Shown here: positions 1 to 64,000 of the stretch, piece by piece
Layout of the letters: each line of letters opens with the position of its first letter
Position numbering within the stretch: position 1 is the stretch's first letter
Origin: a virus
Virus record (IMG/VR): IMGVR_UViG_3300044940_000144
Location: 11,958 to 75,957 of that record
Reading direction: 5' to 3' (one strand)
Length of the DNA stretch: 64,000 bases
Made by a program: the position numbers and the translations under genes
Notes under the pieces: model-generated
What the model was told of the DNA's origin: nothing
What the model saw: the letters and a program-made list of their open reading frames with translations, nothing else
Databases searched by the model: none

Positions 1-335
1 GTGTGGGTCTTGGCCGTGACATCCAGCAGCCAATAGGCGCCTTCGGGGGAGATCTCCCTGACCGCGTCAAACGCCTGGGCCGCCGCCATCCGCCTATAGG
101 AGGCGACCAAGTGCTGCTGCTCGTATCGGTCCTCGGCGCGGGCTTGCTTGATGAGCGCGCGCCGACGGGCTTCGTTGGCGCGCTCGATGTCTTCGGGGCG
201 ATCGGACGCGGGCCGGATCTTGTCAGCAGCGGCCCTCATGCGCTTGCGGTGATTGCGCGCCATCGCACGGCGGCGCTTCGCCTCGATCTCGCGCTGCTTG
301 GCGACCTGGCTTTTTGCGGGGTCGAGACTAGCCAC
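1..335 (-). CDS. partial gene running off the left edge; possible MuF-like minor head protein
   Basis: Manual translation from GTG at 335: MASLDPAKSQ...EGAYWLLDVTAKTH, open to the window edge. Lies downstream of the portal; the W-x-L...H ending resembles the start of the MuF C-terminal motif. Confidence 0.4.
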   Translation of the reverse strand, partial: MASLDPAKSQVAKQREIEAKRRRAMARNHRKRMRAAADKIRPASDRPEDIERANEARRRALIKQARAEDRYEQQHLVASYRRMAAAQAFDAVREISPEGAYWLLDVTAKTH

Positions 336-486
336 GCACCCTGCGTGCCAGCTTTCGAAGCTTCCGGGAAGGCCTCGCGCGATCCAGCCGGAAATCGATG
401 GGTGCCAGCTTGGGCAGCTTTGCCCGGAACGACGAGATCTGGGCCGATCTTGCGCGGGGAGTCGTCTCCAGCCGTGGATTGGCCAT
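328..486 (-). CDS. small basic hypothetical protein
   Basis: ATG at 486 is preceded by GATAAT-6nt (leaderless-type -10). The stop overlaps the next start. Confidence 0.5.
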   Translation of the reverse strand: MANPRLETTPRARSAQISSFRAKLPKLAPIDFRLDRARPSRKLRKLARRVRG

Positions 487-548
487 GACCTGATTATCGC
501 TTGTGCTCACGCTGCTCGGCTAGGCCGGGCACGAGTGCTTTTGCGCTT

Positions 549-737
549 TTACCGGCGCTTTTGCCTTTTCGACTTCAGGATGGCGTCGATCATTGCCGAG
601 GCATCCTCAAAATGCTCGGGGACTTCCTCGGGTTCCAGGCCGAGCTTGACGAGCAGATTGCGCTGCTTTTTGGTCGTCTTGCTCATTTTCGGCATGCGCG
701 CCAATCGCGCTTTTTCCCAGCTGAGCCGTTGAGCCAT
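549..737 (-). CDS. small basic protein with T-x-KQ..LL.KLG...AS.MID motif
   Basis: 62 aa ORF; the motif is typical of a small phage nucleic-acid-binding module. Confidence 0.6.
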   Translation of the reverse strand: MAQRLSWEKARLARMPKMSKTTKKQRNLLVKLGLEPEEVPEHFEDASAMIDAILKSKRQKRR

Positions 738-866
738 TGGTCGCTCTCGCTTGCTTTTTCGGCTTTCCGGCCAACTTTTTGGCTTTTCCGGCCGATTTTT
801 CCTCTTTTTGGCCTTCCTTAGCCTTTTAGCTTCTCTTTTTCCCCTTTTGGCCTTCCTTAGCCCCTT

Positions 867-923
867 AGCTTCCCTTAGCCCCCCTAGCTTCCCTTAGCCC
901 CCCTAGCTTCCCTTGGCCCCCCT
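867..923. repeat. 19-nt tandem repeat x3 (AGCTTCCCTTAGCCCCCCT) in a pyrimidine-rich tract
   Basis: Units at 867, 886 and 905, with degenerate copies on both sides. Confidence 0.85.
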
Positions 924-1478
924 AGCGCCCCTTGCTTAGCTTGGCCTTGCGTTTTCGGAGCTCGGTTTGAGCCTGTCGAGAGGCGTACTGCGCCCAGTGC
1001 TGGGACGCAGTACAGGCCAAATAGCAGCGTTTTCCTTGCGTTTCCATCGCCCGGAATCGCCCGCCGTTTCGGCCGAGAGACTCGAACCCGCCCAGGTAAC
1101 GCTTTACCGGGTGGGGGGTAACTCCCCCGCTCGTCTCCCCTGCGCTCGCCTCGCGGCGACGCTCACGGCATGTGTGGCACCCGCCCGCTCTCTCCATTTT
1201 GCGGACGAGCCCACTCTGGGTTTTGTGCCAACTGGGGGTCGTCGCGATGGCCCCCACCGCCCCGGCGGTCCGTTGCGGCTTCCGGTATTGTCGCCCCGGA
1301 CGGCTATGGCACTCCCAGTATCGTTCCGCTGGGCACTACAGACGGCTGGCTGGGAGGAAAGGACGAGGCTACCGTCTAGGTCCGGCCTCCCATGAGCTTG
1401 CGCGTGACCCCCGTAATGCAGCCATACGGCCGAACCGTACCCGCCGGGCCTGTCACGACGCTCACTGTCATGCGCACC

Positions 1479-1508
1479 AGCATAGCACCAAGCCCACCGT
1501 GCTGTAAA
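1479..1508 (-). promoter_or_regulatory. sigma70/SigA-type promoter TTTACA-N18-(TG-c)TATGCT
   Basis: -35 at 1503-1508, -10 at 1479-1484 with extended TG. Confidence 0.65.
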
Positions 1509-1558
1509 GTGGCAATCGCGCGGGGAGACGGCGTGGTTCCCCCACTCCCCGCGCCCCC

Positions 1559-1771
1559 CTAGCGCTCAGAGCACAACTGGAGGCCGCTGCCGCCGCACGA
1601 GGGGCACGTGACGGGCACCAAGCCCTCGCCATTGGGCGCCTGGACAAAGATCCTCCGCTGCCCCCAGCAGATCGTGCACGGGGCGTAGATCGCCCCCGGC
1701 AAGGGGCGAAGGTGGCAGTTGCCGGTATGGGTGAACTGGGCTTGCCAGCCTTTAGACCGTACAAAGAGCAT
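1559..1771 (-). CDS. small DnaJ-type zinc-finger protein
   Basis: CTICWGQR and CPSCGGSG motifs. Confidence 0.65.
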   Translation of the reverse strand: MLFVRSKGWQAQFTHTGNCHLRPLPGAIYAPCTICWGQRRIFVQAPNGEGLVPVTCPSCGGSGLQLCSER

Positions 1772-1778
1772 CTAACCC

Positions 1779-3656
1779 CTAACGAGGGATGCCCCGGTTG
1801 TCCGGGACGCCACGGTTGGGATCAGCAGCCCGCTGACGCGCGCCGTTGGCCGTACGGGCCCGGGGGTACTCGGTCGCCGACATCAGGTCCTCAAGCTGCT
1901 TGGTGACGTTTTCGACTTCCTGGTTCGTCGGCTCCGGCGGGGCGTTTGCCGCCGCGGCAGCGGCGGCTTGCTGGGCCGCTGGCATCACATACCCTTCGGG
2001 GAATACGCGCTTGACGATCTCCTGCGCGTCGGTGCGCCCGAGCGCCAGCAGCACCTCGTTCATGCCCCATCGGGCCAGCTCGACGTTCTGAGTCGAGCTG
2101 AGCGCGGACATCAGCGCCGTCACCGCGCCGGTGATCGCCGCCAGGTCGCGATCCAGGATCGGGGGCATGATGACCTCGATCTCGACCTCGTCGGGGATGC
2201 CCGCTCGATCGAGCACGTAGCGGCACAGATCGTAAAAGCACTGCTCCCACAGCTCCTGGCGGGCCTCGACCTGCTTGCGGGTCGGCAGCTCCATCGCCAC
2301 CGAGTTCGACAGGCTGGCCGAGTTGTCGCCGCCCAGGTACGGCATCGGCCAGTTGACACCGGCCGCGATCATGCCCAAAAAGTTCTGCTTGTCGATCTGC
2401 GCCGTTCCCGCGCCGGTCTCGAAGCTCATCGGCGCGATGTCCATGGACGGGGTGTGCACCAGCGTCGCCGCCTGGGGCTGAGTCACGAGCGGATCGCGCG
2501 TGGGTGTGCGGGTCAGCGCCAGCATGTCCCCGGAGGCGAACGCCTGCACGACACGATCGACCTCGGTGGGCCCGCCCTCGACACGCACCCGCTGGGCGAT
2601 CTTGTTCATGGCCCGCGCGATGGCCAGCCGGGCCTCCATGAACTCGTGCAAGCCCTTAGCCCACTCCAAGACCCGCCGAAGCTCAGACACCCCGCGCTGC
2701 TGGCGCGAGGTGGCGTTGATCTTCAGGTGCATGACCTTCGCGTCGCCGATCTTTTCCTGTGGCGGCGGGGGGTCATTCGGGCCGGGCTCGTTGCGCCAGT
2801 GCGGGTAGTAGCGGACGATCCGATCGGTGGACGTCACCCACTGCTCTGTCTGGTAGTCCCAGTGCTGCTCCTGGTAGCAGCGCACGTACCACAGCGGCAT
2901 CTTGTCGTTGTCGCGCGAGGTGATGATCTCGGTGATCTCACTCGGGTCCAGGTCCGACAAGAGCAGGTTCGCCTCGCCCTCGGCCGGGTCATCGTTGTCG
3001 TACAGCAAAAGAAAAATCTCGCCGTCGAGCTGAAGCTCGGTCGACTTCTGCTCCTGGGCCAGATGGCTCGTGAGCGTCTGCTGGTTCTCCGGCTGCTTCC
3101 AGAAGGCCTTCAGCGCTTTTTCGGCCTTGTCGAAGACCTCGTCGTCGATCTGGTCGTCGTCTTCGGCGCGAAGCTCCCGCAGACGGACATCGGCCTCTTC
3201 GACGTCTGCCTCGTCCGGCACGAACAATGTGCCGGGTGGCACATCTTGTGTGCCGGGTGGCATGACCAAAGAGGCGTTTTCTGCCTTTACGTCCTTGTAG
3301 GGGCGCTTGACGGTCGGTGTCTGGACGCCACGGCCGAACGTGTACCAGTTCATCAGGTTCACGGCCTGACCGACGATCGGGTCCTTTTGCCAGTACGCGA
3401 ACGCCCGCCTGCTGATGCGCTTGCGGTCCTCGGGCCTTTCGTCTAGCTCGTTGGCCTTGTAGGACAGCAGCTCATAGGCCATGTCCTCCAGGCGCCGCTC
3501 CATGATCCGGCGGGCGTTGTAGTCGTCGGCCGCCGCCTCCTGGAAGCGCGACAGGTCCTGCTGGAGCTGGTCGATGCGCTCAAGCAGATGCTCGCTGCCG
3601 TCGTCCGGCGACTGGGTCTGGGAAGGCGCTCCTAGAAGGCGGTCGAGAAATCCCAT
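1779..3656 (-). CDS. portal protein
   Basis: 625 aa; DPIVGQAVN...FGRG, LDGEIFL and RGVSEL motifs typical of portals; next to terminase genes. Confidence 0.85.
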   Translation of the reverse strand: MGFLDRLLGAPSQTQSPDDGSEHLLERIDQLQQDLSRFQEAAADDYNARRIMERRLEDMAYELLSYKANELDERPEDRKRISRRAFAYWQKDPIVGQAVNLMNWYTFGRGVQTPTVKRPYKDVKAENASLVMPPGTQDVPPGTLFVPDEADVEEADVRLRELRAEDDDQIDDEVFDKAEKALKAFWKQPENQQTLTSHLAQEQKSTELQLDGEIFLLLYDNDDPAEGEANLLLSDLDPSEITEIITSRDNDKMPLWYVRCYQEQHWDYQTEQWVTSTDRIVRYYPHWRNEPGPNDPPPPQEKIGDAKVMHLKINATSRQQRGVSELRRVLEWAKGLHEFMEARLAIARAMNKIAQRVRVEGGPTEVDRVVQAFASGDMLALTRTPTRDPLVTQPQAATLVHTPSMDIAPMSFETGAGTAQIDKQNFLGMIAAGVNWPMPYLGGDNSASLSNSVAMELPTRKQVEARQELWEQCFYDLCRYVLDRAGIPDEVEIEVIMPPILDRDLAAITGAVTALMSALSSTQNVELARWGMNEVLLALGRTDAQEIVKRVFPEGYVMPAAQQAAAAAAANAPPEPTNQEVENVTKQLEDLMSATEYPRARTANGARQRAADPNRGVPDNRGIPR

Positions 3657-3660
3657 TTAT

Positions 3661-3726
3661 CGAATGACCCCCGAGAAAGCCCCTGCCTTCAGGCATGGGA
3701 AGGAATCGGGGCTACACGCGTCGCTG
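3661..3726 (+). mobile_element. orphan IS200/IS605 left-end remnant
   Basis: 3664-3726 matches the reverse complement of 12139-12201 at 62/63 nt, and is preceded by TTTAT. Confidence 0.8.
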
Positions 3727-5184
3727 TTTGCGCTTTTTTTGCTCTCGCTTTTCGCGGGCGATCTTGTCTTTGAGGATCTGGATCATCTGCGAGTCGCCGG
3801 GATCGAACCCCTCGTGGACGGCGAGCCAGTCTTCTTCACTGTCAAGAGCAAAATAGACGCGATCTGAGATGACGTCGCTCCTTGACAAGCCTGCGTCGCG
3901 CAATGCCCGGGCGGCTGCCTTTTTGTCCGGCTGAGCCGCTATCCAGGCGCCGATCAGGCCGTGCCCGTAATCTAGGCCCCCGTATTCCTTTTTCACGCGC
4001 TTTACAAGGTCCTTCGCGCTCTCATCGCCGACCTTTATGACGCTGAGCTTCGGAGGGGCGTCGTCTCGGCCGACCACCTTCACGTGCAGCAAGCGCTGCC
4101 CGTATTCATCCACGTCGTTGGATATGACCTTCAGGCGCATATTGCGGCCGATCAGAAACTCGTCGAGGAGCCCCATGCCCATGTTGTCTGGGAGCATAGT
4201 GCTGATCTCGCCAGCGTGAGTTCCCCGTGGCACGTCGATCACCATGACGGCTTCTGCATCCGAATAGAGCGCGCGATCGTCCGGGTACGTCGAGATATAC
4301 GCCGGGTCGGTGTATACGGTGCCAGGCTTGAGCTTTTCCATCCACGACGTGTCGCCCTCGACCCTGCGGGTCACCACTTGGTCGTAGGAGGTCGGTTCCT
4401 CGGCCAAAAGGGCGTCGAGGCCTTCGATGGTCTTGAAGATGCTTTTTTCTTCGTGGGGGAGAACCTCACCACGTCGCAGCGCGGTGTTGATGCGGTACGA
4501 GCCGCCGATTCCCATATAGTCGAGGGCAGCTCGCTTTTGTTCTTCGTAGCTGATCGTTTGTGGGTAATCGTCGTCAAGCAGGTCGAACAGATCGCTGACG
4601 TCTTCGATGGCTTCCCGGTCACCCAAAAGCGAGGAGAGCTGGTCCTCCACCTTGCGCTTAGCACGTTTCAGTGAGCGGGATGCGTTTTGATTGCCGATCA
4701 GGTCGGCAAAGTCGATGCGCTCATCCCACTCATTTCTGATGTTGTCCAGGTCGATCGATGCCTTTGTAAGACGCTTACGCGACGCCGACGGGATCTTATC
4801 TTTTCGGATACGTCCTTTTTCGACGTCCTCATAAGTTTGTGCAACGGCGTCGGCGTACCGGCGGGCGGCGTCGGAGTAAAGATCCTGCAGGTCCTTGTCG
4901 CTGGCGGTGAGGATTGCGTTGTGGCGCCCGCGGGGTGAGACCTCATCGAGCGTCTTGCCGCGCAGACGGGGCGGACCCTCCCGGATAAGGCCGCCCTTTC
5001 CCAGGTAGACATGCGTGCCCTTGATGGTGCGCCAGCCGATGTCGCCGGGCTCGATGTGCCAGTTGATGCCACCGGGGATGTTGGCAAGGCGGCGGCGAGC
5101 CTCTAACAGCAGCGTGACGACGGCGGCCTTGTCTTGCAGGATGCTTCTGCGATTCCTGCCTTGGGTTGTGCGCACGCCGCGCAT
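3712..5184 (-). CDS. ADP-ribosyltransferase (VIP2/Alt-like), probably virion-associated
   Basis: Y..INTALR, VVTRRV (R), DPAYIST (S), VPRG...DEFLIGR (E); N-terminal WRTIKGTHVY..G..GP motif. Confidence 0.8.
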   Translation of the reverse strand: MRGVRTTQGRNRRSILQDKAAVVTLLLEARRRLANIPGGINWHIEPGDIGWRTIKGTHVYLGKGGLIREGPPRLRGKTLDEVSPRGRHNAILTASDKDLQDLYSDAARRYADAVAQTYEDVEKGRIRKDKIPSASRKRLTKASIDLDNIRNEWDERIDFADLIGNQNASRSLKRAKRKVEDQLSSLLGDREAIEDVSDLFDLLDDDYPQTISYEEQKRAALDYMGIGGSYRINTALRRGEVLPHEEKSIFKTIEGLDALLAEEPTSYDQVVTRRVEGDTSWMEKLKPGTVYTDPAYISTYPDDRALYSDAEAVMVIDVPRGTHAGEISTMLPDNMGMGLLDEFLIGRNMRLKVISNDVDEYGQRLLHVKVVGRDDAPPKLSVIKVGDESAKDLVKRVKKEYGGLDYGHGLIGAWIAAQPDKKAAARALRDAGLSRSDVISDRVYFALDSEEDWLAVHEGFDPGDSQMIQILKDKIAREKREQKKRKQRRV

Positions 5185-5187
5185 CTT

Positions 5188-5559
5188 TTATGCGACCAAC
5201 GCGGTCGTCTCGGACACGTAGATCTCCCTGCCCGTGCCCGCGCAGCCGTCGCAGGGCCTTTCGTCCATGTAGACGAGACCTGACGGGCTTATGCGCTCGA
5301 ACTTCTCGATTCCGGTGCCCAGGCACTCGCGACAAGCCACCTTGCGGGGGTTTCCCTGAGCCGCCTGCACCGCCGGGTCGTGCTCTTTGTCGGCGATCCA
5401 CGCCGGGCAGCGGTGGTATTCGCTTGCGCACCACCCGGCGACGGTGCGGGGGTTGTCCCGGAAGGCGAACACCCGGTTTTCGATCTTGCACATGACACAT
5501 GCCCGCCCGTCACGCTCCACATAGGAGCCAGCGGGACACGCGATGGGCGGATGCGACAT
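5188..5559 (-). CDS. Cys-rich protein with DnaJ-type zinc finger
   Basis: CRECLGTG and CDGCAGTG; TAAGAT-7nt-ATG leaderless start at 5559. Confidence 0.7.
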   Translation of the reverse strand: MSHPPIACPAGSYVERDGRACVMCKIENRVFAFRDNPRTVAGWCASEYHRCPAWIADKEHDPAVQAAQGNPRKVACRECLGTGIEKFERISPSGLVYMDERPCDGCAGTGREIYVSETTALVA

Positions 5560-5608
5560 GCTTGCGATCTTAGCCGTTCCCTTGCGGTCGGAATAGTCTG
5601 CCGGGGGC

Positions 5609-6625
5609 TCATTCGATCGCCAGCCGCGCCCCGCCGGGATCGTAGGGATCGTAGTGGTGGAAATCGTCATCGCGCATGCCCGGCAGATCGAACGCCGACA
5701 CGATCTGCTCGCTCGGCCGGACATAGACGGCGTGACCGATCTCAGCCAGATAGCCGACGCACCCTGCAACCGCGTCCGCAGTGTCCTTGGAGCCACCGAC
5801 CGGGTGGTCGGGGGCCTTGCCGGGGATGTCCTGCAGGCGGTTCATCTCGTGGATCAACGGCAGGTAGTCCGGCAGCAGGATCCGCTGCTCGTTGATCGCT
5901 TCTTTGAGTTCCTGGTGCGGCCCCACTGTGCGATCGACCGAGAAGGGCTTGCCGAATCCATACAGGCGCCCTAGCTCGTCCATGCGGACCCCGGCCGTCA
6001 CCAGACCCGCCTGGGTGAGCTCCTGGATCGCCCCGGCCGACTGGAACCCGTCATAGGAAAACGACGTGATGTTGATGCCACGTATACCGCGCAGCTGGAG
6101 GATGAACTTGGAGATGGAGCTCAGCGTGATCTCGCCGTACTCGGGGGCGATGATCTGGAACACCAGCGGGACGATGTAGCGATTCACGCGCCGCGCCTCG
6201 TCGCCGTAGATGATGTCGACCTGGTCCAGGATGCGGCCCACCGCGAGACCCGACGCATCGCCCTTGCGGCCCCGGCCGAGCCCGGGGTCGACATGGACGT
6301 GCCATGCGTGGGTGCGCCAGTCCTGGCGCAGGTTGAAGCTCTCGTCGTCGATGGCGTACAGCAATGAATCGTCGACCGGATGGGCGACGGCCGCCATCCA
6401 CTCTTCGCCGTTGTTGTTGAACCGGCGCACCGCCGCGATACCGCCGCACATGTTCGGCAGCACGCATACCGCGCGCAGCTTTTCCGGCTCGGTCAGCCAC
6501 AGCGAGCGGCCACGCTGAGGGAGTGCCCCGTACTTGATGAGCGCGTCCATCGGATCGCGCACGAACTCGGCACGGTATTCGAATGGGATGGCGACGACGT
6601 CGCGGCCGTTGATCTTCTGCGACAT
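5609..6625 (-). CDS. terL: terminase large subunit, C-terminal nuclease half
   Basis: HVHVDPG, GDASG and DHPVGGSKDTADAV RNase H-type motifs. Confidence 0.85.
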   Translation of the reverse strand: MSQKINGRDVVAIPFEYRAEFVRDPMDALIKYGALPQRGRSLWLTEPEKLRAVCVLPNMCGGIAAVRRFNNNGEEWMAAVAHPVDDSLLYAIDDESFNLRQDWRTHAWHVHVDPGLGRGRKGDASGLAVGRILDQVDIIYGDEARRVNRYIVPLVFQIIAPEYGEITLSSISKFILQLRGIRGINITSFSYDGFQSAGAIQELTQAGLVTAGVRMDELGRLYGFGKPFSVDRTVGPHQELKEAINEQRILLPDYLPLIHEMNRLQDIPGKAPDHPVGGSKDTADAVAGCVGYLAEIGHAVYVRPSEQIVSAFDLPGMRDDDFHHYDPYDPGGARLAIE

Positions 6626-6658
6626 ATGCAAAGCATAGTCGCACGAGGGCCACGGGTG

Positions 6659-7678
6659 CTAGACGCCCTCGTCCTCGGCAGGCGTATACGTGATCGACTC
6701 GCCGGTGTGCGGGTCCTCCAGGTAGCCAGGCGAGATGTAGACGAGCGGCTCCGATGTCAGCACCCGCATCCGGTCCGGATCGCGGTCGAGCAAAAACACC
6801 TGGGCGCCGGGCTTGAGCTCCCCTTTCGCGTTCCAGGTGGTCGTGCGCCTGACGAGCATAGTGTGATCCCACGACTCGCCCTGACGGGCCAGCGCCTCGA
6901 CGTACGCCGTGTCCGTGCCGGGAGACGTCAGGATCATCCCCGCCCCGAGGCTCCCGAACCGGGAACGGCGCCGCTGGTTCAAGGCGTTGAACATCTCTGC
7001 GACGTAGTCGGCACGCTCGGTGACCTGGCCGAGGGCGGCCTCGTCGACGACGAACATAAACACGTTCCAGCCCAGTGCCGAGCGCCAGCTGGATGACCCG
7101 GGCGACAGCCGGATGCGGTTGGGGAACAAAAGCTCAGAGTGTTTGCGGTCGTAGAACTTGAAGCGCTCAAGAAAGTACGGCGACTCGGTGATGCGCGTGA
7201 ACGCCTCGCGGTAGACGATTTTCGACGACTGGTCGGCACCGGCCGCCGATGCAGTCATGAACACGATCTCCGAGTCGGCCGACAGCGACACCCCCGGGAA
7301 GCGGCTCATCCACTTCATCGGGGACCTCATGATCGACACCAGGTAGATGCCGTAAGCAAGGCTCAAGGACGCCAGAAACGACTTGCCCGACCCGATTCCG
7401 CCAACGTAGTTCAGGACCTGGTACTGGGAGTCGATGGCCCAGAACTCGTCGAGGATGTCCTTGATGCGCGGGCGCACGTTGATACCGGCACCGACGTAGT
7501 ACGGGTCGGTGACGAAGTAGTCCACCGGTACCGGCCACTCGACCAGGTTCTCGTCGCCCGTCAGCTCTGCCCACATCAGCGATCGGTCGCGGGGCGAAAG
7601 CTTCAGGATGCGGCACAGCTCCAGAAAGTGAGCCCATTGCTCGCGGTAGTGCTCTGGATGCAGGCCTGCGACGTTCAC
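6659..7678 (-). CDS. terL: terminase large subunit, N-terminal ATPase half
   Basis: Walker A GGIGSGKS, Walker B VVDEA, coupling motif LTSP. Confidence 0.85.
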   Translation of the reverse strand: MNVAGLHPEHYREQWAHFLELCRILKLSPRDRSLMWAELTGDENLVEWPVPVDYFVTDPYYVGAGINVRPRIKDILDEFWAIDSQYQVLNYVGGIGSGKSFLASLSLAYGIYLVSIMRSPMKWMSRFPGVSLSADSEIVFMTASAAGADQSSKIVYREAFTRITESPYFLERFKFYDRKHSELLFPNRIRLSPGSSSWRSALGWNVFMFVVDEAALGQVTERADYVAEMFNALNQRRRSRFGSLGAGMILTSPGTDTAYVEALARQGESWDHTMLVRRTTTWNAKGELKPGAQVFLLDRDPDRMRVLTSEPLVYISPGYLEDPHTGESITYTPAEDEGV

Positions 7679-7738
7679 GTCAAGAAAGCCCCCAGACGCA
7701 CGACGGGCGCCCCGAGGGACGCCCGTGTAAGTTGGCTA

Positions 7739-8107
7739 TCAGGCTGCGGCCTGGGTAGTACGAGTACGGCGAGGACGACGACGACGCCTCGCGCGACGCT
7801 GGGCACGCGTCGCCAGCTCCTGGATGAAAGACCGAAGCTCCTCGGGCATGTTCTGCATGGTCACGTTCATCCGCGCACCGCGACCCATAGCCGCGTAGCG
7901 CAGGCCCCGTGCGCGCGAGCCGATGGCCGTGGGTCGGCCGAGAAGCCGGGCAGCCTCCTCAGGGTTCACAGCCCGGGCTGCACGCAGAAGCTCGCCCCTG
8001 GTGACGTCGCGCAACCCAACGCCGATGGTGCCGCCCTGTTGCCGAATCGCCGCACGCAGGGCGCGCCGATACAGCCGCTGCACGTCAGTGAGTTTCTCCT
8101 TGGGCAT
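7739..8107 (-). CDS. highly basic Arg-rich protein
   Basis: GAGGTGA RBS before ATG 8107; C-terminus RRARRRRRPRRTR. Confidence 0.7.
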   Translation of the reverse strand: MPKEKLTDVQRLYRRALRAAIRQQGGTIGVGLRDVTRGELLRAARAVNPEEAARLLGRPTAIGSRARGLRYAAMGRGARMNVTMQNMPEELRSFIQELATRAQRRARRRRRPRRTRTTQAAA

Positions 8108-8217
8108 CCGAGAATCACCTCTTTCAAGGTCGATAGCGACGCCCGGCTGCGGCGTCATCTGAAACCCAGATTACAAGCGATCCCGAAAAGTGGACAAGCC
8201 GAAAACGTGGGGAGGAT

Positions 8218-9444
8218 TCAAATACTTTGGTCGCCCGCCAGCGCAGGAAGCAGCTTCTTGGACCACGCACGCCAGCGCTCCAGCCCCATGCAGAAGATTT
8301 CCGCACTGGACGCCTTCTGGCGCGACATCCGCTGTCCGCCGGGCAGTTCCCAGTACTTGGAACGCATGTAGGCGTCGAGATTCGACAGGTAGATGTCACC
8401 GTTGCGCCTGTAGGCGGCGATAGCAGGAAGAGCCCTTTCGACACTTGAGATGCCCGACAGCACAAACATCATCCCTTCTGGGAGACTGCGAGCGTTCTTT
8501 ACGACCCTTCCGATCTGATGCGAGCTGCGCATCGTCTGGAACGACTCGTGCAGCGCCCCAATCCCGTTGCGCACCAGGAAGTCCTGTTGGTATTTGATGA
8601 GATACCAGGGCAGCAACGAGTCGTACTCGAACGCCACCGACACTCCCCGCTCGGTCATCTCCCGGTAACAGATGAACATGCGCTTGAGCGACTGGAACGC
8701 CAGCGCTCTCGGCATGTTCCCCCAGGGAGAGAAGTTGACCATCATCACCATGTCGAATCGCTGGCGTGCGATCCAGTCGAAGAACCGCAGCCGGTCGCCC
8801 TCCCAGATGTCTTCCAGGATCTTGTCCTTGATGCGGAAGTTCAGGGCGAAGAAGTGGTCATCCTCGATGCCGAACGCCTCCCGCACGTCGCGGGGCCCCT
8901 TCGGGAACATGCCCTTGGCCGCGGCCATCCAGGAGCGGTGGCCGGTGCGCTCGGTCGCCAGGCGCACGAAGGTCTTGTTGCGCTCGACACCCGCGATGAA
9001 GCGGTCATAGGGGCGCTTGACCGGGGGTATCCACGCGATGTCGGCGTTGTCGTAGTCCAGGCCCCCGAGTTCGTCCTCGATGACCGTGTTGACGAACGGG
9101 TGCTTCTGCCCGCAGACGGCCGGGATACCCTCAATGACCGCAGTGGGGTCTTTGGTGCCCCTGGAGCGATATTCGACGTGGCAGAAGTGGCAATCGAAGC
9201 TGCATCTACGCCGGGCGCACGGGATCGACCGATCCGTCGCGCAACCTGCGCACCACGCGCGCAGCCCGTCGGGACGACGGATCCTCCCGTCGGACCGGAT
9301 CATCTCCTCGGAGCCGTAGAGCTTGCAGACGGCCGTGTTGCACGGAAGTACGCAGCGCCCCCGGGCGATCTGCTCGCGCTCTTCGGCAGTGGTGTCGCCG
9401 TAGTGGCGCTCCCATGTCGAGGGGTCCGACTGCGCTAGCGGCAC
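8218..9444 (-). CDS. DUF4417-like protein with Cys-rich N-terminus
   Basis: F..KDKILEDIW...FDMVMMVNFSPWGNMP resembles DUF4417; CxxxC/CxxC clusters at the N-terminus. Confidence 0.55.
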   Translation of the reverse strand: MPLAQSDPSTWERHYGDTTAEEREQIARGRCVLPCNTAVCKLYGSEEMIRSDGRIRRPDGLRAWCAGCATDRSIPCARRRCSFDCHFCHVEYRSRGTKDPTAVIEGIPAVCGQKHPFVNTVIEDELGGLDYDNADIAWIPPVKRPYDRFIAGVERNKTFVRLATERTGHRSWMAAAKGMFPKGPRDVREAFGIEDDHFFALNFRIKDKILEDIWEGDRLRFFDWIARQRFDMVMMVNFSPWGNMPRALAFQSLKRMFICYREMTERGVSVAFEYDSLLPWYLIKYQQDFLVRNGIGALHESFQTMRSSHQIGRVVKNARSLPEGMMFVLSGISSVERALPAIAAYRRNGDIYLSNLDAYMRSKYWELPGGQRMSRQKASSAEIFCMGLERWRAWSKKLLPALAGDQSI

Positions 9445-10439
9445 TACTTGGTTCTCCGCGGGCGGGGAAACGGCGGGAACAGGCCGTTGCCCATGATGTA
9501 CTCCGGGCTGAACGGGTGGGCGGAGTGGTATTCGCTGGGGTCGAGCACATCGGTTGCATCTGCCGCAAGCTCGGTAAAGGCGCGTAGCCGTCGCGCGCCC
9601 ATCCTGCGGTCGATCTCCCGCTCGTAAGGGAAGTACGTCTTGAACCGCTCCAGGTAGACCTTGTTTTCTCCCTCGGAGAGCTCCGCAGCGGTCTTTTTCA
9701 CCATCTCAAGCTCGTTCGGCGAGCCTTCGTGTTCGATCAGCTCATCGAAGAGGGCCGTCGAGATCGACAAAAAGACGGCGTGTATCATGGCGTGCTGCCA
9801 GTTGGACTGCATCTTTTCGAAGTCTTCCAATGAGCGCCCGGTGTGCCAGACCCATATCGCGGGGGTCGCAACCTTCATCGACCACCAGATGCCGATGCGC
9901 GAGTGGGCGCCGGGGCAGTGGCCAAGCTCGTCAGGAAACTCTGCGGCGAGATCATCGAGCTTGTCGATCCACTCAGGCGTGGCGTGCAGGCCGTTGGTCT
10001 CGATCTGGAAGATCGGCAGACTGGGGAGGTCGGCATCCAAGACCCGCTCTGCGACCGCGAGCAGGTGCTCCGGGTACAAAAACGGCTCGCCGTTGGAGAT
10101 GCGGACGATCTTGTGCCCGGTGCGACGGACGACTTGGATCAGCTTGTCGGCGGCCTCGTCGGCGTGCATCCACTTCATCGAGTCCTTGCCCGCCAGCCCG
10201 TAGGTTGACCAGCACTGGTTGCAGGCGAACCCGCAGCCGATGACGTCCGCCGACACTGAACCGCCCAGGTCGGGGTACATCTCCGAACGGCTGCGGATGC
10301 GCCGGTACGGCGCCACCAGCGGATCGCGCTTGGTCGATGCGATGACTTCTTCGGTGTCCACAAGATCCGTTGCGTCGACGTGATCGGACACCAGCTCCCG
10401 GATGTGGGCTTCGTTCGGGAGGTGACGATCGTCGGTCAC
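9444..10439 (-). CDS. radical SAM enzyme
   Basis: GCGFACNQCW (CxxxCxxC), RISNGEP, IETNG. Confidence 0.85.
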   Translation of the reverse strand: MTDDRHLPNEAHIRELVSDHVDATDLVDTEEVIASTKRDPLVAPYRRIRSRSEMYPDLGGSVSADVIGCGFACNQCWSTYGLAGKDSMKWMHADEAADKLIQVVRRTGHKIVRISNGEPFLYPEHLLAVAERVLDADLPSLPIFQIETNGLHATPEWIDKLDDLAAEFPDELGHCPGAHSRIGIWWSMKVATPAIWVWHTGRSLEDFEKMQSNWQHAMIHAVFLSISTALFDELIEHEGSPNELEMVKKTAAELSEGENKVYLERFKTYFPYEREIDRRMGARRLRAFTELAADATDVLDPSEYHSAHPFSPEYIMGNGLFPPFPRPRRTK

Positions 10440-10593
10440 TAGTGCCTCGCTAGTTTCGTCATCAAAGGTTGAGCCCAGCAGGGAGGGGGCACCACTCCCC
10501 TCCCCGCCGGGTCATCGCAAGTCACCCGCGGGGGTAAGGGGGGAACCCCCCGGGGTCTGACCTGCGCTTTCTGCCAGATGCTCGCGCATCGCA

Positions 10594-10944
10594 CTAAGCA
10601 TAGCACCTACCCATGCTCAGTTGACGCGCGCCGCCTCCGGCGATCTTGGACATTTGAATCTCGTTCAGCGACGCCACCGGGGCGCCCAGGACGACGTTGA
10701 CCAGGGGACGATACATGCGGCCGGTATCGAGATTGGCGATCACCAGTGGTAGCCAGCGGCGGTGCACCGACGCCGCCCCGTGCTCGACGAGCGTGGTCAG
10801 GCTTATATCGGAGATGACAGCGCACGCGCCGGACGGCGAGGAGAGCACCATCGCCCACATGGGCGGTGGGTCGTCGCTTGGGTTCGGCTTGACCCCGAAG
10901 TGGACGCATAGATCGCGCAGGCGATCACGTCTGCTCATCGTCAT
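10594..10944 (-). CDS. hypothetical protein
   Basis: AAAGGGGGAACC directly before ATG. Confidence 0.7.
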   Translation of the reverse strand: MTMSRRDRLRDLCVHFGVKPNPSDDPPPMWAMVLSSPSGACAVISDISLTTLVEHGAASVHRRWLPLVIANLDTGRMYRPLVNVVLGAPVASLNEIQMSKIAGGGARQLSMGRCYA

Positions 10945-12136
10945 CGGTTCCCCCTTTCCTTTTTGACATCCTCCCCACGGCTAAGGCCCGGGGATTCCCG
11001 CCTCGGCCTGCACCCTTTCCTCGAAAAGGAGAAGGATGTCTTACGGCGTCAGCAGCGGCAGGGTTGAGACCAGCCCTGGCCAGAATCGCTCTGGCAGCGT
11101 TTCTGTCGCGGTCGCTCACCAGCCCGCAGGCATGGCAGACGAACTCGCGCTTTGCCAGTTCCAACCGCTGCTTGGCTCTCGCTCCACAGTTGGAACAGGT
11201 CATAGTCGTGTAGGCGGGCGGCACCAGCACCACCTTCCGGCCCGCCCGCTCGGCGTGTTCGATGAGGATGCGTTTCGCGACCCCGATGGCGGCGTCCTGA
11301 GCCTTGCGGGCCATCCTGGTCTTGGCGAGGAACGACGGCTTGAAGTCCTCGACGGCGAGCGCCCCGTGGTCGCGCACGACGGACACAGCCCACTTGCGGG
11401 CGGTGTCCTGTCGCTGTCGGACGACTTTCTTGGCAACTTTGGCCGCGTCCTGTTTCGCCTTGCGGTAGCCGACGGACCCCGCCTTGCCCCGCTCTGGCTT
11501 ACGGCGAGCCATCCGTCGCTGGTACTTGGCGAGCGCCTTCGCCGCTTTGCGGGCGTACTGCGGATGCGGAAGGTCGTAGGCGGGGTCGGTGGTGGTGGCG
11601 ATTGTCTTGACGCCCCAGTCGATGCCGATGGCGGCATCCGAATCGGCCATCGGTTCGTCGTTCCGACGGACGACGAAACTGGCGTACCAATGGCCGAGAG
11701 AGTCACGGTACACCCGCACACTGGTCGGTTCGGACGGCAGGTCGCGGGACCACACGACAGGGATGCTCAGCCCACCGGCCAGACGCAGACGCCCATCCTT
11801 GAGCGAGAAGCCGCAGCGCGTGTAGTTGAGACTTGGCATGGTCCTGCGGGAGGACTTGAACTTGCGCCGCCCCTTGCCTTCGGCTCGCTTGGCGCGGAAG
11901 TTCCTCAACTCCTGCTGTTGCACGACGCTGCTACCGGCGCGGAGCCATTCGTGCTCGCGCCGCCATGCGGTCAGGTCACTGTCGCGGACCCATGTGCCCG
12001 TGGTCCGGAGCATGGCGACGGACTGGTTCCACAGCCAGCGGGTGCGGTGCCATTCGGAGATGAGCGCTCGCTCCGCCTTCGCACCGGGGCGCAGACGGTA
12101 CTGGTAGCGCAAGACCGTCCCCACGTATTGGATCAT
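10925..12136 (-). CDS. tnpB: RNA-guided endonuclease TnpB
   Basis: YQYRLRP N-terminus; RuvC GIDWG, AVEDF and DRDRNAA; CSNC/CHAC zinc finger. Alternative leaderless GTG start at 12124. The ORF reads through the right end. Confidence 0.92.
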   Translation of the reverse strand: MIQYVGTVLRYQYRLRPGAKAERALISEWHRTRWLWNQSVAMLRTTGTWVRDSDLTAWRREHEWLRAGSSVVQQQELRNFRAKRAEGKGRRKFKSSRRTMPSLNYTRCGFSLKDGRLRLAGGLSIPVVWSRDLPSEPTSVRVYRDSLGHWYASFVVRRNDEPMADSDAAIGIDWGVKTIATTTDPAYDLPHPQYARKAAKALAKYQRRMARRKPERGKAGSVGYRKAKQDAAKVAKKVVRQRQDTARKWAVSVVRDHGALAVEDFKPSFLAKTRMARKAQDAAIGVAKRILIEHAERAGRKVVLVPPAYTTMTCSNCGARAKQRLELAKREFVCHACGLVSDRDRNAARAILARAGLNPAAADAVRHPSPFRGKGAGRGGNPRALAVGRMSKRKGGTDDDEQT

Positions 12137-12204
12137 ACCAGCGACGCGTGTAGCCCCGATTCCTTCCCATGCCTGAAGGCAGGGGCTTCCTCGGGGGTCA
12201 TCTG
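10963..12204 (-). mobile_element. IS200/IS605-family element, tnpB only (IS1341-like)
   Basis: Left-end hairpin GAAGCCCCTGCCTTCAGGCATGGG after TTTAC; right end GAATCCCC..CCTTAGCCGTGGGGAGGATGTCAA; no tnpA. Confidence 0.85.
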
Positions 12205-12214
12205 GTAAAGCAAG

Positions 12215-12296
12215 TGGGGGCCGAGGGAGTCGAACCCTCATGCCTTGCGGCGCCGGATTTTGAGTCCGGTGCGTATGCCAGTTCCGCCAGACCCCC
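12215..12296 (-). tRNA. tRNA-Leu(CAA), CCA not encoded
   Basis: Acceptor GGGGGTC/GGCCCCC, anticodon arm CCGGA-CTCAAAA-TCCGG, long variable arm, GAGGG-TTCGACT-CCCTC. Confidence 0.95.
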
Positions 12297-12304
12297 GGTG
12301 GCCC

Positions 12305-12595
12305 TTACAGGGCCAGTTGGTCGTTCAAGTAGACGCGTAGCTCTGTTAGCCTGCCATCCGAGTAGCCGAGCGCCAGGTCGTAGATCTCGGCGCCCACACC
12401 GGCTTCGTCCACCGTGATCGCCCCGTAGACGTGGCCGTTGTCATCGGCGCGGTAGGCGACCTCGACATCGTCCCAACCCCAGGTCTTGAGATTGGCGACG
12501 ACCTCCCCGTTGGACGCGATGCCGTTGAGAAGCTCGTCGCCCCGGTTGATCCCGATGGTGCGGACCAACTCGATGAGTTTGACGATCACATTCAT
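12305..12595 (-). CDS. hypothetical protein
   Basis: AGGGGGAACC before ATG 12595. Confidence 0.7.
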   Translation of the reverse strand: MNVIVKLIELVRTIGINRGDELLNGIASNGEVVANLKTWGWDDVEVAYRADDNGHVYGAITVDEAGVGAEIYDLALGYSDGRLTELRVYLNDQLAL

Positions 12596-12658
12596 CGCGG
12601 TTCCCCCTGTGGAGGGGGCTTGAGCCTCCATGCCCAAGCCCCCTCCAGCTCAGATGTC

Positions 12659-13201
12659 CTATGCCGTGGATTCTGCCAGTGCCGTGCGCATCGCTTTGAC
12701 GAAGCGACCATCGGAGGCGACGGACCGAGACCACTCTTTCAGAGTGGCGGTGCCATCGTCCTCACGGGACATCATCGCAGTGATCCCACGCACTTCGTCG
12801 CGGCTGGCCATCGTGATGCAGACCGCCTCGTCCTTCCAGGGCGAGTCACCGATGCTGCCGTACTGCTCGACGATGACCTGCCCGATGTCCTGTTCCGGGA
12901 CACCGGGGTATGCCGCTCGCACCTGGTCGTTGATCTGGACGAACCAGGACGACACGACCATGCCAAGGGCGATGGCCTTCGTGCCGTTGGCGAACTGCGG
13001 GATCAAGACGCGGCACAGGATCTCTTTGCCTTCCTGGCTGTTCATGAACTCCTGCGGGATCGGGAAAACGATGATCTTCATGTTCGAAGACACGACGAAC
13101 AGCACCGGGGCGATGTCATCGTCCCAGTCGGTGAACTGGCCGACGTTTTCCTCGACGCCCTTTTGGATGACCTTTTCCAGGTCGTCTAGCACGCTGGCCA
13201 T
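12659..13201 (-). CDS. hypothetical protein
   Basis: 180 aa ORF coupled to the upstream gene. Confidence 0.75.
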   Translation of the reverse strand: MASVLDDLEKVIQKGVEENVGQFTDWDDDIAPVLFVVSSNMKIIVFPIPQEFMNSQEGKEILCRVLIPQFANGTKAIALGMVVSSWFVQINDQVRAAYPGVPEQDIGQVIVEQYGSIGDSPWKDEAVCITMASRDEVRGITAMMSREDDGTATLKEWSRSVASDGRFVKAMRTALAESTA

Positions 13202-13204
13202 GGC

Positions 13205-13495
13205 CTAGAGCCTCTGGAGAAGCGTCTCGCCGTACTCGTCGACCGAGGCGAGGAACCGCTTTTCGCCGCCGACGATCGCAATGACGATCCAGGCCAGCCA
13301 CCAAACTCCGAACGTGATCAGGCCGATCACAAAGTGGAGCAGGTGGTTGACCCTGTGACCCTTCACCAGCACCGCGTCGTAGTCGTTCTGCGACTCGATG
13401 CGGGCTCCTTGGACGACCTGGGTTCTGATGACCCTGGAGAGCGCTTCCTTGCGCTGCCAAGCCGTAGCCTGCGGCCTTGGCGTGTCTGTGCTCAT
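13205..13495 (-). CDS. small membrane protein
   Basis: NHLLHFVIGLITFGVWWLAWI hydrophobic segment; shared start motif. Confidence 0.8.
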   Translation of the reverse strand: MSTDTPRPQATAWQRKEALSRVIRTQVVQGARIESQNDYDAVLVKGHRVNHLLHFVIGLITFGVWWLAWIVIAIVGGEKRFLASVDEYGETLLQRL

Positions 13496-13644
13496 GGGTG
13501 GTTCCCCCTTTATCGGTGTTCTCCAATGGCCTGGCATCCCCCGGCAGAAAGCCGGGTTATCGGTTCACGGTTCAACGGCCCGGCCAACGCCAAGCCTCCC
13601 CGCGCAGTCACGGCGTGCCCCGCCGCCATGCGAGAGCATAGCTA

Positions 13645-13691
13645 GTGCAGTGTAGTCCTAGTCCTCGTTCGCCTCCTCGGGAACGACGATC
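13645..13691. repeat. 47-bp direct repeat, copy 1
   Basis: 46/47 identical to 14664-14710; contains TACACT on the minus strand. Confidence 0.9.
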
Positions 13692-13695
13692 AATC

Positions 13696-13749
13696 GCGTT
13701 TCGTCTCTGCCGTGAGACTCATCAGGCGGGCGGCATCAGCCCGCGACGC
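13696..13749 (-). ncRNA. hammerhead ribozyme type III (canonical)
   Basis: GCGUC^GCGGGC-ugaugcc-GCCCGC CUGAUGA GUCUC-acggca-GAGAC GAAA CGC; loops complementary (UGCC/GGCA); predicted cut 13745/13744. Confidence 0.93.
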
Positions 13750-13776
13750 CGGGGGCACCGAAGTGCCCCCCGCCTT

Positions 13777-14148
13777 TTACCGGATGCCACTGACCACCCA
13801 GTCAAGCATGGCTTGGACCTGATAGTCCGGGACCAGGACCGACGCGGGCGCCGCCGACGGATTGCCGGGATCGTGGATCGTGACCAGAAGGACACGGCCC
13901 GGGTTGTCGCGGATCCACGCAAAGACCTCGGGATACTCCTTCTCCATGCTTTCTGGTGGCTGCACACTATCCGGAGCCGACAAGTCGATCTGAGTGATCT
14001 GAAGGCACTCAGACCCAAGCAGGTCTGAGATGACCGCCACCCGGGAGTCGTCATTGACTCCTTTCGACTCCCACAGCGTGGTGAGAACCAGACCGTTCTG
14101 ACCAGACGATGCGCGCTTTTCGCGCCGAGGACCGATTCGGAATCCCAT
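13777..14148 (-). CDS. hypothetical protein, distant paralog of 14161-14547
   Basis: Shared P....WI/VxxNP.R..L motif. Confidence 0.7.
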   Translation of the reverse strand: MGFRIGPRREKRASSGQNGLVLTTLWESKGVNDDSRVAVISDLLGSECLQITQIDLSAPDSVQPPESMEKEYPEVFAWIRDNPGRVLLVTIHDPGNPSAAPASVLVPDYQVQAMLDWVVSGIR

Positions 14149-14160
14149 GGATCAATCCTT

Positions 14161-14547
14161 TCATCCGGCCATGATCCAGCCGATCAGGTCCCCGAGCTTT
14201 CCGGTGACGGCATCTGCGTCCAGGAACTTGGCGGTGGAGTCCTCCAGGCGCTCGCCCTTGTGGACCCACAGGGCCGCCTCAAGCAGTTGCTTGATGTCCA
14301 GGCAGCAGACAACTTGCGTCCCGTCTCCGGCCTCGACCACCAGCATCGCCGTCCGGTTGGGGTTGGCCTTCACCCAATCGATCAGATCGGGGTGGTCGCT
14401 GATGATCTCCCGCGGAACCTGCTCGTCGTCGTCGATGCGCAGGCTGAACAGCCCCCACGAGAAGTCTCCCGTGACCTCAAGGCCGTGGGCCATGCGATCG
14501 TCGTCCGAGACCTGGGCCAGCAGCAGCGGTTTCGGTTCGTAGCTCAT
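14161..14547 (-). CDS. hypothetical protein
   Basis: AAAGGGGGAACC before ATG. Confidence 0.8.
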   Translation of the reverse strand: MSYEPKPLLLAQVSDDDRMAHGLEVTGDFSWGLFSLRIDDDEQVPREIISDHPDLIDWVKANPNRTAMLVVEAGDGTQVVCCLDIKQLLEAALWVHKGERLEDSTAKFLDADAVTGKLGDLIGWIMAG

Positions 14548-14580
14548 TGGTTCCCCCTTTCATCGGTGCGTGCACGAAAT

Positions 14581-14638
14581 GGCGTTTCGGCCCTCGATTA
14601 GGCCATCATTCAGGCCGGGGAGATACCCCGACGACGCC
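14581..14638 (-). ncRNA. hammerhead ribozyme type III with core insertions
   Basis: GGCGUC^GUCGGGG-uaucu-CCCCGGC CUGAAUGA U GGCC-uaaucgag-GGCC GAAA CGCC; predicted cut 14633/14632. Confidence 0.8.
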
Positions 14639-14663
14639 CCCGGGCGCCGGAGCGCCCGGGTTC

Positions 14664-14710
14664 GTGCAGTGTAGTCCTAGTCCTCGTTCGCCTCGTCGGG
14701 AACGACGATC
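14664..14710. repeat. 47-bp direct repeat, copy 2 (3' end of the AAA gene)
   Basis: Matches 13645-13691. Confidence 0.9.
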
Positions 14711-16218
14711 GAGCCGAACACGGTGTCGAAGCGGTCGCGCACCTGCGCGCCCTGAACCTGCGACTTGACCTGCCGGGTGACCAGCTCGCGCATGGCCAGG
14801 TCGATCGTCGGCAGACGCTCGCCCTCGCCAGCGTTCAGCATCAGCTGAAGCTGGCCGCGCAGGCCGTTGGCCGCGTTGACGAAGTCCTGCGTCGTCAGCA
14901 CGTCCGGGCGCCCGCCCGTCCGGGTGACCGCGTAGCGGACGGCCCGGTCGATCGCCTCCTTGCAGAAGGCGGGCGTGTAGCCTGACATGGCCGAGTAAAT
15001 CGCCTCGAAGTCGAGCTTTGGGGCGAGCATGTCGGCCGGTATGACCGAGCGGATCAGGTCGCAGACCCCGTCCAGGTCGAGCGCGCCGAAGTGGATGGCG
15101 GCGTCCAGACGTCCCGGACGCATCATCCCCTTGTGGATGCGGTCGGCGTGGTTGGTGGTCATGACGATCATCAGCTCGGTGCCCTTCGCGGTGATCCCGT
15201 CGAAGATGTCGAGCAGGCGGGTGACGTTGTCGGACTCCCCGTTCTGGGCGATCGTATCGACGTCCTCGAAGAACACGACGGCGGGCTGGTAGAGCCGGGC
15301 CGTCGACACCACCGTGTCCAGGTCGTCCTTGCCCGGACGGCAGTAGATAAAGGTCCAGCCCTCCTCGACCGCAACTTGCGCGGTCAGGAAGGCCGCTAGC
15401 GTCTTGCCGGTGCCGAAGTCGCCCTCCAGCAGGACGGCGCGCTTCAGCGGGACCTTCAGCTCGCGCAAGATGTCCGCGTGGCGCAGCGGGGTCCACACGT
15501 TGGCGGCCAGCTGCTCACGGACGTCTTGCGAGTAGATGACCCGGTCGGGGTCGACCCCGGTGAGGTCGATGAACTCCGGCTCGGTCTGCCCGTCGATGGC
15601 CGCGCCCTTGTAGATCGAGTTGGAGGCCAGCTCCTGCTCGACCAACTTGAACAGGCCCTCGACGTGGCCGCGGAACTTGCGCGGCGCGTCGATCACCAGC
15701 CGGAACAAGGGGCCGTAGACGTAGTCGTACTTCTCGGTCGTGTGCATCACGCCCTCGAAGATCGGCACCTTGATCTTGCCCCACGGAACCTGCTCGGTGG
15801 CGTCCACGCCGACCGAGATGGTCCGCAGCTCCGGCGGGTACTGCCCGAAGAACGAGGACTGCGCCTTCTGGTGCCCGGTCGTGCCGAAGACCCGCTTGAG
15901 GGCCTTCGACAGCGCTCGCGCGCCGTCCAGCGGCCGGTATCGGAAGATCCGGCTGAACCGGGTCTCCTCCTCCTGCTGCTCGATGTGCGACTCCAGGAAG
16001 TTGATGACCCCGCGAAGGTCGCCCCGCATCGTCTCGGGGAAGATGTACTTCTGCCCCTCGAAGTGCAGGTTGTCCTCGGTCACCAGCTGTCCGCCGAGCT
16101 TAGCAAGCGTGTCCAGCAGGTCACGCTCGATGCGCTTGGTGGACGTCGGCGTCCTGACGGTTTTCTTCGAGGACGCCGAGACGTCCTCCTCCGCGGTGGT
16201 GATCGTGTCGTCAGACAT
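14677..16218 (-). CDS. AAA+ ATPase
   Basis: GDFGTGKT, FFEDVD, TTN and RPGRLD. Confidence 0.9.
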   Translation of the reverse strand: MSDDTITTAEEDVSASSKKTVRTPTSTKRIERDLLDTLAKLGGQLVTEDNLHFEGQKYIFPETMRGDLRGVINFLESHIEQQEEETRFSRIFRYRPLDGARALSKALKRVFGTTGHQKAQSSFFGQYPPELRTISVGVDATEQVPWGKIKVPIFEGVMHTTEKYDYVYGPLFRLVIDAPRKFRGHVEGLFKLVEQELASNSIYKGAAIDGQTEPEFIDLTGVDPDRVIYSQDVREQLAANVWTPLRHADILRELKVPLKRAVLLEGDFGTGKTLAAFLTAQVAVEEGWTFIYCRPGKDDLDTVVSTARLYQPAVVFFEDVDTIAQNGESDNVTRLLDIFDGITAKGTELMIVMTTNHADRIHKGMMRPGRLDAAIHFGALDLDGVCDLIRSVIPADMLAPKLDFEAIYSAMSGYTPAFCKEAIDRAVRYAVTRTGGRPDVLTTQDFVNAANGLRGQLQLMLNAGEGERLPTIDLAMRELVTRQVKSQVQGAQVRDRFDTVFGSIVVPDEANED

Positions 16219-16255
16219 AGATTGTTCCCCCCTTTAGGGTGTCGTGTTTGCCCAG

Positions 16256-16342
16256 CCTGATGGCTGGTGAGAACCCCTGCCTTTCGCAGGAGCTCTCATC
16301 AACCACCGTCAGGGCATGGGGGTGGCTCAAGACCACCCCCAT
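16256..16342 (-). promoter_or_regulatory. two intergenic stem-loops (possible RNase III-type processing site)
   Basis: Long imperfect hairpin at 16256-16313 and a GC hairpin at 16316-16342. Confidence 0.55.
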
Positions 16343-16357
16343 ACACCCGATACAGCC

Positions 16358-16822
16358 CTAGCTGCTAAGCAGCGCTAGGGCGGCATCGACCAGCGCGATA
16401 GCCTGGTTCTCGCCGGTCAGGACATCGTCGTTGTACGCTTCCACCAGACCGCGGCCATCGCCATCGGCACGGACGAAGCCGGTGTCGATGATGGCTTGGC
16501 ACAGAGCGCGCTCGGCCTCCTTCACCGGGTCTGGCGTGGAGTCGTCGTCCATGTACGTCGCATTCGACGTATCGACTCCGGTCACCAGGCCGAGCATGCC
16601 CTCAAGGCATGCTGCGCAAAAGACATCGCCCGAGTCGGGCGTGACCTCCATCGGGTTGCGGACCGCGAACTCATGGTCCTCCCCCTCGAAGGAGCGCACG
16701 ATCAGGTAATCGTTCCTGGTCCAGGCGATCTGACTGGATTCGTACAGCTCACGAATGCGCTGGAGAATCTCCGGCGCAGATGCGTGTCGCACGCACCCGA
16801 CGATGTCGGTCGTGACGGTCAT
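16358..16822 (-). CDS. hypothetical protein
   Basis: Shared start motif; 154 aa. Confidence 0.8.
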   Translation of the reverse strand: MTVTTDIVGCVRHASAPEILQRIRELYESSQIAWTRNDYLIVRSFEGEDHEFAVRNPMEVTPDSGDVFCAACLEGMLGLVTGVDTSNATYMDDDSTPDPVKEAERALCQAIIDTGFVRADGDGRGLVEAYNDDVLTGENQAIALVDAALALLSS

Positions 16823-16893
16823 ATGTGGTTCCCCCTTGTGTGGGTTTTCGATGTCCAGCCCTTCGTTATGGGCTGGGCGGCCTAAGCCACTTT

Positions 16894-16961
16894 GGGCTAC
16901 CGCTTCCCGGACGTCGGTGACGTCCGGGATTCATGCCTGCCCAGGGCAATCGTCAGGCGGC
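16894..16961 (-). ncRNA. hammerhead-like type I element with a variant core
   Basis: GCCGC CUGACGA U UGCC-cugggca-GGCA U GAAU CCCGGACGUC..GACGUCCGGG AA GCGGU AGCCC; same scaffold as the three type I copies, with compensatory changes. Confidence 0.7.
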
Positions 16962-19229
16962 TTACCGCTGATGACGACTGACCAGATGCGCGACCGTCGC
17001 GCGCATGCCGTCCTCAGCGTTCGACACCTCACCGTCGGTAGCGGCGTCAACCACAGCGGCCTTGCCCGAGAGCACTGCCTCCATGTCGGTGTCGATGGAG
17101 TCCTGGCACAGCAGCCAGTAGACGTTCACCATCTCGGCCGTTTGACCGATCCGGTGAACCCGGTCCTCGGCCTGTCGCATGTCCTTGGGCGTCCAGCCCA
17201 GTTCCAGAAACGCGACGTGCGACGCCGCGTGCAGGGTGAACCCTGCCTGCCCGGCCATGAGGCTGACGACGATCAGCCGCGTGTCCGGGTCGTTCTGGAA
17301 CCGCTGCACGGACGCATCGTTGGCGTCGTTAGCGCCTCCGATGACCCGCACCGCGCCCGGGAAGGCCTTGTAGAGCGCCTCCTGGGCCTCGCGGTGGTGG
17401 GCGAACAGCACCAGCTTTTCATCGCTGGACTCCAGGAACTCCTTCGTCCACTCGATGGCGTCGCGCACCTTGCCTTTCGCCGCCAGGCGACGAAGGGCGG
17501 TGAGCCGCGCCAGTGCTTCCGCTTGCAGCACCCTGCCGGGGTCGTAGCCGTTGGCAAGCAGCCACGCCACGAAGTCACGTTCGGCAAGCTCGTATTCGGC
17601 CCGATTCGTCAGGTCGACGTCGATGACCGAACGTAGCTTGGGCGGCAGGTCAGGCATGACCTGAGCCTTCGTGCGCCGCACGTAGCAGGATGACCGGAGC
17701 CGCTGATTGAGCTCCTCAAGGTTCGCGGCACCGCCGTATGTCGTGCCCCACTTGCTGTAGATGGGCTCGCAATAGCGGTTCTTGAACTGCCTGGGGCCAC
17801 CGAACTCGGCGATCCGCCCCATCATCTTGAGAAGCGGGACAAGCTCCACCGGCCGGTTGACGACCGGGGTGCCCGTCAAAAGCAGGACGTTTTCGACCTG
17901 CTTGGAGAGCCACAAAAGCGCACGGGTGCGCTTTGCGTTCTCATTTTTGGCGTAGTGGGCCTCGTCCACGACGAGCATCTTGGGCTGGATCTTCGCAAGC
18001 GCTTCGATCCAGCCTGCGGGCTCGCGCGTCCGGGAGCCGGGCACGGCGTGGAGGTCTCCGAGGATGTCGTAGTTGACGATGACGACGTCCGCGTCAGCCA
18101 CCAAGCCGTAGTCCGGCTTTTTGCCCGCCAGAACGGCGATGTTCAGGCCGGGCATCCACTTGTTGATCTCGCGCTCCCAGTTCCGCTTCAGAGCGGCCGG
18201 GCACACGATGACCAACGGCGCGGCATCCAGATACCACGCCACGCCGAGAGCCTGGAGGGTTTTCCCCAGGCCCATCTCATCGGCGATGAGCACGCCGCCA
18301 GAGGCAAGCCTCTTGATGGCGTACGCGACCCCTGCCCGCTGAAAGCCGAACAGGGACTCGCCCTCGGGGCCGAAGCCGTCGAGGTCAACGACCGCATCAG
18401 TGGCCATGGATTCCTCGATCGAGGTCTCCCGGTCCGCCTGCTGATCGACGAACGAAATCGCCTCATTAGAGACGTCCCATCCGTGACGCAGGGCGTATGC
18501 GACAAGCTCCGGACCGTTCAGGGTGCTGACTTCCCAGATCCGGTTCACCTTGTTCCAGCGCCGCCCCTGCAGATTCCGAAGGAACGTAAGGTTCACTTCG
18601 AAGTCGGGGTGGCCCGGGGTCAGGTACACTGCGAAGGTCTTGCCGTCGCTGTCCAGATCAACCGCCGCAGGAACGATCTCATGCGGCGGCGGGGCCGACG
18701 CAATGTACTCGTCGGCCTTGTCGGTCAGCTTGAACGAGTGCTTCTTGGCGAACTCCGCGACTGCCGAAGCAGAACTCAGCGGAACGCGGTTGAAGCGCCC
18801 GTCCCAATGGCGACCTGGCAACGTCCGGACATCGGTAACGAGATCGGCGTCGTAGCGGAATGCGATGACGAACTCATCGCCTTCCACGTCGATCAGCTTG
18901 GACGACTGCAGAGCTTTTTCCCGAAGCACCTTGCGTCCCGTTGCCTGCATGCGCTCGCGCCCGTAGTAGGTGCTCGCGACCTGGCCCGGGGGCTCGATGG
19001 CATCAAGATTGATCCCGGCGTCGGACAGCTGACGACGGTAGTGGCGAAGCATGGAATATGCCTCCCACGTCTCCTCGTCCGACCACGTGCCCGGGTCGGA
19101 CGCTGCCAGACCGTGGCCGAACGAGGCGTCGGGCTTGGAGTACCCTTGCCCGTCCTCGGATTCGGCCCAGTCGCACCGTGACGCCAGGTAACTGGCGGCC
19201 CGATGCAGAACGGTCCTTGTATCCGTCAT
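16962..19229 (-). CDS. SNF2-family (SMARCAL1/HARP-like) helicase
   Basis: ADEMGLGKT, DEAH, LTGTP, QAEDRVHRIGQ; N-terminal GRHWDG/GRRWN repeats. Confidence 0.92.
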   Translation of the reverse strand: MTDTRTVLHRAASYLASRCDWAESEDGQGYSKPDASFGHGLAASDPGTWSDEETWEAYSMLRHYRRQLSDAGINLDAIEPPGQVASTYYGRERMQATGRKVLREKALQSSKLIDVEGDEFVIAFRYDADLVTDVRTLPGRHWDGRFNRVPLSSASAVAEFAKKHSFKLTDKADEYIASAPPPHEIVPAAVDLDSDGKTFAVYLTPGHPDFEVNLTFLRNLQGRRWNKVNRIWEVSTLNGPELVAYALRHGWDVSNEAISFVDQQADRETSIEESMATDAVVDLDGFGPEGESLFGFQRAGVAYAIKRLASGGVLIADEMGLGKTLQALGVAWYLDAAPLVIVCPAALKRNWEREINKWMPGLNIAVLAGKKPDYGLVADADVVIVNYDILGDLHAVPGSRTREPAGWIEALAKIQPKMLVVDEAHYAKNENAKRTRALLWLSKQVENVLLLTGTPVVNRPVELVPLLKMMGRIAEFGGPRQFKNRYCEPIYSKWGTTYGGAANLEELNQRLRSSCYVRRTKAQVMPDLPPKLRSVIDVDLTNRAEYELAERDFVAWLLANGYDPGRVLQAEALARLTALRRLAAKGKVRDAIEWTKEFLESSDEKLVLFAHHREAQEALYKAFPGAVRVIGGANDANDASVQRFQNDPDTRLIVVSLMAGQAGFTLHAASHVAFLELGWTPKDMRQAEDRVHRIGQTAEMVNVYWLLCQDSIDTDMEAVLSGKAAVVDAATDGEVSNAEDGMRATVAHLVSRHQR

Positions 19230-19259
19230 GGTCCCCCCTTGTTGTGGTGTACGGTAGGC

Positions 19260-19323
19260 GAGCTACCGCGACCTCCCTTTGCAGGGAGGTTTCGGCCTTG
19301 CTCAAGGGCCATCGTCAGGCGGC
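19260..19323 (-). ncRNA. hammerhead ribozyme type I with pseudoknot (B1)
   Basis: GCCGC CUGACGA U GGCC-cuugagcaa-GGCC GAAA CCUCCCU-gcaa-AGGGAGG UC^GCGGU AGCUC; predicted cut 19270/19269. Confidence 0.9.
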
Positions 19324-19341
19324 ATGTAGCTTGATTCCACT

Positions 19342-19560
19342 TCAAGAATCGTCGCCTTTCCTGAGGACGAGCCGCTGCCCCCGGCCGAGGCCGAGGGAGC
19401 ATTCGAAGTAGTCGAAGCACGCTTTGCACAGATACCCCCAGGAACCGCCAGTGGCGGGAATGCGGGCATCTGCGTATGCCTCGCCGTGGGCGGCGTCGAT
19501 GTCGCAGAACGGGATCCTCTCGACGAGGATCGTGTTCGTGGACTTGCCAGGCTCCGACAT
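19342..19560 (-). CDS. small Cys-containing phage protein
   Basis: A.ADA....GSWGYLCKACF...LGLGRGQ motif; shared start motif. Confidence 0.8.
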   Translation of the reverse strand: MSEPGKSTNTILVERIPFCDIDAAHGEAYADARIPATGGSWGYLCKACFDYFECSLGLGRGQRLVLRKGDDS

Positions 19561-19584
19561 GATTCCCCCTTTGGTGCGTTCTCC

Positions 19585-19647
19585 CGCCTCCGTGCGACTC
19601 GTCAGGCCCCGTCCTGGGGCGACGCCCCCCTAGGGGGGCGTTTCGTT
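19585..19647 (-). ncRNA. hammerhead ribozyme type II (A1)
   Basis: AAC GAAA CGCCCCCC-ua-GGGGGGCG UC^GCCCC-aggac-GGGGC CUGACGA GUCGCACGGAGGCG; predicted cut 19621/19620. Confidence 0.88.
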
Positions 19648-19654
19648 CTTGTGT

Positions 19655-20056
19655 CTAGTAGTCCGCAGGCAGCATGGCCGTGTAGAAACCGGCCTCGTTC
19701 TGGACGAACCACACCCGCTCCGACCGGTCGGGCAGCCAGGACGTCAGCAGATAGCCGTCTTGCTTGTCCTCGGTCATCACCGCCTTATCGGCGGTGACTC
19801 TCAAGACGAGCGACGCAAGCGCACGGCGCACCTGCTCCGGCATGTCCACGCCGACCGTTTTGTCGATGCACTTATCGATCTTGCCCATCAGGTGGGACGT
19901 CGCCCTGGTGACGACGCTCCGCGCCACCGGCCACGGAGCGTTTCGCAGGAACACGCCCCAATCGGTGCAGTTGATGAGCACGCCCTCGTCAAGGGCTACC
20001 TCGTCCGAGTAGAACGAATAGATGACGGGTATGTCATCGAACGGGTCGTCGGACAT
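19655..20056 (-). CDS. DUF6573-like hypothetical protein
   Basis: VIYSFY...ALDEGVL N-terminus and TAMLPADY C-terminus. Confidence 0.65.
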   Translation of the reverse strand: MSDDPFDDIPVIYSFYSDEVALDEGVLINCTDWGVFLRNAPWPVARSVVTRATSHLMGKIDKCIDKTVGVDMPEQVRRALASLVLRVTADKAVMTEDKQDGYLLTSWLPDRSERVWFVQNEAGFYTAMLPADY

Positions 20057-20105
20057 TGTTTGTCCCCCCTTTTTGGTTGTGTGCGTTCCCATAATGCAGT
20101 AGCGC

Positions 20106-20168
20106 GAGCTACCGCGACCCCCCGCCAGGGGGGGTTTCGGCCTTGCTCAAGGGCCATCGTCAGGCGGC
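20106..20168 (-). ncRNA. hammerhead ribozyme type I with pseudoknot (B2)
   Basis: Same core as B1 with a different stem III; predicted cut 20116/20115. Confidence 0.9.
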
Positions 20169-20172
20169 GTCG

Positions 20173-20442
20173 CTAAGACTCGTCCGATTGCCAGTACTCC
20201 CCGGAGTTGTGCTGGAAGACCCCCTCGGAGGTGTCAGGCACATACTCGCTCGGGTCCATCACCACGCGGGCCAGGACCTTGAAATCGCCGGAGATGTACC
20301 CGCGCTCCCGGGCCTTGCGAAGGCCCTTGAGCAGGTGCTCCACGGCGGCCTTGCCGTAGCCGTTGTGGACGTCGAAACCGTCGGCGTAGTCGCCGACGCG
20401 CTCGATGGTGACCGAGTAGCTGTACACGGTGTCGTCGCTCAC
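20173..20442 (-). CDS. hypothetical protein, paralog of 20547-20804
   Basis: GTG start after AAGGGGGGACC; SDDTVY...ARERGYISGD. Confidence 0.8.
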   Translation of the reverse strand: MSDDTVYSYSVTIERVGDYADGFDVHNGYGKAAVEHLLKGLRKARERGYISGDFKVLARVVMDPSEYVPDTSEGVFQHNSGEYWQSDES

Positions 20443-20475
20443 CCTTGGTCCCCCCTTGTGTGGTTTTTCGCTTTT

Positions 20476-20539
20476 CGCCTCCGTGCGACTCGTCAGGCCC
20501 CGTCCTGGGGCGACGCCCCCCCTAGGGAGGCGTTTCGTT
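20476..20539 (-). ncRNA. hammerhead ribozyme type II (A2)
   Basis: Same architecture as A1; predicted cut 20512/20511. Confidence 0.88.
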
Positions 20540-20546
20540 TCGCGGG

Positions 20547-20804
20547 CTACATCTTCATCCACCGGTAGCTGTCCTCGAACTGGCCCATCGCGGGCTCCAG
20601 GTAGTCGTCCGGGTCGGTGTACACCGCGCGGGACCGGACCCGGATGTCGCCAACGATGTAGCCACGGTCGCGGGCCTCTTGGAACTCCCGGAGGAGCTGC
20701 TCGGCCGCGCCCTTGGCAGTGCCGTCGTGGTGCTCGCGACCGTCCTGATCATCGCCGACCCGCACGACGTGCAGCAGGTAGCGGTAGACAGTGTCGTCGC
20801 TCAC
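20547..20804 (-). CDS. hypothetical protein, paralog of 20173-20442
   Basis: SDDTVY...ARDRGYIVGD. Confidence 0.8.
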   Translation of the reverse strand: MSDDTVYRYLLHVVRVGDDQDGREHHDGTAKGAAEQLLREFQEARDRGYIVGDIRVRSRAVYTDPDDYLEPAMGQFEDSYRWMKM

Positions 20805-20840
20805 GTTGGTTCCCCCTTCGTAGTGATGATGCAGTAGCGC

Positions 20841-20903
20841 GAGCTACCGCGACCCCCCGCCAGGGGGGGTTTCGGCCTTGCTCAAGGGCCATCGTCAGGC
20901 GGC
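20841..20903 (-). ncRNA. hammerhead ribozyme type I with pseudoknot (B3)
   Basis: Essentially identical to B2; predicted cut 20851/20850. Confidence 0.9.
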
Positions 20904-20905
20904 TT

Positions 20906-21364
20906 TTAGCGTCCGGAGCGCGCTCGGCGCCGATCCTCGTACTCGTCCACGGGGTGGCGAACGATGCGGCGCTCGTCGTCCAGGTCGTAGAGGCTGACCG
21001 GCGAGCACGCCGGGTGCCAGGTCTCGCCACCGCCGTAGGCGATGGTGTGGCCACTGGCGAACTGCTTACCGCAGGAGCGGCAGTGGCCGGGGTACCTCGC
21101 CGTTATCAGCTTGACCGGGCGGACCACGTTCTGGTCGGCCTCGCCAGCGGCGCGCACGAGCTCGCGCATCGCGGCCTCCAGGGCGGCGATGTGGCGCTTG
21201 TGCGAGGCAATCTCCTCAGCCTGACGCTCAATGACGTCGGCCATGTTGAAGATCACGTCGTCGAGCGACCTTACCTTCGCATCGACGTTGGCGAGCGCGC
21301 AGTCGACGGTGTCGAGCTTCTCAGCGAGCGACGCGACCGTCGGACGCACAACAGTAGTACCCAT
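20906..21364 (-). CDS. coiled-coil plus zinc-finger protein
   Basis: Heptad-rich N-terminus; ARYPGHCRSCG...WHPAC. Confidence 0.8.
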   Translation of the reverse strand: MGTTVVRPTVASLAEKLDTVDCALANVDAKVRSLDDVIFNMADVIERQAEEIASHKRHIAALEAAMRELVRAAGEADQNVVRPVKLITARYPGHCRSCGKQFASGHTIAYGGGETWHPACSPVSLYDLDDERRIVRHPVDEYEDRRRARSGR

Positions 21365-21391
21365 GGTTCCCCCTTGTGTGTTCCCGCTTCC

Positions 21392-21455
21392 CGCCTCCGT
21401 GCGACTCGTCAGGCCCCATCCTGGGGCGACGCCCCCAATAGAGGGGCGTTTCGTT
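21392..21455 (-). ncRNA. hammerhead ribozyme type II (A3)
   Basis: Core intact, stems I and III vary; predicted cut 21428/21427. Confidence 0.88.
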
Positions 21456-21461
21456 CGCGGG

Positions 21462-21695
21462 CTAGACGATTTTGGCGTCGTCCGGCGTGCGGCGGCGAAC
21501 CCAGACGTCGAACTGCTCGACTCCTGAGCAGTTACGGGCCTTCAGGCTGAAGCCGCTAGATGTGCCATCGCCGTAGTGAATCTTCGATAGCACGCGGCCG
21601 TCGGAGCACAGGACATAGGTCGTACTGACCCCGGATCCGTACTCGACCCGCCTACGGGCGACCTCAGTCGCGCCGCGAGCACTGATCTTCGCCAT
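21462..21695 (-). CDS. hypothetical protein
   Basis: Shared start motif; 77 aa. Confidence 0.8.
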   Translation of the reverse strand: MAKISARGATEVARRRVEYGSGVSTTYVLCSDGRVLSKIHYGDGTSSGFSLKARNCSGVEQFDVWVRRRTPDDAKIV

Positions 21696-21726
21696 CGTTC
21701 CCCCCTTGTAGTGCGTTCCCCATCAT

Positions 21727-21794
21727 CGCCTTCCGTGCGACTCATCAGGCCCCAATCCATAGGGCGACGCTCCCCTGACGGGGAGCGTTTCGTT
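21727..21794 (-). ncRNA. hammerhead ribozyme type II (A4)
   Basis: CUGAUGA core; stem III CGCUCCCC-guca-GGGGAGCG (covarying); predicted cut 21766/21765. Confidence 0.88.
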
Positions 21795-21800
21795 TAGGGA

Positions 21801-22679
21801 CTACTGACGCCGGAGCGTCTTGCGCGGCCCGCGCTTGGTCTGGACGACCTCGGGCTCGGCCTCGGCCTTCGCCTCCGGCTCGGCCTTCGCCTCCGGCTCG
21901 GTCCGGGCCCCGACGGGCTTGTTCTTGCCGTTGACCCCGACGGACACCTTGAGAGTGCCGGTGGGGTTCTCCGTCGCCGGAGCCTCGCTGACGGCCTCGG
22001 CCTTGTCCGCCGCGTGCTTCTCAGCGAACCCATCGATGACCTTCTGCAGGGCGGACTTCTCCTTGTCCAGCTCGCGAAGCTGGGACTGGTAGTCGTTCGC
22101 CTGCTGCTCGGTCTTCATGTGCTCGATGAGCGTTGACATCGCCGAGAACACGAAGATCACGTCGGACGACAGGCCGGGCATGACCCGCTCGACCGCCTGC
22201 GCGACGGCGTTGCGGAAGGGGTCGGTGACCTTCCGACGGCCGACCATGACGTCGACCTCGTACATGGCGTAGGCCATCACCATCATCCCGAACGCGAAGG
22301 CGTCGCGCGCCTTCGAGACGTGGGCGATCTTCTCCGACGCCGTCATCCGCGTCGGCCGCTGGAAGGCGCTCCCGCCGACGTGCTGGGTCAGGATCTCGAC
22401 CGCCGCCTTGAACTGGGTCGTGAGAATCTCCCGGTCCAGCTTCGGCATGTCGAGGATCGACCCGTCTTTGAACGGGTTCGCGGCCTCCTCGGCGATCGTC
22501 GCCACCACGTCGAGGAACTCGGCGAACTGGGCCGAGTTTTCGGTCGTGGTGTGCTCCGCGCCGCCGAAGACGTGCTCAATCACGTCGTCCTTGGTCATCT
22601 TGCCGATCGCGTCGAGAAGGTCGCCCTCCTCGGTGGGGATCAGGTCGACCTTGCCGGGACGCTTGTAGGACGTGCTCAT
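21801..22679 (-). CDS. hypothetical protein, first gene of the early operon
   Basis: 292 aa with a coiled coil and EAKAEP repeats; shared start motif. Confidence 0.85.
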   Translation of the reverse strand: MSTSYKRPGKVDLIPTEEGDLLDAIGKMTKDDVIEHVFGGAEHTTTENSAQFAEFLDVVATIAEEAANPFKDGSILDMPKLDREILTTQFKAAVEILTQHVGGSAFQRPTRMTASEKIAHVSKARDAFAFGMMVMAYAMYEVDVMVGRRKVTDPFRNAVAQAVERVMPGLSSDVIFVFSAMSTLIEHMKTEQQANDYQSQLRELDKEKSALQKVIDGFAEKHAADKAEAVSEAPATENPTGTLKVSVGVNGKNKPVGARTEPEAKAEPEAKAEAEPEVVQTKRGPRKTLRRQ

Positions 22680-22706
22680 GGGGTTCCCCCTTTTGGGTGT
22701 GTGTTT

Positions 22707-22772
22707 TGCCTCCGTGCGACTCGTCAGGCCCCGTCATAGGGCAACACCCCCCCGGCGGGGGGGTGTTTCGTT
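22707..22772 (-). ncRNA. hammerhead ribozyme type II (A5), GUU cleavage triplet
   Basis: GAAA CACCCCCCC..GGGGGGGUG UU^GCCC..GGGC CUGACGA G; predicted cut 22743/22742. Confidence 0.85.
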
Positions 22773-23156
22773 TGTGGACCGCCCCGAAGGACGTCCACAC
22801 ACACACACACACATAAAGGGTAGGGAACCGATATTTATCGCCTCACTGCACCCAATCCCGTCCGGGGACGGGCAGCGTGGCACGGACAGGGTCCAGTATG
22901 TACGCTGGAACCGAGTGTCGCCAGGGCAGGGGGTCCACAGGACTAACGCACGCGCACGCGTGCGTGACCCTGCATGCTGAGCCCCTCGCGAACGCGCGTC
23001 GCACGCGACGCGCGCGCCAACTTCGAGCCCTCCCTGACCTGCGACCGCCGCGCATAAGCACTCCGTGCGACGCGAGTCCAACTCGCCGCCCGCGCGACCC
23101 CGACGTTCGTGCCCGCGCGACCGCCGCAGCAACCGCGCGTCCGAAATGACACTTCC

Positions 23157-23183
23157 ATGCTAGCACCCCCCATCATGCAATGT

Positions 23184-23186
<3 letters not shown>
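23157..23186 (-). promoter_or_regulatory. strong sigma70-type promoter TTGACA-N18-(TG-c)TAGCAT
   Basis: Perfect -35 at 23181-23186; -10 at 23157-23162. Confidence 0.8.
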
Positions 23187-23599
<413 letters not shown>

Positions 23600-23614
23600 T
23601 TGCCGCCTGAGTGC

Positions 23615-23722
23615 CGGCTACCCCCCCCCGGGGGGGCCGCTACCGCCCCCCGGGGGGGCCGCTACCGCCCCCCGGGGGGGCTACCGCCACGAAGCCCCCC
23701 GCCGGGGAACCGGCGGCTACCG
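23615..23722. repeat. GCTACC repeats with C6-9/G7 palindromes
   Basis: GCTACC(G)CCCCCCGGGGGGG repeated about three times, plus further GCTACC copies. Confidence 0.85.
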
Positions 23723-24289
23723 CATGGGTGCCACCGAGCCCGTCCCGGTCTCCCAGGACAGCAAAAACACCTGGCAGTCGACCACGTCCACCGTGCGCGC
23801 GGACACGATGACGCGGGAGATTTCACGGCGCTTGATCCAACGCTTGGTGACGCTCATGCGGACGATCTGGACGTCGTCCTTCCAGGCGTGCTGATTGAGC
23901 GCGTCCATGACGAGCTTGGCGGCGTTGTCCAAGTCGGGCTTGGTCGCGTACGGATGAGGGAAGCGCTTACCGGACGCCGACAGCGCCCCGGACGACAGCG
24001 TATGCGACCCCGGACGCCGCAGGCAGACAGTGATATCGACCTCGATCGGCTTGTCCTGCCCCAAAAAACACGCCCCGGCGCGTCTCCAAGCCGTCTGGAT
24101 CATCCGTTCGGCGATCTTGGTCCGGTCGCTGGTGCGCGTGTACACGCGGCCGCTGCTGCTAATGCTGAACCGCGGCCGCTCCTTGGTCGGGGCGTAGCGG
24201 TTCGAGTAAGGGTCCTTGGTACCCGCGTTCAGCCCGCCTGGGCCGTGAATGGGGATATCGAACTGGAAGTCACTGACGAGTCTGGTCAT
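23717..24289 (-). CDS. rusA: RusA-family Holliday junction resolvase
   Basis: KERPRF, KPDLDNAAKLVMDALN, W.DD.QI. Confidence 0.9.
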   Translation of the reverse strand: MTRLVSDFQFDIPIHGPGGLNAGTKDPYSNRYAPTKERPRFSISSSGRVYTRTSDRTKIAERMIQTAWRRAGACFLGQDKPIEVDITVCLRRPGSHTLSSGALSASGKRFPHPYATKPDLDNAAKLVMDALNQHAWKDDVQIVRMSVTKRWIKRREISRVIVSARTVDVVDCQVFLLSWETGTGSVAPMR

Positions 24290-24674
24290 GGCTGGGTGGC
24301 TTCCACCTGTCGTCCTTATCCGGATGATCGCGCAGGATCCCGGCGATGGCCAAGGCGTGGAAAACCAAGTGCCCGTAGTGAGCCATGCCGGACTCCGGGT
24401 CGATGTCCTCGCCACGGGCGATCGCGGTCAGATGGCGAAACGCAGAGGCGACCGACAACGACACCGGGTAGCCCTTGCGCCAGTTCTGGGGCGTGTACTT
24501 GGAAGCCCCATACCCGTACACCCGTGCGACCTCGTCCATGAGGTCCCACGGGATCAGATGGTACGCCTCAGGCTTGGCGTCCTTCATAGCGCCCGTATCG
24601 GGATCGGTGTAGCGGATCTCGGCCAGCTGCTGCTGGGCCAGATCGGCGGCGTTGGTGATCTTGCGCACCGTCAA
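24270..24674 (-). CDS. DUF5664 dATP/dGTP diphosphohydrolase-like protein
   Basis: LIP...VARVYGYGASKY..NWRKG...RHL...GEDIDPESG..H. Confidence 0.85.
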   Translation of the reverse strand: MTVRKITNAADLAQQQLAEIRYTDPDTGAMKDAKPEAYHLIPWDLMDEVARVYGYGASKYTPQNWRKGYPVSLSVASAFRHLTAIARGEDIDPESGMAHYGHLVFHALAIAGILRDHPDKDDRWKPPSHDQTRQ

Positions 24675-25042
24675 GACGCCTCTACAGGGAACTCGTCGTC
24701 ATGGCGATTCATGTCCATGCGGCCCGCAAGGCGGTTGGTCAGCTCGCGCAGCCACTCGGTCGGGATCGTCTGGCCCGACTCGATCTGATGCTGACCGGAA
24801 CGCTCGCGCTCGATACGCTGCCGGGCCGCGTCACGACACAGCGTGTAGACCGTTCCCAACGGGGGGGCCGCATAGCCGGTATGGTGCTTGATCGCCTCCG
24901 TCACCGCGGCGTCGAGATCGCGCGGGTCTTGATTGGCAAATGCCCGGTACCACTCCTCCAGGCGCTGCTCGTCCCACGGATCACGCGGCCACAGCGATGC
25001 CAGGCGCGCTGTCTGACGCAGCAGTTGTTCCCGGGTTATCAT
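24671..25042 (-). CDS. putative helicase loader/inhibitor (G39P-like)
   Basis: Follows the initiator; W...F......AAV...I......P pattern. Confidence 0.55.
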   Translation of the reverse strand: MITREQLLRQTARLASLWPRDPWDEQRLEEWYRAFANQDPRDLDAAVTEAIKHHTGYAAPPLGTVYTLCRDAARQRIERERSGQHQIESGQTIPTEWLRELTNRLAGRMDMNRHDDEFPVEAS

Positions 25043-25749
25043 GCCGGAAGGCCGTCTTCGATGGCCGTCATTGAGTTCATGGAGCTGGCTGCGCGCAGCA
25101 TGTCGCGGGCCGACAGCGACCCGCCCCGGCCGGTGCCGCCGTGGATGGCCTCCCAGCAGCGCTCGAACTGGGCGTCGTTGCCGTAGATCAGATTCAGCCC
25201 GGGACGTCCCGTCCACCAGCGGTCGCCCTCGAAGAAGCGTTCGATGATCTGCTGGTGCTCCTGCAGGCCGACGGACGAGTAGTTGCGGATGCGGCATACG
25301 AGCATCCGCAGGTGGTCGTTGTTGAGCGTGTAGCGGGTGCCCGCCACCTGGTTGAAGTGCGCCAGGATGCCCTCGGCCAGCAATCGCTCGTCATCGGAGA
25401 CGGCTTTACCGGACACTACCTTGCGCGTGACCGCGGGCGCGGCGACCGCGGGCGCGGCGGGCACCGTGTCCCACCAGGTGCCCTTGAGCACGTAGACGTC
25501 GCTGCCGCCGATCACGTCGGTCACCAGCTCGGCCATCCCGGCGCTCGTCAGCTCTGCCCAGAACTTGGGTAGCGACGTCTGGCGGACGCCGAGCATCTTG
25601 GCGACGGCCGGGTCACCCGGGTAGCGCGTCATGCCGCAGGCTATGGCGTACAGCAACCGCGCCTCACGGCTGAGAGAGGTGTTGGAAAGCACGGACGTGG
25701 GCACGACGGCGATGTCACCGTCCCAATCGCGCCTGACGTGCTGGGTCAT
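25039..25749 (-). CDS. putative replication initiator (HTH plus conserved phage C-terminal domain)
   Basis: LSREARLLY HTH; ILAHFNQVAGTRY...FE C-terminal pattern. Confidence 0.65.
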   Translation of the reverse strand: MTQHVRRDWDGDIAVVPTSVLSNTSLSREARLLYAIACGMTRYPGDPAVAKMLGVRQTSLPKFWAELTSAGMAELVTDVIGGSDVYVLKGTWWDTVPAAPAVAAPAVTRKVVSGKAVSDDERLLAEGILAHFNQVAGTRYTLNNDHLRMLVCRIRNYSSVGLQEHQQIIERFFEGDRWWTGRPGLNLIYGNDAQFERCWEAIHGGTGRGGSLSARDMLRAASSMNSMTAIEDGLPA

Positions 25750-26537
25750 TCTTCTGGTTCCCCCTTGTCGCCATCGTCGGGGACGACGATCTCATGCTGC
25801 ATGGCCCGCAACGGGTCGAACTCAGACAGCAGATGATGCAGTTTGTGCCGGTCATCAGGATCGGTGACGCTGGCTATCAGCGCTCGTGCGGCCTCGAACT
25901 TCTCGGGATCGTCCGGCTTGACCAAGGACCCGCCATCGACGTTGACGTTGACCTGCTCGATCTGCTGGCGCTGATCGATCTGCTGCTGGGTCTTGATCGG
26001 GACCAACTCATACTCGTCGTAGCCACGCAGCTTGGACTTGTATTCGAGCAACCGCATGACCGCGCTCTGCCATAGCTGGAACCAGTTGCCCGTGGACTCC
26101 TGGGTCATGCCCAGCTCCTCGTCCTGCTTTTTGCAGCGCAGGTACTCCATGCGGGCGACCTCGACCTGGGTCTCCAGCTCCTCGATCTCCCAGTGAATGC
26201 TCTGGCGAGGACGGCGCGGCGGGCGCGCGGGGTAGAACTCGTCGAACTCCGAGTCATCCAGCGGCTCGCGCCATTCCCTGTCGACCAGGTACCGGTTGCG
26301 GTAGGCGATCAGCGTCTTTCGCGGGATGTGAAAGCGCTTGTTGGAGGGGTCTTTCGCGACCGGATAGCGAAGCTGCAGCCACTTCTCGACCTGGTAGGCG
26401 CTTTTGACCATCAGCATGTCCTCGATGTGCTGACGGTCCGGATGCCTCCAGACGGCCGTGCGGCGGCGGTTGGCCAGCTCGGCCTCCTGCGCCGCCGCCT
26501 TGACGTCCGGCAGATCGCCTTTGCGCCTACGCGCCAT
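25746..26537 (-). CDS. helical DNA-binding protein, possible terminase small subunit
   Basis: HPDR..IE.ML...Y..V.KWL...I.RKTL..Y HTH plus a coiled coil; resembles Mu gp27/DUF3486-type proteins. Confidence 0.4.
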   Translation of the reverse strand: MARRRKGDLPDVKAAAQEAELANRRRTAVWRHPDRQHIEDMLMVKSAYQVEKWLQLRYPVAKDPSNKRFHIPRKTLIAYRNRYLVDREWREPLDDSEFDEFYPARPPRRPRQSIHWEIEELETQVEVARMEYLRCKKQDEELGMTQESTGNWFQLWQSAVMRLLEYKSKLRGYDEYELVPIKTQQQIDQRQQIEQVNVNVDGGSLVKPDDPEKFEAARALIASVTDPDDRHKLHHLLSEFDPLRAMQHEIVVPDDGDKGEPEE

Positions 26538-26545
26538 CGCGTCTG

Positions 26546-26815
26546 TTAGCTGTCCACCCGGAAGGTGGCCTTCAGCGGCAGGCCGTTCATAGCCACCAGC
26601 TTCATCATCGAGGCGAACTCGCTCGACGGGATCTCGAACGTGACCCGGGCCGACGGCGGGTTGTCACCGGTGATCCGCCAGGTCGATGCGCCCTGGGCCA
26701 GCGACAGGATCAGCGTGACCTCCTGGAGCCGTGAGTCCACCGGACGACCCGGCCAGTCGCGGACGTCCGTGACCTCTCCCGTTGCGGGGTCGTAGTCAAC
26801 CTCACCGATGCTCAT
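26546..26815 (-). CDS. hypothetical protein
   Basis: AAAGGA RBS; D.ATGEV motif. Confidence 0.7.
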   Translation of the reverse strand: MSIGEVDYDPATGEVTDVRDWPGRPVDSRLQEVTLILSLAQGASTWRITGDNPPSARVTFEIPSSEFASMMKLVAMNGLPLKATFRVDS

Positions 26816-26845
26816 AGCAGTCCTTTCCGGCGATTGCGGCCGTTG

Positions 26846-27649
26846 TCAAGGCCTCAGCCCTTTCGGATTGTGAATACAGTCATCGTAAAATGGGCACCAC
26901 TTGGATGAGCAATGCCACCCATCGCGGCGGCGCGGGAAGTACCCTGCACGGATCAGCCCGGCGACGTCACGAACGGTCTCAGAGGCGAACGACGAAAACG
27001 CGCTCGTGGCGCCGTGGTCGATGCGCTGGCGCTGGACCGTGACACCCTTGCGGGGTGAGTCGACCAGATAGACGTAGTTGATGGGCGCCCCGTCGCGGGC
27101 CATGTGGTAGATCTCCGACTGGATCGCCCTGAACGCCATGTCGTCGGAGGGGGCCTTCTGCTTGGTTTTCCAGTCGAAGGTCTCGCCCGCTTCGTCGATC
27201 ATGTCGATGCGTCCGACCACCCGGACGTCGCCGACCTCGATGGAGAAGGTTTTCTCGACGAACAGCGGCTTGGCACCAGGCAGCACGTCGGTCGCCCAGG
27301 TGCGCGTCAGCCGCACCGCCTTGTCCACGGCGTGATCGGAGTGCTTGGCCGACAGCTCCTCGTTGGCGCCACGCAGCGTGGTCTTGTCCCGCGCGGCGTC
27401 GAGCACGGCATCAAGCGGTGGGTCCTTTTTCTGGCTGATCTTGTGGGTCAGCGCGTATTCGGCGGCGTCATGGAATCCCAGACCGGCGACCAGGCCCGCG
27501 TCACCCCTGAATGGGACCTTGGCGATCTTCTCGTACCAGAAGCGCCGGGGGCATTTCAGATACGTCGCGATCGAGGACGGGGACAGATGACCGATAAGCC
27601 CGGGGACGACCTCCAGGCCCGACGAGACCGGCAGGTCGGGGGTGCTCAT
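26846..27649 (-). CDS. PD-(D/E)XK nuclease (RecB/Cas4-like)
   Basis: LSPSSI..Y..CPRR, GRID, DWKT, C...WCPF...C. Confidence 0.88.
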   Translation of the reverse strand: MSTPDLPVSSGLEVVPGLIGHLSPSSIATYLKCPRRFWYEKIAKVPFRGDAGLVAGLGFHDAAEYALTHKISQKKDPPLDAVLDAARDKTTLRGANEELSAKHSDHAVDKAVRLTRTWATDVLPGAKPLFVEKTFSIEVGDVRVVGRIDMIDEAGETFDWKTKQKAPSDDMAFRAIQSEIYHMARDGAPINYVYLVDSPRKGVTVQRQRIDHGATSAFSSFASETVRDVAGLIRAGYFPRRRDGWHCSSKWCPFYDDCIHNPKGLRP

Positions 27650-27912
27650 GCCACGTTCTCCGCGTACGAGCCGTCGGAGTCCGAGCGCATCATCCATACG
27701 GCTTGTCCGACGACCTCGATGTCCTCCCACAACGCGCGGTAATACGCCAGCCCCGGGGGTTCGGCGCGCGTCTCAGGGCACAGGACATATCCCGCGACGC
27801 CCCAGGTCGCGACCTTCTCGACCGTCATGAAACAGCCGGGGAAGAACGAGTCGAAGAGATCGGGACGTATCTGCACGACCGTGCCCGGGGGCATGTCGGG
27901 GGCAGGCCGCAT
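27646..27912 (-). CDS. hypothetical protein
   Basis: 88 aa, coupled to both neighbours. Confidence 0.75.
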   Translation of the reverse strand: MRPAPDMPPGTVVQIRPDLFDSFFPGCFMTVEKVATWGVAGYVLCPETRAEPPGLAYYRALWEDIEVVGQAVWMMRSDSDGSYAENVA

Positions 27913-28850
27913 CAGAACTTGATCGACTCTGCCTGGATCAGGTTCTTGCAGTTGTCGAAGATCGACATGTCGTCGGGATCCTGGGCGTTGACCAGCGATT
28001 TCATGTCGTTGACACCGACCGCCCGCAGGATCTCGTTGACCCGGGCCTTTTCGACCCCGCCTTCGGCGCCGAGCTCGACCAGCCGCTCGTAGCGCTCCTG
28101 GCCGAGCCGCACGACGTCGAACGACGCCCGCCGGGCCTCGGGGGTGGTCGCCTGCGCAGGCGCGGGGAGCTCGCCCGTGTTGGCGAAGTGCTGGATAGCC
28201 TGCAGGACGCGATCGACGTCGCCCATCGTCAGATGGGACATGCCGCCGCCGGTCTCAGACATGATGAGCTGCTCCAGGTTCTCATCCGAGAGCCCGGCCG
28301 CCCTGGCACGGGCGCCCACCAGGCCGCGCTGCTTGTCCGAGGCGGGCCGGTTCGGGTCACGGGGGCCACTGCCATAACCGCCGCCTGCCGGGCGCACCTG
28401 TTGTGTCTCGGAGCCCGCCGGGGGAGTCCATGCGATCCCCTCGGATGCGTCGGCCTCCTCGTCGCCTGTGGCGATCATGAACAGGTTTATCAAAAAGTAC
28501 TTACGGCAGGCCGTCATGGCCTTGTTCAGGCCCTTGTCGGACCAGTCGTCGGCCTCGCCGGACCACGAGACGACGCGCTCCGAGGTGCCGTCGGTGATCG
28601 TGTATTCGACCACCACCGTGTGCCGGGTGCCGCCCCGGCTCTGGTCACCCACCGGAGTCGCCGTGTGCTCTTTCAGGTTTGGGATGATGGCGATGCCATG
28701 CTTGGCCAGATGCGGCCGGATCGCATCGCTGATGTCCGCCTCGGTGGCGAAATGCCACCCCTGCGGGTGGCGGCCCGTCTTGGGGACGCGCGTCATCGCG
28801 CCAGAGATCGCCGCGAGCTTGCCCGCAAGGCTGAGATCGTCTGTAGCCAC
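27912..28850 (-). CDS. ERF-family ssDNA annealing protein
   Basis: DKGLNKAMT..RKYFL..LF.I.TG..D signature. Confidence 0.85.
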   Translation of the reverse strand: MATDDLSLAGKLAAISGAMTRVPKTGRHPQGWHFATEADISDAIRPHLAKHGIAIIPNLKEHTATPVGDQSRGGTRHTVVVEYTITDGTSERVVSWSGEADDWSDKGLNKAMTACRKYFLINLFMIATGDEEADASEGIAWTPPAGSETQQVRPAGGGYGSGPRDPNRPASDKQRGLVGARARAAGLSDENLEQLIMSETGGGMSHLTMGDVDRVLQAIQHFANTGELPAPAQATTPEARRASFDVVRLGQERYERLVELGAEGGVEKARVNEILRAVGVNDMKSLVNAQDPDDMSIFDNCKNLIQAESIKF

Positions 28851-29071
28851 AGTCGGTCGTCCTATTGTTGAGGATGCAAGTGGCCCGCGTCGTCGATGGG
28901 GGGCCGCCTGCGGGCGGGACGGCTCGGTTTCTTCCTCGTTGTTCGAGGAGGGGGACCCTCCCCCATGGGCTCGAACGACTCACCCAGGTCTGTCTGCCGA
29001 CCGGCGCGATGGTGTTTTTCCTGCACTTTGCAGCTTCCATCGCGTTACAGACAACCTACAACATGACCATG

Positions 29072-29344
29072 CTACCCGTCAACCACCCGAACCGAACCCG
29101 TCGCGACCCGGGCTGCAGGCAAGCCGTTCTGCCAGAGCAAGACCGTCCAGCGCAGGTCGTTTTCCAGGACCGGGAAATCGACCTCCAGGACCCCGTCGTG
29201 CAGCGAGAGAACCGCCTCGACCGACGGGTCGGTGCACGTGAACGAGAGCCTTTGCCCATCCTGGAGCACCAGCGGCTCTCCGTGGTGGTCATTGACCACG
29301 GCCCGGAGGCGGGATTGCCGCCCCCGGAGCGCGAGGAGCTGCAT
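29072..29344 (-). CDS. hypothetical protein
   Basis: ATG overlaps the holin stop. Confidence 0.55.
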   Translation of the reverse strand: MQLLALRGRQSRLRAVVNDHHGEPLVLQDGQRLSFTCTDPSVEAVLSLHDGVLEVDFPVLENDLRWTVLLWQNGLPAARVATGSVRVVDG

Positions 29345-29640
29345 CAGGGGGTCGGCTCGTCCGCTCCGCCCTCGGTCGGGACGGGCTCGGGGACGACGAT
29401 GCCACCGGCCATCATCGCCGCCTGCCACATCCGGCCGATGACCGTGACCGACAATAGGATCGCCGAGGCGATGACCCAGATGTCCGGGTCCACGCCGAGC
29501 GGGGCCGATGCATCGGCCAGCTCGCCAATGAGCGGGACGATGGCCGACGCCGCTCCCGAGACGAACCCCACGACGGTGCTGATACCGACGGCAACCGAAC
29601 GGTCAAGCGCCACGAGTTTCCTCCTTGCGTGTTGAGTCAT
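29344..29640 (-). CDS. holin
   Basis: Two hydrophobic segments; directly after the endolysin. Confidence 0.7.
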   Translation of the reverse strand: MTQHARRKLVALDRSVAVGISTVVGFVSGAASAIVPLIGELADASAPLGVDPDIWVIASAILLSVTVIGRMWQAAMMAGGIVVPEPVPTEGGADEPTP

Positions 29641-30407
29641 GACACCCGCACCCGTCGCTTCAGGGTACGGAAGCGGTGTCCGGGACGCTGTGCCCTGGCC
29701 TTTGCGAGATCGGCGTCCCTTCTGGCTTTGGTCGCGAACCACGGCGACAGGGCGCGCTGCCCCGTCCAGAACACCCATCGTGGCACCACAACACCGTTGA
29801 CGCGTCGCAGGATCCTACCGCGTCGCACGTGGCCGGGGTTGCCGTGGGCGGCGACCCACTTGGCAATCGCTGCCTCGCGATGCTCCGCCCGCGCCCACGG
29901 GCCGTGCATGACGGGCTTGGCGTCGAGGTCTTGCCATGAGTACTCGGTGCGGTAGACGGGCGACGAAGGGGCGGCGGTGAGCGCCGACGGCACGCAGAAA
30001 AACGCACCCGCAATAGAGCGGTCGTGCTCGCGCACCATGTCGCCGGTGTTGCCCCCGATCGTTCTCCATATGCCCGGGGCGACCCGCTTGACGGCGATCT
30101 CCACGTGCCCATGGGGGCCGGGGTTCCAGACGACGAAGCACCCCGGCACGGGCTCCGGGCGCAGTCGGCCCTTCGCCCTGGCGTTGGCATAAATCGTCCA
30201 GGTTGACGGGTGACCGAGGTCGTCGTCGTCGACTCCCGCCTCGCGGTACATCGCGTCCGCGAACATGCCGCACCACGGCTGCCCGGCCATCCCCCAGAAC
30301 CGCTGCCAACGGTCGATGTCCGGGCCTCTGTTGCTGCCAGGCGGCGTCTCCGCGGTCCCCACATACCGGCGGGCCTGGGCGATGATTCTCGCCGCCGCGT
30401 TGCTCAC
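29637..30407 (-). CDS. endolysin, CHAP amidase
   Basis: QPWCGMF, GHVEI, IGGNT. Confidence 0.88.
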   Translation of the reverse strand: MSNAAARIIAQARRYVGTAETPPGSNRGPDIDRWQRFWGMAGQPWCGMFADAMYREAGVDDDDLGHPSTWTIYANARAKGRLRPEPVPGCFVVWNPGPHGHVEIAVKRVAPGIWRTIGGNTGDMVREHDRSIAGAFFCVPSALTAAPSSPVYRTEYSWQDLDAKPVMHGPWARAEHREAAIAKWVAAHGNPGHVRRGRILRRVNGVVVPRWVFWTGQRALSPWFATKARRDADLAKARAQRPGHRFRTLKRRVRVS

Positions 30408-30429
30408 GACACCCCTCCCAATCGACGGT

Positions 30430-30807
30430 TCACGGCACGAAATCGCCGACGGGCCCCGGGTCGATGCCGGTCACGCGGATCGCCGTCTCGCGACACGACT
30501 GGATCACGAGCGCATCCGGATCCAGCTGCGGGACATAAAAGCCCCTTCCAGAGGCCCTGCGGTCCCTCGCCTGCTCGTTGGCGATAGCCCGGACGGCGCG
30601 GCGCAACTCGTTGCCGCGCTCGCACGTCAGCACGGTCTGCGCGACGGTCGCGCCGATGACGCGCTCAACGTCATCGACGTTCGCCTCGATACGGGCGAAC
30701 ATCATGCCAACCAGGGCGAGAGTCACTGCGAGCATCACCGCCATCCACGCCAGGGCCCGGCGTTTCATGCGCGCAATGACCCGCTCGTGATCTGCATGCG
30801 GGATCAT
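30430..30807 (-). CDS. membrane-anchored lysis-cassette protein
   Basis: N-terminal TM segment and two Cys; ATGA overlap. Confidence 0.65.
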   Translation of the reverse strand: MIPHADHERVIARMKRRALAWMAVMLAVTLALVGMMFARIEANVDDVERVIGATVAQTVLTCERGNELRRAVRAIANEQARDRRASGRGFYVPQLDPDALVIQSCRETAIRVTGIDPGPVGDFVP

Positions 30808-30880
30808 GCGAGGAACCTCACAACCGACGCGACGATCGTGGCCCACACAATCGCCGTCAGCAACATGACCACGACGAGCG

Positions 30881-31090
30881 TCACCGCCGGAACGCGCGGT
30901 CCGCCACCGCCGACAGTCCCATGCCCAGGAGCACCAGCGTCCCGGCGAACGCCAGGACCTCCGGCCTGCCTTCCCCCCGGGACTCCACGGTGGCGAGCAC
31001 CAGGCCCCACACGTACGCCACGATCGTGGTCAGACGTACCCACCAGCGCGGACGCCATGAGCCTCCGTTGCTGTTGCGTTCGGGGCTCAC
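30881..31090 (-). CDS. small two-TM membrane protein
   Basis: Two hydrophobic stretches; in the lysis cassette. Confidence 0.65.
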   Translation of the reverse strand: MSPERNSNGGSWRPRWWVRLTTIVAYVWGLVLATVESRGEGRPEVLAFAGTLVLLGMGLSAVADRAFRR

Positions 31091-31172
31091 GCACGCTCAC
31101 CGTCCCCTACGGCATCGCCCGGCTGGCCCAAGACGTAGCGGTGTTTCCGGCTCATCATGTGTCAACGTACAC

Positions 31173-32153
31173 TCATGTCTTGATGATAGCACCGAGCGCC
31201 ATGTAGGGCTGGACATTGTTGTGCGCGGTACCGGCCCCCTGGGCGGTGATCGTGTGAGTGTGGGCACCGCCGGAGTCGATCGACACAGAGTGTGAGTGCG
31301 ACCCGCTTGATGCGATCGAGTGGCTGTGCCCGCCGCCTGAGCTGATCGTCAACGAGTGGGTGTGGTCACCAGACGAGTTCGTCGTGACGTTGTGAGTGTG
31401 CGCACCGGCCGACTGCATCGAGTGGCTGTGCGATCCGCGCGCACCGACGCTGCCGCCGACATTGGTCCCATCGTTCCAGAAGCCCCAGTAGGGCCCGGGA
31501 GTGATGGACTGCGTCCCGTACACATAGGTGTTGAACCCGTTGGCGTCGATCGGGTGCCAGTGCGACCCGGCCGAATCGGTGTACCCGGAGTGCGAGTGCG
31601 AACCGGCCACATCCGCCGTACCCGTGTGGGTGTGCGCCCCGGACGTGTCGGTGGTGTGGGTGTGCGAACCACCCGTGCCGACGGTTCCCGTGTGAGTGTG
31701 CGACCCACTTGAGGACGTCGAGCCCGTGTGATCGTGGCTCGGCATCTCCGACAGGCTCAGCGTATGCGTCTCGGATCCACCCGAGCCGCCGAGCTGGTCG
31801 GCGGCCGCCGCCGTGATCCGGTTGGCGCTGGACCCGTTCAGGTTGTCCAGGCCGATGACGACGCGACCACGCAGGTCCGGGACGTTGAAGGTATTGACGC
31901 CATCGCCGGAACCGAAAGTGGTCCCGATGACCGAAAACAAAGCGCTGTAGGTGGTCCGCGAGACCGCCTGACCGGCGCACAAAAGCCACCCCGGAGGGGC
32001 GGTCGTGCCCGCGAACGGCGTGATGACGCCGGTCGGGACGGCGGCGATGCCACCGAGCGCCGCCTGGACGGCGGCAGTGACCTGCGCGTCGATGTCTGCC
32101 TTGGTTTTTACGTCCTTACCGGGGGTGGCCCCCGGTGACAGCAGCATGCGCAT
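31173..32153 (-). CDS. tail fibre with tail-collar domain and HxH repeats
   Basis: P.GWLLC.GQAVSRTTY..LF..IGT..G.GDG..TFNVPDLRGR; many GSHTH repeats. Confidence 0.9.
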   Translation of the reverse strand: MRMLLSPGATPGKDVKTKADIDAQVTAAVQAALGGIAAVPTGVITPFAGTTAPPGWLLCAGQAVSRTTYSALFSVIGTTFGSGDGVNTFNVPDLRGRVVIGLDNLNGSSANRITAAAADQLGGSGGSETHTLSLSEMPSHDHTGSTSSSGSHTHTGTVGTGGSHTHTTDTSGAHTHTGTADVAGSHSHSGYTDSAGSHWHPIDANGFNTYVYGTQSITPGPYWGFWNDGTNVGGSVGARGSHSHSMQSAGAHTHNVTTNSSGDHTHSLTISSGGGHSHSIASSGSHSHSVSIDSGGAHTHTITAQGAGTAHNNVQPYMALGAIIKT

Positions 32154-32506
32154 CAGACGATCCGGTGCGCGTATCCGAAGACGTTGAGCAGGCTGCCGCC
32201 GGTGCCGCAGAAGGCCTTGATGACCGCGCCGTTGTTGAGCACCAGCCCCGGGACGATCAGAAGCGGACCCGCCTTGAGATTCGGGACTTCCACTGTCATC
32301 TCGTCCGACGTCGAGGTGCCTCCGTACAACACCGTCAGCGTCGCCGCCGATGCGGACCGGCTGGCGACCCACAAATAGACCTCGTCCAGCGCGCTGGTGC
32401 CGCTGACGGCTGTATGGATCGTATTCGCCGAGCCCGACGCCGTTCCGGTGATGATGATGCCGCGCCCATTGGTGGAACCAGACAGCGCGATCTTGGTGAT
32501 TGCCAC
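32153..32506 (-). CDS. virion structural protein
   Basis: Beta-rich; in the tail-fibre block. Confidence 0.7.
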   Translation of the reverse strand: MAITKIALSGSTNGRGIIITGTASGSANTIHTAVSGTSALDEVYLWVASRSASAATLTVLYGGTSTSDEMTVEVPNLKAGPLLIVPGLVLNNGAVIKAFCGTGGSLLNVFGYAHRIV

Positions 32507-32515
32507 CAGGCCCTC

Positions 32516-33046
32516 CTATAGAAAGACGCGGGTTGCCGCCAGCATGGCGTCCGTGCTCAGGTTGGCCCCCGAGATCGAGCCCGCGACCAAGGGGTCCGAC
32601 CCCCCGGGCGCATGCTGGGATGCGTGGCTGGTCTGGCCGATCCCGGGTTCGGTCACAAGCGACGACAGCGATGACCCGTCCCAGTAGACCGTGGCCAGCT
32701 TGCGGTAGTGCGTGACAGACGGAACGCCAGGGTCCGCCACCTTGGTCAGCGAGAACGCCGGATCGACGTCAGAACTCGCGATCTGGGCGAAGATGCCGTA
32801 CGTCCCCGGGCTATCGGACCCTGAAAACGACAGGGTCTTGTTCGCCTCGGCGGTGCGCATCTGGCCGTTGATGTTGATGACGCATGCGTCCTGGCCCGCA
32901 CCGCACGCGAGCACGAAGTTCGTGGTCGTGATGGAGATGCTCTTGACCCGGATCAGGCCGATGTTCATCTCCTGCATCCGGTTGAGCCACGCGGCGACGA
33001 CGGCGGTGACGCTATCGACGAAGGTCGTATGTACCGGAATCGCCAT
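32516..33046 (-). CDS. tail fibre-associated protein
   Basis: A.WLN motif and HASQH..GG.D motif. Confidence 0.7.
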   Translation of the reverse strand: MAIPVHTTFVDSVTAVVAAWLNRMQEMNIGLIRVKSISITTTNFVLACGAGQDACVININGQMRTAEANKTLSFSGSDSPGTYGIFAQIASSDVDPAFSLTKVADPGVPSVTHYRKLATVYWDGSSLSSLVTEPGIGQTSHASQHAPGGSDPLVAGSISGANLSTDAMLAATRVFL

Positions 33047-33055
33047 TTTCAGCTC

Positions 33056-36000
33056 CTAGAGAGAGTCCCCGGCCTTGGAGACACCGGCGATGAACGCCGA
33101 CTGGTTGACCACGACCTGGATGCCCACCGGCTTGACGTCCCGGATGAGCGCCTCGGCACGCTGCCGTGCCCCAGTATTCACCGACGGAAGCCGGATATCC
33201 ACGCGGTATGCAGGATAGTTGTCCGTGACGGACAACCCGCCGACGAGGTTTTTCAGCAGCGCAAAGAACGCCTCACGCGACCCGCCCCGCTGGCGGAATC
33301 TCGCCACCAGGTGATCGCGGCGCTGATCGAGCGGGAGCGAGGGGTTGGACGCGATCCCCATCTGCCGCTCCCAGATGGGCACCGACCACGTCGCGTTGTC
33401 CACGAACGTCTGGTACGCCGCATCCTCGGATGTCGCGACCAGGTCTCCAAGCATCTTCGCGATCGCCGTGTAGATGCCCCGGATCCGCATCCCGTCGCGC
33501 AGCACCGATGGGGACGTCACGCCGATCATGTGGTCCACAAGGTTGTTCGCCTCGTACGGCCACGTGTATCGGTTGTCGAGCACGATCTTGGCTGCGCCCG
33601 TATCGGCGCGCACCACACGAACCTGGATGCGGTAGTCATGCCCGCGCGCAAAAACCGCGTCATAGACGGCAAGCGTCTGCTCGCTCGGGGTCACCCCTGA
33701 GGCCGGGTGGTAGTGGAGAACCCCCAGTTCCCACCACCATGTGCCCGGCGTGTTCTGGCAATCGGCCAGAGACGTGGCGCGCTTGATGACCTGCGAGCGG
33801 TCCCAGAGGCGGATGACCGGACGCCACGCGGGGACGGTGTAGACACCATTGCTGTACGCCCACCCCGACAATACCTCGGATGCCGACGACCACGGAGCAG
33901 GATGATCGCCGTGGACCCACAGCCAGAACTTCTTGCCCGCGACGACCGGGCCATGACCGTCCGACCAATGGCCGTTCGCAGACGCCCGCCACTGGACCGC
34001 GCTCAGATCGGTGCCGTCGCGCTCGACGTATCCCGTGACCAGGATGCGGCCATTGCCGATCGCGCCCATCCGGAACAGGTCGTCGACGCGCACCCCGGAC
34101 GGCAACCGTGACTCATCTTCGACGAGGGTGACGACGATAGTCGAGTCGCCCTCAAGGCTGACCACGACCTGCTGAGGGATGTAATCGATGAGAGCATCGA
34201 TCTGGCTTGAGCCGTTGACACCGGCGAACATCCCCAACCCGGACTCATAAAGAGCGGCGACCTGCGCAGCGGACAACGCCGTGTCGAAGACGGCCGGATC
34301 CTGGACCTGCAACGGACCCCAGTTGGTAGGAGTACTTGATCCGTTGCTGACAAACCCCCACGAGGCGTTGGTCTTGAGCGTGATTCCGGGGTACGAGTCC
34401 GACGCCGCAACCTGAGTGCCGTTGACATACAGCCGCATCCACGTGCCGTCATACGTGCCGACGACATGGCGCCAGACGGAATCGTTATGGGTAATGACGC
34501 CCCCGACGCTGCGCATCGTCGAGCTCATGTCGGTGACCCCGAAAAAGATCTGCCCCGAGCTGGTCGTGTGGATGATCCACCCTCCGGCCGACCCCCACCC
34601 GTTGTGCACCAGGTTGAACCATGACTTGTGGACGCTGGCCCGGAACCAGCACGAGACGCTCACCTGGCTCGTCGAGGCGCCGACGGGGTTCGCCGACAGC
34701 GAGGCACGTGGCTGGCTGGTCATCGTCGCCCGCATGACGCCGAAGGCGTCGCGGTCGCCGAACCCCTTGTCAGAGATCTCCTGGCGGGCGTATGCCGACA
34801 GCGATGCGACCTCAGACTCGGTCAGCACACCAGACCAGATGCCGACATGGCCCATGTCGCCGCGGAAGTACCGCGCCGATCCGGTATATGCGCGCCCGAT
34901 GCGCGTGAGCGCGTTCCACCCGGTGAAGTTCGGCGCCGCACTGAGCGTGCCCGTACAGCGCAGGATGCCGTCGACGTAGATCTTCACGTTGCCGGAGCCG
35001 GTCGTCATCGTCACGATCACGACGCTCGTTCGCCCGGCCGTGATCCCGGCGCCGGATGTCTGAAAGCTGTGGTTGCCGCTGGAGGTCCTGACAATCAGGA
35101 CCACCTCGCCGCTTGGCTGAAGCGAGACATGGAACTCGTTCTCGTCTCCGAACCCGTCCCCGGCCGCCGTCTGGCCGCACCAGATCAGGTGCTTGGCGTC
35201 GTCAAGCAGCGTCGGCCGCACGACGGCCATAAACGACATAGTCGCCGACACCAGAAGCTCGTTGCGCTCCAGGTATTGGTCGTCGGTGTCAGGGAACTTG
35301 GTCGAGATATAGCCCGGGACGACGCTCTGGTCTCCCTGGACCGATGTCACCGCCCATGTGCCGTGCTTGCCGTTGCCCGATGAGTCGGTCGCGGTAGTCG
35401 AGCCGACCGAGTTCATGCGCCAGATGGCGACCTTGTTGTTGGTGCTGGCGACTGCTGACTCAAGCGACGACGCGCTCGTGCCGACGTAGGTGATCTGATT
35501 GGCGTTTTTGACCGCCAGGTCCGGATCGGTGCCTGAGTGAACAGGATTGCGCGGGCGCCAGAACCCGACCGGCTTGTACTTGATGACCTGGTGCCAGTAA
35601 GGGTCGCGCATCGCGTAGTAGTGCGCAGCCACGCGATCCGGGGTGAGCGCGTAGTCGTAGACGGCGACCTCGGTCATGTGGCGGGTGACACCGGATTCGC
35701 TCGTGTAGCCCGCCCGGAGATTGGTCTGAGTCCCGCAGAACGGGTCGGGATCGGCATAGCTGAGCGTCCCAGAGATCGCGCCATCCCAGTAGACCCGGGC
35801 AGTGACCCCGTCGTACGTCGCCACGATGTGGTGCCAGTAGCCGTCGTTCCAGCCCACCGATGGGGTCTGGCACGTCTTATGGCCTCCGGGAACGTGGTTC
35901 CACATGAACTTGATGATCCCGGCGGGGTCGGCAAACAACGCCCAGCCACCGGCCATCTGATACCACTTTAGGCTCACCAGCTCGATGCCGTTGGACGGGT

Positions 36001-36325
36001 AGGCGCCGACATAGCGCAGCCAGCACTCGACCGACATCGCCGTCACCGGTCCGGCAAAGCTTTGGGATCGCCAGACGATCGACTCGTACTGGTCCGAGTG
36101 CGAGGCGGCGGCAAAACGAGCATCAGCCGGGTCGGGGGGCGGGGATGCGACCGTCGTCGGGGAGTGGGTCCCGTCGTGCCCATGCCCGGAGACATCGGGC
36201 TCGGTGGTGTTGCTGCCGGGATTGGTCATCCGCCACCACACAATCGGGGCGTCATCCAGAACCGCATCCTGGTAGGCGCTCGGGGTGGGCGGGGGGAACC
36301 CGGAAAGCCCAAGGAGGAACGTCAT
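33056..36325 (-). CDS. LamG/ConA-repeat protein fused to a baseplate wedge (DUF2313/XkdU-like) domain
   Basis: Three WHH.V.TYDG/YVDG-type LamG units; C-terminal ATW....WE...GI......L.QRR. Confidence 0.8.
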   Translation of the reverse strand: MTFLLGLSGFPPPTPSAYQDAVLDDAPIVWWRMTNPGSNTTEPDVSGHGHDGTHSPTTVASPPPDPADARFAAASHSDQYESIVWRSQSFAGPVTAMSVECWLRYVGAYPSNGIELVSLKWYQMAGGWALFADPAGIIKFMWNHVPGGHKTCQTPSVGWNDGYWHHIVATYDGVTARVYWDGAISGTLSYADPDPFCGTQTNLRAGYTSESGVTRHMTEVAVYDYALTPDRVAAHYYAMRDPYWHQVIKYKPVGFWRPRNPVHSGTDPDLAVKNANQITYVGTSASSLESAVASTNNKVAIWRMNSVGSTTATDSSGNGKHGTWAVTSVQGDQSVVPGYISTKFPDTDDQYLERNELLVSATMSFMAVVRPTLLDDAKHLIWCGQTAAGDGFGDENEFHVSLQPSGEVVLIVRTSSGNHSFQTSGAGITAGRTSVVIVTMTTGSGNVKIYVDGILRCTGTLSAAPNFTGWNALTRIGRAYTGSARYFRGDMGHVGIWSGVLTESEVASLSAYARQEISDKGFGDRDAFGVMRATMTSQPRASLSANPVGASTSQVSVSCWFRASVHKSWFNLVHNGWGSAGGWIIHTTSSGQIFFGVTDMSSTMRSVGGVITHNDSVWRHVVGTYDGTWMRLYVNGTQVAASDSYPGITLKTNASWGFVSNGSSTPTNWGPLQVQDPAVFDTALSAAQVAALYESGLGMFAGVNGSSQIDALIDYIPQQVVVSLEGDSTIVVTLVEDESRLPSGVRVDDLFRMGAIGNGRILVTGYVERDGTDLSAVQWRASANGHWSDGHGPVVAGKKFWLWVHGDHPAPWSSASEVLSGWAYSNGVYTVPAWRPVIRLWDRSQVIKRATSLADCQNTPGTWWWELGVLHYHPASGVTPSEQTLAVYDAVFARGHDYRIQVRVVRADTGAAKIVLDNRYTWPYEANNLVDHMIGVTSPSVLRDGMRIRGIYTAIAKMLGDLVATSEDAAYQTFVDNATWSVPIWERQMGIASNPSLPLDQRRDHLVARFRQRGGSREAFFALLKNLVGGLSVTDNYPAYRVDIRLPSVNTGARQRAEALIRDVKPVGIQVVVNQSAFIAGVSKAGDSL

Positions 36326-36963
36326 CCTCCACACCCCCGCAGGAGCAATCCTGAGCGCTTTTGCCTGCGGACCTCAAAGGTGTCAACGCGCACGACGTTT
36401 CCCTCGGTGACGATCCAGACCCGGCCACCGCCCGAGTAGGTGCTGTCACTGACGTTGGACCCGACCTGGGTCCAGGTTCTATTCGACGTGCCGTAAAACA
36501 TCTGGATGGTCGACCCGGTGCGTCGCACGCCGAAATACTCACCGGCCACGAACTCACGGTAGCCGGTCACCAGCGATGTGTAGGAGTCATCGACCACGCG
36601 ATAGGTGCGCCACGTGTCATCCGACGTCGACATGTACTGCATCCGGATCGCATACCCATCCGGCCCCGACGTTCCCATCTGCTGGCCGCAGATCCCGATG
36701 TAGACCGAATGGCCATGGTTCGACGGCAGCGTTGCTATCCTGAGGATCACGTCGATGTCGTTCGGGAACGACCGCAGCGTGTACGCGGACGAGAACGCAC
36801 TCGGGCCGGACCCGGTGACCTTGTTGGACACGACCTGGCAGATCGGATCACCGGCGGCATAGGGCGCGCCCCAGTTGGATGCGCCGACGGTGTTCAGAGC
36901 ACCGTCGGCGTAGGCGAACCCGTCGGAGAAAAGAATGTCCCCGGTGCCGAAGGCAACCGCCAC
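36322..36963 (-). CDS. lectin-like virion protein
   Basis: Beta-sandwich composition; tail block. Confidence 0.65.
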   Translation of the reverse strand: MAVAFGTGDILFSDGFAYADGALNTVGASNWGAPYAAGDPICQVVSNKVTGSGPSAFSSAYTLRSFPNDIDVILRIATLPSNHGHSVYIGICGQQMGTSGPDGYAIRMQYMSTSDDTWRTYRVVDDSYTSLVTGYREFVAGEYFGVRRTGSTIQMFYGTSNRTWTQVGSNVSDSTYSGGGRVWIVTEGNVVRVDTFEVRRQKRSGLLLRGCGG

Positions 36964-36971
36964 GACGGCCC

Positions 36972-37829
36972 CTACTTGTAAGACAGGTTGAGGATCACAT
37001 CACCGGCGGCGACGCTGGTGTTGTCACTGGTCTCGTACGATCCGACGATGGCGAACGCGATCCCCGTCGAGAAACGCAACCCCGGCTCCAGTGGCACGAC
37101 GACGCCACCCGAGGGCGGCACCGGGATGTTGTGGACAAGAAGCGAGCTGTCGCTTGCCGGAGACGGGGCTGAAGCCTTGTTGTAGAGCTTGACGTACTTC
37201 TCGGACGATGACCGGTTATAGGCGTAGATGTGCGTGACCACGCCCGCCGAGGCCTTGACAGAGGTGGCGTTGTTGGTGGCGGCCGAGACAAGCGTGTACG
37301 GGGTCACCCCCTGGGCGGGGTCGACGATCTTCGACACCCATAGGGCGCCAGACGAGTTCGTCGCAAAAGGCGAGTAGTCGGAGTCGGATCCCGCACGCTG
37401 AGTCGGAGTGTCAGTGCGCACCGCCAGCGCGAACACCCCCGTATCGCCGGAAGCATGGACCGCGTCCTCGGCCTTGCCCAGGTGCGTTGCCGATGTCCCC
37501 GGCACGATGGAGGTCCCGATCGTCGAGACCGCAAGCGTCGGCGTGGTCACGTCAACGCGCAGCGACCCGGACGAGTTGACTTGCAGGACCGAGATGTCGC
37601 CGTCGGTGCCCGCCAGTGCCGTCCCTGTATCCTTGCGGATCGCACCGATCATCAGCGCCGGGAGCGTCGTCAGCGCAGGCGCGACGGCATCATTGATGCG
37701 CACCGCCTCGACCGAGCCGTCACCAAGCGTCACGAACTGGACGTGACCTGATGCGCCCTTGTCCGCGGTGGCGATGATCGTCGCGTTGGCCGGTCCTGCC
37801 GGAGAGGTGCTGGTAAGTGTGATCGGCAT
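36972..37829 (-). CDS. virion structural protein
   Basis: KAEDAVH.SGD.G and YVKLYNKA.AP motifs. Confidence 0.7.
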   Translation of the reverse strand: MPITLTSTSPAGPANATIIATADKGASGHVQFVTLGDGSVEAVRINDAVAPALTTLPALMIGAIRKDTGTALAGTDGDISVLQVNSSGSLRVDVTTPTLAVSTIGTSIVPGTSATHLGKAEDAVHASGDTGVFALAVRTDTPTQRAGSDSDYSPFATNSSGALWVSKIVDPAQGVTPYTLVSAATNNATSVKASAGVVTHIYAYNRSSSEKYVKLYNKASAPSPASDSSLLVHNIPVPPSGGVVVPLEPGLRFSTGIAFAIVGSYETSDNTSVAAGDVILNLSYK

Positions 37830-37831
37830 GT

Positions 37832-38239
37832 TTACGCCTCAGTGTGTGAGAAAAAGCCAGCGGGGATCTTCAGGGGGACGTTGCTGTAAGTCTGGATCGG
37901 GCTCGCTAGCTGAGCCGTCGCCCGGCAGTTGCCGCCGGTCGATGCGTCCCACACCGACACGTGGGTCACAAGACCCCAGTCGCCGCCGGTCGGAGTGGAG
38001 AACGCAATGTCGATTTTGCTGGTGATGACGTTTCCCGAACGCTGCCATGTCACCGATGAGTTCGTGACCGACTTGCGCACGTATCCGTTCACCGACGCGC
38101 ACTCGTTGGCGGTTCCGTCCGGTCCCGGAGGTCCCGTGTGCAGGGCCAAATAGACGGTCCCGGGCACGCTGGGTGTTGCCAGCCCGTACTCGTAGTCGAG
38201 CATCCTCCCACCCAGGTATGCCGTCTTTGATCCCGCCAT
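37832..38239 (-). CDS. minor tail/fibre protein
   Basis: YLALHT..P...GY.R...WG.VTH...WDASTGGN. Confidence 0.8.
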   Translation of the reverse strand: MAGSKTAYLGGRMLDYEYGLATPSVPGTVYLALHTGPPGPDGTANECASVNGYVRKSVTNSSVTWQRSGNVITSKIDIAFSTPTGGDWGLVTHVSVWDASTGGNCRATAQLASPIQTYSNVPLKIPAGFFSHTEA

Positions 38240-38249
38240 CGAATCGCTC

Positions 38250-39863
38250 CTAGTTCAGCGTAAGGGTACCGAGCACGGGCCTTTGGTCGGGGCCCAGCAC
38301 GATGTTCGAGGCCGACAGGTTCATGGTCACCGACGAGTAGCTCACGACACCAGGGGTGTCGTGGATCAGGTTGGCGATGTCGGTCAGGTAGATGACCTGG
38401 CCAGGGGCCGTCGTCCTGAAGAAGTCCTGGATCGCCTGGGAGATGTACGGCTCGACGTCGGCGTTGGTGACCCCGGTCTGAAGCACCAGCGATGCCGCGA
38501 CGTTGATCGCCAGAGCCCGGGCCGAGCGCACCGTGATCTGAACGCCCAACGGGGCCAGGCCACCGCTGAACCCACCCTTGTCGCGGGCGATGCGCAGCCC
38601 GTCGAACACCATGACCGCGGTGCCGCTGGCGGACGCCTTCAGCCGGATCGTGATCCCGGCGACGGCCCCCCAGGAGAACGTGCCGGTGCCGTTGGTAATC
38701 ACGAAGTCCGAGCGCTTGACCTTCAGGTGGGCGCGGCTGGTGACGTTCGCCATGCCGTTGATGTTCGCCTCGGGGATCGTCGCCTCGGCCTTGGCGACGC
38801 TCGCGCCACCGGCGGCGTAGAACTGAATGACCAGCGCATCGACCGAGGCGAGGGTGTTGGACGCCGACTCACGACGCACGAACAACCAGATCTCATCGTC
38901 GTTGTCGTCCCACGGCGCCAGGTTCAGCGGAACATCGAGGCTCATCGATGCAATGCTCGACGTCGTCGCCGTCAGGCGACGCGACCCCTGCCCCTCCAAG
39001 GGGGTGTCCGCCACGTACTCCCCGCCGACCCAGTTCTCGATGCCCTCGAAGTGGGCCAGGCACATGACCGATGGGTCGAACTGGGACTGCAGCAGATCGA
39101 CCGTCTGCGTCTGGCACCACGGCAGGGCGGCATTGCCGACGACCACCAGACCGGTGCCGTTGCCGTCCCACAGGTCGTCTACACCGACCACGCCGACGTC
39201 GGAGTTCTGCATGGCGAGGGTCTTGTACGTGTTGGCGTTGCCGGACTCGGGAAACACGCTCGCCCGCTGGATGGCCGCACGGCGCAGCCCCTCGTCGTCC
39301 TGCTCGTCGATGCCACCGGACGCCGCCGACTCGTTGGTGACGCTCACCACACCACTGGGAGCGTCCACGATGATCGTGACCGACCCGGCGGGGACATTAC
39401 CGGCAGAACCCTCGACAGTCGCCACCGCACGCACCTGGACCATGCCAGCGGCCAGGATCGTCGCCTCGGACTGGGTCACGAAACCGACGCCCGCAGAGCC
39501 GGTGACCGGATTCCCCTCGGTGGCGAACTGGGAGCCGACCGGCACGACCGTGCCCTCGGCACCGGATATGGTCAGCGTCACCTCGGCACGGGTGGCGCCT
39601 CCGCGGGTGATACCCAGCTCGGCGGACCGCAGTTCGAGCAGGTCACCTTCCGCGTACTGAAGGAACGTCCCGAGTGCCGCCTCGCGGATATAGGCGACCA
39701 GCCGACGGCGCTCGATCACGAACGGCATCAGGATCCCGTGCAGCACCGAGCCCTCACGGGTGTTCCATGTCTCCCCACCGGCCAACGGCGGGAGGTCCGC
39801 GACCATCCGCGCGTAGACCTCTTCGTCGCTTTCCAGCGGCAGAAGGTTGTCGATATCAGCCAC
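38250..39863 (-). CDS. baseplate J-like protein with an internal insertion
   Basis: G..GNV.AG.V, VTN..A.GG.D.E.D..LR, and C-terminal PGV..Y. Confidence 0.88.
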   Translation of the reverse strand: MADIDNLLPLESDEEVYARMVADLPPLAGGETWNTREGSVLHGILMPFVIERRRLVAYIREAALGTFLQYAEGDLLELRSAELGITRGGATRAEVTLTISGAEGTVVPVGSQFATEGNPVTGSAGVGFVTQSEATILAAGMVQVRAVATVEGSAGNVPAGSVTIIVDAPSGVVSVTNESAASGGIDEQDDEGLRRAAIQRASVFPESGNANTYKTLAMQNSDVGVVGVDDLWDGNGTGLVVVGNAALPWCQTQTVDLLQSQFDPSVMCLAHFEGIENWVGGEYVADTPLEGQGSRRLTATTSSIASMSLDVPLNLAPWDDNDDEIWLFVRRESASNTLASVDALVIQFYAAGGASVAKAEATIPEANINGMANVTSRAHLKVKRSDFVITNGTGTFSWGAVAGITIRLKASASGTAVMVFDGLRIARDKGGFSGGLAPLGVQITVRSARALAINVAASLVLQTGVTNADVEPYISQAIQDFFRTTAPGQVIYLTDIANLIHDTPGVVSYSSVTMNLSASNIVLGPDQRPVLGTLTLN

Positions 39864-40341
39864 CCACGACCCCCTGCAGAGCGATCCGGGCAGAATCGTC
39901 CAGGACGGGAACTGCAAAAAAGAACACCGGATCGCCGGTGTCCTCCGGGGGCATCACCTGGACCTCGGACACCCCGACGATGCGATCATGACGCAAAAGC
40001 GTCTCCCGCAGCATCGCCTCGATCTGGGTGGCAAGGGCCGAGCTCGGGAATCCGGACCCGATCAACACGTTCATGTCGGAGCCGAAATCCGGCGAGTAGC
40101 ATAGATCCGCACCGCGAATGGTGTTCATGGCGATCGTCAGCCACGACACGAGCGCAGCCTGCTCGGTGGAGATCTCCAGATCGCCGTCCGGGCCGAGGAC
40201 CAGGTCGTTCGTCAGCGGGTCATACCCCAGGTCGTGACCGAGGGGGGTCTGCTGATCGACGACCGATGCCGCGTCCTCTGCTTTCGGATTGAGCAGAGGG
40301 ACCGTCAGGCCGAAGTCCTCGAAGCGCGGCAGCACCCCCAT
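39856..40341 (-). CDS. baseplate wedge / sheath initiator (gp25/XkdS-like)
   Basis: YS.DFGS...LIG...E.LL.HDRI..V. Confidence 0.8.
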   Translation of the reverse strand: MGVLPRFEDFGLTVPLLNPKAEDAASVVDQQTPLGHDLGYDPLTNDLVLGPDGDLEISTEQAALVSWLTIAMNTIRGADLCYSPDFGSDMNVLIGSGFPSSALATQIEAMLRETLLRHDRIVGVSEVQVMPPEDTGDPVFFFAVPVLDDSARIALQGVVGG

Positions 40342-40623
40342 CTAACCCATCTCCACGGGGGCGATGAACCACTCTCCGCTAGACACAGACACGACGATCA
40401 CCATGTCTCCGACCTCTGGCACATACTTCGGATCGCGCAGTATGTGCGGCGCCGACACGTCTATGTTAGATGCCGGGATCGTCACCGTCAGCGGCACAAG
40501 GTCGGTTACCTCGCCGCGCTCGACGTAGACGCCCTCGCGCCTTTGGATGCCACGCGCGCGAGCGTCCATCGCCGCGATCACCGCCGACGCGAATCGGTCC
40601 TCCGGCCTTCTACCCGATGCCAA
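40342..40623 (-). CDS. baseplate spike-like protein (XkdR position)
   Basis: G.V....PLTV...P.VGD.V OB-like pattern. Confidence 0.6.
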   Translation of the reverse strand: MASGRRPEDRFASAVIAAMDARARGIQRREGVYVERGEVTDLVPLTVTIPASNIDVSAPHILRDPKYVPEVGDMVIVVSVSSGEWFIAPVEMG

Positions 40624-42736
40624 GGAGACTCCTGGCCCGCGAGTACTGGGCAGCGTACTGGGATCCCGTCGGATTGGCCGACTTCTCGATGTCCTGGATC
40701 CAGCCCGGATAGCCGGACGGTCCCTTGGACGCCCAGCGCGACTTGATCTTGTTGGCCTCGCCGATGAACCACTCGATCTGAAGCTGAGGACGCCGCCGCA
40801 TCTGCTCCCAGTCATATCCGTTGCTACGGGCCCGGCTTGGGTGAATCGAGAAGAATCCCATCGCCAGGTCATCATAGGAGGGACCCCCGTCGGGGTACGG
40901 AGCGTGGTTTTTGAGCCCTGACTCGGCCAGCGCCGCCATCACCGGAAGCTCGGGCGGAAGGCCGTATTTCTGCGCAGCCGCGCCCATCCAGCGCGCGATT
41001 GCCTGAGGGCCCGCATTGTCGCCGGGGTACGACGATGAGCCGACGATGTCGGCGGTCACACCCGACCCAAAGCGACCACCAGACGAGTCGATGTTGCTGA
41101 TCTGCCCGGGGGCAAAGACCCACTCGTCCGGCGGGACACCCGCCGAACCGCCCAACGGCGCGATCCGGATGGCCCTCGTCCGGGTGGGACGCGACGATGG
41201 CGCTCGTGCCGTCGCCGATTCCGAGATCGTCAGATGGACGTGATCCGAGTGCCCGCCGATGGGGCCGATCGAGATTCCGTTCTTCCAGCCCCCGAGGGGG
41301 TCGTAGTAGACCTCGGTGAACTGGTCGAGGTGCTGAGACGCCCACCTGGCAAGCGCCATCATCGCGCTGGCCGACCCGCTCAAGTCGGCCGCCCGCCCCC
41401 ACTGCATGTGGTACGAGTTCGCCGATCCCCCGACCGCAGCGTTCTGTGACGGACTGCGGAAAGTGGACGTCACCGTCAGGCCGAAGCGCTTGGCGAGCTC
41501 ATAGGCCCACGAGTAGTCGCCCGTGTATGTCACGCCCGACGACGTCGGGCCCGAGCGCGCCACGACGGTCTCGCCTGCTGAAGACACCTGCTCGGGCTTG
41601 AGCTCGTCGCTGGACAGCTCCGCCTCGGGGAACTGGGCGACACGGTCCAGCTCGACGTGCATCGAGTGGGTTCCTGCGGAGATCGTATGCGAGACACTGG
41701 TCACGAAAAACGTGCCCCGCAGACGCGACCCGGACTCCTCGATGTAGACCGAGTCGGCGGCCCGCATGAACGGGATGCCCTCGGCCTCGACCGTGATGGT
41801 CCGCTTGAGGTCGCCCCGCTTGACAAGCTCCTGGCGGATGGCGCGCTCAAGTGCCGCCGCAGATGTCCTCGGAGCGGTCATGACGTTCTTGCGCAGCCTG
41901 CCATAGCGCCGCACGTCGCCCGACACGACCCGCACCCGCCGGACCTCACGGCCGTTGCCGGAGACCCCGACACCCAGAACGTCGGTGACCTTGCCGTCCA
42001 GCGATTCCTCCCACTGGAGCGACATCAGATTCGACCCTTCCTTGATCACCCAGGTCATATTGGTCTGGACGGCGGGGGAGATGACGATCTTGTCAAGATC
42101 GACCATCGAGCCACGCGCCGGATCGAATCTGCCCGCCCGGATGCGATAGCGCACCCCCGAGACAGCCTTGTCGGCCATCAAGGCCTTTACGATCGCCTCG
42201 TATGGCGTGCTTGAGCGCAGCATCAGGTACGGGATGCGATAGCGCGTCGGGGTGACCCTGGCGTCGATCTCCAGGTCGAACAGGATCGTCTCGGCGATCT
42301 CGGAGGCCAGCCAGCCGCGCGGGTGGGACTTGGTCTTGCGAAAAAAATAGTCCGCCTCTCCCTCGCGCTGGAGAAACGACGATACATCGAACACGGTTAC
42401 GTTGACCGTGTTCGCATACCTGTCGGTGAAGGCGCGACCCCAGACATAGAGCATCGGGCAGATGTGCCCCCAGCGCTTGGTCTCGGGATCCTGCATCGAC
42501 ACATCAAGCCATGTCCCGGGAGCCAGCACCTTGTGCGCCAGATCAGCCGAGTTGTCGAGCGTCAGCGAGCCCTCGATGGCAGCCTTGTCGGCCTGCTCGG
42601 ACCAGGAGATCGTGACGACCAGCTCGGAGATGTCGACCGCGTCGGATTCGAACGGGTAGGCGACCACCCGGACCGCGCGCAGGTCGGGGAAGTCCCCCGC
42701 CGCCGGAGTCGTCACAGCCCGTGGTCTCGTCGGCAC
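40610..42736 (-). CDS. baseplate hub (XkdQ-like) with peptidase M15-like and lysozyme-like domains
   Basis: Hub N-terminus; R...N..VGG..NS.H...AAD and H.DHVH; AAL.ESGL.N. Confidence 0.8.
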   Translation of the reverse strand: MPTRPRAVTTPAAGDFPDLRAVRVVAYPFESDAVDISELVVTISWSEQADKAAIEGSLTLDNSADLAHKVLAPGTWLDVSMQDPETKRWGHICPMLYVWGRAFTDRYANTVNVTVFDVSSFLQREGEADYFFRKTKSHPRGWLASEIAETILFDLEIDARVTPTRYRIPYLMLRSSTPYEAIVKALMADKAVSGVRYRIRAGRFDPARGSMVDLDKIVISPAVQTNMTWVIKEGSNLMSLQWEESLDGKVTDVLGVGVSGNGREVRRVRVVSGDVRRYGRLRKNVMTAPRTSAAALERAIRQELVKRGDLKRTITVEAEGIPFMRAADSVYIEESGSRLRGTFFVTSVSHTISAGTHSMHVELDRVAQFPEAELSSDELKPEQVSSAGETVVARSGPTSSGVTYTGDYSWAYELAKRFGLTVTSTFRSPSQNAAVGGSANSYHMQWGRAADLSGSASAMMALARWASQHLDQFTEVYYDPLGGWKNGISIGPIGGHSDHVHLTISESATARAPSSRPTRTRAIRIAPLGGSAGVPPDEWVFAPGQISNIDSSGGRFGSGVTADIVGSSSYPGDNAGPQAIARWMGAAAQKYGLPPELPVMAALAESGLKNHAPYPDGGPSYDDLAMGFFSIHPSRARSNGYDWEQMRRRPQLQIEWFIGEANKIKSRWASKGPSGYPGWIQDIEKSANPTGSQYAAQYSRARSLLGIG

Positions 42737-42742
42737 GTTTTC

Positions 42743-43477
42743 CTACTTGGTGAGCTTCAAGACCTTCTTGGCGTCCGGGATGGTCGCCTTCGGCGTCCAC
42801 TTGATGCCGTTCATCTTGGCGATCTCCTTGGCGCGCGACGGGGTGCCGAAAAAGCGATAGGAGACATCGAAAAGATCCTCCCCGGAGCGCGGCTTGTAGG
42901 TCTTGGGCAGCTTCTCATAGCGGACCCCGGCCTTGACCGTCAGCTTCTGCTTGCGCCACTCGGTGAACGTGATCGAGAACAGGCGGTGGTGCGGACGACC
43001 CGGCGCCTCCGACCAGGCAAAGCTTGTGATCGCCACCGGCAGGTTGACGATCAGATGGTCGATGCTCAAAAGCACCACGTCCTGGGAGACGTGCAGGTTG
43101 GTGAGCACCTTCACGTATGCGTCCGCATCCTTGAGCATGAAGCTGGCATCCGGGATGCCGACGCAAACGTGCTTGTCGTACCAGGAAGGAAAGAATCCCT
43201 GCATGCTCACCTGGGCGAGCCCACGCCCCGCCGGGTGGATGACATCCCCGAAGCCCACGATCGAGACGGTGTTCCACTTGCCCGACGGCGTGAACTCGTA
43301 CGACTCCGGCGGCACCGGGAACCAGATGCCGGTGGGCGCGATCGACGCCTTGGAGCGCGTGACGTTCGCATCGGCACGCAGATAGACCGCCCGCCCCTCC
43401 GGCGTGACGTTCTTGCTCTTGATCGACCCTCCGTACTCGGAGACCTCGAAGGTGCGCACGGAGTAGTTGGTGCTCAT
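42743..43477 (-). CDS. tail tube initiator with a LysM-like C-terminus (XkdP-like)
   Basis: FPV.PE; Y....GE.L..VS..F.G......IA..NGI. Confidence 0.8.
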   Translation of the reverse strand: MSTNYSVRTFEVSEYGGSIKSKNVTPEGRAVYLRADANVTRSKASIAPTGIWFPVPPESYEFTPSGKWNTVSIVGFGDVIHPAGRGLAQVSMQGFFPSWYDKHVCVGIPDASFMLKDADAYVKVLTNLHVSQDVVLLSIDHLIVNLPVAITSFAWSEAPGRPHHRLFSITFTEWRKQKLTVKAGVRYEKLPKTYKPRSGEDLFDVSYRFFGTPSRAKEIAKMNGIKWTPKATIPDAKKVLKLTK

Positions 43478-46296
43478 GCGTACATCCCGGTCATGTCCAC
43501 GTGCGGGGTGTTGGCGAGCCCCCTCTTGATGGCGTCCTCGATCTTGGCGACGAACGAGTCCATGTCGTCGCCCGACGAGATGGTGACATCACCGAAGTTG
43601 ATGGTAACGCTGGCACCACCGGTAGAGCTTGACGCACCGATGCGACGCAGGATTGATTCGCGCTGCTGGGCATATCCCGGCCCGAGCGGCACGATCGCCT
43701 CGGGGCCACGCTCGGCGAAAACCGCCAAGGACGGCGACGTGTAGATACCGCCGGTCGCTTTACGATCCGGTTTGGCGCTCTTGCCGAAAAACCAACCGCC
43801 TACGCTGCTCGTCGCGAAGTTGCTCAGGTTCTGGATGAGCAGCTGGACCGCGGATCTGGCCTTGCCGATGGCCCCGAGAACGTTCGCCTTCCACTCGCTC
43901 ATGTCCGGAGGACGCATTTTCCCGCTCAATATCTTGTTCAGGGCGTCAACCTTCTCCTTCGCGGTGAGGTTCGTGTTTTGGAGAACCTGGCTGATCTGCC
44001 TGGAGTACCTTCTCAGGTTGGGAGTGTTTTTGAGCGCCCTCCCAAGAGTCTCCACCAGATCCTTGGCAGGCGCCTTGGAGTCCTTGAGGACCTTCATCAT
44101 CAGCAAAAACTCGCGGCGCTGCCGGGCCGAGAGGTTCACGTTTCTCAGCAAAGCGATCCCCTGTGCCGACAGCTCAGTGCGCAGGTTGGCGATCTTCTTG
44201 TCGCCTTCTTTGCCCCCGAGCGCGTACCACGCCCCACCAAGGGCCTTTTTGCGCTCCTCAAGCTTCTGAAGCTGCTCCGCGGTGTGCATCATCGGGAGAA
44301 GGCTGACGCTATTGGCGAGCCTCGCCTCACGCACCGCCCGGCGGGAACGCGCACGTTGCCTGCTGCGGTCCTCCAGTGCATTCCGCAGATCCATTTCCGC
44401 CTGGCGCACATCAAGGCTTGCCTGTTTCCATTCGAACGTGCCCTTTTTGGCCTGGCGCAAGCGCAAGCGGGCCTGCTGCAGGTTCAGTTGTGCCTGATCC
44501 GCCGCCAGCTCGGAGCGCTCAAGTCCGCGGCGCGCCGCAGACAGATTGCGAGCCGCATCGGCGGCACGATCCATCGCTTCCTTGTTGCGCTTGAGCGCCG
44601 CAGTGTGGCGCTCTTCCTCGCTTACGCCGTTTTTCAGCCACTTGACGAGCCGGTAGATGCCGTACCCGAGCCCGACCGCCGCCGTGACGGCAAGCGCCAT
44701 CCACCCCGCGGGGTTGGTTGCCGCCGCGGCCAGAGAGGCGGTGCTGAACAGCCCCATCGACGTCGCCGCCCGTGCGAGCGCCGGGGCCAGATTGATCAGC
44801 AGCACCGCCGCCAGGGTCTTGATCCCGGCAGTGACGATGGGGAGGATCCCCATCGCCTTGAACGCAAGACCGAACCCGATGACCACCGCCGTGGCCTTGC
44901 GGATCGGGTAGGGCAGCGCGTTGAAAGCGCCCATGATCGCGTTGAGCGAGTCGATGATGAACCCCGCCACCTCGCGCCACGGGGGCAGGAACGTGATCGC
45001 CAGCTCGCCGATGTTGCGCATCGTCTCGTCCAGGCGCGGGCCGATCACCTGGTTGACGGCGACCGCGTAGTCGGCCAGGTATCCACCGGCGGTCCTCAGC
45101 GAGTCGATCACGGGCGCGATGTCCACCGACTTGCCGATGCGGATCAGCCCGTGCCAGGCATCCCGGATCAGGCCACCGATCAGCTTCAGCGTCGGGATCG
45201 TCCCGACGAACTTCTGGCGAAGCCCCTCGATGTTCTGCTCGGCCCGGTTGGCGATGCCATTGGTCCACGACTCGAAGATCTTCGCCATCCAGAGCCCGAG
45301 CGGCTGCGCAGCCAGCGTCACCGCCTGAAGCCACCGGAAAAGATTCCCGAACGAGTTGCCGATCGACTCCAGGATCGGCACCCATCCCACCATCAGGCGC
45401 CGCATCATGAGAATCTGGGTGGGGCGCTCAAAAAACTGGGCGATGGCGTTGCCCTGACGCTCGAACATGGCCGCGAACGGCTTGAAGGCCGGTGCGACTC
45501 CCCGGAGCGCAGCACGAGCCGACTTGACCATGTTCACCGAGAAGCTGCCGATGACCTCGCGCAAGGGGGCCGACGCCTTGGTCCACTCGGCAGCAAGAGC
45601 TTTTGTCTGGGCGATCAGCTGCCTTTGGATGGGAGAAAGCTTCTTCTGGGCCTCAGCCAGCTGCTCAAGCGCTTTTGCGCGCTCGGCGGCCGTGTCGGCC
45701 TCGGCCAGGGCTTTCTCGGCCTTTTTGATCTCCTGGTAGCCCTCGATGGTCTTTTTGAAGAACGGGATGGCCGTGCCGAGCATCAACCCGAACCCGCTTG
45801 CAACGGCCCCCATGATCGGCAGCAGCCCACCCATCGCCACGCCCAGCTGGGTGGCCAGCGGGATCGCCGCGCTCAGATAAGGGATCGCCAGCGAGGCCAT
45901 CCCGGTGACACCGATGGCTGCGGCCGAGATCGACGGTCGCACGACCATCGTCTTGTTCGCGCGCTCAAGCGCCCTTTGCTTGACGGCAAGGCCCGCCAGC
46001 GCCCGCTCGGCCGGGCGGGTGTTGGCATCGATGTGGATCGTCGCCCTGGACTTGTCGATCGCCTCGATTTCGGCTCTCACCCGGCGAAGATCGGCCTCGG
46101 CCTTTTTCGTCTGGGCATAGATCTTCGGGCTCGCAGTCGACCTGTCGAGCATCTGCAAGTGACGCTCAAGGTCGTTGACCTCGCGCGTGAGCTTTCTGAC
46201 GTCCCTTTCGGTCTTTCTCGTCTCCACCTGGACAGTCCGCAGCGGGCGCGAGAACTGGTCGTGGAGCTTGAGGAAGGCTTCGAGAACGTTCGCCAC
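43474..46296 (-). CDS. tape measure protein
   Basis: 940 aa helical and hydrophobic; ATGGI....ERGPEAIVPL. Confidence 0.9.
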   Translation of the reverse strand: MANVLEAFLKLHDQFSRPLRTVQVETRKTERDVRKLTREVNDLERHLQMLDRSTASPKIYAQTKKAEADLRRVRAEIEAIDKSRATIHIDANTRPAERALAGLAVKQRALERANKTMVVRPSISAAAIGVTGMASLAIPYLSAAIPLATQLGVAMGGLLPIMGAVASGFGLMLGTAIPFFKKTIEGYQEIKKAEKALAEADTAAERAKALEQLAEAQKKLSPIQRQLIAQTKALAAEWTKASAPLREVIGSFSVNMVKSARAALRGVAPAFKPFAAMFERQGNAIAQFFERPTQILMMRRLMVGWVPILESIGNSFGNLFRWLQAVTLAAQPLGLWMAKIFESWTNGIANRAEQNIEGLRQKFVGTIPTLKLIGGLIRDAWHGLIRIGKSVDIAPVIDSLRTAGGYLADYAVAVNQVIGPRLDETMRNIGELAITFLPPWREVAGFIIDSLNAIMGAFNALPYPIRKATAVVIGFGLAFKAMGILPIVTAGIKTLAAVLLINLAPALARAATSMGLFSTASLAAAATNPAGWMALAVTAAVGLGYGIYRLVKWLKNGVSEEERHTAALKRNKEAMDRAADAARNLSAARRGLERSELAADQAQLNLQQARLRLRQAKKGTFEWKQASLDVRQAEMDLRNALEDRSRQRARSRRAVREARLANSVSLLPMMHTAEQLQKLEERKKALGGAWYALGGKEGDKKIANLRTELSAQGIALLRNVNLSARQRREFLLMMKVLKDSKAPAKDLVETLGRALKNTPNLRRYSRQISQVLQNTNLTAKEKVDALNKILSGKMRPPDMSEWKANVLGAIGKARSAVQLLIQNLSNFATSSVGGWFFGKSAKPDRKATGGIYTSPSLAVFAERGPEAIVPLGPGYAQQRESILRRIGASSSTGGASVTINFGDVTISSGDDMDSFVAKIEDAIKRGLANTPHVDMTGMYA

Positions 46297-46299
46297 TGG

Positions 46300-46536
46300 C
46301 TATCCCAATACGGAGGGCTGCTGGCCCAATGATGCCTGGTATAGGCGTGCATCTTCAGCCCGCAGGTACAGGATCGCGGCGAAAATGAACGCGCGGGCAC
46401 GTGCGGGATTGGCGGGGGGCGGGATGCTGCCGTCGCTGCGCATGTAAGGCAGATTCCATAGCCGCAAGGGATCGACTCCGTATCGGATCCCCTGGGCCAG
46501 GATGGCGGCGTTGCCACCCGCCTCGATCAGTTTCCC
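46300..46536 (-). CDS. tail assembly chaperone, -1 frameshift extension
   Basis: Open -1 frame after slippery G GGA AAC (46530-46536), ending just before the tape measure gene. Confidence 0.75.
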   Translation of the reverse strand, partial: GKLIEAGGNAAILAQGIRYGVDPLRLWNLPYMRSDGSIPPPANPARARAFIFAAILYLRAEDARLYQASLGQQPSVLG

Positions 46537-46976
46537 GCGACTCTCACCGCGTCGTCGGACATGCCGGAGATCTCCATGACGATGTTGGCCAGCTTCGTGA
46601 TCTCCAGCGGACGCAGCACGGCGCGCAGCGCCATTTCCGCGTTCTGCCCGCACCCGAAGCGGGCGTGCAGCTTGTCGAGCACCGCCGGGTCGCGCAGGTT
46701 CGGATCGATCATCGCCATCGCCACGATGCGGGCCTGCTGGTCGATGGTGTTGACCGGAGCGCCCTCTGCTTTGCGCTCCTGGTCGGCCTCGTAGCGGCTC
46801 AGGATGTCGTTGATCTCCGACTCATCCAGCTCGCGGATGGTCACCGACACGCCCAAAGACTTGATGTGGACCTCACGCGTGTCCTTGGGGCGCTTCGGAT
46901 CGACCGACAAAAACGCATCGAGGGCCGTGACTTCCTTCTTGACGCGCTCGACGACATCGTCGGTCCTGGTGGTCAT
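46527..46976 (-). CDS. tail assembly chaperone (XkdN-like)
   Basis: Between tube and tape measure; P.L.D...L...L.P.EI...I..ISG..GN. Confidence 0.85.
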   Translation of the reverse strand: MTTRTDDVVERVKKEVTALDAFLSVDPKRPKDTREVHIKSLGVSVTIRELDESEINDILSRYEADQERKAEGAPVNTIDQQARIVAMAMIDPNLRDPAVLDKLHARFGCGQNAEMALRAVLRPLEITKLANIVMEISGMSDDAVRVAGN

Positions 46977-47069
46977 ACTGCCCGCCTTTCTCAGAGGGAA
47001 AGCCCGTACGGGCCGATCATCTCACGATCAGCCCGTACAAGCATAGGATGCATGTCGGCGAGCAGGAGC

Positions 47070-47567
47070 CTACTGGGTGGGCGCCACCGGATAGTTCGGC
47101 GACCCGGCGATCATCGCCAGCTTCGTGATCCCGCGGAACGTGAAGGCCCAGTCGCGGTTGACCAGGTCGGTGAGCGAGTACCCGCCCTGCATCGACCAGA
47201 ACTTCACCCCGTCGAGCTGGACCTGCTCGACCCCGTAAGAGAGCGGGTCGTCCAGGGTGACGGAGATGGTGTGGTGCGGGCGCGGGTTCTGTCCTGCGTC
47301 GCGCATCGCGCGAAGCTCGGTGGCCGACTTGGACACATAGTCGAGGAACATCGACTCGAACGACGAGTACGCCTTGACCGTGCGCAGGGTGCCAGACCCG
47401 CGCACCTGGCCCTCGACGAAGCTGATCCAGGCACCGCCCGTGATCGGGACGTCCACCTGGTCGATCTCGACCGTAAACTCGATGCCGACGGCCTCGGCGA
47501 CCACGATGGAGTTGAGGCGGATCTCCCCCCATCGGCCGTGAACTCGCTTGACCTCCGGAACTGCCAT
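47070..47567 (-). CDS. tail tube protein (XkdM-like)
   Basis: G.WGE, GSGTL, LDDP...G.E...L..V.F. Confidence 0.88.
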   Translation of the reverse strand: MAVPEVKRVHGRWGEIRLNSIVVAEAVGIEFTVEIDQVDVPITGGAWISFVEGQVRGSGTLRTVKAYSSFESMFLDYVSKSATELRAMRDAGQNPRPHHTISVTLDDPLSYGVEQVQLDGVKFWSMQGGYSLTDLVNRDWAFTFRGITKLAMIAGSPNYPVAPTQ

Positions 47568-47580
47568 GGAGATCCCCTCC

Positions 47581-49026
47581 TTACGACGAGATCGTCATGC
47601 GCCCGAGGATCTGCTCGATTCCCGGCGCGATGGTCAGCTTGTAGATCAGGTGCAGCGACTCACCCGTGTTGTTGTAGGAGTCGTCGACATGGACCGACCC
47701 CGCACCGGGGGTGAGCACGTTGCGGGCCTCCAAGTCCTTGATCTTGGCGGCGTACAGACCGAGCAGCGCGTCACGGTCGTTGGGCGTGTTGACGAACTGC
47801 CCGGAGGAGATGATGGCCGTGCCGATCTCATCCAGCTCGCGGATGGACTGCTGGACCTTGCGCATGAACAGCAGGCTCGCGAACTGGGCCGGGTTGGATT
47901 CCGTAGGCGTGGTGAGCGTCGTCTGGCCGCGCTGAAGGCGAACCGCGACGCCATCCGACCAGAACGGAACCACCTTGGCGCGCACGGCGGACTCGACGGC
48001 CGACGCACTGGGCGGGCTCGTCATCGTCGCCTCGGGGATCTGGGCGAAGGTGATCGAGCGCTGGTATCCGCAGTTGGCGATGATGCCCGCCACCCGGGCC
48101 GTCATGGCGGCCGACGAGTAGCTGGTGCCGTCGATGTTGATGTCGCCGAAGATGTTGACGACGTACGGTGAGTCCATCGCCTGTGACCGGGCGATCGCAT
48201 CCGCCACGGTCTCGGATGCGGCACCGCCGACCACCAGGTGGAACAGGCGCCCTTCGGTGTTGAGCCGGTTCGCCCAGTCCTTGTAGGTGGCCCTGATGGT
48301 GTTGTCGGTGAGCCCGACCGGGGCGATCACGCTGAACTGCCCGGTCGCCTCGAAGGCGCTCATAGCCGCGACGTGCTCAGCGCTGGTCAGCGACGAGCCG
48401 GAGTTGCCGCCCGTCAACGACTGGGTAGTGACCGTCGCAAGCGCGACGCCATCGGTGACGACCGTGGCCGTGACCAAGTTGGACGTGGCGTTGATCGCCG
48501 CCGCCATCGCGGCAATCGAGGACTTGGCCAGGCGCACGTAGGACTCGCGCAAGACCGTGCCTTCGTAGATGAGGATGTCCAGGTGGGTCGTCTGGTCCGG
48601 CGGTGCCGACGTCTTGACCGTCACCTTGAAGTTGTTGCCGCGCGTGCCCGTGTACTTGGCGGTCAGCGTCAGCGCGTTGGCGGCGCTCGTGTTGTTGAGG
48701 ATGATCGACGCCTTCGCAGACGACGAGGTCGCCGCCCGGTACACCTTGACGACGCTCGCGCCGGAACGACCGGCGATGCCTTCGCCTCTCAGGGCCTGCT
48801 TGATCGCCCAGCTGGCGTTGCCGCCCGTGTGGAAGACCGCAGTCGCCGCAGTGTCCGAGTCGATATCGACGATCTGGTTTTCCGGACCCCAGTCCGCAGT
48901 CACGACAAGACCGACGACCCCGTTGGCATCAGCGGCGACACGCGGGGTGGCGACGGTGTCGATGTTGATGAAAACGCCCGACCGAACGGGAGGATCGGCC
49001 GAGTTCCACGTGCCTCCGTAGGCCAT
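47581..49026 (-). CDS. tail sheath protein (XkdK-like)
   Basis: GGTW....RSGVFIN, ADWGP, AKY.G.RGN, S.TF. Confidence 0.92.
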   Translation of the reverse strand: MAYGGTWNSADPPVRSGVFINIDTVATPRVAADANGVVGLVVTADWGPENQIVDIDSDTAATAVFHTGGNASWAIKQALRGEGIAGRSGASVVKVYRAATSSSAKASIILNNTSAANALTLTAKYTGTRGNNFKVTVKTSAPPDQTTHLDILIYEGTVLRESYVRLAKSSIAAMAAAINATSNLVTATVVTDGVALATVTTQSLTGGNSGSSLTSAEHVAAMSAFEATGQFSVIAPVGLTDNTIRATYKDWANRLNTEGRLFHLVVGGAASETVADAIARSQAMDSPYVVNIFGDINIDGTSYSSAAMTARVAGIIANCGYQRSITFAQIPEATMTSPPSASAVESAVRAKVVPFWSDGVAVRLQRGQTTLTTPTESNPAQFASLLFMRKVQQSIRELDEIGTAIISSGQFVNTPNDRDALLGLYAAKIKDLEARNVLTPGAGSVHVDDSYNNTGESLHLIYKLTIAPGIEQILGRMTISS

Positions 49027-49049
49027 ATCGCTTTACTCCCTCGGTGGTA

Positions 49050-49277
49050 TCAGCCCGCCTGACGGGTCATGAAAGCCTGTATCGCGACCTCGATTTGATC
49101 GCGGGTGTAGAGCTCGTCGGGGTTGATGGCGTTCTTGACCACCTCGGGTGGCAGACCGAACACCGCGTACGACGACTCCGCCCAACGATGCCCTGGAAGC
49201 GCGTCGTCGGCAGGCTCCGGAGCCTCGGCGTCTGCGAGAGGCTCTTCGTCCTGCGTGTTCCTGCGCGTCGGACTCAT
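49050..49277 (-). CDS. YqzN/YkzM-like small protein
   Basis: FG..PEV...A.....YT......I..F; directly before the sheath gene. Confidence 0.65.
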   Translation of the reverse strand: MSPTRRNTQDEEPLADAEAPEPADDALPGHRWAESSYAVFGLPPEVVKNAINPDELYTRDQIEVAIQAFMTRQAG

Positions 49278-49831
49278 TCGATCTCCGTCTTTTTGGCGAT
49301 GCTGGTGACGATGCTGGGACTCGGAAGATCAACCGGAGTGCCCGTCTGGTACAGGGTAGCCTCACCGAGGCGCACGGAATAGCGCAGTGTGACGGGAACC
49401 ATCCACTTATTGTCGATATCCGGCATCAGGTCGCCCGACACGCTGCCCGGGCTGACTTCGATCCCATGGTTGGTGTTGACCAGGTTCGGGGCTTGCGAGA
49501 AGTCGTAGATCGTAATGACTCCGCCGCCGAGTGCGCCCTCGCCGCGCGACAGGACGCGCATCAGCCACGACTGCATCTGGCGCGCTTCGGCCTCGTCGGT
49601 TGCACCGTACCAGGTGCACGACAAAGCACGGGTCTTGTCGATCAGCCTCCGGCCGATGGTGTTCTCAGATGCATCGACGATCCGCAAAACGATCGAAGGG
49701 CGCAAGAACGCTCCCTCGCCGCGGTTGATCCGCACTTCTTCTGGGCAGTCGGGAAATAAGCGCAAGAATCGGCGGACAGAGCGAAGCTCATGCTCGATGT
49801 CGTGCTGAGGCCAGGGGCGCAGGATGCCCAA
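49274..49831 (-). CDS. tail terminator / completion protein
   Basis: Position between neck and sheath; F.RPS motif. Confidence 0.6.
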   Translation of the reverse strand: MGILRPWPQHDIEHELRSVRRFLRLFPDCPEEVRINRGEGAFLRPSIVLRIVDASENTIGRRLIDKTRALSCTWYGATDEAEARQMQSWLMRVLSRGEGALGGGVITIYDFSQAPNLVNTNHGIEVSPGSVSGDLMPDIDNKWMVPVTLRYSVRLGEATLYQTGTPVDLPSPSIVTSIAKKTEIE

Positions 49832-49947
49832 TCGTCGTCACCGTCTTCTCATAAGGGTGCGGTCGTAAAACACGCGCCCGTCGTCTGCGATGATCACGTC
49901 CGGACAGTCACTGACGTCGCAAGGGATCCAGTACATCATGGGGGGGG

Positions 49948-50832
49948 TCACTTCCCCTTCTCCAGGAACTGGCTGAACAGCAGGCGATTCATCACCTTCA
50001 GCGGGCCGCCGGGCTTCTTTGCGGCCACCAGGACGGGATTTTTTTTCGTGTTCCATAGCTCGATCTCCACGTCGGTCATTGATGCGATCTCTGGGAAGCT
50101 GCGTGCCACGCCGCGGTGCTTTTGGCGAATCAACTCGGCGGGGATCACGCGCCCGAAGTCTTCGCCGGGTGTCTTTGCGCGCTCGTCCGCGCGCCTGATG
50201 GCTTCGTCGACGTCGACGTCGGCATAGACGATCTTCACGCGGCGCCCCGCGGCAAGTTCGTCGTTGATCCTGCGGACGAACAATCCATCTTTGTTGTCGC
50301 CGCATTGATCGACGATCATGTGGTAGCGGCCCTCACGCCCACGGGCGCGCAAGAGCTCCAAGACGTCGCTGGACTCGTCGTGCACAAAACCGGCGGCCTT
50401 GGGATCACCCGCCTCTTGCAACTTCTGGAACTCCGGGATCTTTTGCTTGATCTTGTCGGAATCGACCCTGACTGCACCGGGCGGGGCCTCCACGACGCCA
50501 TTTCTGATTAGCGAGCTTTTCCCGGATCCCGGTCCACCTGCGGTGAACAGCGTCATGGGCTCCCGCTGGCCGGGTGTTCCTGATACAAGGAACTCCGATA
50601 CCCATTTCTTGTGCATCTCGGCACGGCTGGGTCGGTAGGCGTAGCGGCCATCCAGGTCGTCGGAGACGTCATCATAGGTATAGACGCCGTCCGGGTCACC
50701 GATGACATGCGCTATCAGGGTGCTGGTTATCTTGCGCCAGCGTCCTCCGATCGGCGTCCCTTTTGGCCAGCGGGGCTGGTCGGGATCGAACTCGATGAAC
50801 CGCCTGGCTCGTAGGTACCAGCTACCAGCCAT
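49948..50832 (-). CDS. zeta-toxin-like P-loop kinase with shared N-terminal peptide
   Basis: GGPGSGKS, VDSD.IK, VHDESS, GR.IP...I...H. Confidence 0.85.
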   Translation of the reverse strand: MAGSWYLRARRFIEFDPDQPRWPKGTPIGGRWRKITSTLIAHVIGDPDGVYTYDDVSDDLDGRYAYRPSRAEMHKKWVSEFLVSGTPGQREPMTLFTAGGPGSGKSSLIRNGVVEAPPGAVRVDSDKIKQKIPEFQKLQEAGDPKAAGFVHDESSDVLELLRARGREGRYHMIVDQCGDNKDGLFVRRINDELAAGRRVKIVYADVDVDEAIRRADERAKTPGEDFGRVIPAELIRQKHRGVARSFPEIASMTDVEIELWNTKKNPVLVAAKKPGGPLKVMNRLLFSQFLEKGK

Positions 50833-51289
50833 GCTTTCTTACCCACTTGCGGATCTCGCGTTCGCCGATCCTCGGTAGCTCACGCTGAACCTGGGCGGTG
50901 GACTTTGTGAGCATGAACGCGCCTGTGGTTCCAGGATGCATGACGCGAGCGGCGAACACCAGGTGGCCGTCAACACGGAAGCGCAGCGCCTTGGCCTTCT
51001 TGGGCGTGATTACGTGCGGTGCCGTGTCGTACTCGACGAACTTTGCGTAGGGCACGCGGGTGTAGATCACCGTGTGTTGACCGGACCGCCGGACCTTCCA
51101 GGATCTACGCAAGCGCCCGGGACGGTGGTGGGGGTCATCGGGGTCGATGTCCGAGACCGGTGTAAGCTGCTTGACCAGCACCAGCCAGCGGCTGCCCACG
51201 GCCTTGTGGATGTTGCGGTCAAGCTCGGGGGCGGCGTTGGCCAGCCGCTGCAGCTTGGACGACAGCTCGCCCCTGACAAATGACGGCAC
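50822..51289 (-). CDS. HK97 gp10-family neck protein
   Basis: TPV...GRLRRSW, YA.FVEY.T, HPGT.G.FML. Confidence 0.85.
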   Translation of the reverse strand: MPSFVRGELSSKLQRLANAAPELDRNIHKAVGSRWLVLVKQLTPVSDIDPDDPHHRPGRLRRSWKVRRSGQHTVIYTRVPYAKFVEYDTAPHVITPKKAKALRFRVDGHLVFAARVMHPGTTGAFMLTKSTAQVQRELPRIGEREIRKWVRKHGW

Positions 51290-51290
51290 G

Positions 51291-51692
51291 TCACCACTCC
51301 GTGCGTCGCACGACGGTGGCCACCAAGAGCAGATACGCGCCAACGCCATTGCGAGGCGTCATGACCGACAGGACCTCCCAGATTCCCTCGGGAGTGTAGT
51401 CCGGTCCTGGCCCCGACTCGATCTCCAGGCGATCCTGTTCGCGCAAGATCACCTTTTCGCCCGTGAGGTCGGTGAGCTTGGCTGTCAGCTGGCGCCGGTC
51501 GGTCAGCTCGTTTTTGTCCTCTTGACGCGACTCGACCGACTCGTTGGGTGGCAGGCGGCACTTGAACCACGGACCAGTGGTCTCGACGATCTGCGTCTCG
51601 CCCTCGATGCGCGGGCCGTGGTCGCGACGGATGACCCGGGCTCGGTCGATCCAGACGCTTAGATCAAGCGGTGGATCAAGTCGGCTCCACAT
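51291..51692 (-). CDS. head closure protein
   Basis: Position; beta-rich, 133 aa. Confidence 0.6.
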   Translation of the reverse strand: MWSRLDPPLDLSVWIDRARVIRRDHGPRIEGETQIVETTGPWFKCRLPPNESVESRQEDKNELTDRRQLTAKLTDLTGEKVILREQDRLEIESGPGPDYTPEGIWEVLSVMTPRNGVGAYLLLVATVVRRTEW

Positions 51693-52014
51693 CTAAGGCC
51701 TCGGCTTTGCCGTCGAGCACCTGCTGGGCGCGGGCGCGCAGGTCGTCGGGCATCGCCAGGGCGGCCCGCAACTTCATGAACTCACGCAAGGCCTCAGGGG
51801 TGCCTCCGATCGTGATGTAAAAGGAGGACCACCTGCGCGGAAGCTCCCAGGTGCGGCCCTTGATCCAGTCGGCGTTGTCGCCCTCGTCGATGTAGAGAAT
51901 CTCTTTCTGGGTCATTCTCCTGACCTTTCCAGTATGCAGGACTGCCTTCGCAAGCTCGATGGCATCGCCAATGGCGCTCGCCAAGGCCAGCGCCTGGGGG
52001 CCCGTGAACGTCAT
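51676..52014 (-). CDS. hypothetical protein after the ART pair (possible partner/immunity protein)
   Basis: NADWIK..TW.LP motif; start chosen after the upstream stop. Confidence 0.55.
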   Translation of the reverse strand: MTFTGPQALALASAIGDAIELAKAVLHTGKVRRMTQKEILYIDEGDNADWIKGRTWELPRRWSSFYITIGGTPEALREFMKLRAALAMPDDLRARAQQVLDGKAEALDVEPT

Positions 52015-52028
52015 GTCCGCGACATCAT

Positions 52029-53471
52029 TCAGTGGAGATATCCCGCGAACTTCCCAGGATCTATGAGGTTGACTTTGGCAGGACCACTGCCCAGGACGAG
52101 CACCTCGTACTGTCCGAGGTACCCCATGCCGGAGAGCGACCAAGAGAAGATCCGCTCGCGCGGCACCCGGGCAATCGCCACATATTTCTCGGCCTCGGTC
52201 GGCGTTTCCACAGCGAACTTGAATGCGGTACGTCCATCTGAAGTCCACGACGTCAGTGGGTTCAAGACGACCTGGTGCTCTCCGGCCTTGAAGACGCCGT
52301 GAGCGCCCAACCCGCGGTACATCAAAAACGAATCCCCTGGGGGAAGCTGTTCTTGAGTGCGGCGGTAGATGATCCGCAGCATGTCCTGAAGAACACGATT
52401 GCGCGGCCCGTAGATCTTTTCGTCGGAGACCCGCTCCCAGTTCGCAGACGCCGCGTTCGCCGCGACACCGGAAGCGCGCTTGGGGTCCCGCTTCGGTAGC
52501 TCAGGCAACCCGAAAGTGCGCCGCGCTCCCTCATGGACCCACCAGGCATTATGTGATCTGCCTGACGAATCCTGCTCCCAGTGGGACACCAACCAGTCGG
52601 ACAAAAGAAGCGACAGCCACTTAGGGTCTCGCAGCTTCTCATTGATTACCCGGGAAACAGCTTTACGCGCCGTCTGCTTGAAGTCCGCCAACGCTTCCCG
52701 GGCCTCACTGCTTGCAGCTTCGATCTGAGCTGGTGTTAGTTTCGATAGGTACCTCGCATTTTCTACGTACAGCGTGTGGTTTTCGTCGAGCCTTTTCCCG
52801 ATTACATATGTTGGGGAACCGGCACCTTGCATGAGGTCGGACCAACCGGGTGCTTTAGGGTCAAGGACTCTCCATGCGTCAGACAGGCGCTTCGCCTTTG
52901 CTTCGATCTCAGCCTTTTCGCCGGGCTTCAGGTCTTTGAGCAATCTCGTTGTTTTGCCGTCTCTGCCCCGGAAGATTTCTGGGTTACGTCCGAAGAACTC
53001 CCACACCGATGACGATGTGCGCAGAGTTATTCCGCCGAACTCATCGTACTTTGCATCGGTACCCCAGAACCCATCCATCTCGATCATGCCGTCGTCTACG
53101 CCCCAGGTGATCTTCACGCCCTTGTCCGGGTGAGAGGCCACCCAATCAGTCAACGCACGCATGCTTTCGGTGCCTTGCAGGTCTTTGGCGATTCCCGCGG
53201 TCGCTTGGTGCCTGGAGCGCATGATGGCATCTCTTGCCAACACCTTGGCTTGCATTTTCATAAGCGGGTGGTTTACGCCGAAGGCGCGCTCTTGCACCAG
53301 ATCAGATAGATCAGCAGGAGTGATCTCACCGAGCACACCGCCCAGCTTGCGCCAGCGGCCACCGAAGGGGGTTCCTTTGGGCCAGCGAGGCTGGTCGGGG
53401 TCGAACTCGATAAGGCGCTGCTGGCTGCGAAGATGCCAGGAGCCCGTAGGAATGGGATTACTCTTCGGCAT
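52029..53471 (-). CDS. ADP-ribosyltransferase-like effector with shared N-terminal peptide
   Basis: MYRG, LTSWT, QYEVLV (R-S-E). Confidence 0.7.
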   Translation of the reverse strand: MPKSNPIPTGSWHLRSQQRLIEFDPDQPRWPKGTPFGGRWRKLGGVLGEITPADLSDLVQERAFGVNHPLMKMQAKVLARDAIMRSRHQATAGIAKDLQGTESMRALTDWVASHPDKGVKITWGVDDGMIEMDGFWGTDAKYDEFGGITLRTSSSVWEFFGRNPEIFRGRDGKTTRLLKDLKPGEKAEIEAKAKRLSDAWRVLDPKAPGWSDLMQGAGSPTYVIGKRLDENHTLYVENARYLSKLTPAQIEAASSEAREALADFKQTARKAVSRVINEKLRDPKWLSLLLSDWLVSHWEQDSSGRSHNAWWVHEGARRTFGLPELPKRDPKRASGVAANAASANWERVSDEKIYGPRNRVLQDMLRIIYRRTQEQLPPGDSFLMYRGLGAHGVFKAGEHQVVLNPLTSWTSDGRTAFKFAVETPTEAEKYVAIARVPRERIFSWSLSGMGYLGQYEVLVLGSGPAKVNLIDPGKFAGYLH

Positions 53472-53484
53472 TTCCGAAATGAGA

Positions 53485-54939
53485 TCAGCTCGATGGGCCT
53501 GCTTTCAGCCTTGGGAGCTCCTTATTACTCGTGAGGTCGACTTTGGCAAGACCACTGCCCAGGACGACCACCTCGTCCTCGTGGAGACACCCCTGGCCGG
53601 AAAACGGCCATGAGAAGATCCGCTCACGCGGAACACGGGCAGTGGCAACGTACGAAGAGTAGCCCTTAGGGGCGGATCTACTGAGCGCGAAAAAAATCGC
53701 GCTCTCCGGTTTCCACGCCCACGACGTCAGAGGATTCAGTTCGACATGACGCTCGTTTTTCTTGGATGTCGGGGCATGCATCCCCCGGTACACCACGAAC
53801 GAATCGCCTTCAGGAAGCTGTTCCTGGGTGCGGCGGTAGATGATCCGCAGCATGTCCTGAAGAACGCGATTACGTGGCCCGTAGGTCTTTTCGTCGGATA
53901 GGCGCTCCCAAGTCTCAGGGGCGGCATTCGCAACTTCTGCGGAATAGCGTTTGGGGTGCCGCTTCCGTAGCTCAGGCAACCCGAAGGTACGCCGCACTCC
54001 CTCCTGGACCCACCAGGCATCCCACGATCTGCTTGACGATGTGCTCGCCCATTCGCCCACGACCCAGTCGGACACAAGACGTGCCAACCCCTCAGGTTCG
54101 CTGAGCTTTTTGTGAACCAACCGAACAGCCATACCAGCCGCCGTCCGCCTGAAGTCGTTCAACGCTTCTCTGGATTCTTTGATCGCATCATTAGTCGATT
54201 CACGGCGAAGGCGAGCCGAGCGGCGCACAGTTTTCACGTACGTCGATTGCGCGTTTTCGAACTCGTAGCCGAACACATTCTCAGCGAGATCGGCCTTATC
54301 GAGGATGTCGGACCAAGTAGGCGCTTCTCCACGGGGTGCAATGGCTTTCCATGCGTCAGCCAGGCGCTTCGCCTTTGCTTCGAGCACTGCCATTTCGCCG
54401 GGTTCCAGCTCTTTTAGCCACCCCGGTCTTTTGCTGTTGTCGTCCTTCGGGAACAGGTCCTCGTTGCGCGAGAGAAAATCAATCAGCAAAAAGCGCGTTT
54501 TTTCCTTATCGGAACCCCAGAACCCATTCATCTCGATCGACCCGTAGTGAAGATATTTGGGGTCAACCATGACCGGATTCGTCGATAAGCGGCCCACCCA
54601 ATCGGCCATCTCACGCAAGCTCTCGGTGTTCTGCAGCTCTTCGGCGATGCCTTCAACCGTTTTGTGCTTGACGGCTGCTCCGACGGATAGTTCCTCGTCC
54701 CCTGACATCGCTGGCTTTAGTTTGGATGCCTTTCTCGCAAGCGGAGAAGATGGGCTACCGGTCGAGCGGTCGTAGTCCTCCCGCGGCTGCGCAGGAGTGA
54801 TCTCCCCGAAGCGAAAGACGTCACCGACCACGGCGCCCACCTTGCGCCAGCGGCCGCCGAAGGGGGTCCCTTTCGGCCAGCGGGGCTGATCGGGATCGAA
54901 CTCGATAAGACGCTGCTGGCTACGCAGACGCCAGGTCAT
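53485..54939 (-). CDS. ADP-ribosyltransferase-like effector, paralog of 52029-53471
   Basis: VYRG, LTSWA, EDEVVV; long identical blocks with its neighbour. Confidence 0.7.
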   Translation of the reverse strand: MTWRLRSQQRLIEFDPDQPRWPKGTPFGGRWRKVGAVVGDVFRFGEITPAQPREDYDRSTGSPSSPLARKASKLKPAMSGDEELSVGAAVKHKTVEGIAEELQNTESLREMADWVGRLSTNPVMVDPKYLHYGSIEMNGFWGSDKEKTRFLLIDFLSRNEDLFPKDDNSKRPGWLKELEPGEMAVLEAKAKRLADAWKAIAPRGEAPTWSDILDKADLAENVFGYEFENAQSTYVKTVRRSARLRRESTNDAIKESREALNDFRRTAAGMAVRLVHKKLSEPEGLARLVSDWVVGEWASTSSSRSWDAWWVQEGVRRTFGLPELRKRHPKRYSAEVANAAPETWERLSDEKTYGPRNRVLQDMLRIIYRRTQEQLPEGDSFVVYRGMHAPTSKKNERHVELNPLTSWAWKPESAIFFALSRSAPKGYSSYVATARVPRERIFSWPFSGQGCLHEDEVVVLGSGLAKVDLTSNKELPRLKAGPSS

Positions 54940-55466
54940 TCAAGCCCCTCCTCGATACCCCACATATGCACCGGTGGCTCGGACTCGTGGGCGATGCCGA
55001 AATACACCGGGTAGGTGCCCCTGGCCTCAGCAAGGGAGGTGTCCTTGGCCTGTTCGGTCGCCAGAAGCCACAGAAGATCGTCAAGCTCGGCCCAGGGGTT
55101 GAACCGATACGGGCGCATGCCGCCCTGACGGCCCTGCGCGGACATGTCGCGGCGTGACTCGGAGTACCCGGGAACACTGAACGACGAGATCGGCGAGAAC
55201 TGCGCGATCAGGTCCGAGAAGCTCCCGTTGTTGATCTGCGCCTGCTGGATCGTGCGCAGCTTGACGGCCCGCGAGGCGATCGGGACCAGATCAGCGTCGG
55301 TCAGGGTGTCAAGATCGCGGCCGGTGACCTGCTCGACGTAGGCCCACGCAAGCCCGATCTCCTCGTTGAGGATCGCGTCCCCGGTGGCATTGGCCGGGAT
55401 GTTGAACAGTCCCGCCCAGTCGATGCGGACATCTGCGCGGTAGTCGCTGGCCGTGGGCTTTTGCAC
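54936..55466 (-). CDS. head-tail adaptor
   Basis: A..YVEQVTGR, SFSV.GYSES. Confidence 0.7.
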   Translation of the reverse strand: MQKPTASDYRADVRIDWAGLFNIPANATGDAILNEEIGLAWAYVEQVTGRDLDTLTDADLVPIASRAVKLRTIQQAQINNGSFSDLIAQFSPISSFSVPGYSESRRDMSAQGRQGGMRPYRFNPWAELDDLLWLLATEQAKDTSLAEARGTYPVYFGIAHESEPPVHMWGIEEGLE

Positions 55467-58400
55467 TCACGCCTCCACTTCCCAGTTGAGCACGACGTTC
55501 CCGCTGCCCGCAGGCGGCGCCGTGTGGTACGTGACCGTGATCTGCGTCTGGTCAGCAACAGCGTAAAAGTCCGATGAGGCGCCCGCACTACCGGCCGAGA
55601 CAGAAACGCGACGGGGAGCGACCCCGAGTGAGTGGGCGATCACGAACACGGTCTGAGTGCCTGTGCCGCTGAACTCCGCACGGCCGGACTGGCGGGCGGT
55701 AGCCGGGTAGCGTCGCGGCCATCCGCCGACCGCGCCGAGCGGTTGCAGCTGCGGCGGAGAGATCGTCACCGACACCTGCGGGCCGGTCGTGTTGACGTTC
55801 CCGGCCAGATCCTCGGTGAAGGCCTTGATGTAGTACGTCGCAGGCGCCAGCCCCGACTCGACCACGGTATTGGCGCCTAACCCGCCCGGGAAGATCTGCC
55901 CGATCACGACCCCTTGCGTGTAGCTTTGCCCCTGCGTCCAGGAAGAGGTCTTGCGCGCGATCGTCGTCTTGATCCGGTCGGTGTCCTCGATGAGGGTGAC
56001 CGTCACCGTGAGTACCTGGCCATCGACCTGCGCGTCGATGCCTGTCGGCGCATAAGGCGGGGTCACATCAGCCGGGACATCAGGGACGTTGATCGACATC
56101 ACGTTCGAGTCGCGGTTGATGTTCCCGGCCGCGTCTTCGGTGAAGATCTTGTAGTACCAGGTGCCCGCCGGGACGTTGGCCTGCTGGTGGATGGCGTTCC
56201 CGGCCGCCCCCGGCGTCAGCGTCGCGACGACCGTACCGTTGACATAGGTGTCGGTGTACAGCCATGCCGACGCCTTGCGGGCGATCGTCGTTTTTGCGCG
56301 ATCAGCATCAACAGGCAGGCGGTAGGCGACCGTCACCGTGCGCCCGACGTTGGTCAGCTCCGAGATGCTCCCCGGCATCGGCGGAGTGACATCGACATTG
56401 GAGTAGACCCACGTGTTCGGGACGTGGTTGATGAGCTCTTCGGTCACGACGCCGGGGATCGACGCCTGATCGTACGACCCATAACCGGGCCCGCCGCCGT
56501 TGAGAAAGCCCAGGTTGTGCGGCGCCGTGGTCGCGCCGACATTGACGTAGTCGTCGATCTGCGCCGTCGATGGGTTGGTGTAGTCGAAACCGACGAAACG
56601 GGGTCTGATGGCCACGCGCCCCGACTGCGTCTCGGCCCACCGATAGCCCGATGGCGCAAGCGCCGTCGGTGTTGTGACAGGCAGCTTGTCGATCTGGGCC
56701 CTGACCAGTTGTGTCCCTCCGGAGCGCGATGGCATCTCCTCCCACATGCGCCCGTTCAGGTCCGGGTGGCCACCCTTGAGCATGGAGGGACGATTGTTCT
56801 CATCGACGACCGCGATGGTCGAGATGTCCTTCGGCCAGACGATCTGACGCCGCAGGTGCCAGTCGCCGTTGGCCACCAGCAGCACGTCGGGCCCCAGGGC
56901 CGTGCGCAGTTTGCGCACCAGCTCATGGCACCCTTCCGTCCACAGATCCGCATAGGTGCTCGACCAGTTGCTCGGTGAGACCGGCAGGTCGTTGCCGGTC
57001 TGGTGCAACAGCAGGCCATTGAAGATGGTCGTGCCCGAATGCAGTGACCTGTTCGCGAAAAAGTCGGCCGCCCACGCGACGAAGTGATCGATCCAGGCCG
57101 AGCCGGGCCGCATGTTCGTCATCCAGTTGACGCCGTCGATGGTGAAGTCCTGAGGGTTCATCCCGGTCTGCCATGACCAGAACCACTCCGGGTGAAGGTT
57201 GAACACCGCCGCCTGGTTGGTGCCGCCGTAAATCCGGGCATCCTCGGAAGACCCAGCGCTCAGCGCCGCATGCATCTGGGTCGGGCAGACCCAGTAAAGC
57301 GTCTCGCAACCGGCCGCACGGGCCGCCGTCAGCCAGCCGCGGTAGCCGCTGTCATCCGGTGCGACCGGGTCGGCGATCCACAATGCCCCCGTCGTGCGAA
57401 AGCCGTCCAGTCGCCCCGCGCACGCCGGGTCGGTCGGCATCTTGCCGCCAAGCAGGATGCCCGCACGACGCGCGTTATAGGTCGGGATCACCGGCACGGT
57501 GATCGTGACCGTCGTAGAGCGCGTCTGCGTCCCTTGAGAGCCCTGATAGGTGGCGATCACCTGGGCCGAGGTCTGGGTGGTCAGGCCACTGGGGGCCGTG
57601 TACAGGCCACCCGAGGTGATCGACCCGTACCCCGGGGACGGGTTGATCGACCACGTCACCGGCAGGTTGGCTGTGAACTGGATCGTGCCACCGGACTCGA
57701 CCGATGCGGTCGGGTATGGGGAGATCGACAGCGTCGCGTCGTTGATCGTGACGGTCGTCGTCTTGGTCTGGACGCCCTGGGAGCCGCTATAGGTACCCGT
57801 GACCTGGACGTTGTTGGGACTGGGCACGGTCTGCGGGGCCGTATACAGCCCGCTTGATGTGATCGTCCCCCGGCCGGTGGACGGGTTCAGCGACCACGTC
57901 GCCGACGGGGATGCCGTGAACTGGATGGTGTTACCCGCCTGGACCGATGCGGTCGGGTACGGGGAGATGGCGAGCACCGGGTCCCCGCCACCGAAGGGCC
58001 CGGGGTCGGAGTCCCAGAGCTTGTACCCCCAGATGTTGACGCCCATGAACCCGTTGATCCCGGCGTAGCGGTAGATGCCGAGCTTCGGGTACGGGACCTG
58101 CACCGCATAGGTGGTGCGCAGGCGGACATCGAGCACCTGCACGTTGTTCCTGATGGCGATGATCCGGCCGACGGATGGGTTGGTCGACCAGACGATGCCC
58201 ATGCGCCACTCGACCTCGGTCCCGGCGTTGAGCGGCCACGTGCCGAGATAGTTCGTATCCTTCTGGCCGCCGTTGCAGTTCAGGCGCCGGAGATTCTGGT
58301 AGATCTCCCACATCAGATACGCCTGCGGGGCGCCGTCGTTGGCGCCGTGGAACTGCAGGCACACGCACCAGCGGTCATAGCTGACCCACGGGAAGTTCGC

Positions 58401-58655
58401 GTCGAACCTCTCCACCCATCGCCACCACTGCAGCGTCTCGTAGTTGCCCTTGGGGCTCGCCTGGAGTTCTGCGCGCTCAGACGGCATAGCCGCCGGGACT
58501 CCGGCATTGCCGTCGGCGTCGGACAACGTGACACGGATCCCGTATTCGTTCGGGGCCAGCGACGATGTCCCCTTGGCCAGCTCGGTGATGTTCTGGCCAT
58601 TGGCGTTGACCAGCCACGCGCTGCGGCGGCTCATGTCGGCGATCAGGTTCGCCAC
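55467..58655 (-). CDS. multidomain glycan-active virion protein (lyase-like, 2 Ig-like, GH-like barrel, 2 Fn3-like)
   Basis: ERAEL..QFH..Y.KLGIYR; two G.I...GLYTAP repeats; two repeats ending Y.K.FTED.AGN. Confidence 0.7.
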   Translation of the reverse strand: MANLIADMSRRSAWLVNANGQNITELAKGTSSLAPNEYGIRVTLSDADGNAGVPAAMPSERAELQASPKGNYETLQWWRWVERFDANFPWVSYDRWCVCLQFHGANDGAPQAYLMWEIYQNLRRLNCNGGQKDTNYLGTWPLNAGTEVEWRMGIVWSTNPSVGRIIAIRNNVQVLDVRLRTTYAVQVPYPKLGIYRYAGINGFMGVNIWGYKLWDSDPGPFGGGDPVLAISPYPTASVQAGNTIQFTASPSATWSLNPSTGRGTITSSGLYTAPQTVPSPNNVQVTGTYSGSQGVQTKTTTVTINDATLSISPYPTASVESGGTIQFTANLPVTWSINPSPGYGSITSGGLYTAPSGLTTQTSAQVIATYQGSQGTQTRSTTVTITVPVIPTYNARRAGILLGGKMPTDPACAGRLDGFRTTGALWIADPVAPDDSGYRGWLTAARAAGCETLYWVCPTQMHAALSAGSSEDARIYGGTNQAAVFNLHPEWFWSWQTGMNPQDFTIDGVNWMTNMRPGSAWIDHFVAWAADFFANRSLHSGTTIFNGLLLHQTGNDLPVSPSNWSSTYADLWTEGCHELVRKLRTALGPDVLLVANGDWHLRRQIVWPKDISTIAVVDENNRPSMLKGGHPDLNGRMWEEMPSRSGGTQLVRAQIDKLPVTTPTALAPSGYRWAETQSGRVAIRPRFVGFDYTNPSTAQIDDYVNVGATTAPHNLGFLNGGGPGYGSYDQASIPGVVTEELINHVPNTWVYSNVDVTPPMPGSISELTNVGRTVTVAYRLPVDADRAKTTIARKASAWLYTDTYVNGTVVATLTPGAAGNAIHQQANVPAGTWYYKIFTEDAAGNINRDSNVMSINVPDVPADVTPPYAPTGIDAQVDGQVLTVTVTLIEDTDRIKTTIARKTSSWTQGQSYTQGVVIGQIFPGGLGANTVVESGLAPATYYIKAFTEDLAGNVNTTGPQVSVTISPPQLQPLGAVGGWPRRYPATARQSGRAEFSGTGTQTVFVIAHSLGVAPRRVSVSAGSAGASSDFYAVADQTQITVTYHTAPPAGSGNVVLNWEVEA

Positions 58656-58742
58656 CTTAGGACTCCATCGCGAACACCTTAGGACTCCATCGCGAACACC
58701 TTAGGACTTCATCGCGAACACCTAGTCCTCCATCGCGAACAC
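58653..58742. repeat. 22-nt tandem repeat x3 duplicating the end of the upstream gene
   Basis: CACCTTAGGACTCCATCGCGAA at 58653, 58675 and 58697 (one mismatch). Confidence 0.92.
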
Positions 58743-59153
58743 GACCGCCGTGAGACCCGTCACGAGCGTGGAGGTCACCAGGTTCACGCGCACATAAAGC
58801 ACCCAGTCCTCGGGGGCCAGCCAGAAGATCTGCGAACCTCCGGGGCTCAAGACGATGTCATCAGTCGTATAGCCACCCAGACCGGGCGACCCGTAGGCCA
58901 TGGTCACCCATCCGAGATCGGGGTCCATCGAGCCCTCGATGCGCGCCGTGCCCGCCCCGCCGGGGCCGGTTGCGAACTGCACCGCCCGGCGGGGTACGCC
59001 GAGAACACTCGTCGCCCGCGTGACGCCGACGATCGTGTGGTTGGTGCACAGCACCGCGACGTTGACGTAGCGGGCAGGCGATGGGGCCGAGCTGGCCGCC
59101 CGCCCAGTGGCGGTGATCGCCGTCCTGGTCAGTACGGCCAGCGGGTCGGCCAT
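58722..59153 (-). CDS. virion-associated hypothetical protein
   Basis: IEGS.D...W...YVRV pattern. Confidence 0.65.
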   Translation of the reverse strand: MADPLAVLTRTAITATGRAASSAPSPARYVNVAVLCTNHTIVGVTRATSVLGVPRRAVQFATGPGGAGTARIEGSMDPDLGWVTMAYGSPGLGGYTTDDIVLSPGGSQIFWLAPEDWVLYVRVNLVTSTLVTGLTAVVFAMED

Positions 59154-59159
59154 GGGGCG

Positions 59160-59618
59160 CTACTCGTCCTCGGGGAGCTCGACCGCCACCTTGGTGGCGG
59201 CCGTGGTGGACACGATCAGCACCCGCTTGCTGGTGATCGGCTTGCCATCGACGTTCAAAGGGGCGCGCACCACGAAGCTCATCAGCTCGTCGTAGGGGAC
59301 ACCGGTCAGCTCGCTGGCGCGGGCGCCGTTCATCTTCTGCGTTGACTCGACGTCGATGGGGTGGACACCGGCCGTGCGATACAGCGGCAGCGGAGCCGCG
59401 GACGGCGGCACCGGGTCCACCTTCTGGCGCAGCTTGTCGAGCTCCTGCGCCTGGGCGGCGAGCATGGCCTTCAGCTCGGCGACCTCGTCGCTTGCGGCTC
59501 CAGGCTCTGCAGGGTCAGGCGCGGCCTTGGGCGGGCGGCCACGGCGCTTGGGTGCTTCGATCGGCTGGCCCTCGTCGTCGTGGGTGTCTTCGACGACCTG
59601 CGAGTCCTCGACGCTCAT
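59160..59618 (-). CDS. hypothetical protein with KRRGRPPK motif
   Basis: AAGGAG RBS; follows the capsid gene. Confidence 0.75.
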   Translation of the reverse strand: MSVEDSQVVEDTHDDEGQPIEAPKRRGRPPKAAPDPAEPGAASDEVAELKAMLAAQAQELDKLRQKVDPVPPSAAPLPLYRTAGVHPIDVESTQKMNGARASELTGVPYDELMSFVVRAPLNVDGKPITSKRVLIVSTTAATKVAVELPEDE

Positions 59619-59634
59619 GGTGCTCCTTTTGGTC

Positions 59635-59668
59635 AACGAAAACGGGGGGCCACCGTAGCGACCCCCCG
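59635..59668 (-). terminator. intrinsic terminator after the major capsid gene
   Basis: CGGGGGGTCGC-TACG-GTGGCCCCCCG followed by TTTTCGTT. Confidence 0.75.
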
Positions 59669-59703
59669 ACCCGGCCAACAGTCTGACAGCGTTCCCAGAC
59701 GGA

Positions 59704-60723
59704 TCAGGCCACGTTGGCGAACACCGCCCCGCGCCAGTCGATCATCGCCAGGCCCCACTCGTGGCGGACCTTGTAGGAGATCTCGTCGAACTCCATCGAG
59801 TACGGGTCGCTGCCGCCCAGAACCAGCCGCATGCCCGGGTCACGGAGCATGATCTGCGGGTTGCGCTGCCCGTTCAGAAAGCCGACGGCGAGCACCGGGG
59901 CCTCGTTGGGGTCGGCGAACACGTACCAGTTGTTGGCGTCCGAGAAGTACCGCTCGACCGCATAGGGGGCGTACCCCTGCACGGGGTTCAGGTTGCCCTG
60001 GCCATAGGCCGGGGTACCACCGGAACCGGGCTGATGAATCTCAGTCGAGTTCAGCACCCGGCGCGCGGTGATCTCCAGACCAGGCGGGATCACGATCTGC
60101 TGACCGGTCAGCGTGATCGGGTTGCCGTTGTCGTCAGTCTGGGAGTTGAACTTCAGCGCCGCCGTTCCCAGGCCTGCCTCAGACAGCGGGTCCGTAATCA
60201 GGTTCCCGTGGTTGTTGTGGAACGTGGCGATGCCATCGTAGGCGTTCGGGTTCGACTCCAGCTTCGCCACGATGGCCCGCGCCAGCGTACGCGCCGCCGA
60301 GCGGCCCATGCGGCCGGGGACGTCACGCAGAAGGCCCAGGTCATCGTTGATGAGGGCCTTGCGAGAGATCGAGAACGTACGACCGAAGGTCTCGACCGTC
60401 AGGCTGGCGCCGGTGCGCTCTGCGATCTTCGAGTCGTAGTAGGTCGACCCTTCCTCGAACTTGATGAGGTCCTCGCCCTCGGTGATGCCGACGAAGCTCT
60501 GGGGCTTGAAGTCCGGCACCGAGTAGATGCTGGTGTAGCGATCCCACACCGACGGCGTCTCGCGGTAGACACGCATGAGGCGCTTGCCGAGGGTGTTCGA
60601 CGCATAGGTGGCGAAATCGGTCGAGACGTTCGCCTCACGAAGCTCGGCCGCCTCGTCCGAGTCCCGCCACGCCAGGTACGCCTCAAAGAAGCGAACCTGC
60701 CGGGGCCAGATCGAAGAAGACAT
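59704..60723 (-). CDS. major capsid protein (Mu gpT-like)
   Basis: STDF, V.DFK, TFGR.FSISR.ALINDDLG, FH..HGNL, GFLNG..P, YKVR. Confidence 0.92.
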   Translation of the reverse strand: MSSSIWPRQVRFFEAYLAWRDSDEAAELREANVSTDFATYASNTLGKRLMRVYRETPSVWDRYTSIYSVPDFKPQSFVGITEGEDLIKFEEGSTYYDSKIAERTGASLTVETFGRTFSISRKALINDDLGLLRDVPGRMGRSAARTLARAIVAKLESNPNAYDGIATFHNNHGNLITDPLSEAGLGTAALKFNSQTDDNGNPITLTGQQIVIPPGLEITARRVLNSTEIHQPGSGGTPAYGQGNLNPVQGYAPYAVERYFSDANNWYVFADPNEAPVLAVGFLNGQRNPQIMLRDPGMRLVLGGSDPYSMEFDEISYKVRHEWGLAMIDWRGAVFANVA

Positions 60724-60750
60724 TTGTCGTGGTCCTCCGTTCGTGAAGGC

Positions 60751-61149
60751 TTACGCCGTACCAGTGTTGTCAGCCCACAGCCGGACCCACATCTTCCCCG
60801 ATGCGGGGTACTTGCCGTGGGTCCCGGTGTTGTTGGCGCCCGGCACCGCGGTCACCTGGCCGAGGATGCGGTGCCCGGATGAGGCGCTAGCCCCGAGGGC
60901 GTAGGCCTTGCGCGCCAGCGTGTTGTCGGACGCCTTGATCTCGACCAGGTCGCCGACGACGCAGCCGGAGATGAAGTTGATCTCGAACTCACCCTGCGTC
61001 TGAAGGTAGACGGTGCCACCCGAAGGCCCGGTCGCGTTCCCGGCGATACCGACAATGCCGTTTCTCACAATGGGAGTCCCGGCTTCGACGGCCCCGGTGA
61101 CGGTGACCGGGACGACCGAGCCGTCGGACTTGTAGTTGTTCGAAGGCAT
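60751..61149 (-). CDS. capsid decoration/cement protein (DUF2190-like)
   Basis: NY...G..V, V..G.P, G.F; between protease and capsid genes. Confidence 0.75.
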   Translation of the reverse strand: MPSNNYKSDGSVVPVTVTGAVEAGTPIVRNGIVGIAGNATGPSGGTVYLQTQGEFEINFISGCVVGDLVEIKASDNTLARKAYALGASASSGHRILGQVTAVPGANNTGTHGKYPASGKMWVRLWADNTGTA

Positions 61150-61167
61150 GTTCAGATCACCTCGCGG

Positions 61168-62448
61168 TTAGTCCTCGTTACCGAGGTCAAGCTCGGCCAT
61201 CAGCTCGCTGTGAGCGTTGGCCAGCTTGGACTCGGTCTTGCCAGCCGGGATGGACCGGCCCGCGCCCTTGATCCCGCGACCGGTCGCCTCGCGCAGCTCT
61301 GCGCGCTTGTCGGCGATCGCCGCCCTGACGGACTCCCGCAGCGTGCTCTCGGGGCCGTCGAACTGCTTGAAGGCCTCAAGCAGCTTGCGCTCGGAGATGC
61401 TCGGGAATCCGGCGGCGCGGATCATCTCACCGGCGATCTCGCGATTCGCCAGGATGCGCTCCTGCTTGATGCGCTCGGAGCGGAACTGCTCGCGCTGCTC
61501 CAGCAGGGCCTCGCGCAGGATGCTCTTGACCTGGTCGCGGCTGTAGTAGCCCTCGGTGACGGCGTGATCGTCATCATCGACGGGCTCGTCGTCATCGTCG
61601 GTCTCGTCGTCGTCGGTCTCGTCGTCGCTTTGATCGCCGGTGTACTCCTCCGGCGGCTCCGCGCTGGCGACGGGCTCGTGCTCGTCGTCTTCGTCATCGC
61701 CGCTTTCGTCGTCGATCTCGCCCTGAGCGGCGAGTTCCTCGGCGATGACCTTCTCCAGCTCCTCCAGATCGGCCTTGATCTGGGCGAGCTGCTCGGCCTC
61801 GATCCTCTCGACCAGAGCCGGGGCATTCTCACGAAGCTCGTCGAGGGTGACCTTCGACCAGTCGATAGGCATATCGCTAGCCTCCGCTGACTCGTTACGG
61901 AAGGCCGCCTCTACGAGTTCGAGGACACGTCCTCCAGCCCCCGCTTGTGCGACCCAGTCCAGGGAATGGCAGCGGGTGATGGCCTCGACCAAGCTGACCG
62001 GGGAACCGTCCTCGCCGTCGGCGAATCTGGTCTTACCGACGGCGTTGATCGACAACTCCAGCAGGTCGGGGTCGTGCTCAATCATCTCCCACAACCACGG
62101 GGCCGATACACTCACGCGGCCCTGAATCGCGCCGCGGCCGTGCTTGCCACCGTTCGGGTTCCACCACGCCTCCTTGATGCGCCCGGTCAGGTCGCGGATC
62201 GACCGCGGCAAACCCGAAAGGCGCTTTTCCATGTCAGGAGTCAGGTGATCCGCGAACATCCTGGCGCCCTCGAAGACCTTGGCCGACTTGGCCAGAACCT
62301 CCGCCGGGTACATGCGCCGGTCACGGGCGTTGCCCATACCGGCTTCGATGATGTCGACGATCACCTCGCGCGTAGCCTTGTCAGACCGGGCGACCCGGCC
62401 CGACTCGCACAACGAAACGATGGCGTCGGTGCGGCTATCGATACTCAT
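61168..62448 (-). CDS. prohead protease fused to scaffold
   Basis: R.YP.EVL, F.DH, LSI.A.G, SLD.V...GAGG; acidic and coiled-coil C-terminus. Confidence 0.82.
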   Translation of the reverse strand: MSIDSRTDAIVSLCESGRVARSDKATREVIVDIIEAGMGNARDRRMYPAEVLAKSAKVFEGARMFADHLTPDMEKRLSGLPRSIRDLTGRIKEAWWNPNGGKHGRGAIQGRVSVSAPWLWEMIEHDPDLLELSINAVGKTRFADGEDGSPVSLVEAITRCHSLDWVAQAGAGGRVLELVEAAFRNESAEASDMPIDWSKVTLDELRENAPALVERIEAEQLAQIKADLEELEKVIAEELAAQGEIDDESGDDEDDEHEPVASAEPPEEYTGDQSDDETDDDETDDDDEPVDDDDHAVTEGYYSRDQVKSILREALLEQREQFRSERIKQERILANREIAGEMIRAAGFPSISERKLLEAFKQFDGPESTLRESVRAAIADKRAELREATGRGIKGAGRSIPAGKTESKLANAHSELMAELDLGNED

Positions 62449-62783
62449 CGACAGACGTTATACAGCCTTGCTTTGCGTCAGGTAAGACGTACGCGAGGCT
62501 TTCCTTCGACGAATGGCGGCCCCGGACGCACGTCGCATGTCGGTCGCACCGACTGGAGAAGGCCCTGTTTGACGTGGTAGGGTCGCTTTCGCGTTGCAGC
62601 AATCTCTGCAACGTGTGGTCTCCAGGGGCGATGAGCGTCGCTTTTGTCCGGGATTTGCCGGACAGAGGTGGCGCTCTTCGTCGTGATGGACGCAAAAAGC
62701 GCCGGATACGCCCTTTTGCCAAACGAGGCGGGGCGCCCCATCCCTGAGGCGCCCCGACCGACCGACCGACCACGGTCATGCCT

Positions 62784-62885
62784 AGTGTAGCACGCCCGCC
62801 CGCGCTAGATACCGGCCGGGGTGTCCCCGCGGTGAGACACCCCGGCCCGCGTCGTGGCATATCCGAGTGTACCACGCCCGCCCGC
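62784..62885 (-). promoter_or_regulatory. two tandem promoter-like 20-mers GCGGGCGGGCGTG(G/C)TACACT
   Basis: Copies at 62784-62803 and 62866-62885; TG-n-TACACT extended -10. Confidence 0.65.
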
Positions 62886-62890
62886 TGACC

Positions 62891-63181
62891 TTAGGCACTG
62901 CTTTCGGCGGTATCGCGCTGCATCGCGTCCCTGATCGCGCCCAGGAACGCCGCCGCATCGGCCACCGGACGACCGGACCCGATAAACGACCGCACTACCG
63001 CCGCGTCGTACTCGGCCGACAGCGCGGACATCAGCAGCCCCTCCGACATGCTCTTGGCGTCGAACGGAGAGATCGTCCCCTCCTTGGAGCCCCATCGGAT
63101 CTTCACGAACGGGCGCCCGTCCGTGGTGACGCCCGATTCGGACGTGAAGGTGGAATCGTCGTCAGTCACGTCGCCCGTCAC
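62891..63181 (-). CDS. hypothetical protein
   Basis: GTGA overlap with the upstream stop; S.V...GRPFV.I.WG. Confidence 0.65.
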   Translation of the reverse strand: MTGDVTDDDSTFTSESGVTTDGRPFVKIRWGSKEGTISPFDAKSMSEGLLMSALSAEYDAAVVRSFIGSGRPVADAAAFLGAIRDAMQRDTAESSA

Positions 63182-64000
63182 GACAACACACTGCGGATCA
63201 CGGCCAGCTTCGCCTCCGCGTCCTGCAGCCGCCTGGTCACGTCCGCAAGCTGCGAGCGCACATCCGCGCACGGGTCCGGCGCCCCATTGGGCTGCGAGTG
63301 CGCGGCCGACGGGGCGAAGAACTTGCGGGCCTCGTCCATGGTGGGGGCCCGCATCATCCCGTCGTCCACGACGACCGCCGCGATGCGCTCGCAGGTGTAG
63401 AACCCGCCCTTCCAGTACGCGCCCCACGGACCGAAGAACGTCGTTCCGGACCACGTGCCAAGCAGCCGCCACGCGTCCGGGCGGGACCGGTCCATGGCGG
63501 CGGGGCCGATCGCACCCCACACCTCGCACGACCCGGCATCCGTGGTCCCGGGCTCGCCGCCCCACCTGATCCCCATAAGCAACGCAATCGTCGCCAGCGG
63601 GGCGTCCACCGCCAGGTTCCACGACTGATCGGGACCCGTCTGGGTGTCACGATGCGCTATCCACAGCGAGCCTGCCGCGTCGTTGTCCGGGTCCAGGACC
63701 CTGTCCATGCGCAACGCCCACGGCGGCGAGCCCGTGTCTCTCGCGTGATGCAGCTGCCGGATGATCCCCCACGACGTGGGGGGGAAGAACCGGGGGTCCA
63801 GGGTGATCGCAAGCGCATACCAGGCCTGCGTTCCGTGATCCTCGCGGGCGGCGTCCAGGGGCCGGGTGTCCAACCACTCGCACCGCTCGCCGGTTGAGTT
63901 GATGGGGTCCACGCCAGCGTGGTGGGTGATGCGGGCGGCGCGCCGCCCGGGGCGGACGACGCTGTCGATCACCTCGATCGAGTCGGGCGGCGCAACCTGC
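63178..64000 (-). CDS. partial polysaccharide-lyase-like protein
   Basis: ERCE...WY...WGII.QLH...YWKGG.Y resembles the N-domain of 55467-58655; begins beyond the window edge. Confidence 0.5.
   Translation of the reverse strand, partial: QVAPPDSIEVIDSVVRPGRRAARITHHAGVDPINSTGERCEWLDTRPLDAAREDHGTQAWYALAITLDPRFFPPTSWGIIRQLHHARDTGSPPWALRMDRVLDPDNDAAGSLWIAHRDTQTGPDQSWNLAVDAPLATIALLMGIRWGGEPGTTDAGSCEVWGAIGPAAMDRSRPDAWRLLGTWSGTTFFGPWGAYWKGGFYTCERIAAVVVDDGMMRAPTMDEARKFFAPSAAHSQPNGAPDPCADVRSQLADVTRRLQDAEAKLAVIRSVLS

Follow-up and report, generated by a model that had tools for sequence, protein, structure and literature searches.

Type II hammerhead ribozymes with an invariant 3' tail that may cap a nicked stem II in an early operon of a phage

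The 76-kb phage genome described here carries five type II hammerhead RNAs between early genes, all on the minus strand and within 3.2 kb. The window (the whole stretch of DNA analysed, 64,000 nucleotides) also holds hammerheads of types I and III, and the type I and type II hammerheads occupy nine consecutive gene junctions. A stop codon lies a few bases ahead of each hammerhead, and a G-rich ribosome site and then a start codon come after the ribozyme; prophage genes with several hammerheads at their flanks have been described (PMC3088659). A sigma-70-like promoter pattern was found once, vs. 0.1 expected in shuffled sequences, and the operon transcript probably starts near position 23150. 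The features are as follows, with bit scores for the type II copies referring to the Rfam type II model RF02276.

13693-13752, minus strand: type III hammerhead, used as the comparator (RF00008, 36.1 bits)
16894-16961: variant of the type I hammerhead
19246-19323, minus strand: type I hammerhead; the same family occurs at 20091-20168 and 20826-20903
19585-19647, minus strand: type II hammerhead copy 1 (31.4 bits), running from A11.3 through the whole tail hairpin; predicted cleavage between 19621 (C17) and 19620; tail hairpin at 19585-19596
20476-20539, minus strand: type II hammerhead copy 2 (28.6 bits); predicted cleavage between 20512 and 20511; tail hairpin at 20476-20487
21392-21455, minus strand: type II hammerhead copy 3 (33.0 bits), with loop I AGGAU; predicted cleavage between 21428 and 21427; tail hairpin at 21392-21403
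21727-21794, minus strand: type II hammerhead copy 4 (32.2 bits), with U at N7 and a longer loop I; predicted cleavage between 21766 and 21765; tail hairpin at 21727-21739, with an extra A in its loop
22707-22772, minus strand: type II hammerhead copy 5 (26.5 bits), the first along the transcript, with U at H17, A-U at 15.3-16.3 and GCA at the tail end; predicted cleavage between 22743 and 22742
23061-23071, minus strand: isolated 11-mer GUCGCACGGAG in the leader, downstream of the promoter at 23186-23157
23157-23186, minus strand: sigma-70-like promoter (TTGACA, 18-nt spacer, TG-TAGCAT; 10/12 matches)

A regular-expression parse of the sequence bore out the five type II copies and their minus-strand coordinates as first annotated. 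In every copy the elements GAAA, the cleavage site UH and CUGANGA follow one another in this order on one strand, and the overall layout is AAC-GAAA-stem III hairpin-U-H17-stem I hairpin-CUGAYGA-GU-CGCACGGA(A)GGC(G/A). The core, consisting of C3, U4, G5, A6, N7, G8 and A9, G12, A13 and A14, the A15.1-U16.1 pair, H17 and the G10.1-C11.1 pair, is complete in 5/5 copies; N7 is C in four copies and U in one, as is H17. Stem III is 8-9 bp long and contains two fully compensatory pairs (G-C to A-U and C-G to U-A) in addition to wobble changes, while stem I is 5 bp long with wobble-type changes among the copies (C-G/U-G). Both stems are closed by hairpin loops in all five copies.

Full alignment to an Rfam type II model, which the initial annotation had named as an observation that would speak against a new architecture, is found in form: the RF02276 alignment spans model positions 1-66 of 66 in all five copies, but the scores (26.5-33.0 bits; E = 5e-4 to 0.03 per copy in a 4.5-kb search) all lie below the curated gathering score of 37 bits, and a gathering-mode Rfam scan of the whole window gave no type II match. 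The type I copies of the operon are missed entirely by the Rfam models. Because the core is complete, the stems change in a compensatory manner and the Rfam E values are 5e-4 to 0.03, we take the five copies to be genuine type II hammerheads, not chance matches, and self-cleavage is predicted for them from their sequences.

The pairing of stem II that is common to every copy is limited to C11.1-G10.1 and A11.2-U10.2, and a pairing check of all five thus confirmed that only AC/GU is shared. The next position, C at 10.3, faces A at 11.3, the 5' flanks vary between copies, and there is no consistent extension of stem II. This shortness had been put forward as a novelty, a claim that has to be withdrawn, because a 2-bp stem II has already been described as common in type II hammerheads, among which an active example with a single pair has been characterised (Perreault 2011, PMC3088659). 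In the RF02276 model, too, stem II consists of 2 pairs, with an 8-nt tail behind it that is unpaired. A short stem II is, by itself, ordinary for type II hammerheads.

The loop I sequences of copies 1 to 5 are AGGAC, AGGAC, AGGAU, UAUGGAUU and UAUGAC, respectively, and GA-pyrimidine is common to all five, in agreement with the annotated G(G)A-type loop. A contiguous complement of at least 4 bp between loop I and the tail is absent from four of the five copies, where the best is 2 bp; copy 4 has a 4-bp complement that is found in no other copy. The same script detected pseudoknots of 4-7 bp when run on real type II tails from IMG/VR. The annotated absence of a Watson-Crick pseudoknot is therefore upheld, with the unshared complement of copy 4 as the one exception to the 4-bp limit. 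Loop I and the tail loop likewise offer no Watson-Crick kissing. The motif of a 5' U in loop 1 and a 3' A in loop 2 (Dufour 2009) is also lacking, as the first base of loop I is A in copies 1-3 and the tail loop ends with G in all five copies; of the extrahelical pyrimidine that the motif has at the 3' side of loop 1, the 3' pyrimidine itself is present in loop I.

All five copies carry the tail GUCGCACGGA(A)GGC(G/A), in which GUCGCACGGA, like the AAC before GAAA, is invariant. The invariance noted at first sight holds in 5/5 copies, save for one additional loop A in copy 4 and GCA in place of GCG at the end of copy 5. Columns that never vary make up 3/3 of the 5' arm of the tail stem and 5/6 of the tail loop, vs. 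0/5 in loop III, 1/7 in loop I and 0/7 in the flanks. Since the tail is as conserved as the catalytic core while its neighbours have diverged, we conclude that it is under selection and not just recent.

The tail can fold as a hairpin of 3-4 bp that directly abuts the 2-bp stem II. RNAalifold predicts this hairpin from the alignment, with a fourth pair that is U-A in three copies and U-G in two. On its own, the hairpin of copies 1-4 has a free energy of -3.6 to -4.5 kcal/mol, and it contributes about -3.3 kcal/mol to the hammerhead fold, whereas in copy 5, in which the closing C-G becomes C-A, it has only two good pairs and -0.9 kcal/mol. No covariation occurs in the tail hairpin across the five copies because the tail sequence never varies, and a hairpin of 3-4 bp beside a GC-rich position is not unlikely to arise by chance. 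Among the lowest-energy folds of the single copies, part of stem I is lost in copy 5, and an alternative fold is adopted by copy 2. Self-masking of the ribozyme by pairing of the tail with CUGANGA or GAAA finds no support, as inspection by eye revealed no complement to either element in the tail or in the stretch read downstream of it.

Searches with fixed patterns of IMG/VR, JGI metagenomes and GTDB genomes found no relatives of the five copies, and the fold is thus without support from outside this genome. The exact tail pattern gave three chance matches in IMG/VR, none with a hammerhead. The pattern AACGAAAC..GTH..CTGANGAGTNNNACGG gave 0 matches in IMG/VR, with 22 from JGI metagenomes and 18 from GTDB genomes. 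Of these, the ones inspected had arisen by chance or failed the stem checks, and most of the GTDB matches repeat one Polynucleobacter sequence, which is no hammerhead, as read from a single representative. With the pattern ending in GAGTCGC, one real hammerhead was recovered, which has an ordinary 4-bp stem II, and with that ending in GAGT(C/G), only four, none of which (0/4) has the tail hairpin. When the region and a single copy were compared by BLAST with 50,697 phage records, nothing relevant emerged. Relatives of the SNF2 helicase in the protein database are 70% identical on a 1.9-kb contig and 41-43% identical on longer contigs; the best IMG/VR loci by this protein (33% identical) contain no hammerhead according to Rfam or our own model R1.

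The explanation that best accounts for these features overall, to which we assign a probability of roughly one-half, is that the five RNAs are functional type II ribozymes (G-S-C order) with a nicked helix II capped by the tail hairpin, a plausible variant of the type II hammerhead in which the hairpin may replace the missing stem-loop II. The ribozymes, sited between the genes of an early operon on the minus strand that is probably transcribed from the promoter at 23186-23157, would fold during transcription and then cut 3' of C17, or of U17 in copy 5. This would leave the GC-rich stem III hairpin, with a 2',3'-cyclic phosphate, at the end of the upstream message. The message downstream would carry a 5'-OH and open with the stem I hairpin, its start codon following 55-69 nt later, and cleavage at copy 5 would free the leader. 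Helix II would be closed by G10.1-C11.1 and U10.2-A11.2, after which the strand would run on as CGC-ACGGAG-GCG, and this hairpin would stack coaxially upon the two stem II pairs. The outcome would be a nicked yet continuous five-level helix, capped by a hexaloop and matching an ordinary closed stem-loop II in its dimensions, with the RNA chain passing in and out via the side of helix II. The base after GCG is always a purine, which would allow the nick to move by one pair. By keeping stems I and II parallel, the cap would take over from the loop I/tail pseudoknot that most type II hammerheads use, and the tail hairpin might dock onto loop I; cleavage, coaxial stacking and any loop-loop contact are what we infer beyond the observed core, stems and lack of a pseudoknot. 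A distinct layout of three hairpin-capped helices, in which the chain enters and exits at a nick in helix II between 11.2 and 11.3, is a more tentative proposal that we regard as possible but doubtful.

The proposal of an undescribed architecture thus stands in one part only: the tail lacks the usual pseudoknot and can form its own hairpin, but the short stem II is already known. None of the papers accessible to our literature search describes a type II tail that forms a hairpin.

As initially annotated, GUCGCACGGAG occurs once more on the same strand at 23061-23071. With its 5' neighbours, this leader sequence matches the hammerhead copies at 13/14 positions (CGnGUCGCACGGAG), and it has no hammerhead core. 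It is also without the 3' arm of the hairpin, which points to a sequence-specific rather than a structural role. A decayed sixth hammerhead can be rejected, as the similarity ends at 14 nt and does not exceed that in shuffled sequences. The transcribed leader copy argues for an alternative that we consider unlikely, though the strongest of the rivals, in which the type II hammerheads are active but the tail is a sequence-specific site of the 5' UTR outside the catalytic fold, bound by a phage or host RNA-binding protein or serving as a ribosome stand-by site (GGAGG) and tuning message stability or translation. A perfect GGAGG in 4/5 tails and a hairpin stem that shows no covariation are consistent with this alternative. 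On the other hand, the motif follows type II ribozymes only, being absent from the genes of the same operon behind type I hammerheads, and it begins at G10.1, within the ribozyme. The distance from GGAGG to the start codon is 26-40 nt (31-48 nt in copy 4, in which the motif is broken to GGAAGG), and each gene has its own G-rich ribosome site. If the tail binds a factor instead of capping helix II, it would provide a handle on the regulation of phage hammerheads.

The type III hammerhead at 13693-13752 has a closed stem II, GUCUC-ACGGCA-GAGAC, with which the tail is identical at 10/14 positions in the same register, including CACGG. At positions 4-14, an equally good match is reached by 1.9% of random 11-mers from the window. 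After correction for the six other hammerheads of this genome that might have served as comparators, the likeness corresponds to about p = 0.1 and is only suggestive. In the stacked model, the five-level helix with its hexaloop resembles the closed type III stem II in register and loop. The same resemblance would fit a tail that is a functionless relic of the closed stem-loop II of a type III-like ancestor, kept identical by recombination between the copies; the ribozymes would then be minimal hammerheads that make do with a bare 2-bp stem II or have hardly any activity. This appears improbable. The copies lie within 3.2 kb, such that sequence exchange is possible, and slow variants of phage hammerheads are known (PMC3088659), but loop I, stem III, loop III and the 3' flank have diverged around the tail, and conversion would therefore have to be limited to a 21-nt patch. 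Hammerheads with a stem II of 1-2 bp lose more than 100-fold in activity without a tertiary contact (PMC3088659), and an unsupported 2-bp stem II would thus make a poor ribozyme at cellular Mg2+.

Just as improbable is a switch in which GGAGGCG of the tail pairs with the stem III 5' strand (CGCCYCC) or with the cleavage site and the start of stem I (YGCC), giving an inactive fold that delays or regulates cutting: the minimum-free-energy fold of copy 2 pairs the tail with the stem III 5' strand over 7 bp, and the G-to-A change in the tail of copy 5 coincides with C17 to U17, preserving GGCR/YGCC complementarity, but this is just one coincident change, the complementarity is imperfect in copies 1, 3 and 4, does not extend to stem III in copy 5 and comes largely from G-runs opposite C-runs, the lowest-energy fold retains stems III and I in copies 1 and 4 and stem III with most of stem I in copy 3, and the 8-9 bp GC stem III is made approximately 40 nt before the tail, which makes invasion by the tail unlikely.

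The capped, nicked helix II can be compared with several known systems. As in the RF02276 class (PMC3088659), the elements are ordered GAAA, cleavage site and CUGANGA, and the ribozymes are sited between small phage genes with several per cluster. The tail of that class, however, mostly (not universally) forms a loop I pseudoknot of at least 4 bp, whereas this phage has a loop I of 5-8 nt and a tail that is able to fold on itself. If the hairpin is stacked, the geometry would be the usual loop-loop arrangement of the sTRSV, CChMVd and Schistosoma hammerheads (Dufour et al. 2009, PMC2632901), with a five-level helix II and hexaloop facing a 5-bp stem I and its small loop, but the loops are without the loop 1 5' U and the loop 2 3' A of natural type I and III hammerheads (PMC2632901). 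The loop sequence ACGG is shared with the type III copy of the same genome. In contrast to types I and III, the 3' strand of helix II would be broken after three pairs, and both chain ends would exit there. The non-circular permutations SGC, GCS and CSG (NAR 2023, PMC10085705) are likewise natural rearrangements of strand connections outside the core; they place the three conserved elements in another order and give rise to pseudoknots in the core, whereas the phage copies keep the standard type II order and only the chain exit of helix II would be changed.

If the cap is real, it would be a third natural way to join stems I and II, beside loop-loop contacts and pseudoknots, and hammerhead connectivity would extend beyond openings at a loop. 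Should the more doubtful three-cap layout hold as well, the ribozyme would be a closed, self-contained module that is independent of the flanking mRNA and needs no pseudoknot; its nicked helix II would count toward a fourth connectivity class beside types I, II and III, one that current Rfam models would miss or under-score. This bears on ribozyme searches, in which none of the five type II copies reaches the Rfam cut-off and those of type I go unseen. Such compact, context-insulated self-cleaving modules would also be relevant to the design of polycistronic expression.

The A-rich GRRAAC-RCAC sequence after the tail was considered as a decayed second GAAAC element, an idea weakened by the finding that GGGAACGCAC also follows a type I copy. 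The GGGAACGCAC motif looks like a shared element of the 5' UTRs.

The source record is a single-contig virus of 75,957 bp encoding tailed-phage genes, including those for a portal and a Mu Gp48-like baseplate protein. Reading of 19400-23300, together with a repeat scan, revealed a repeated element on the minus strand, and all copies were parsed into the same layout (5/5): AAC, GAAA, a GC-rich hairpin (stem III), U, H17 (the residue at the predicted cleavage site; C in four copies and U in one), a 5-bp hairpin (stem I), CUGAYGA, GU, and the tail CGCACGGA(A)GGC(G/A). Because the G-S-C order of elements defines type II hammerheads (PMC10085705), the copies were assigned to this type. A gathering-mode Rfam scan of the window reported no hammerheads, and all five copies fall below the gathering score of 37 of the type II model, RF02276; in E-value mode, each aligns over positions 1-66 of 66 with 26.5-33.0 bits (E = 5e-4 to 0.03). 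RNAalifold recovered stems III and I from the five copies, with two fully compensatory pairs and several with wobble changes in stem III. Judged by sequence, the full-length alignments and compensatory stem changes identify the copies as genuine, selected type II hammerheads.

Hammerheads and genes of the probable early operon, in presumed order of transcription
23186-23157, minus, sigma-70-like promoter probably heading the operon, followed by a leader of ~375 nt
22707-22772, minus, type II copy 5, then a 292-aa gene
21727-21794, minus, type II copy 4, then a 77-aa gene
21392-21455, minus, type II copy 3, then a 152-aa gene
20826-20903, minus, type I copy, then an 85-aa gene
20476-20539, minus, type II copy 2, then an 89-aa gene
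20091-20168, minus, type I copy, then a 133-aa gene
19585-19647, minus, type II copy 1, then a 72-aa gene
19246-19323, minus, type I copy, then an SNF2 helicase gene (755 aa)
16894-16961, minus, variant type I copy
14581-14638, minus, type III copy, further downstream
13693-13752, minus, type III copy, further downstream (RF00008, 36.1 bits)

The initial annotation credited the type II copies with almost no stem II and suggested that a tail hairpin stacks in its place and docks on loop I, possibly as an undescribed architecture. Only C11.1-G10.1 and A11.2-U10.2 of stem II are common to the copies; A11.3 lies opposite C10.3, and the 5' flanks vary. The description is therefore accurate for these copies but not as a novelty, since a short stem II is ordinary for type II: two pairs are common, and an active example with a single pair has been characterised (Perreault et al. 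2011, PMC3088659), and the RF02276 model itself combines a two-pair stem II with an unpaired 8-nt tail. Column by column, the tail of the five copies shows the same invariance as the core (3/3 columns of the 5' arm and 5/6 of the tail loop), compared with 0/5 in loop III, 1/7 in loop I, and 0/7 in the flanks, and loop I retains a GA-pyrimidine, in line with the G(G)A-type sequence that had been pointed out. In the type II class, the tail normally forms a pseudoknot of at least 4 bp with loop I, whereas the tail here cannot; as noted earlier, no such pseudoknot is evident, the longest contiguous complement being 2 bp in four copies. Among 58 unique IMG/VR type II hammerheads sampled for the same AAC...GU closure, the tails form either a stem II extension (GUUC/GAAC) or loop I pseudoknots of 4-7 bp, and in none is a 2-bp stem II directly adjoined by a GC hairpin.

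The tail is able to fold as CGC-ACGGAG-GCG, and RNAalifold adds a fourth pair between U10.2 and the invariably purine base after GCG, which is U-A in three copies and U-G in the other two. In copies 1-4 the hairpin alone has a predicted energy between -3.6 and -4.5 kcal/mol, against only -0.9 kcal/mol in copy 5, in which GCG is changed to GCA. Stacked on the GU/AC pairs, it would form a five-level helix capped by a hexaloop; the tail would be a stem-loop II that has been retained, but with a 3' strand ending after three pairs, and the remaining two helix II pairs would be supplied by the AC 5' of GAAA. Helix II would thus be nicked in its side, and the RNA chain would enter and exit there. We give a probability of about 0.5 to the reading that this invariant tail, hairpin-forming and free of a pseudoknot, is a new variant with a nicked, capped helix II. 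To that extent the proposed novelty is plausible; the full-length RF02276 alignment and the known short stem II speak against a wholly undescribed architecture. Docking of the tail hairpin on loop I is purely conjectural: the loops do not match the known motif of a 5' U in loop 1 and a 3' A in loop 2 (PMC2632901), and no Watson-Crick complement was found between the loops of the copies.

The type III hammerhead at 13693-13752 has a closed stem II, GUCUC-ACGGCA-GAGAC, with five pairs and a hexaloop whose first bases, ACGG, lie as far from the core as those of the tail loop in the hairpin reading. The two sequences are identical in register at 10/14 positions, and over positions 4-14 an equally good match occurs in only 1.9% of random 11-mers from the window. 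This likeness of sequence is suggestive rather than proven, because six other hammerheads were available for comparison. In the same type III copy, UGCC of loop I is complementary to GGCA of loop II, and the copy at 14581-14638 carries CUGAAUGA, the CUGANGA consensus plus one base. Both have an 8-9 bp GC hairpin upstream, abutting a short stem III (4-5 bp).

The main alternative to a nicked helix II is that the tail is a sequence-specific site, for example for a protein or the ribosome. As the initial annotation recorded, the 11-mer GUCGCACGGAG occurs once more, at 23061-23071 on the same strand as the copies. It lies downstream of the strong sigma-70-like promoter, ~80 nt past the predicted transcription start, and is thus expected to be transcribed, yet it lacks the 3' hairpin arm, its similarity to the tail stopping after 14 nt, which favours such a site. 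This leader copy could form another small hairpin, GCAC-GGA-GUGC. The second alternative is an inhibitory pairing of GGAGGCG with the cleavage site or with stem III (5' strand). Copy 2 adopts such a helix in its minimum-free-energy fold, and in copy 5 a G-to-A change (22707) coincides with C17-to-U17 (22743), although complementarity is imperfect in most copies and this coincident change is a single one that could be due to chance. In copy 5, the only one with U17, the final tail base is A rather than G, which preserves GGCR/YGCC complementarity at the cleavage site. Finally, it is not unlikely that chance alone would produce a 3-4 bp hairpin where the sequence is GC-rich; covariation is absent from the tail arms among the five copies because the tail never varies.

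The three type I copies contain an additional U between A9 and G10.1 and an open stem I of 4-5 bp (GCCGC/GCGG), and Rfam did not report them even at E up to 10. GAGC of their loop II is complementary to GCUC of the 3' tail. The variant copy, immediately 3' of the helicase stop codon, has UGAAU...AA in place of GAAA...UH, and its GGGC/GCCC represents a compensatory change for the pseudoknot. The type I ribozymes of this phage therefore use the standard pseudoknot solution, and its type II ribozymes rely on something else. Multiple hammerheads often flank prophage genes (Perreault et al., PMC3088659). Here, every cut would leave a GC hairpin at the end of the upstream product and a hairpin at the start of the downstream product, which fits a polycistronic early transcript processed into end-protected single-gene messages.

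Neither the tail nor a hairpin-bearing analogue turned up in a second genome, whether by fixed-pattern scans of IMG/VR, JGI metagenomes, and GTDB genomes or by BLAST against phage records. No hammerheads were found near the IMG/VR relatives of the helicase (33% identity); the protein database holds closer ones (70% and 41-43%).

The adjacent small genes 20547-20804 and 20173-20442 (minus) start identically (GTG AGC GAC GAC AC), with a type I ribozyme in front of one and a type II ribozyme in front of the other, and for these reasons look like paralogous cassettes. Several genes have a shared 5' UTR motif, GGGAAC(G/A)CAC...AAGGGGGG(A)AC, ahead of their start codons, whether the ribozyme upstream is of type I or type II (e.g., 19563-19584, 20062-20090, and 21698-21726); it looks like a common translation-initiation region. 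Directly upstream of the early promoter are ~400 bp of imperfect GCCA/GCGA tetranucleotide-type tandem repeats (23186-23600), and a (CA)n run (22797-22815) lies at the leader's end; 22775-24250 contains no convincing gene. Elsewhere on the minus strand are a TnpB-like ORF (10925-12241) with OrfB_IS605 and Cas12f1-like TNB domains, adjoined by a tRNA-like match with a long variable region (12215-12296, 53.6 bits); a 490-aa protein (3712-5184) with an ADP-ribosyltransferase exoenzyme domain (PF03496, E = 8e-9), adjoining the portal gene; and an EGFOA RNA (RF02955) at 1074-1225 (47.5 bits).

Follow-up and report, generated by a model that had tools for sequence, protein, structure and literature searches.

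Genomic context of the leader

The stretch of DNA analyzed here (hereafter the window; 64,000 nucleotides) comprises bases 11958-75957 of a complete virus record of 75,957 bp that carries 111-bp direct terminal repeats. The DNA of this phage was found in metagenome runs from hot springs and microbial mats, and all genes in the window are oriented on the minus strand. In the direction of transcription, the locus presents a candidate RusA-like gene, a set of 22-nt hairpin repeats, a (TGGC)n array, a run of G and the promoter P3, and beyond these lie a long leader, a hammerhead motif termed A5 and the first gene of an operon (Table 1). The gene ending near 23720 may be RusA-like, as judged by a PDLDN motif spotted by eye. 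Insulation, curvature and slippage are possible roles of the (TGGC)n array and the G7/C7 repeats.

Judged from the consensus match of P3 alone, transcription would start near 23150. The TGCTA that precedes the -10 element is common to three promoters in the genome, P3 among them. Elsewhere in the window, a promoter of the form TTTACA..TGCTATGCT at 1508-1479 (-) drives more than 500 nt without an obvious gene. In the region 870-1508 (-), the Rfam EGFOA RNA motif was matched at 1225-1074 with 47.5 bits, against a threshold of 37.7, and tandem GCUAGGGGGGCUAAGGGAA repeats are located near 920-870 (-), in the near-geneless stretch behind this promoter.

Searches for relatives of the locus returned little. 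No homologs of the gene-1 protein were detectable in viral contigs or in a set of 5.8 billion proteins, and one PHROG of unknown function was weakly matched. A blastn search with positions 21000-24600 gave no match amongst phage records, and DNA patterns of the hammerhead tail motif, searched in viral, metagenome and genome contigs, gave nothing but chance matches in coding or non-ribozyme sequence. Relatives of the phage helicase were 28-33% identical and came without an Rfam hammerhead. Additionally, three DNA runs on a single sample yielded contigs in which the leader is identical, with neither variants nor a change in microsatellite length. Among the sequencing runs listed as containing the locus, none was an RNA run.

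Table 1. Features of the locus and of the predicted helix across A5, with positions numbered in the window.
Feature	Position	Strand	Description
Candidate RusA-like gene	ends near 23720	(-)	PDLDN motif; upstream of promoter P3
Three 22-nt repeats	within 23198-23681		each a G7/C7 hairpin; upstream of the (TGGC)n array
(TGGC)n tetranucleotide array	23591-23198		~100 units; upstream of P3 (directly to ~50 nt)
Promoter P3, sigma-70-type	23186-23157	(-)	TTGACA-18-TGcTAGCAT, 10/12 matches, TG before -10
Non-coding leader, ~407 nt	23150-22743	(-)	predicted 5' product of A5; ends in the 9-bp stem III hairpin
Exact repeat GGUCGCGCGGGC	23122-23111, 23099-23088	(-)	two copies 23 nt apart
Putative clamp, 5' strand	22829-22803	(-)	antisense of start motif: GGUUCCC, UAC bulge, CCUUU, UG, (GU)4
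(GU)9 microsatellite	22813-22796	(-)	the single one of its kind in the 76-kb genome
UUCG-loop hairpin	22799-22773	(-)	between clamp and ribozyme; no counterpart at the other four type II copies
Type II hammerhead A5	22773-22711	(-)	RF02276 Hammerhead_II, 26.5 bits, E 0.029
Putative clamp, 3' strand	22704-22682	(-)	(AC)4, CC, AAAGGGGGAACC: CA tract and gene 1 Shine-Dalgarno block
Gene 1 of the operon	21801-22679	(-)	292 aa; AUG at 22679
Predicted helix, segment 1	22829-22823 x 22682-22688		7 pairs
Predicted helix, segment 2	22819-22815 x 22689-22693		5 pairs
Predicted helix, segment 3	22813-22812 x 22694-22695		2 pairs
Predicted helix, segment 4	22810-22803 x 22697-22704		8 pairs

Hammerhead A5 and its paralogs

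Past P3, the operon contains five type II hammerheads (Rfam RF02276 at 26.5-33 bits) and three type I hammerheads that were recognized by eye. The scores of all five type II copies, 26.5 bits for A5 and 28.6-33 bits for its four paralogs, fall below the RF02276 gathering score of 37 bits. The parts of A5 follow one another in the order GAAA, 9-bp stem III, GUU cut site, stem I, CUGACGA and the tail UCGCACGGAGGC. The conserved core is complete (CUGACGA, GAAA and GUU, with U as H17); stem III opens with the A15.1-U16.1 pair and carries a GCC loop, and stem I, GCCC(U)/(G)GGGC, is short. Stems I and III are loop-closed, as type II requires, and stem II consists of AC/GU alone and is then open. The cut at the GUU triplet is predicted to fall at 22743|22742.

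A5 has the lowest Rfam score among the five type II copies and carries the weaker GUU triplet, and in A5 alone the mini-hairpin of the tail is weakened, with GCAA where the other copies have GCGR. In the alignment, stem III shows a compensatory change from G-C to A-U in A5 relative to the four paralogs, and A4 shows another; the hammerhead fold thus appears to have been maintained in these copies. From the sequence, we infer that A5 is an active ribozyme, and its all-GC stems I and III would fit a thermophilic setting. Between loop I (UAUGAC) and the tail, no pseudoknot helix of at least 4 bp was seen. The tail itself is invariant across the type II copies and includes a canonical GGAGG. In all five type II copies (19589-22773), a GCCU overlapping the core at C3-U4 can base-pair with the AGGC in the tail, as seen in a minimum free energy (MFE) fold, and this pairing possibly represents an inactive alternative fold.

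A non-coding leader

The first-pass annotation of this DNA had described an ORF-free leader of about 400 nt. A non-coding leader of about that length is indeed present, but it is not free of ORFs, as mechanical reading frames occur in it that carry no coding signal. Their codon log-likelihoods range from -0.7 to 0.03 per codon, compared with 0.3-1.1 in phage genes, and the GC content at codon positions 1/2/3 of the three ORFs lying wholly inside the leader is nearly flat (~0.67-0.76), compared with 0.63/0.47/0.83 in genes. No Rfam family matched the body of the leader. The leader had also been called hairpin-rich, which does not go beyond chance: its folding z-score is -1.64, and 4 of 100 shuffled sequences fold equally well. 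Similarly, the 12-mer GGUCGCGCGGGC, noted earlier as a repeat, is present twice, but the repetition is not beyond chance, with two matches at up to one mismatch in the whole window against 3.3 expected.

Three other candidate features were considered. A plus-strand gene behind the inverted motif, with no ATG, GTG or TTG start nearby and a coding score of -0.27, is rejected. An upstream ORF starting at the AUG at 22814 comes without a Shine-Dalgarno (SD) sequence and was judged unlikely. A decayed sixth hammerhead in the leader is not supported, its sole trace being CGCGUCGCACGGAG at 23061-23074 (-), which matches the type II tail motif at 13 of 14 positions and scores 23, weakly above shuffles (18 +/- 2.4).

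The antisense tract and the predicted helix across A5

The complementarity reported in the first-pass annotation was recovered in full. The antisense tract CGGUUCCCUACCCUUUAUGUGUGUG lies at 22830-22797 (-), and its target ACACACACCCAAAAGGGGGAACC at 22704-22682 (-), directly before the AUG of gene 1. The start motif had also been described as common to several start sites, and AAGGGGGAACC does occur 13 times with at most one mismatch, compared with 0.97 occurrences expected. GGTTCCC occurs eight times on the minus strand of the genome. An SD-like sequence within the leader, AGGGAGGG at ~23035-23028 (-), is a predicted partner of the tract in the free leader at 65 °C and may possibly serve as an internal decoy for it.

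Folding of 186-nt and 501-nt transcripts, by MFE as well as by partition function, produced an identical 22-bp helix between the tract and the start block of gene 1. This helix is broken by two bulges, of 3 nt and 1 nt, and by a 1x1 loop, and its pair probabilities range from 0.5 to 1.0, most of them being 0.74-1.0 and one shared pair having 0.52. It spans the CA tract and the entire SD block and ends 2 nt short of the AUG. Ten nucleotides of the (GU)9 microsatellite pair in the predicted fold with the AC tract of the ribosome-binding site (RBS) region, and six lengthen the next hairpin. The helix encloses the UUCG hairpin and A5, with a gap of 3-4 nt to the ribozyme domain at either end; it therefore occupies the side on which stem II of a type II hammerhead is open, and forms the closing helix there, a point absent from the first-pass annotation. 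The folding used here follows the nearest-neighbor model and ignores the tertiary structure of the hammerhead, and in these folds C11.1 and A11.2 were paired with the GU repeat and not with G10.1 and U10.2.

Specificity of the predicted masking at the start of gene 1

The SD sequence of gene 1 is predicted to be paired before cleavage, inside the helix of the ribozyme domain, with 22829-22815 as its partner. The unpaired probability of its core was 0.00-0.02, compared with 0.17-0.68 at the other 14 start sites bearing the motif, and gene 1 was the sole fully masked site among the 15 when these were compared in two sequence contexts and at two temperatures (37 and 65 °C). When the upstream 200 nt were dinucleotide-shuffled 100 times, no shuffle gave equal masking at either temperature, and the shuffles yielded values of 0.36 +/- 0.11 (37 °C) and 0.42 +/- 0.08 (65 °C). 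A test based on duplex energy was marginal, as the tract and its target reached -33.5 kcal/mol compared with -27.8 +/- 2.9 kcal/mol for dinucleotide shuffles, 46 of 1000 of which were as good (p ~0.05). Two other loci in the window match or beat the tract as duplex partners of the gene-1 target.

The marginal energy test and the comparable complementarity at these two loci would be in keeping with a tract that has no function, being either a (GT)n grown by slippage beside a chance GGTTCCC or the relic of an inverted duplication of the start region. The region is also rich in simple repeats (i.e., the (TGGC)n array), and the locus is known from a single genome, the searches having found no relatives that would lend covariation support to the clamp. 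However, the three matching segments occur in the right order and with the right spacing to form one continuous helix exactly around the ribozyme, and masking of this kind was met in none of the shuffles and at none of the 14 paralogous sites. Altogether, we regard a tract devoid of function as improbable.

A long closing helix was found in A5 alone. A search at the four remaining type II copies turned up no closing helix masking the SD sequence; the helices there have 0-8 bp and leave the SD sequence free. A5 is, moreover, the sole type II copy without a translated gene before it and the sole one with a defective tail hairpin, and its helix abuts the ribozyme domain. These features would also suit a folding scaffold or insulator, in which the helix stands in for the missing stem II and the weak A5 tail hairpin and prevents the ribozyme from misfolding with the GC-rich 400-nt leader. 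Masking of the RBS would then be a side effect, either lifted by RNase III or helicases of the host or simply keeping gene 1 expression low; 22 imperfect base pairs fall in the size range of RNase III substrates, and the lambda N leader provides a precedent. A scaffold need not reach the SD sequence, however, and the extent of the helix coincides with the CA tract plus the SD block, up to its end before the AUG; likewise, the other four copies work, if at all, with their short closing helices. We consider a role as scaffold alone unlikely.

A putative cis clamp and its release on cutting

As the best explanation, we propose, with slightly less than even confidence, that the antisense tract is one strand of a cis clamp across A5, which would close the ribozyme domain and mask the first RBS, with release on cutting. 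In the primary P3 transcript, 22829-22803 would pair with the CA tract and SD block of gene 1 (22704-22682), and the resulting helix would both pull the ends of the ribozyme domain together within the long untranslated leader and conceal the first ribosome-binding site. Self-cleavage by A5 would convert this one-molecule clamp into a two-molecule duplex, which should be far weaker at the temperature at which a hot-spring host probably grows. Cutting, together with decay of the leader, would then expose the RBS on an mRNA with a 5'-OH end, from which gene 1 could presumably be translated.

The first-pass annotation had likewise considered that the first RBS is sequestered in cis until cleavage. 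Masking in cis is strongly predicted and specific, but release on cleavage would not be automatic, and at 37 °C the products are predicted to stay bound (-20.1 kcal/mol, with effectively no dissociation). The predicted binding of the products drops to -13.1 kcal/mol at 60 °C (Kd ~2.5 nM) and to -10.8 kcal/mol at 70 °C (Kd ~0.14 uM). Over the same 60-70 °C range, the SD arm of the uncut RNA is still 0.82-0.90 paired, and the SD sequence of the free 3' product is ~0.55 unpaired. Given the weak binding of the products at 60-70 °C and the origin of the phage DNA from a hot-spring mat, release on cutting is plausible, and an RBS that is masked until the RNA is cut would be thermodynamically reasonable if the temperature of the host is hot-spring-like.

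Possible action of the leader in trans

Two classes of RBS were recognized in the window. In the cistrons of the P3 unit (10944-22679) and in the gene at 25749, the site is AAGGGGG(G)AAC(C), which in many cases follows a CA-rich tract, and the structural and late genes above 26000 have GGAGG-type sites, as far as crude start calls can tell. As the motif is confined to the P3 unit and one gene, an RNA carrying the anti-motif could in principle discriminate between the two classes. The first-pass annotation had put forward that the leader works as a timer, an sRNA that represses all early cistrons as it accumulates. Once released, the leader would pair with the AAGGGGG(G)AAC(C) blocks and shut the P3-unit cistrons together. 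Its ends would be capped by a 5' hairpin and by the stem III hairpin with its cyclic phosphate, and the late genes with GGAGG-type sites would escape.

The thermodynamic predictions were mixed for this trans action. The tract forms duplexes with 22 motif sites at -14 to -31 kcal/mol (median ~-25), compared with -14.3 +/- 4.1 kcal/mol and a 1st percentile of -25.7 for random 38-nt windows. When the leader was co-folded with the start regions, the SD sequence was paired with 22813-22829 in nearly every cistron, and five targets were bound at -18.6 to -26.3 kcal/mol. The start regions at 14559, 20818, 20071 and 16234 rank highest among the predicted targets. Predicted Kd values from nM to 0.1 uM at 60-70 °C would make binding dependent on concentration, and a second perfect anti-motif, GGUUCCCCCCUU, is located towards the apex of a highly stable hairpin past the last gene bearing the motif. 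On the other hand, binding energies that take accessibility into account span -5 to -26 kcal/mol, and about half of the targets fall within the controls (-9.7 +/- 3.5, minimum -16.8). In the free leader the tract is just 0.3-0.45 unpaired, neither locked in local structure, which would speak against the first-pass reading, nor fully exposed, and it has internal partners there that include AGGGAGGG; every leader molecule comes with one copy of its best-placed target, the one in cis; and relatives in which the pairing could be followed were not found. Repression of other cistrons by the leader is thermodynamically possible according to these models, and it can coexist with the cis clamp. We rate it as possible but secondary, and quite unlikely as the explanation of the tract.

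The second anti-motif belongs to a non-coding gap past the last motif gene (10436-10600, minus strand), for which folding predicts a pair of highly stable hairpins (MFE -87.1 kcal/mol, z -4.5), the first of which displays UUCCCCCCU as its apical loop. Here, GGUUCCCCCCUU (10547-10536) is complementary to AAGGGGGGAACC at 12 of 12 positions, and no other sequence in the window forms a better duplex with the gene-1 start region (-35.4 kcal/mol). Just upstream of the hairpins, TGCTATGCT at 10605-10597 provides an extended -10 element identical to that of promoter P2. These hairpins may constitute a terminator or a second anti-RBS RNA.

A combined reading would make the leader a ribozyme-released regulator that clamps its own cistron and then accumulates and rebinds the start block of all cistrons in the unit, perhaps helped by the anti-motif hairpin at 10547-10536. 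We consider this reading improbable. If it were true, the phage would possess an RNA-only switch from early to late translation, an RNA equivalent of the T4 RegA protein, set by ribozyme kinetics and temperature.

Comparison with known systems

The leader of the lambda N gene is the classical case of an early-gene RBS that is occluded by leader structure and relieved through processing by host RNase III. The arrangement proposed here resembles it in having a long untranslated leader before the first early gene, an occluded RBS and relief by RNA processing. It differs in that a self-cleaving ribozyme would take the place of RNase III and of the autoregulation by nut and N, and the two leaders have no sequence relation. 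For action in trans, the T4 RegA protein and the S. aureus RNAs RNAIII and RsaE, which are anti-SD sRNAs with C-rich loops, exemplify one regulator that governs many RBSs. A trans-acting leader would likewise recognize a feature common to many ribosome-binding sites. Unlike RegA, which is a protein, and unlike the sRNAs with their short C-rich loops, the putative trans regulator would rely on a 27-nt tract that is in part hidden within a leader of 407 nt.

Since 2011 it has been known that hammerheads can cluster between the genes of phages, and what role they play was left open (PMC3088659). In prophages such clusters flank single genes, and the haloviruses HF1/HF2 carry a hammerhead 13 nt upstream of their first early gene (Perreault et al. 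2011, PMC3088659). Type II members can have a stem II of just one or two pairs, and most of them have a pseudoknot between loop I and the 3' tail (PMC3088659); type II hammerheads cleave in vivo in Desulfovibrio (PMC8782182). Consistent with these systems, the phage studied here carries hammerheads of different types between the genes of one transcription unit, a hammerhead directly before the first early gene, as in HF1/HF2, and type II copies with a very short stem II. Unlike them, it has a predicted anti-RBS strand and a putative leader clamp, which are not described there, and the loop I-tail pseudoknot is not evident. The clamp offers a hypothesis for the role of such clusters that can be tested by mutation, in which cutting, temperature and decay of the leader would jointly gate translation.

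The closest parallel to the proposed clamp comes from engineered switches in which the SD sequence is hidden in a stem of a hammerhead or twister ribozyme, where expression rises 5- to 100-fold when the ribozyme is active (Felletti et al. 2016, PMC5052635). As in those designs, the SD sequence of gene 1 is predicted to form one strand of a helix of a self-cleaving ribozyme in the 5' UTR, and if the clamp operates as proposed, it would be the naturally occurring form of a layout at which synthetic biology arrived on its own. In contrast to the engineered switches, the putative phage clamp is natural and has no aptamer; its predicted helix is long (22 bp) and lies outside the two-bp stem II of a type II hammerhead; and its release after cutting is predicted at high temperature alone.
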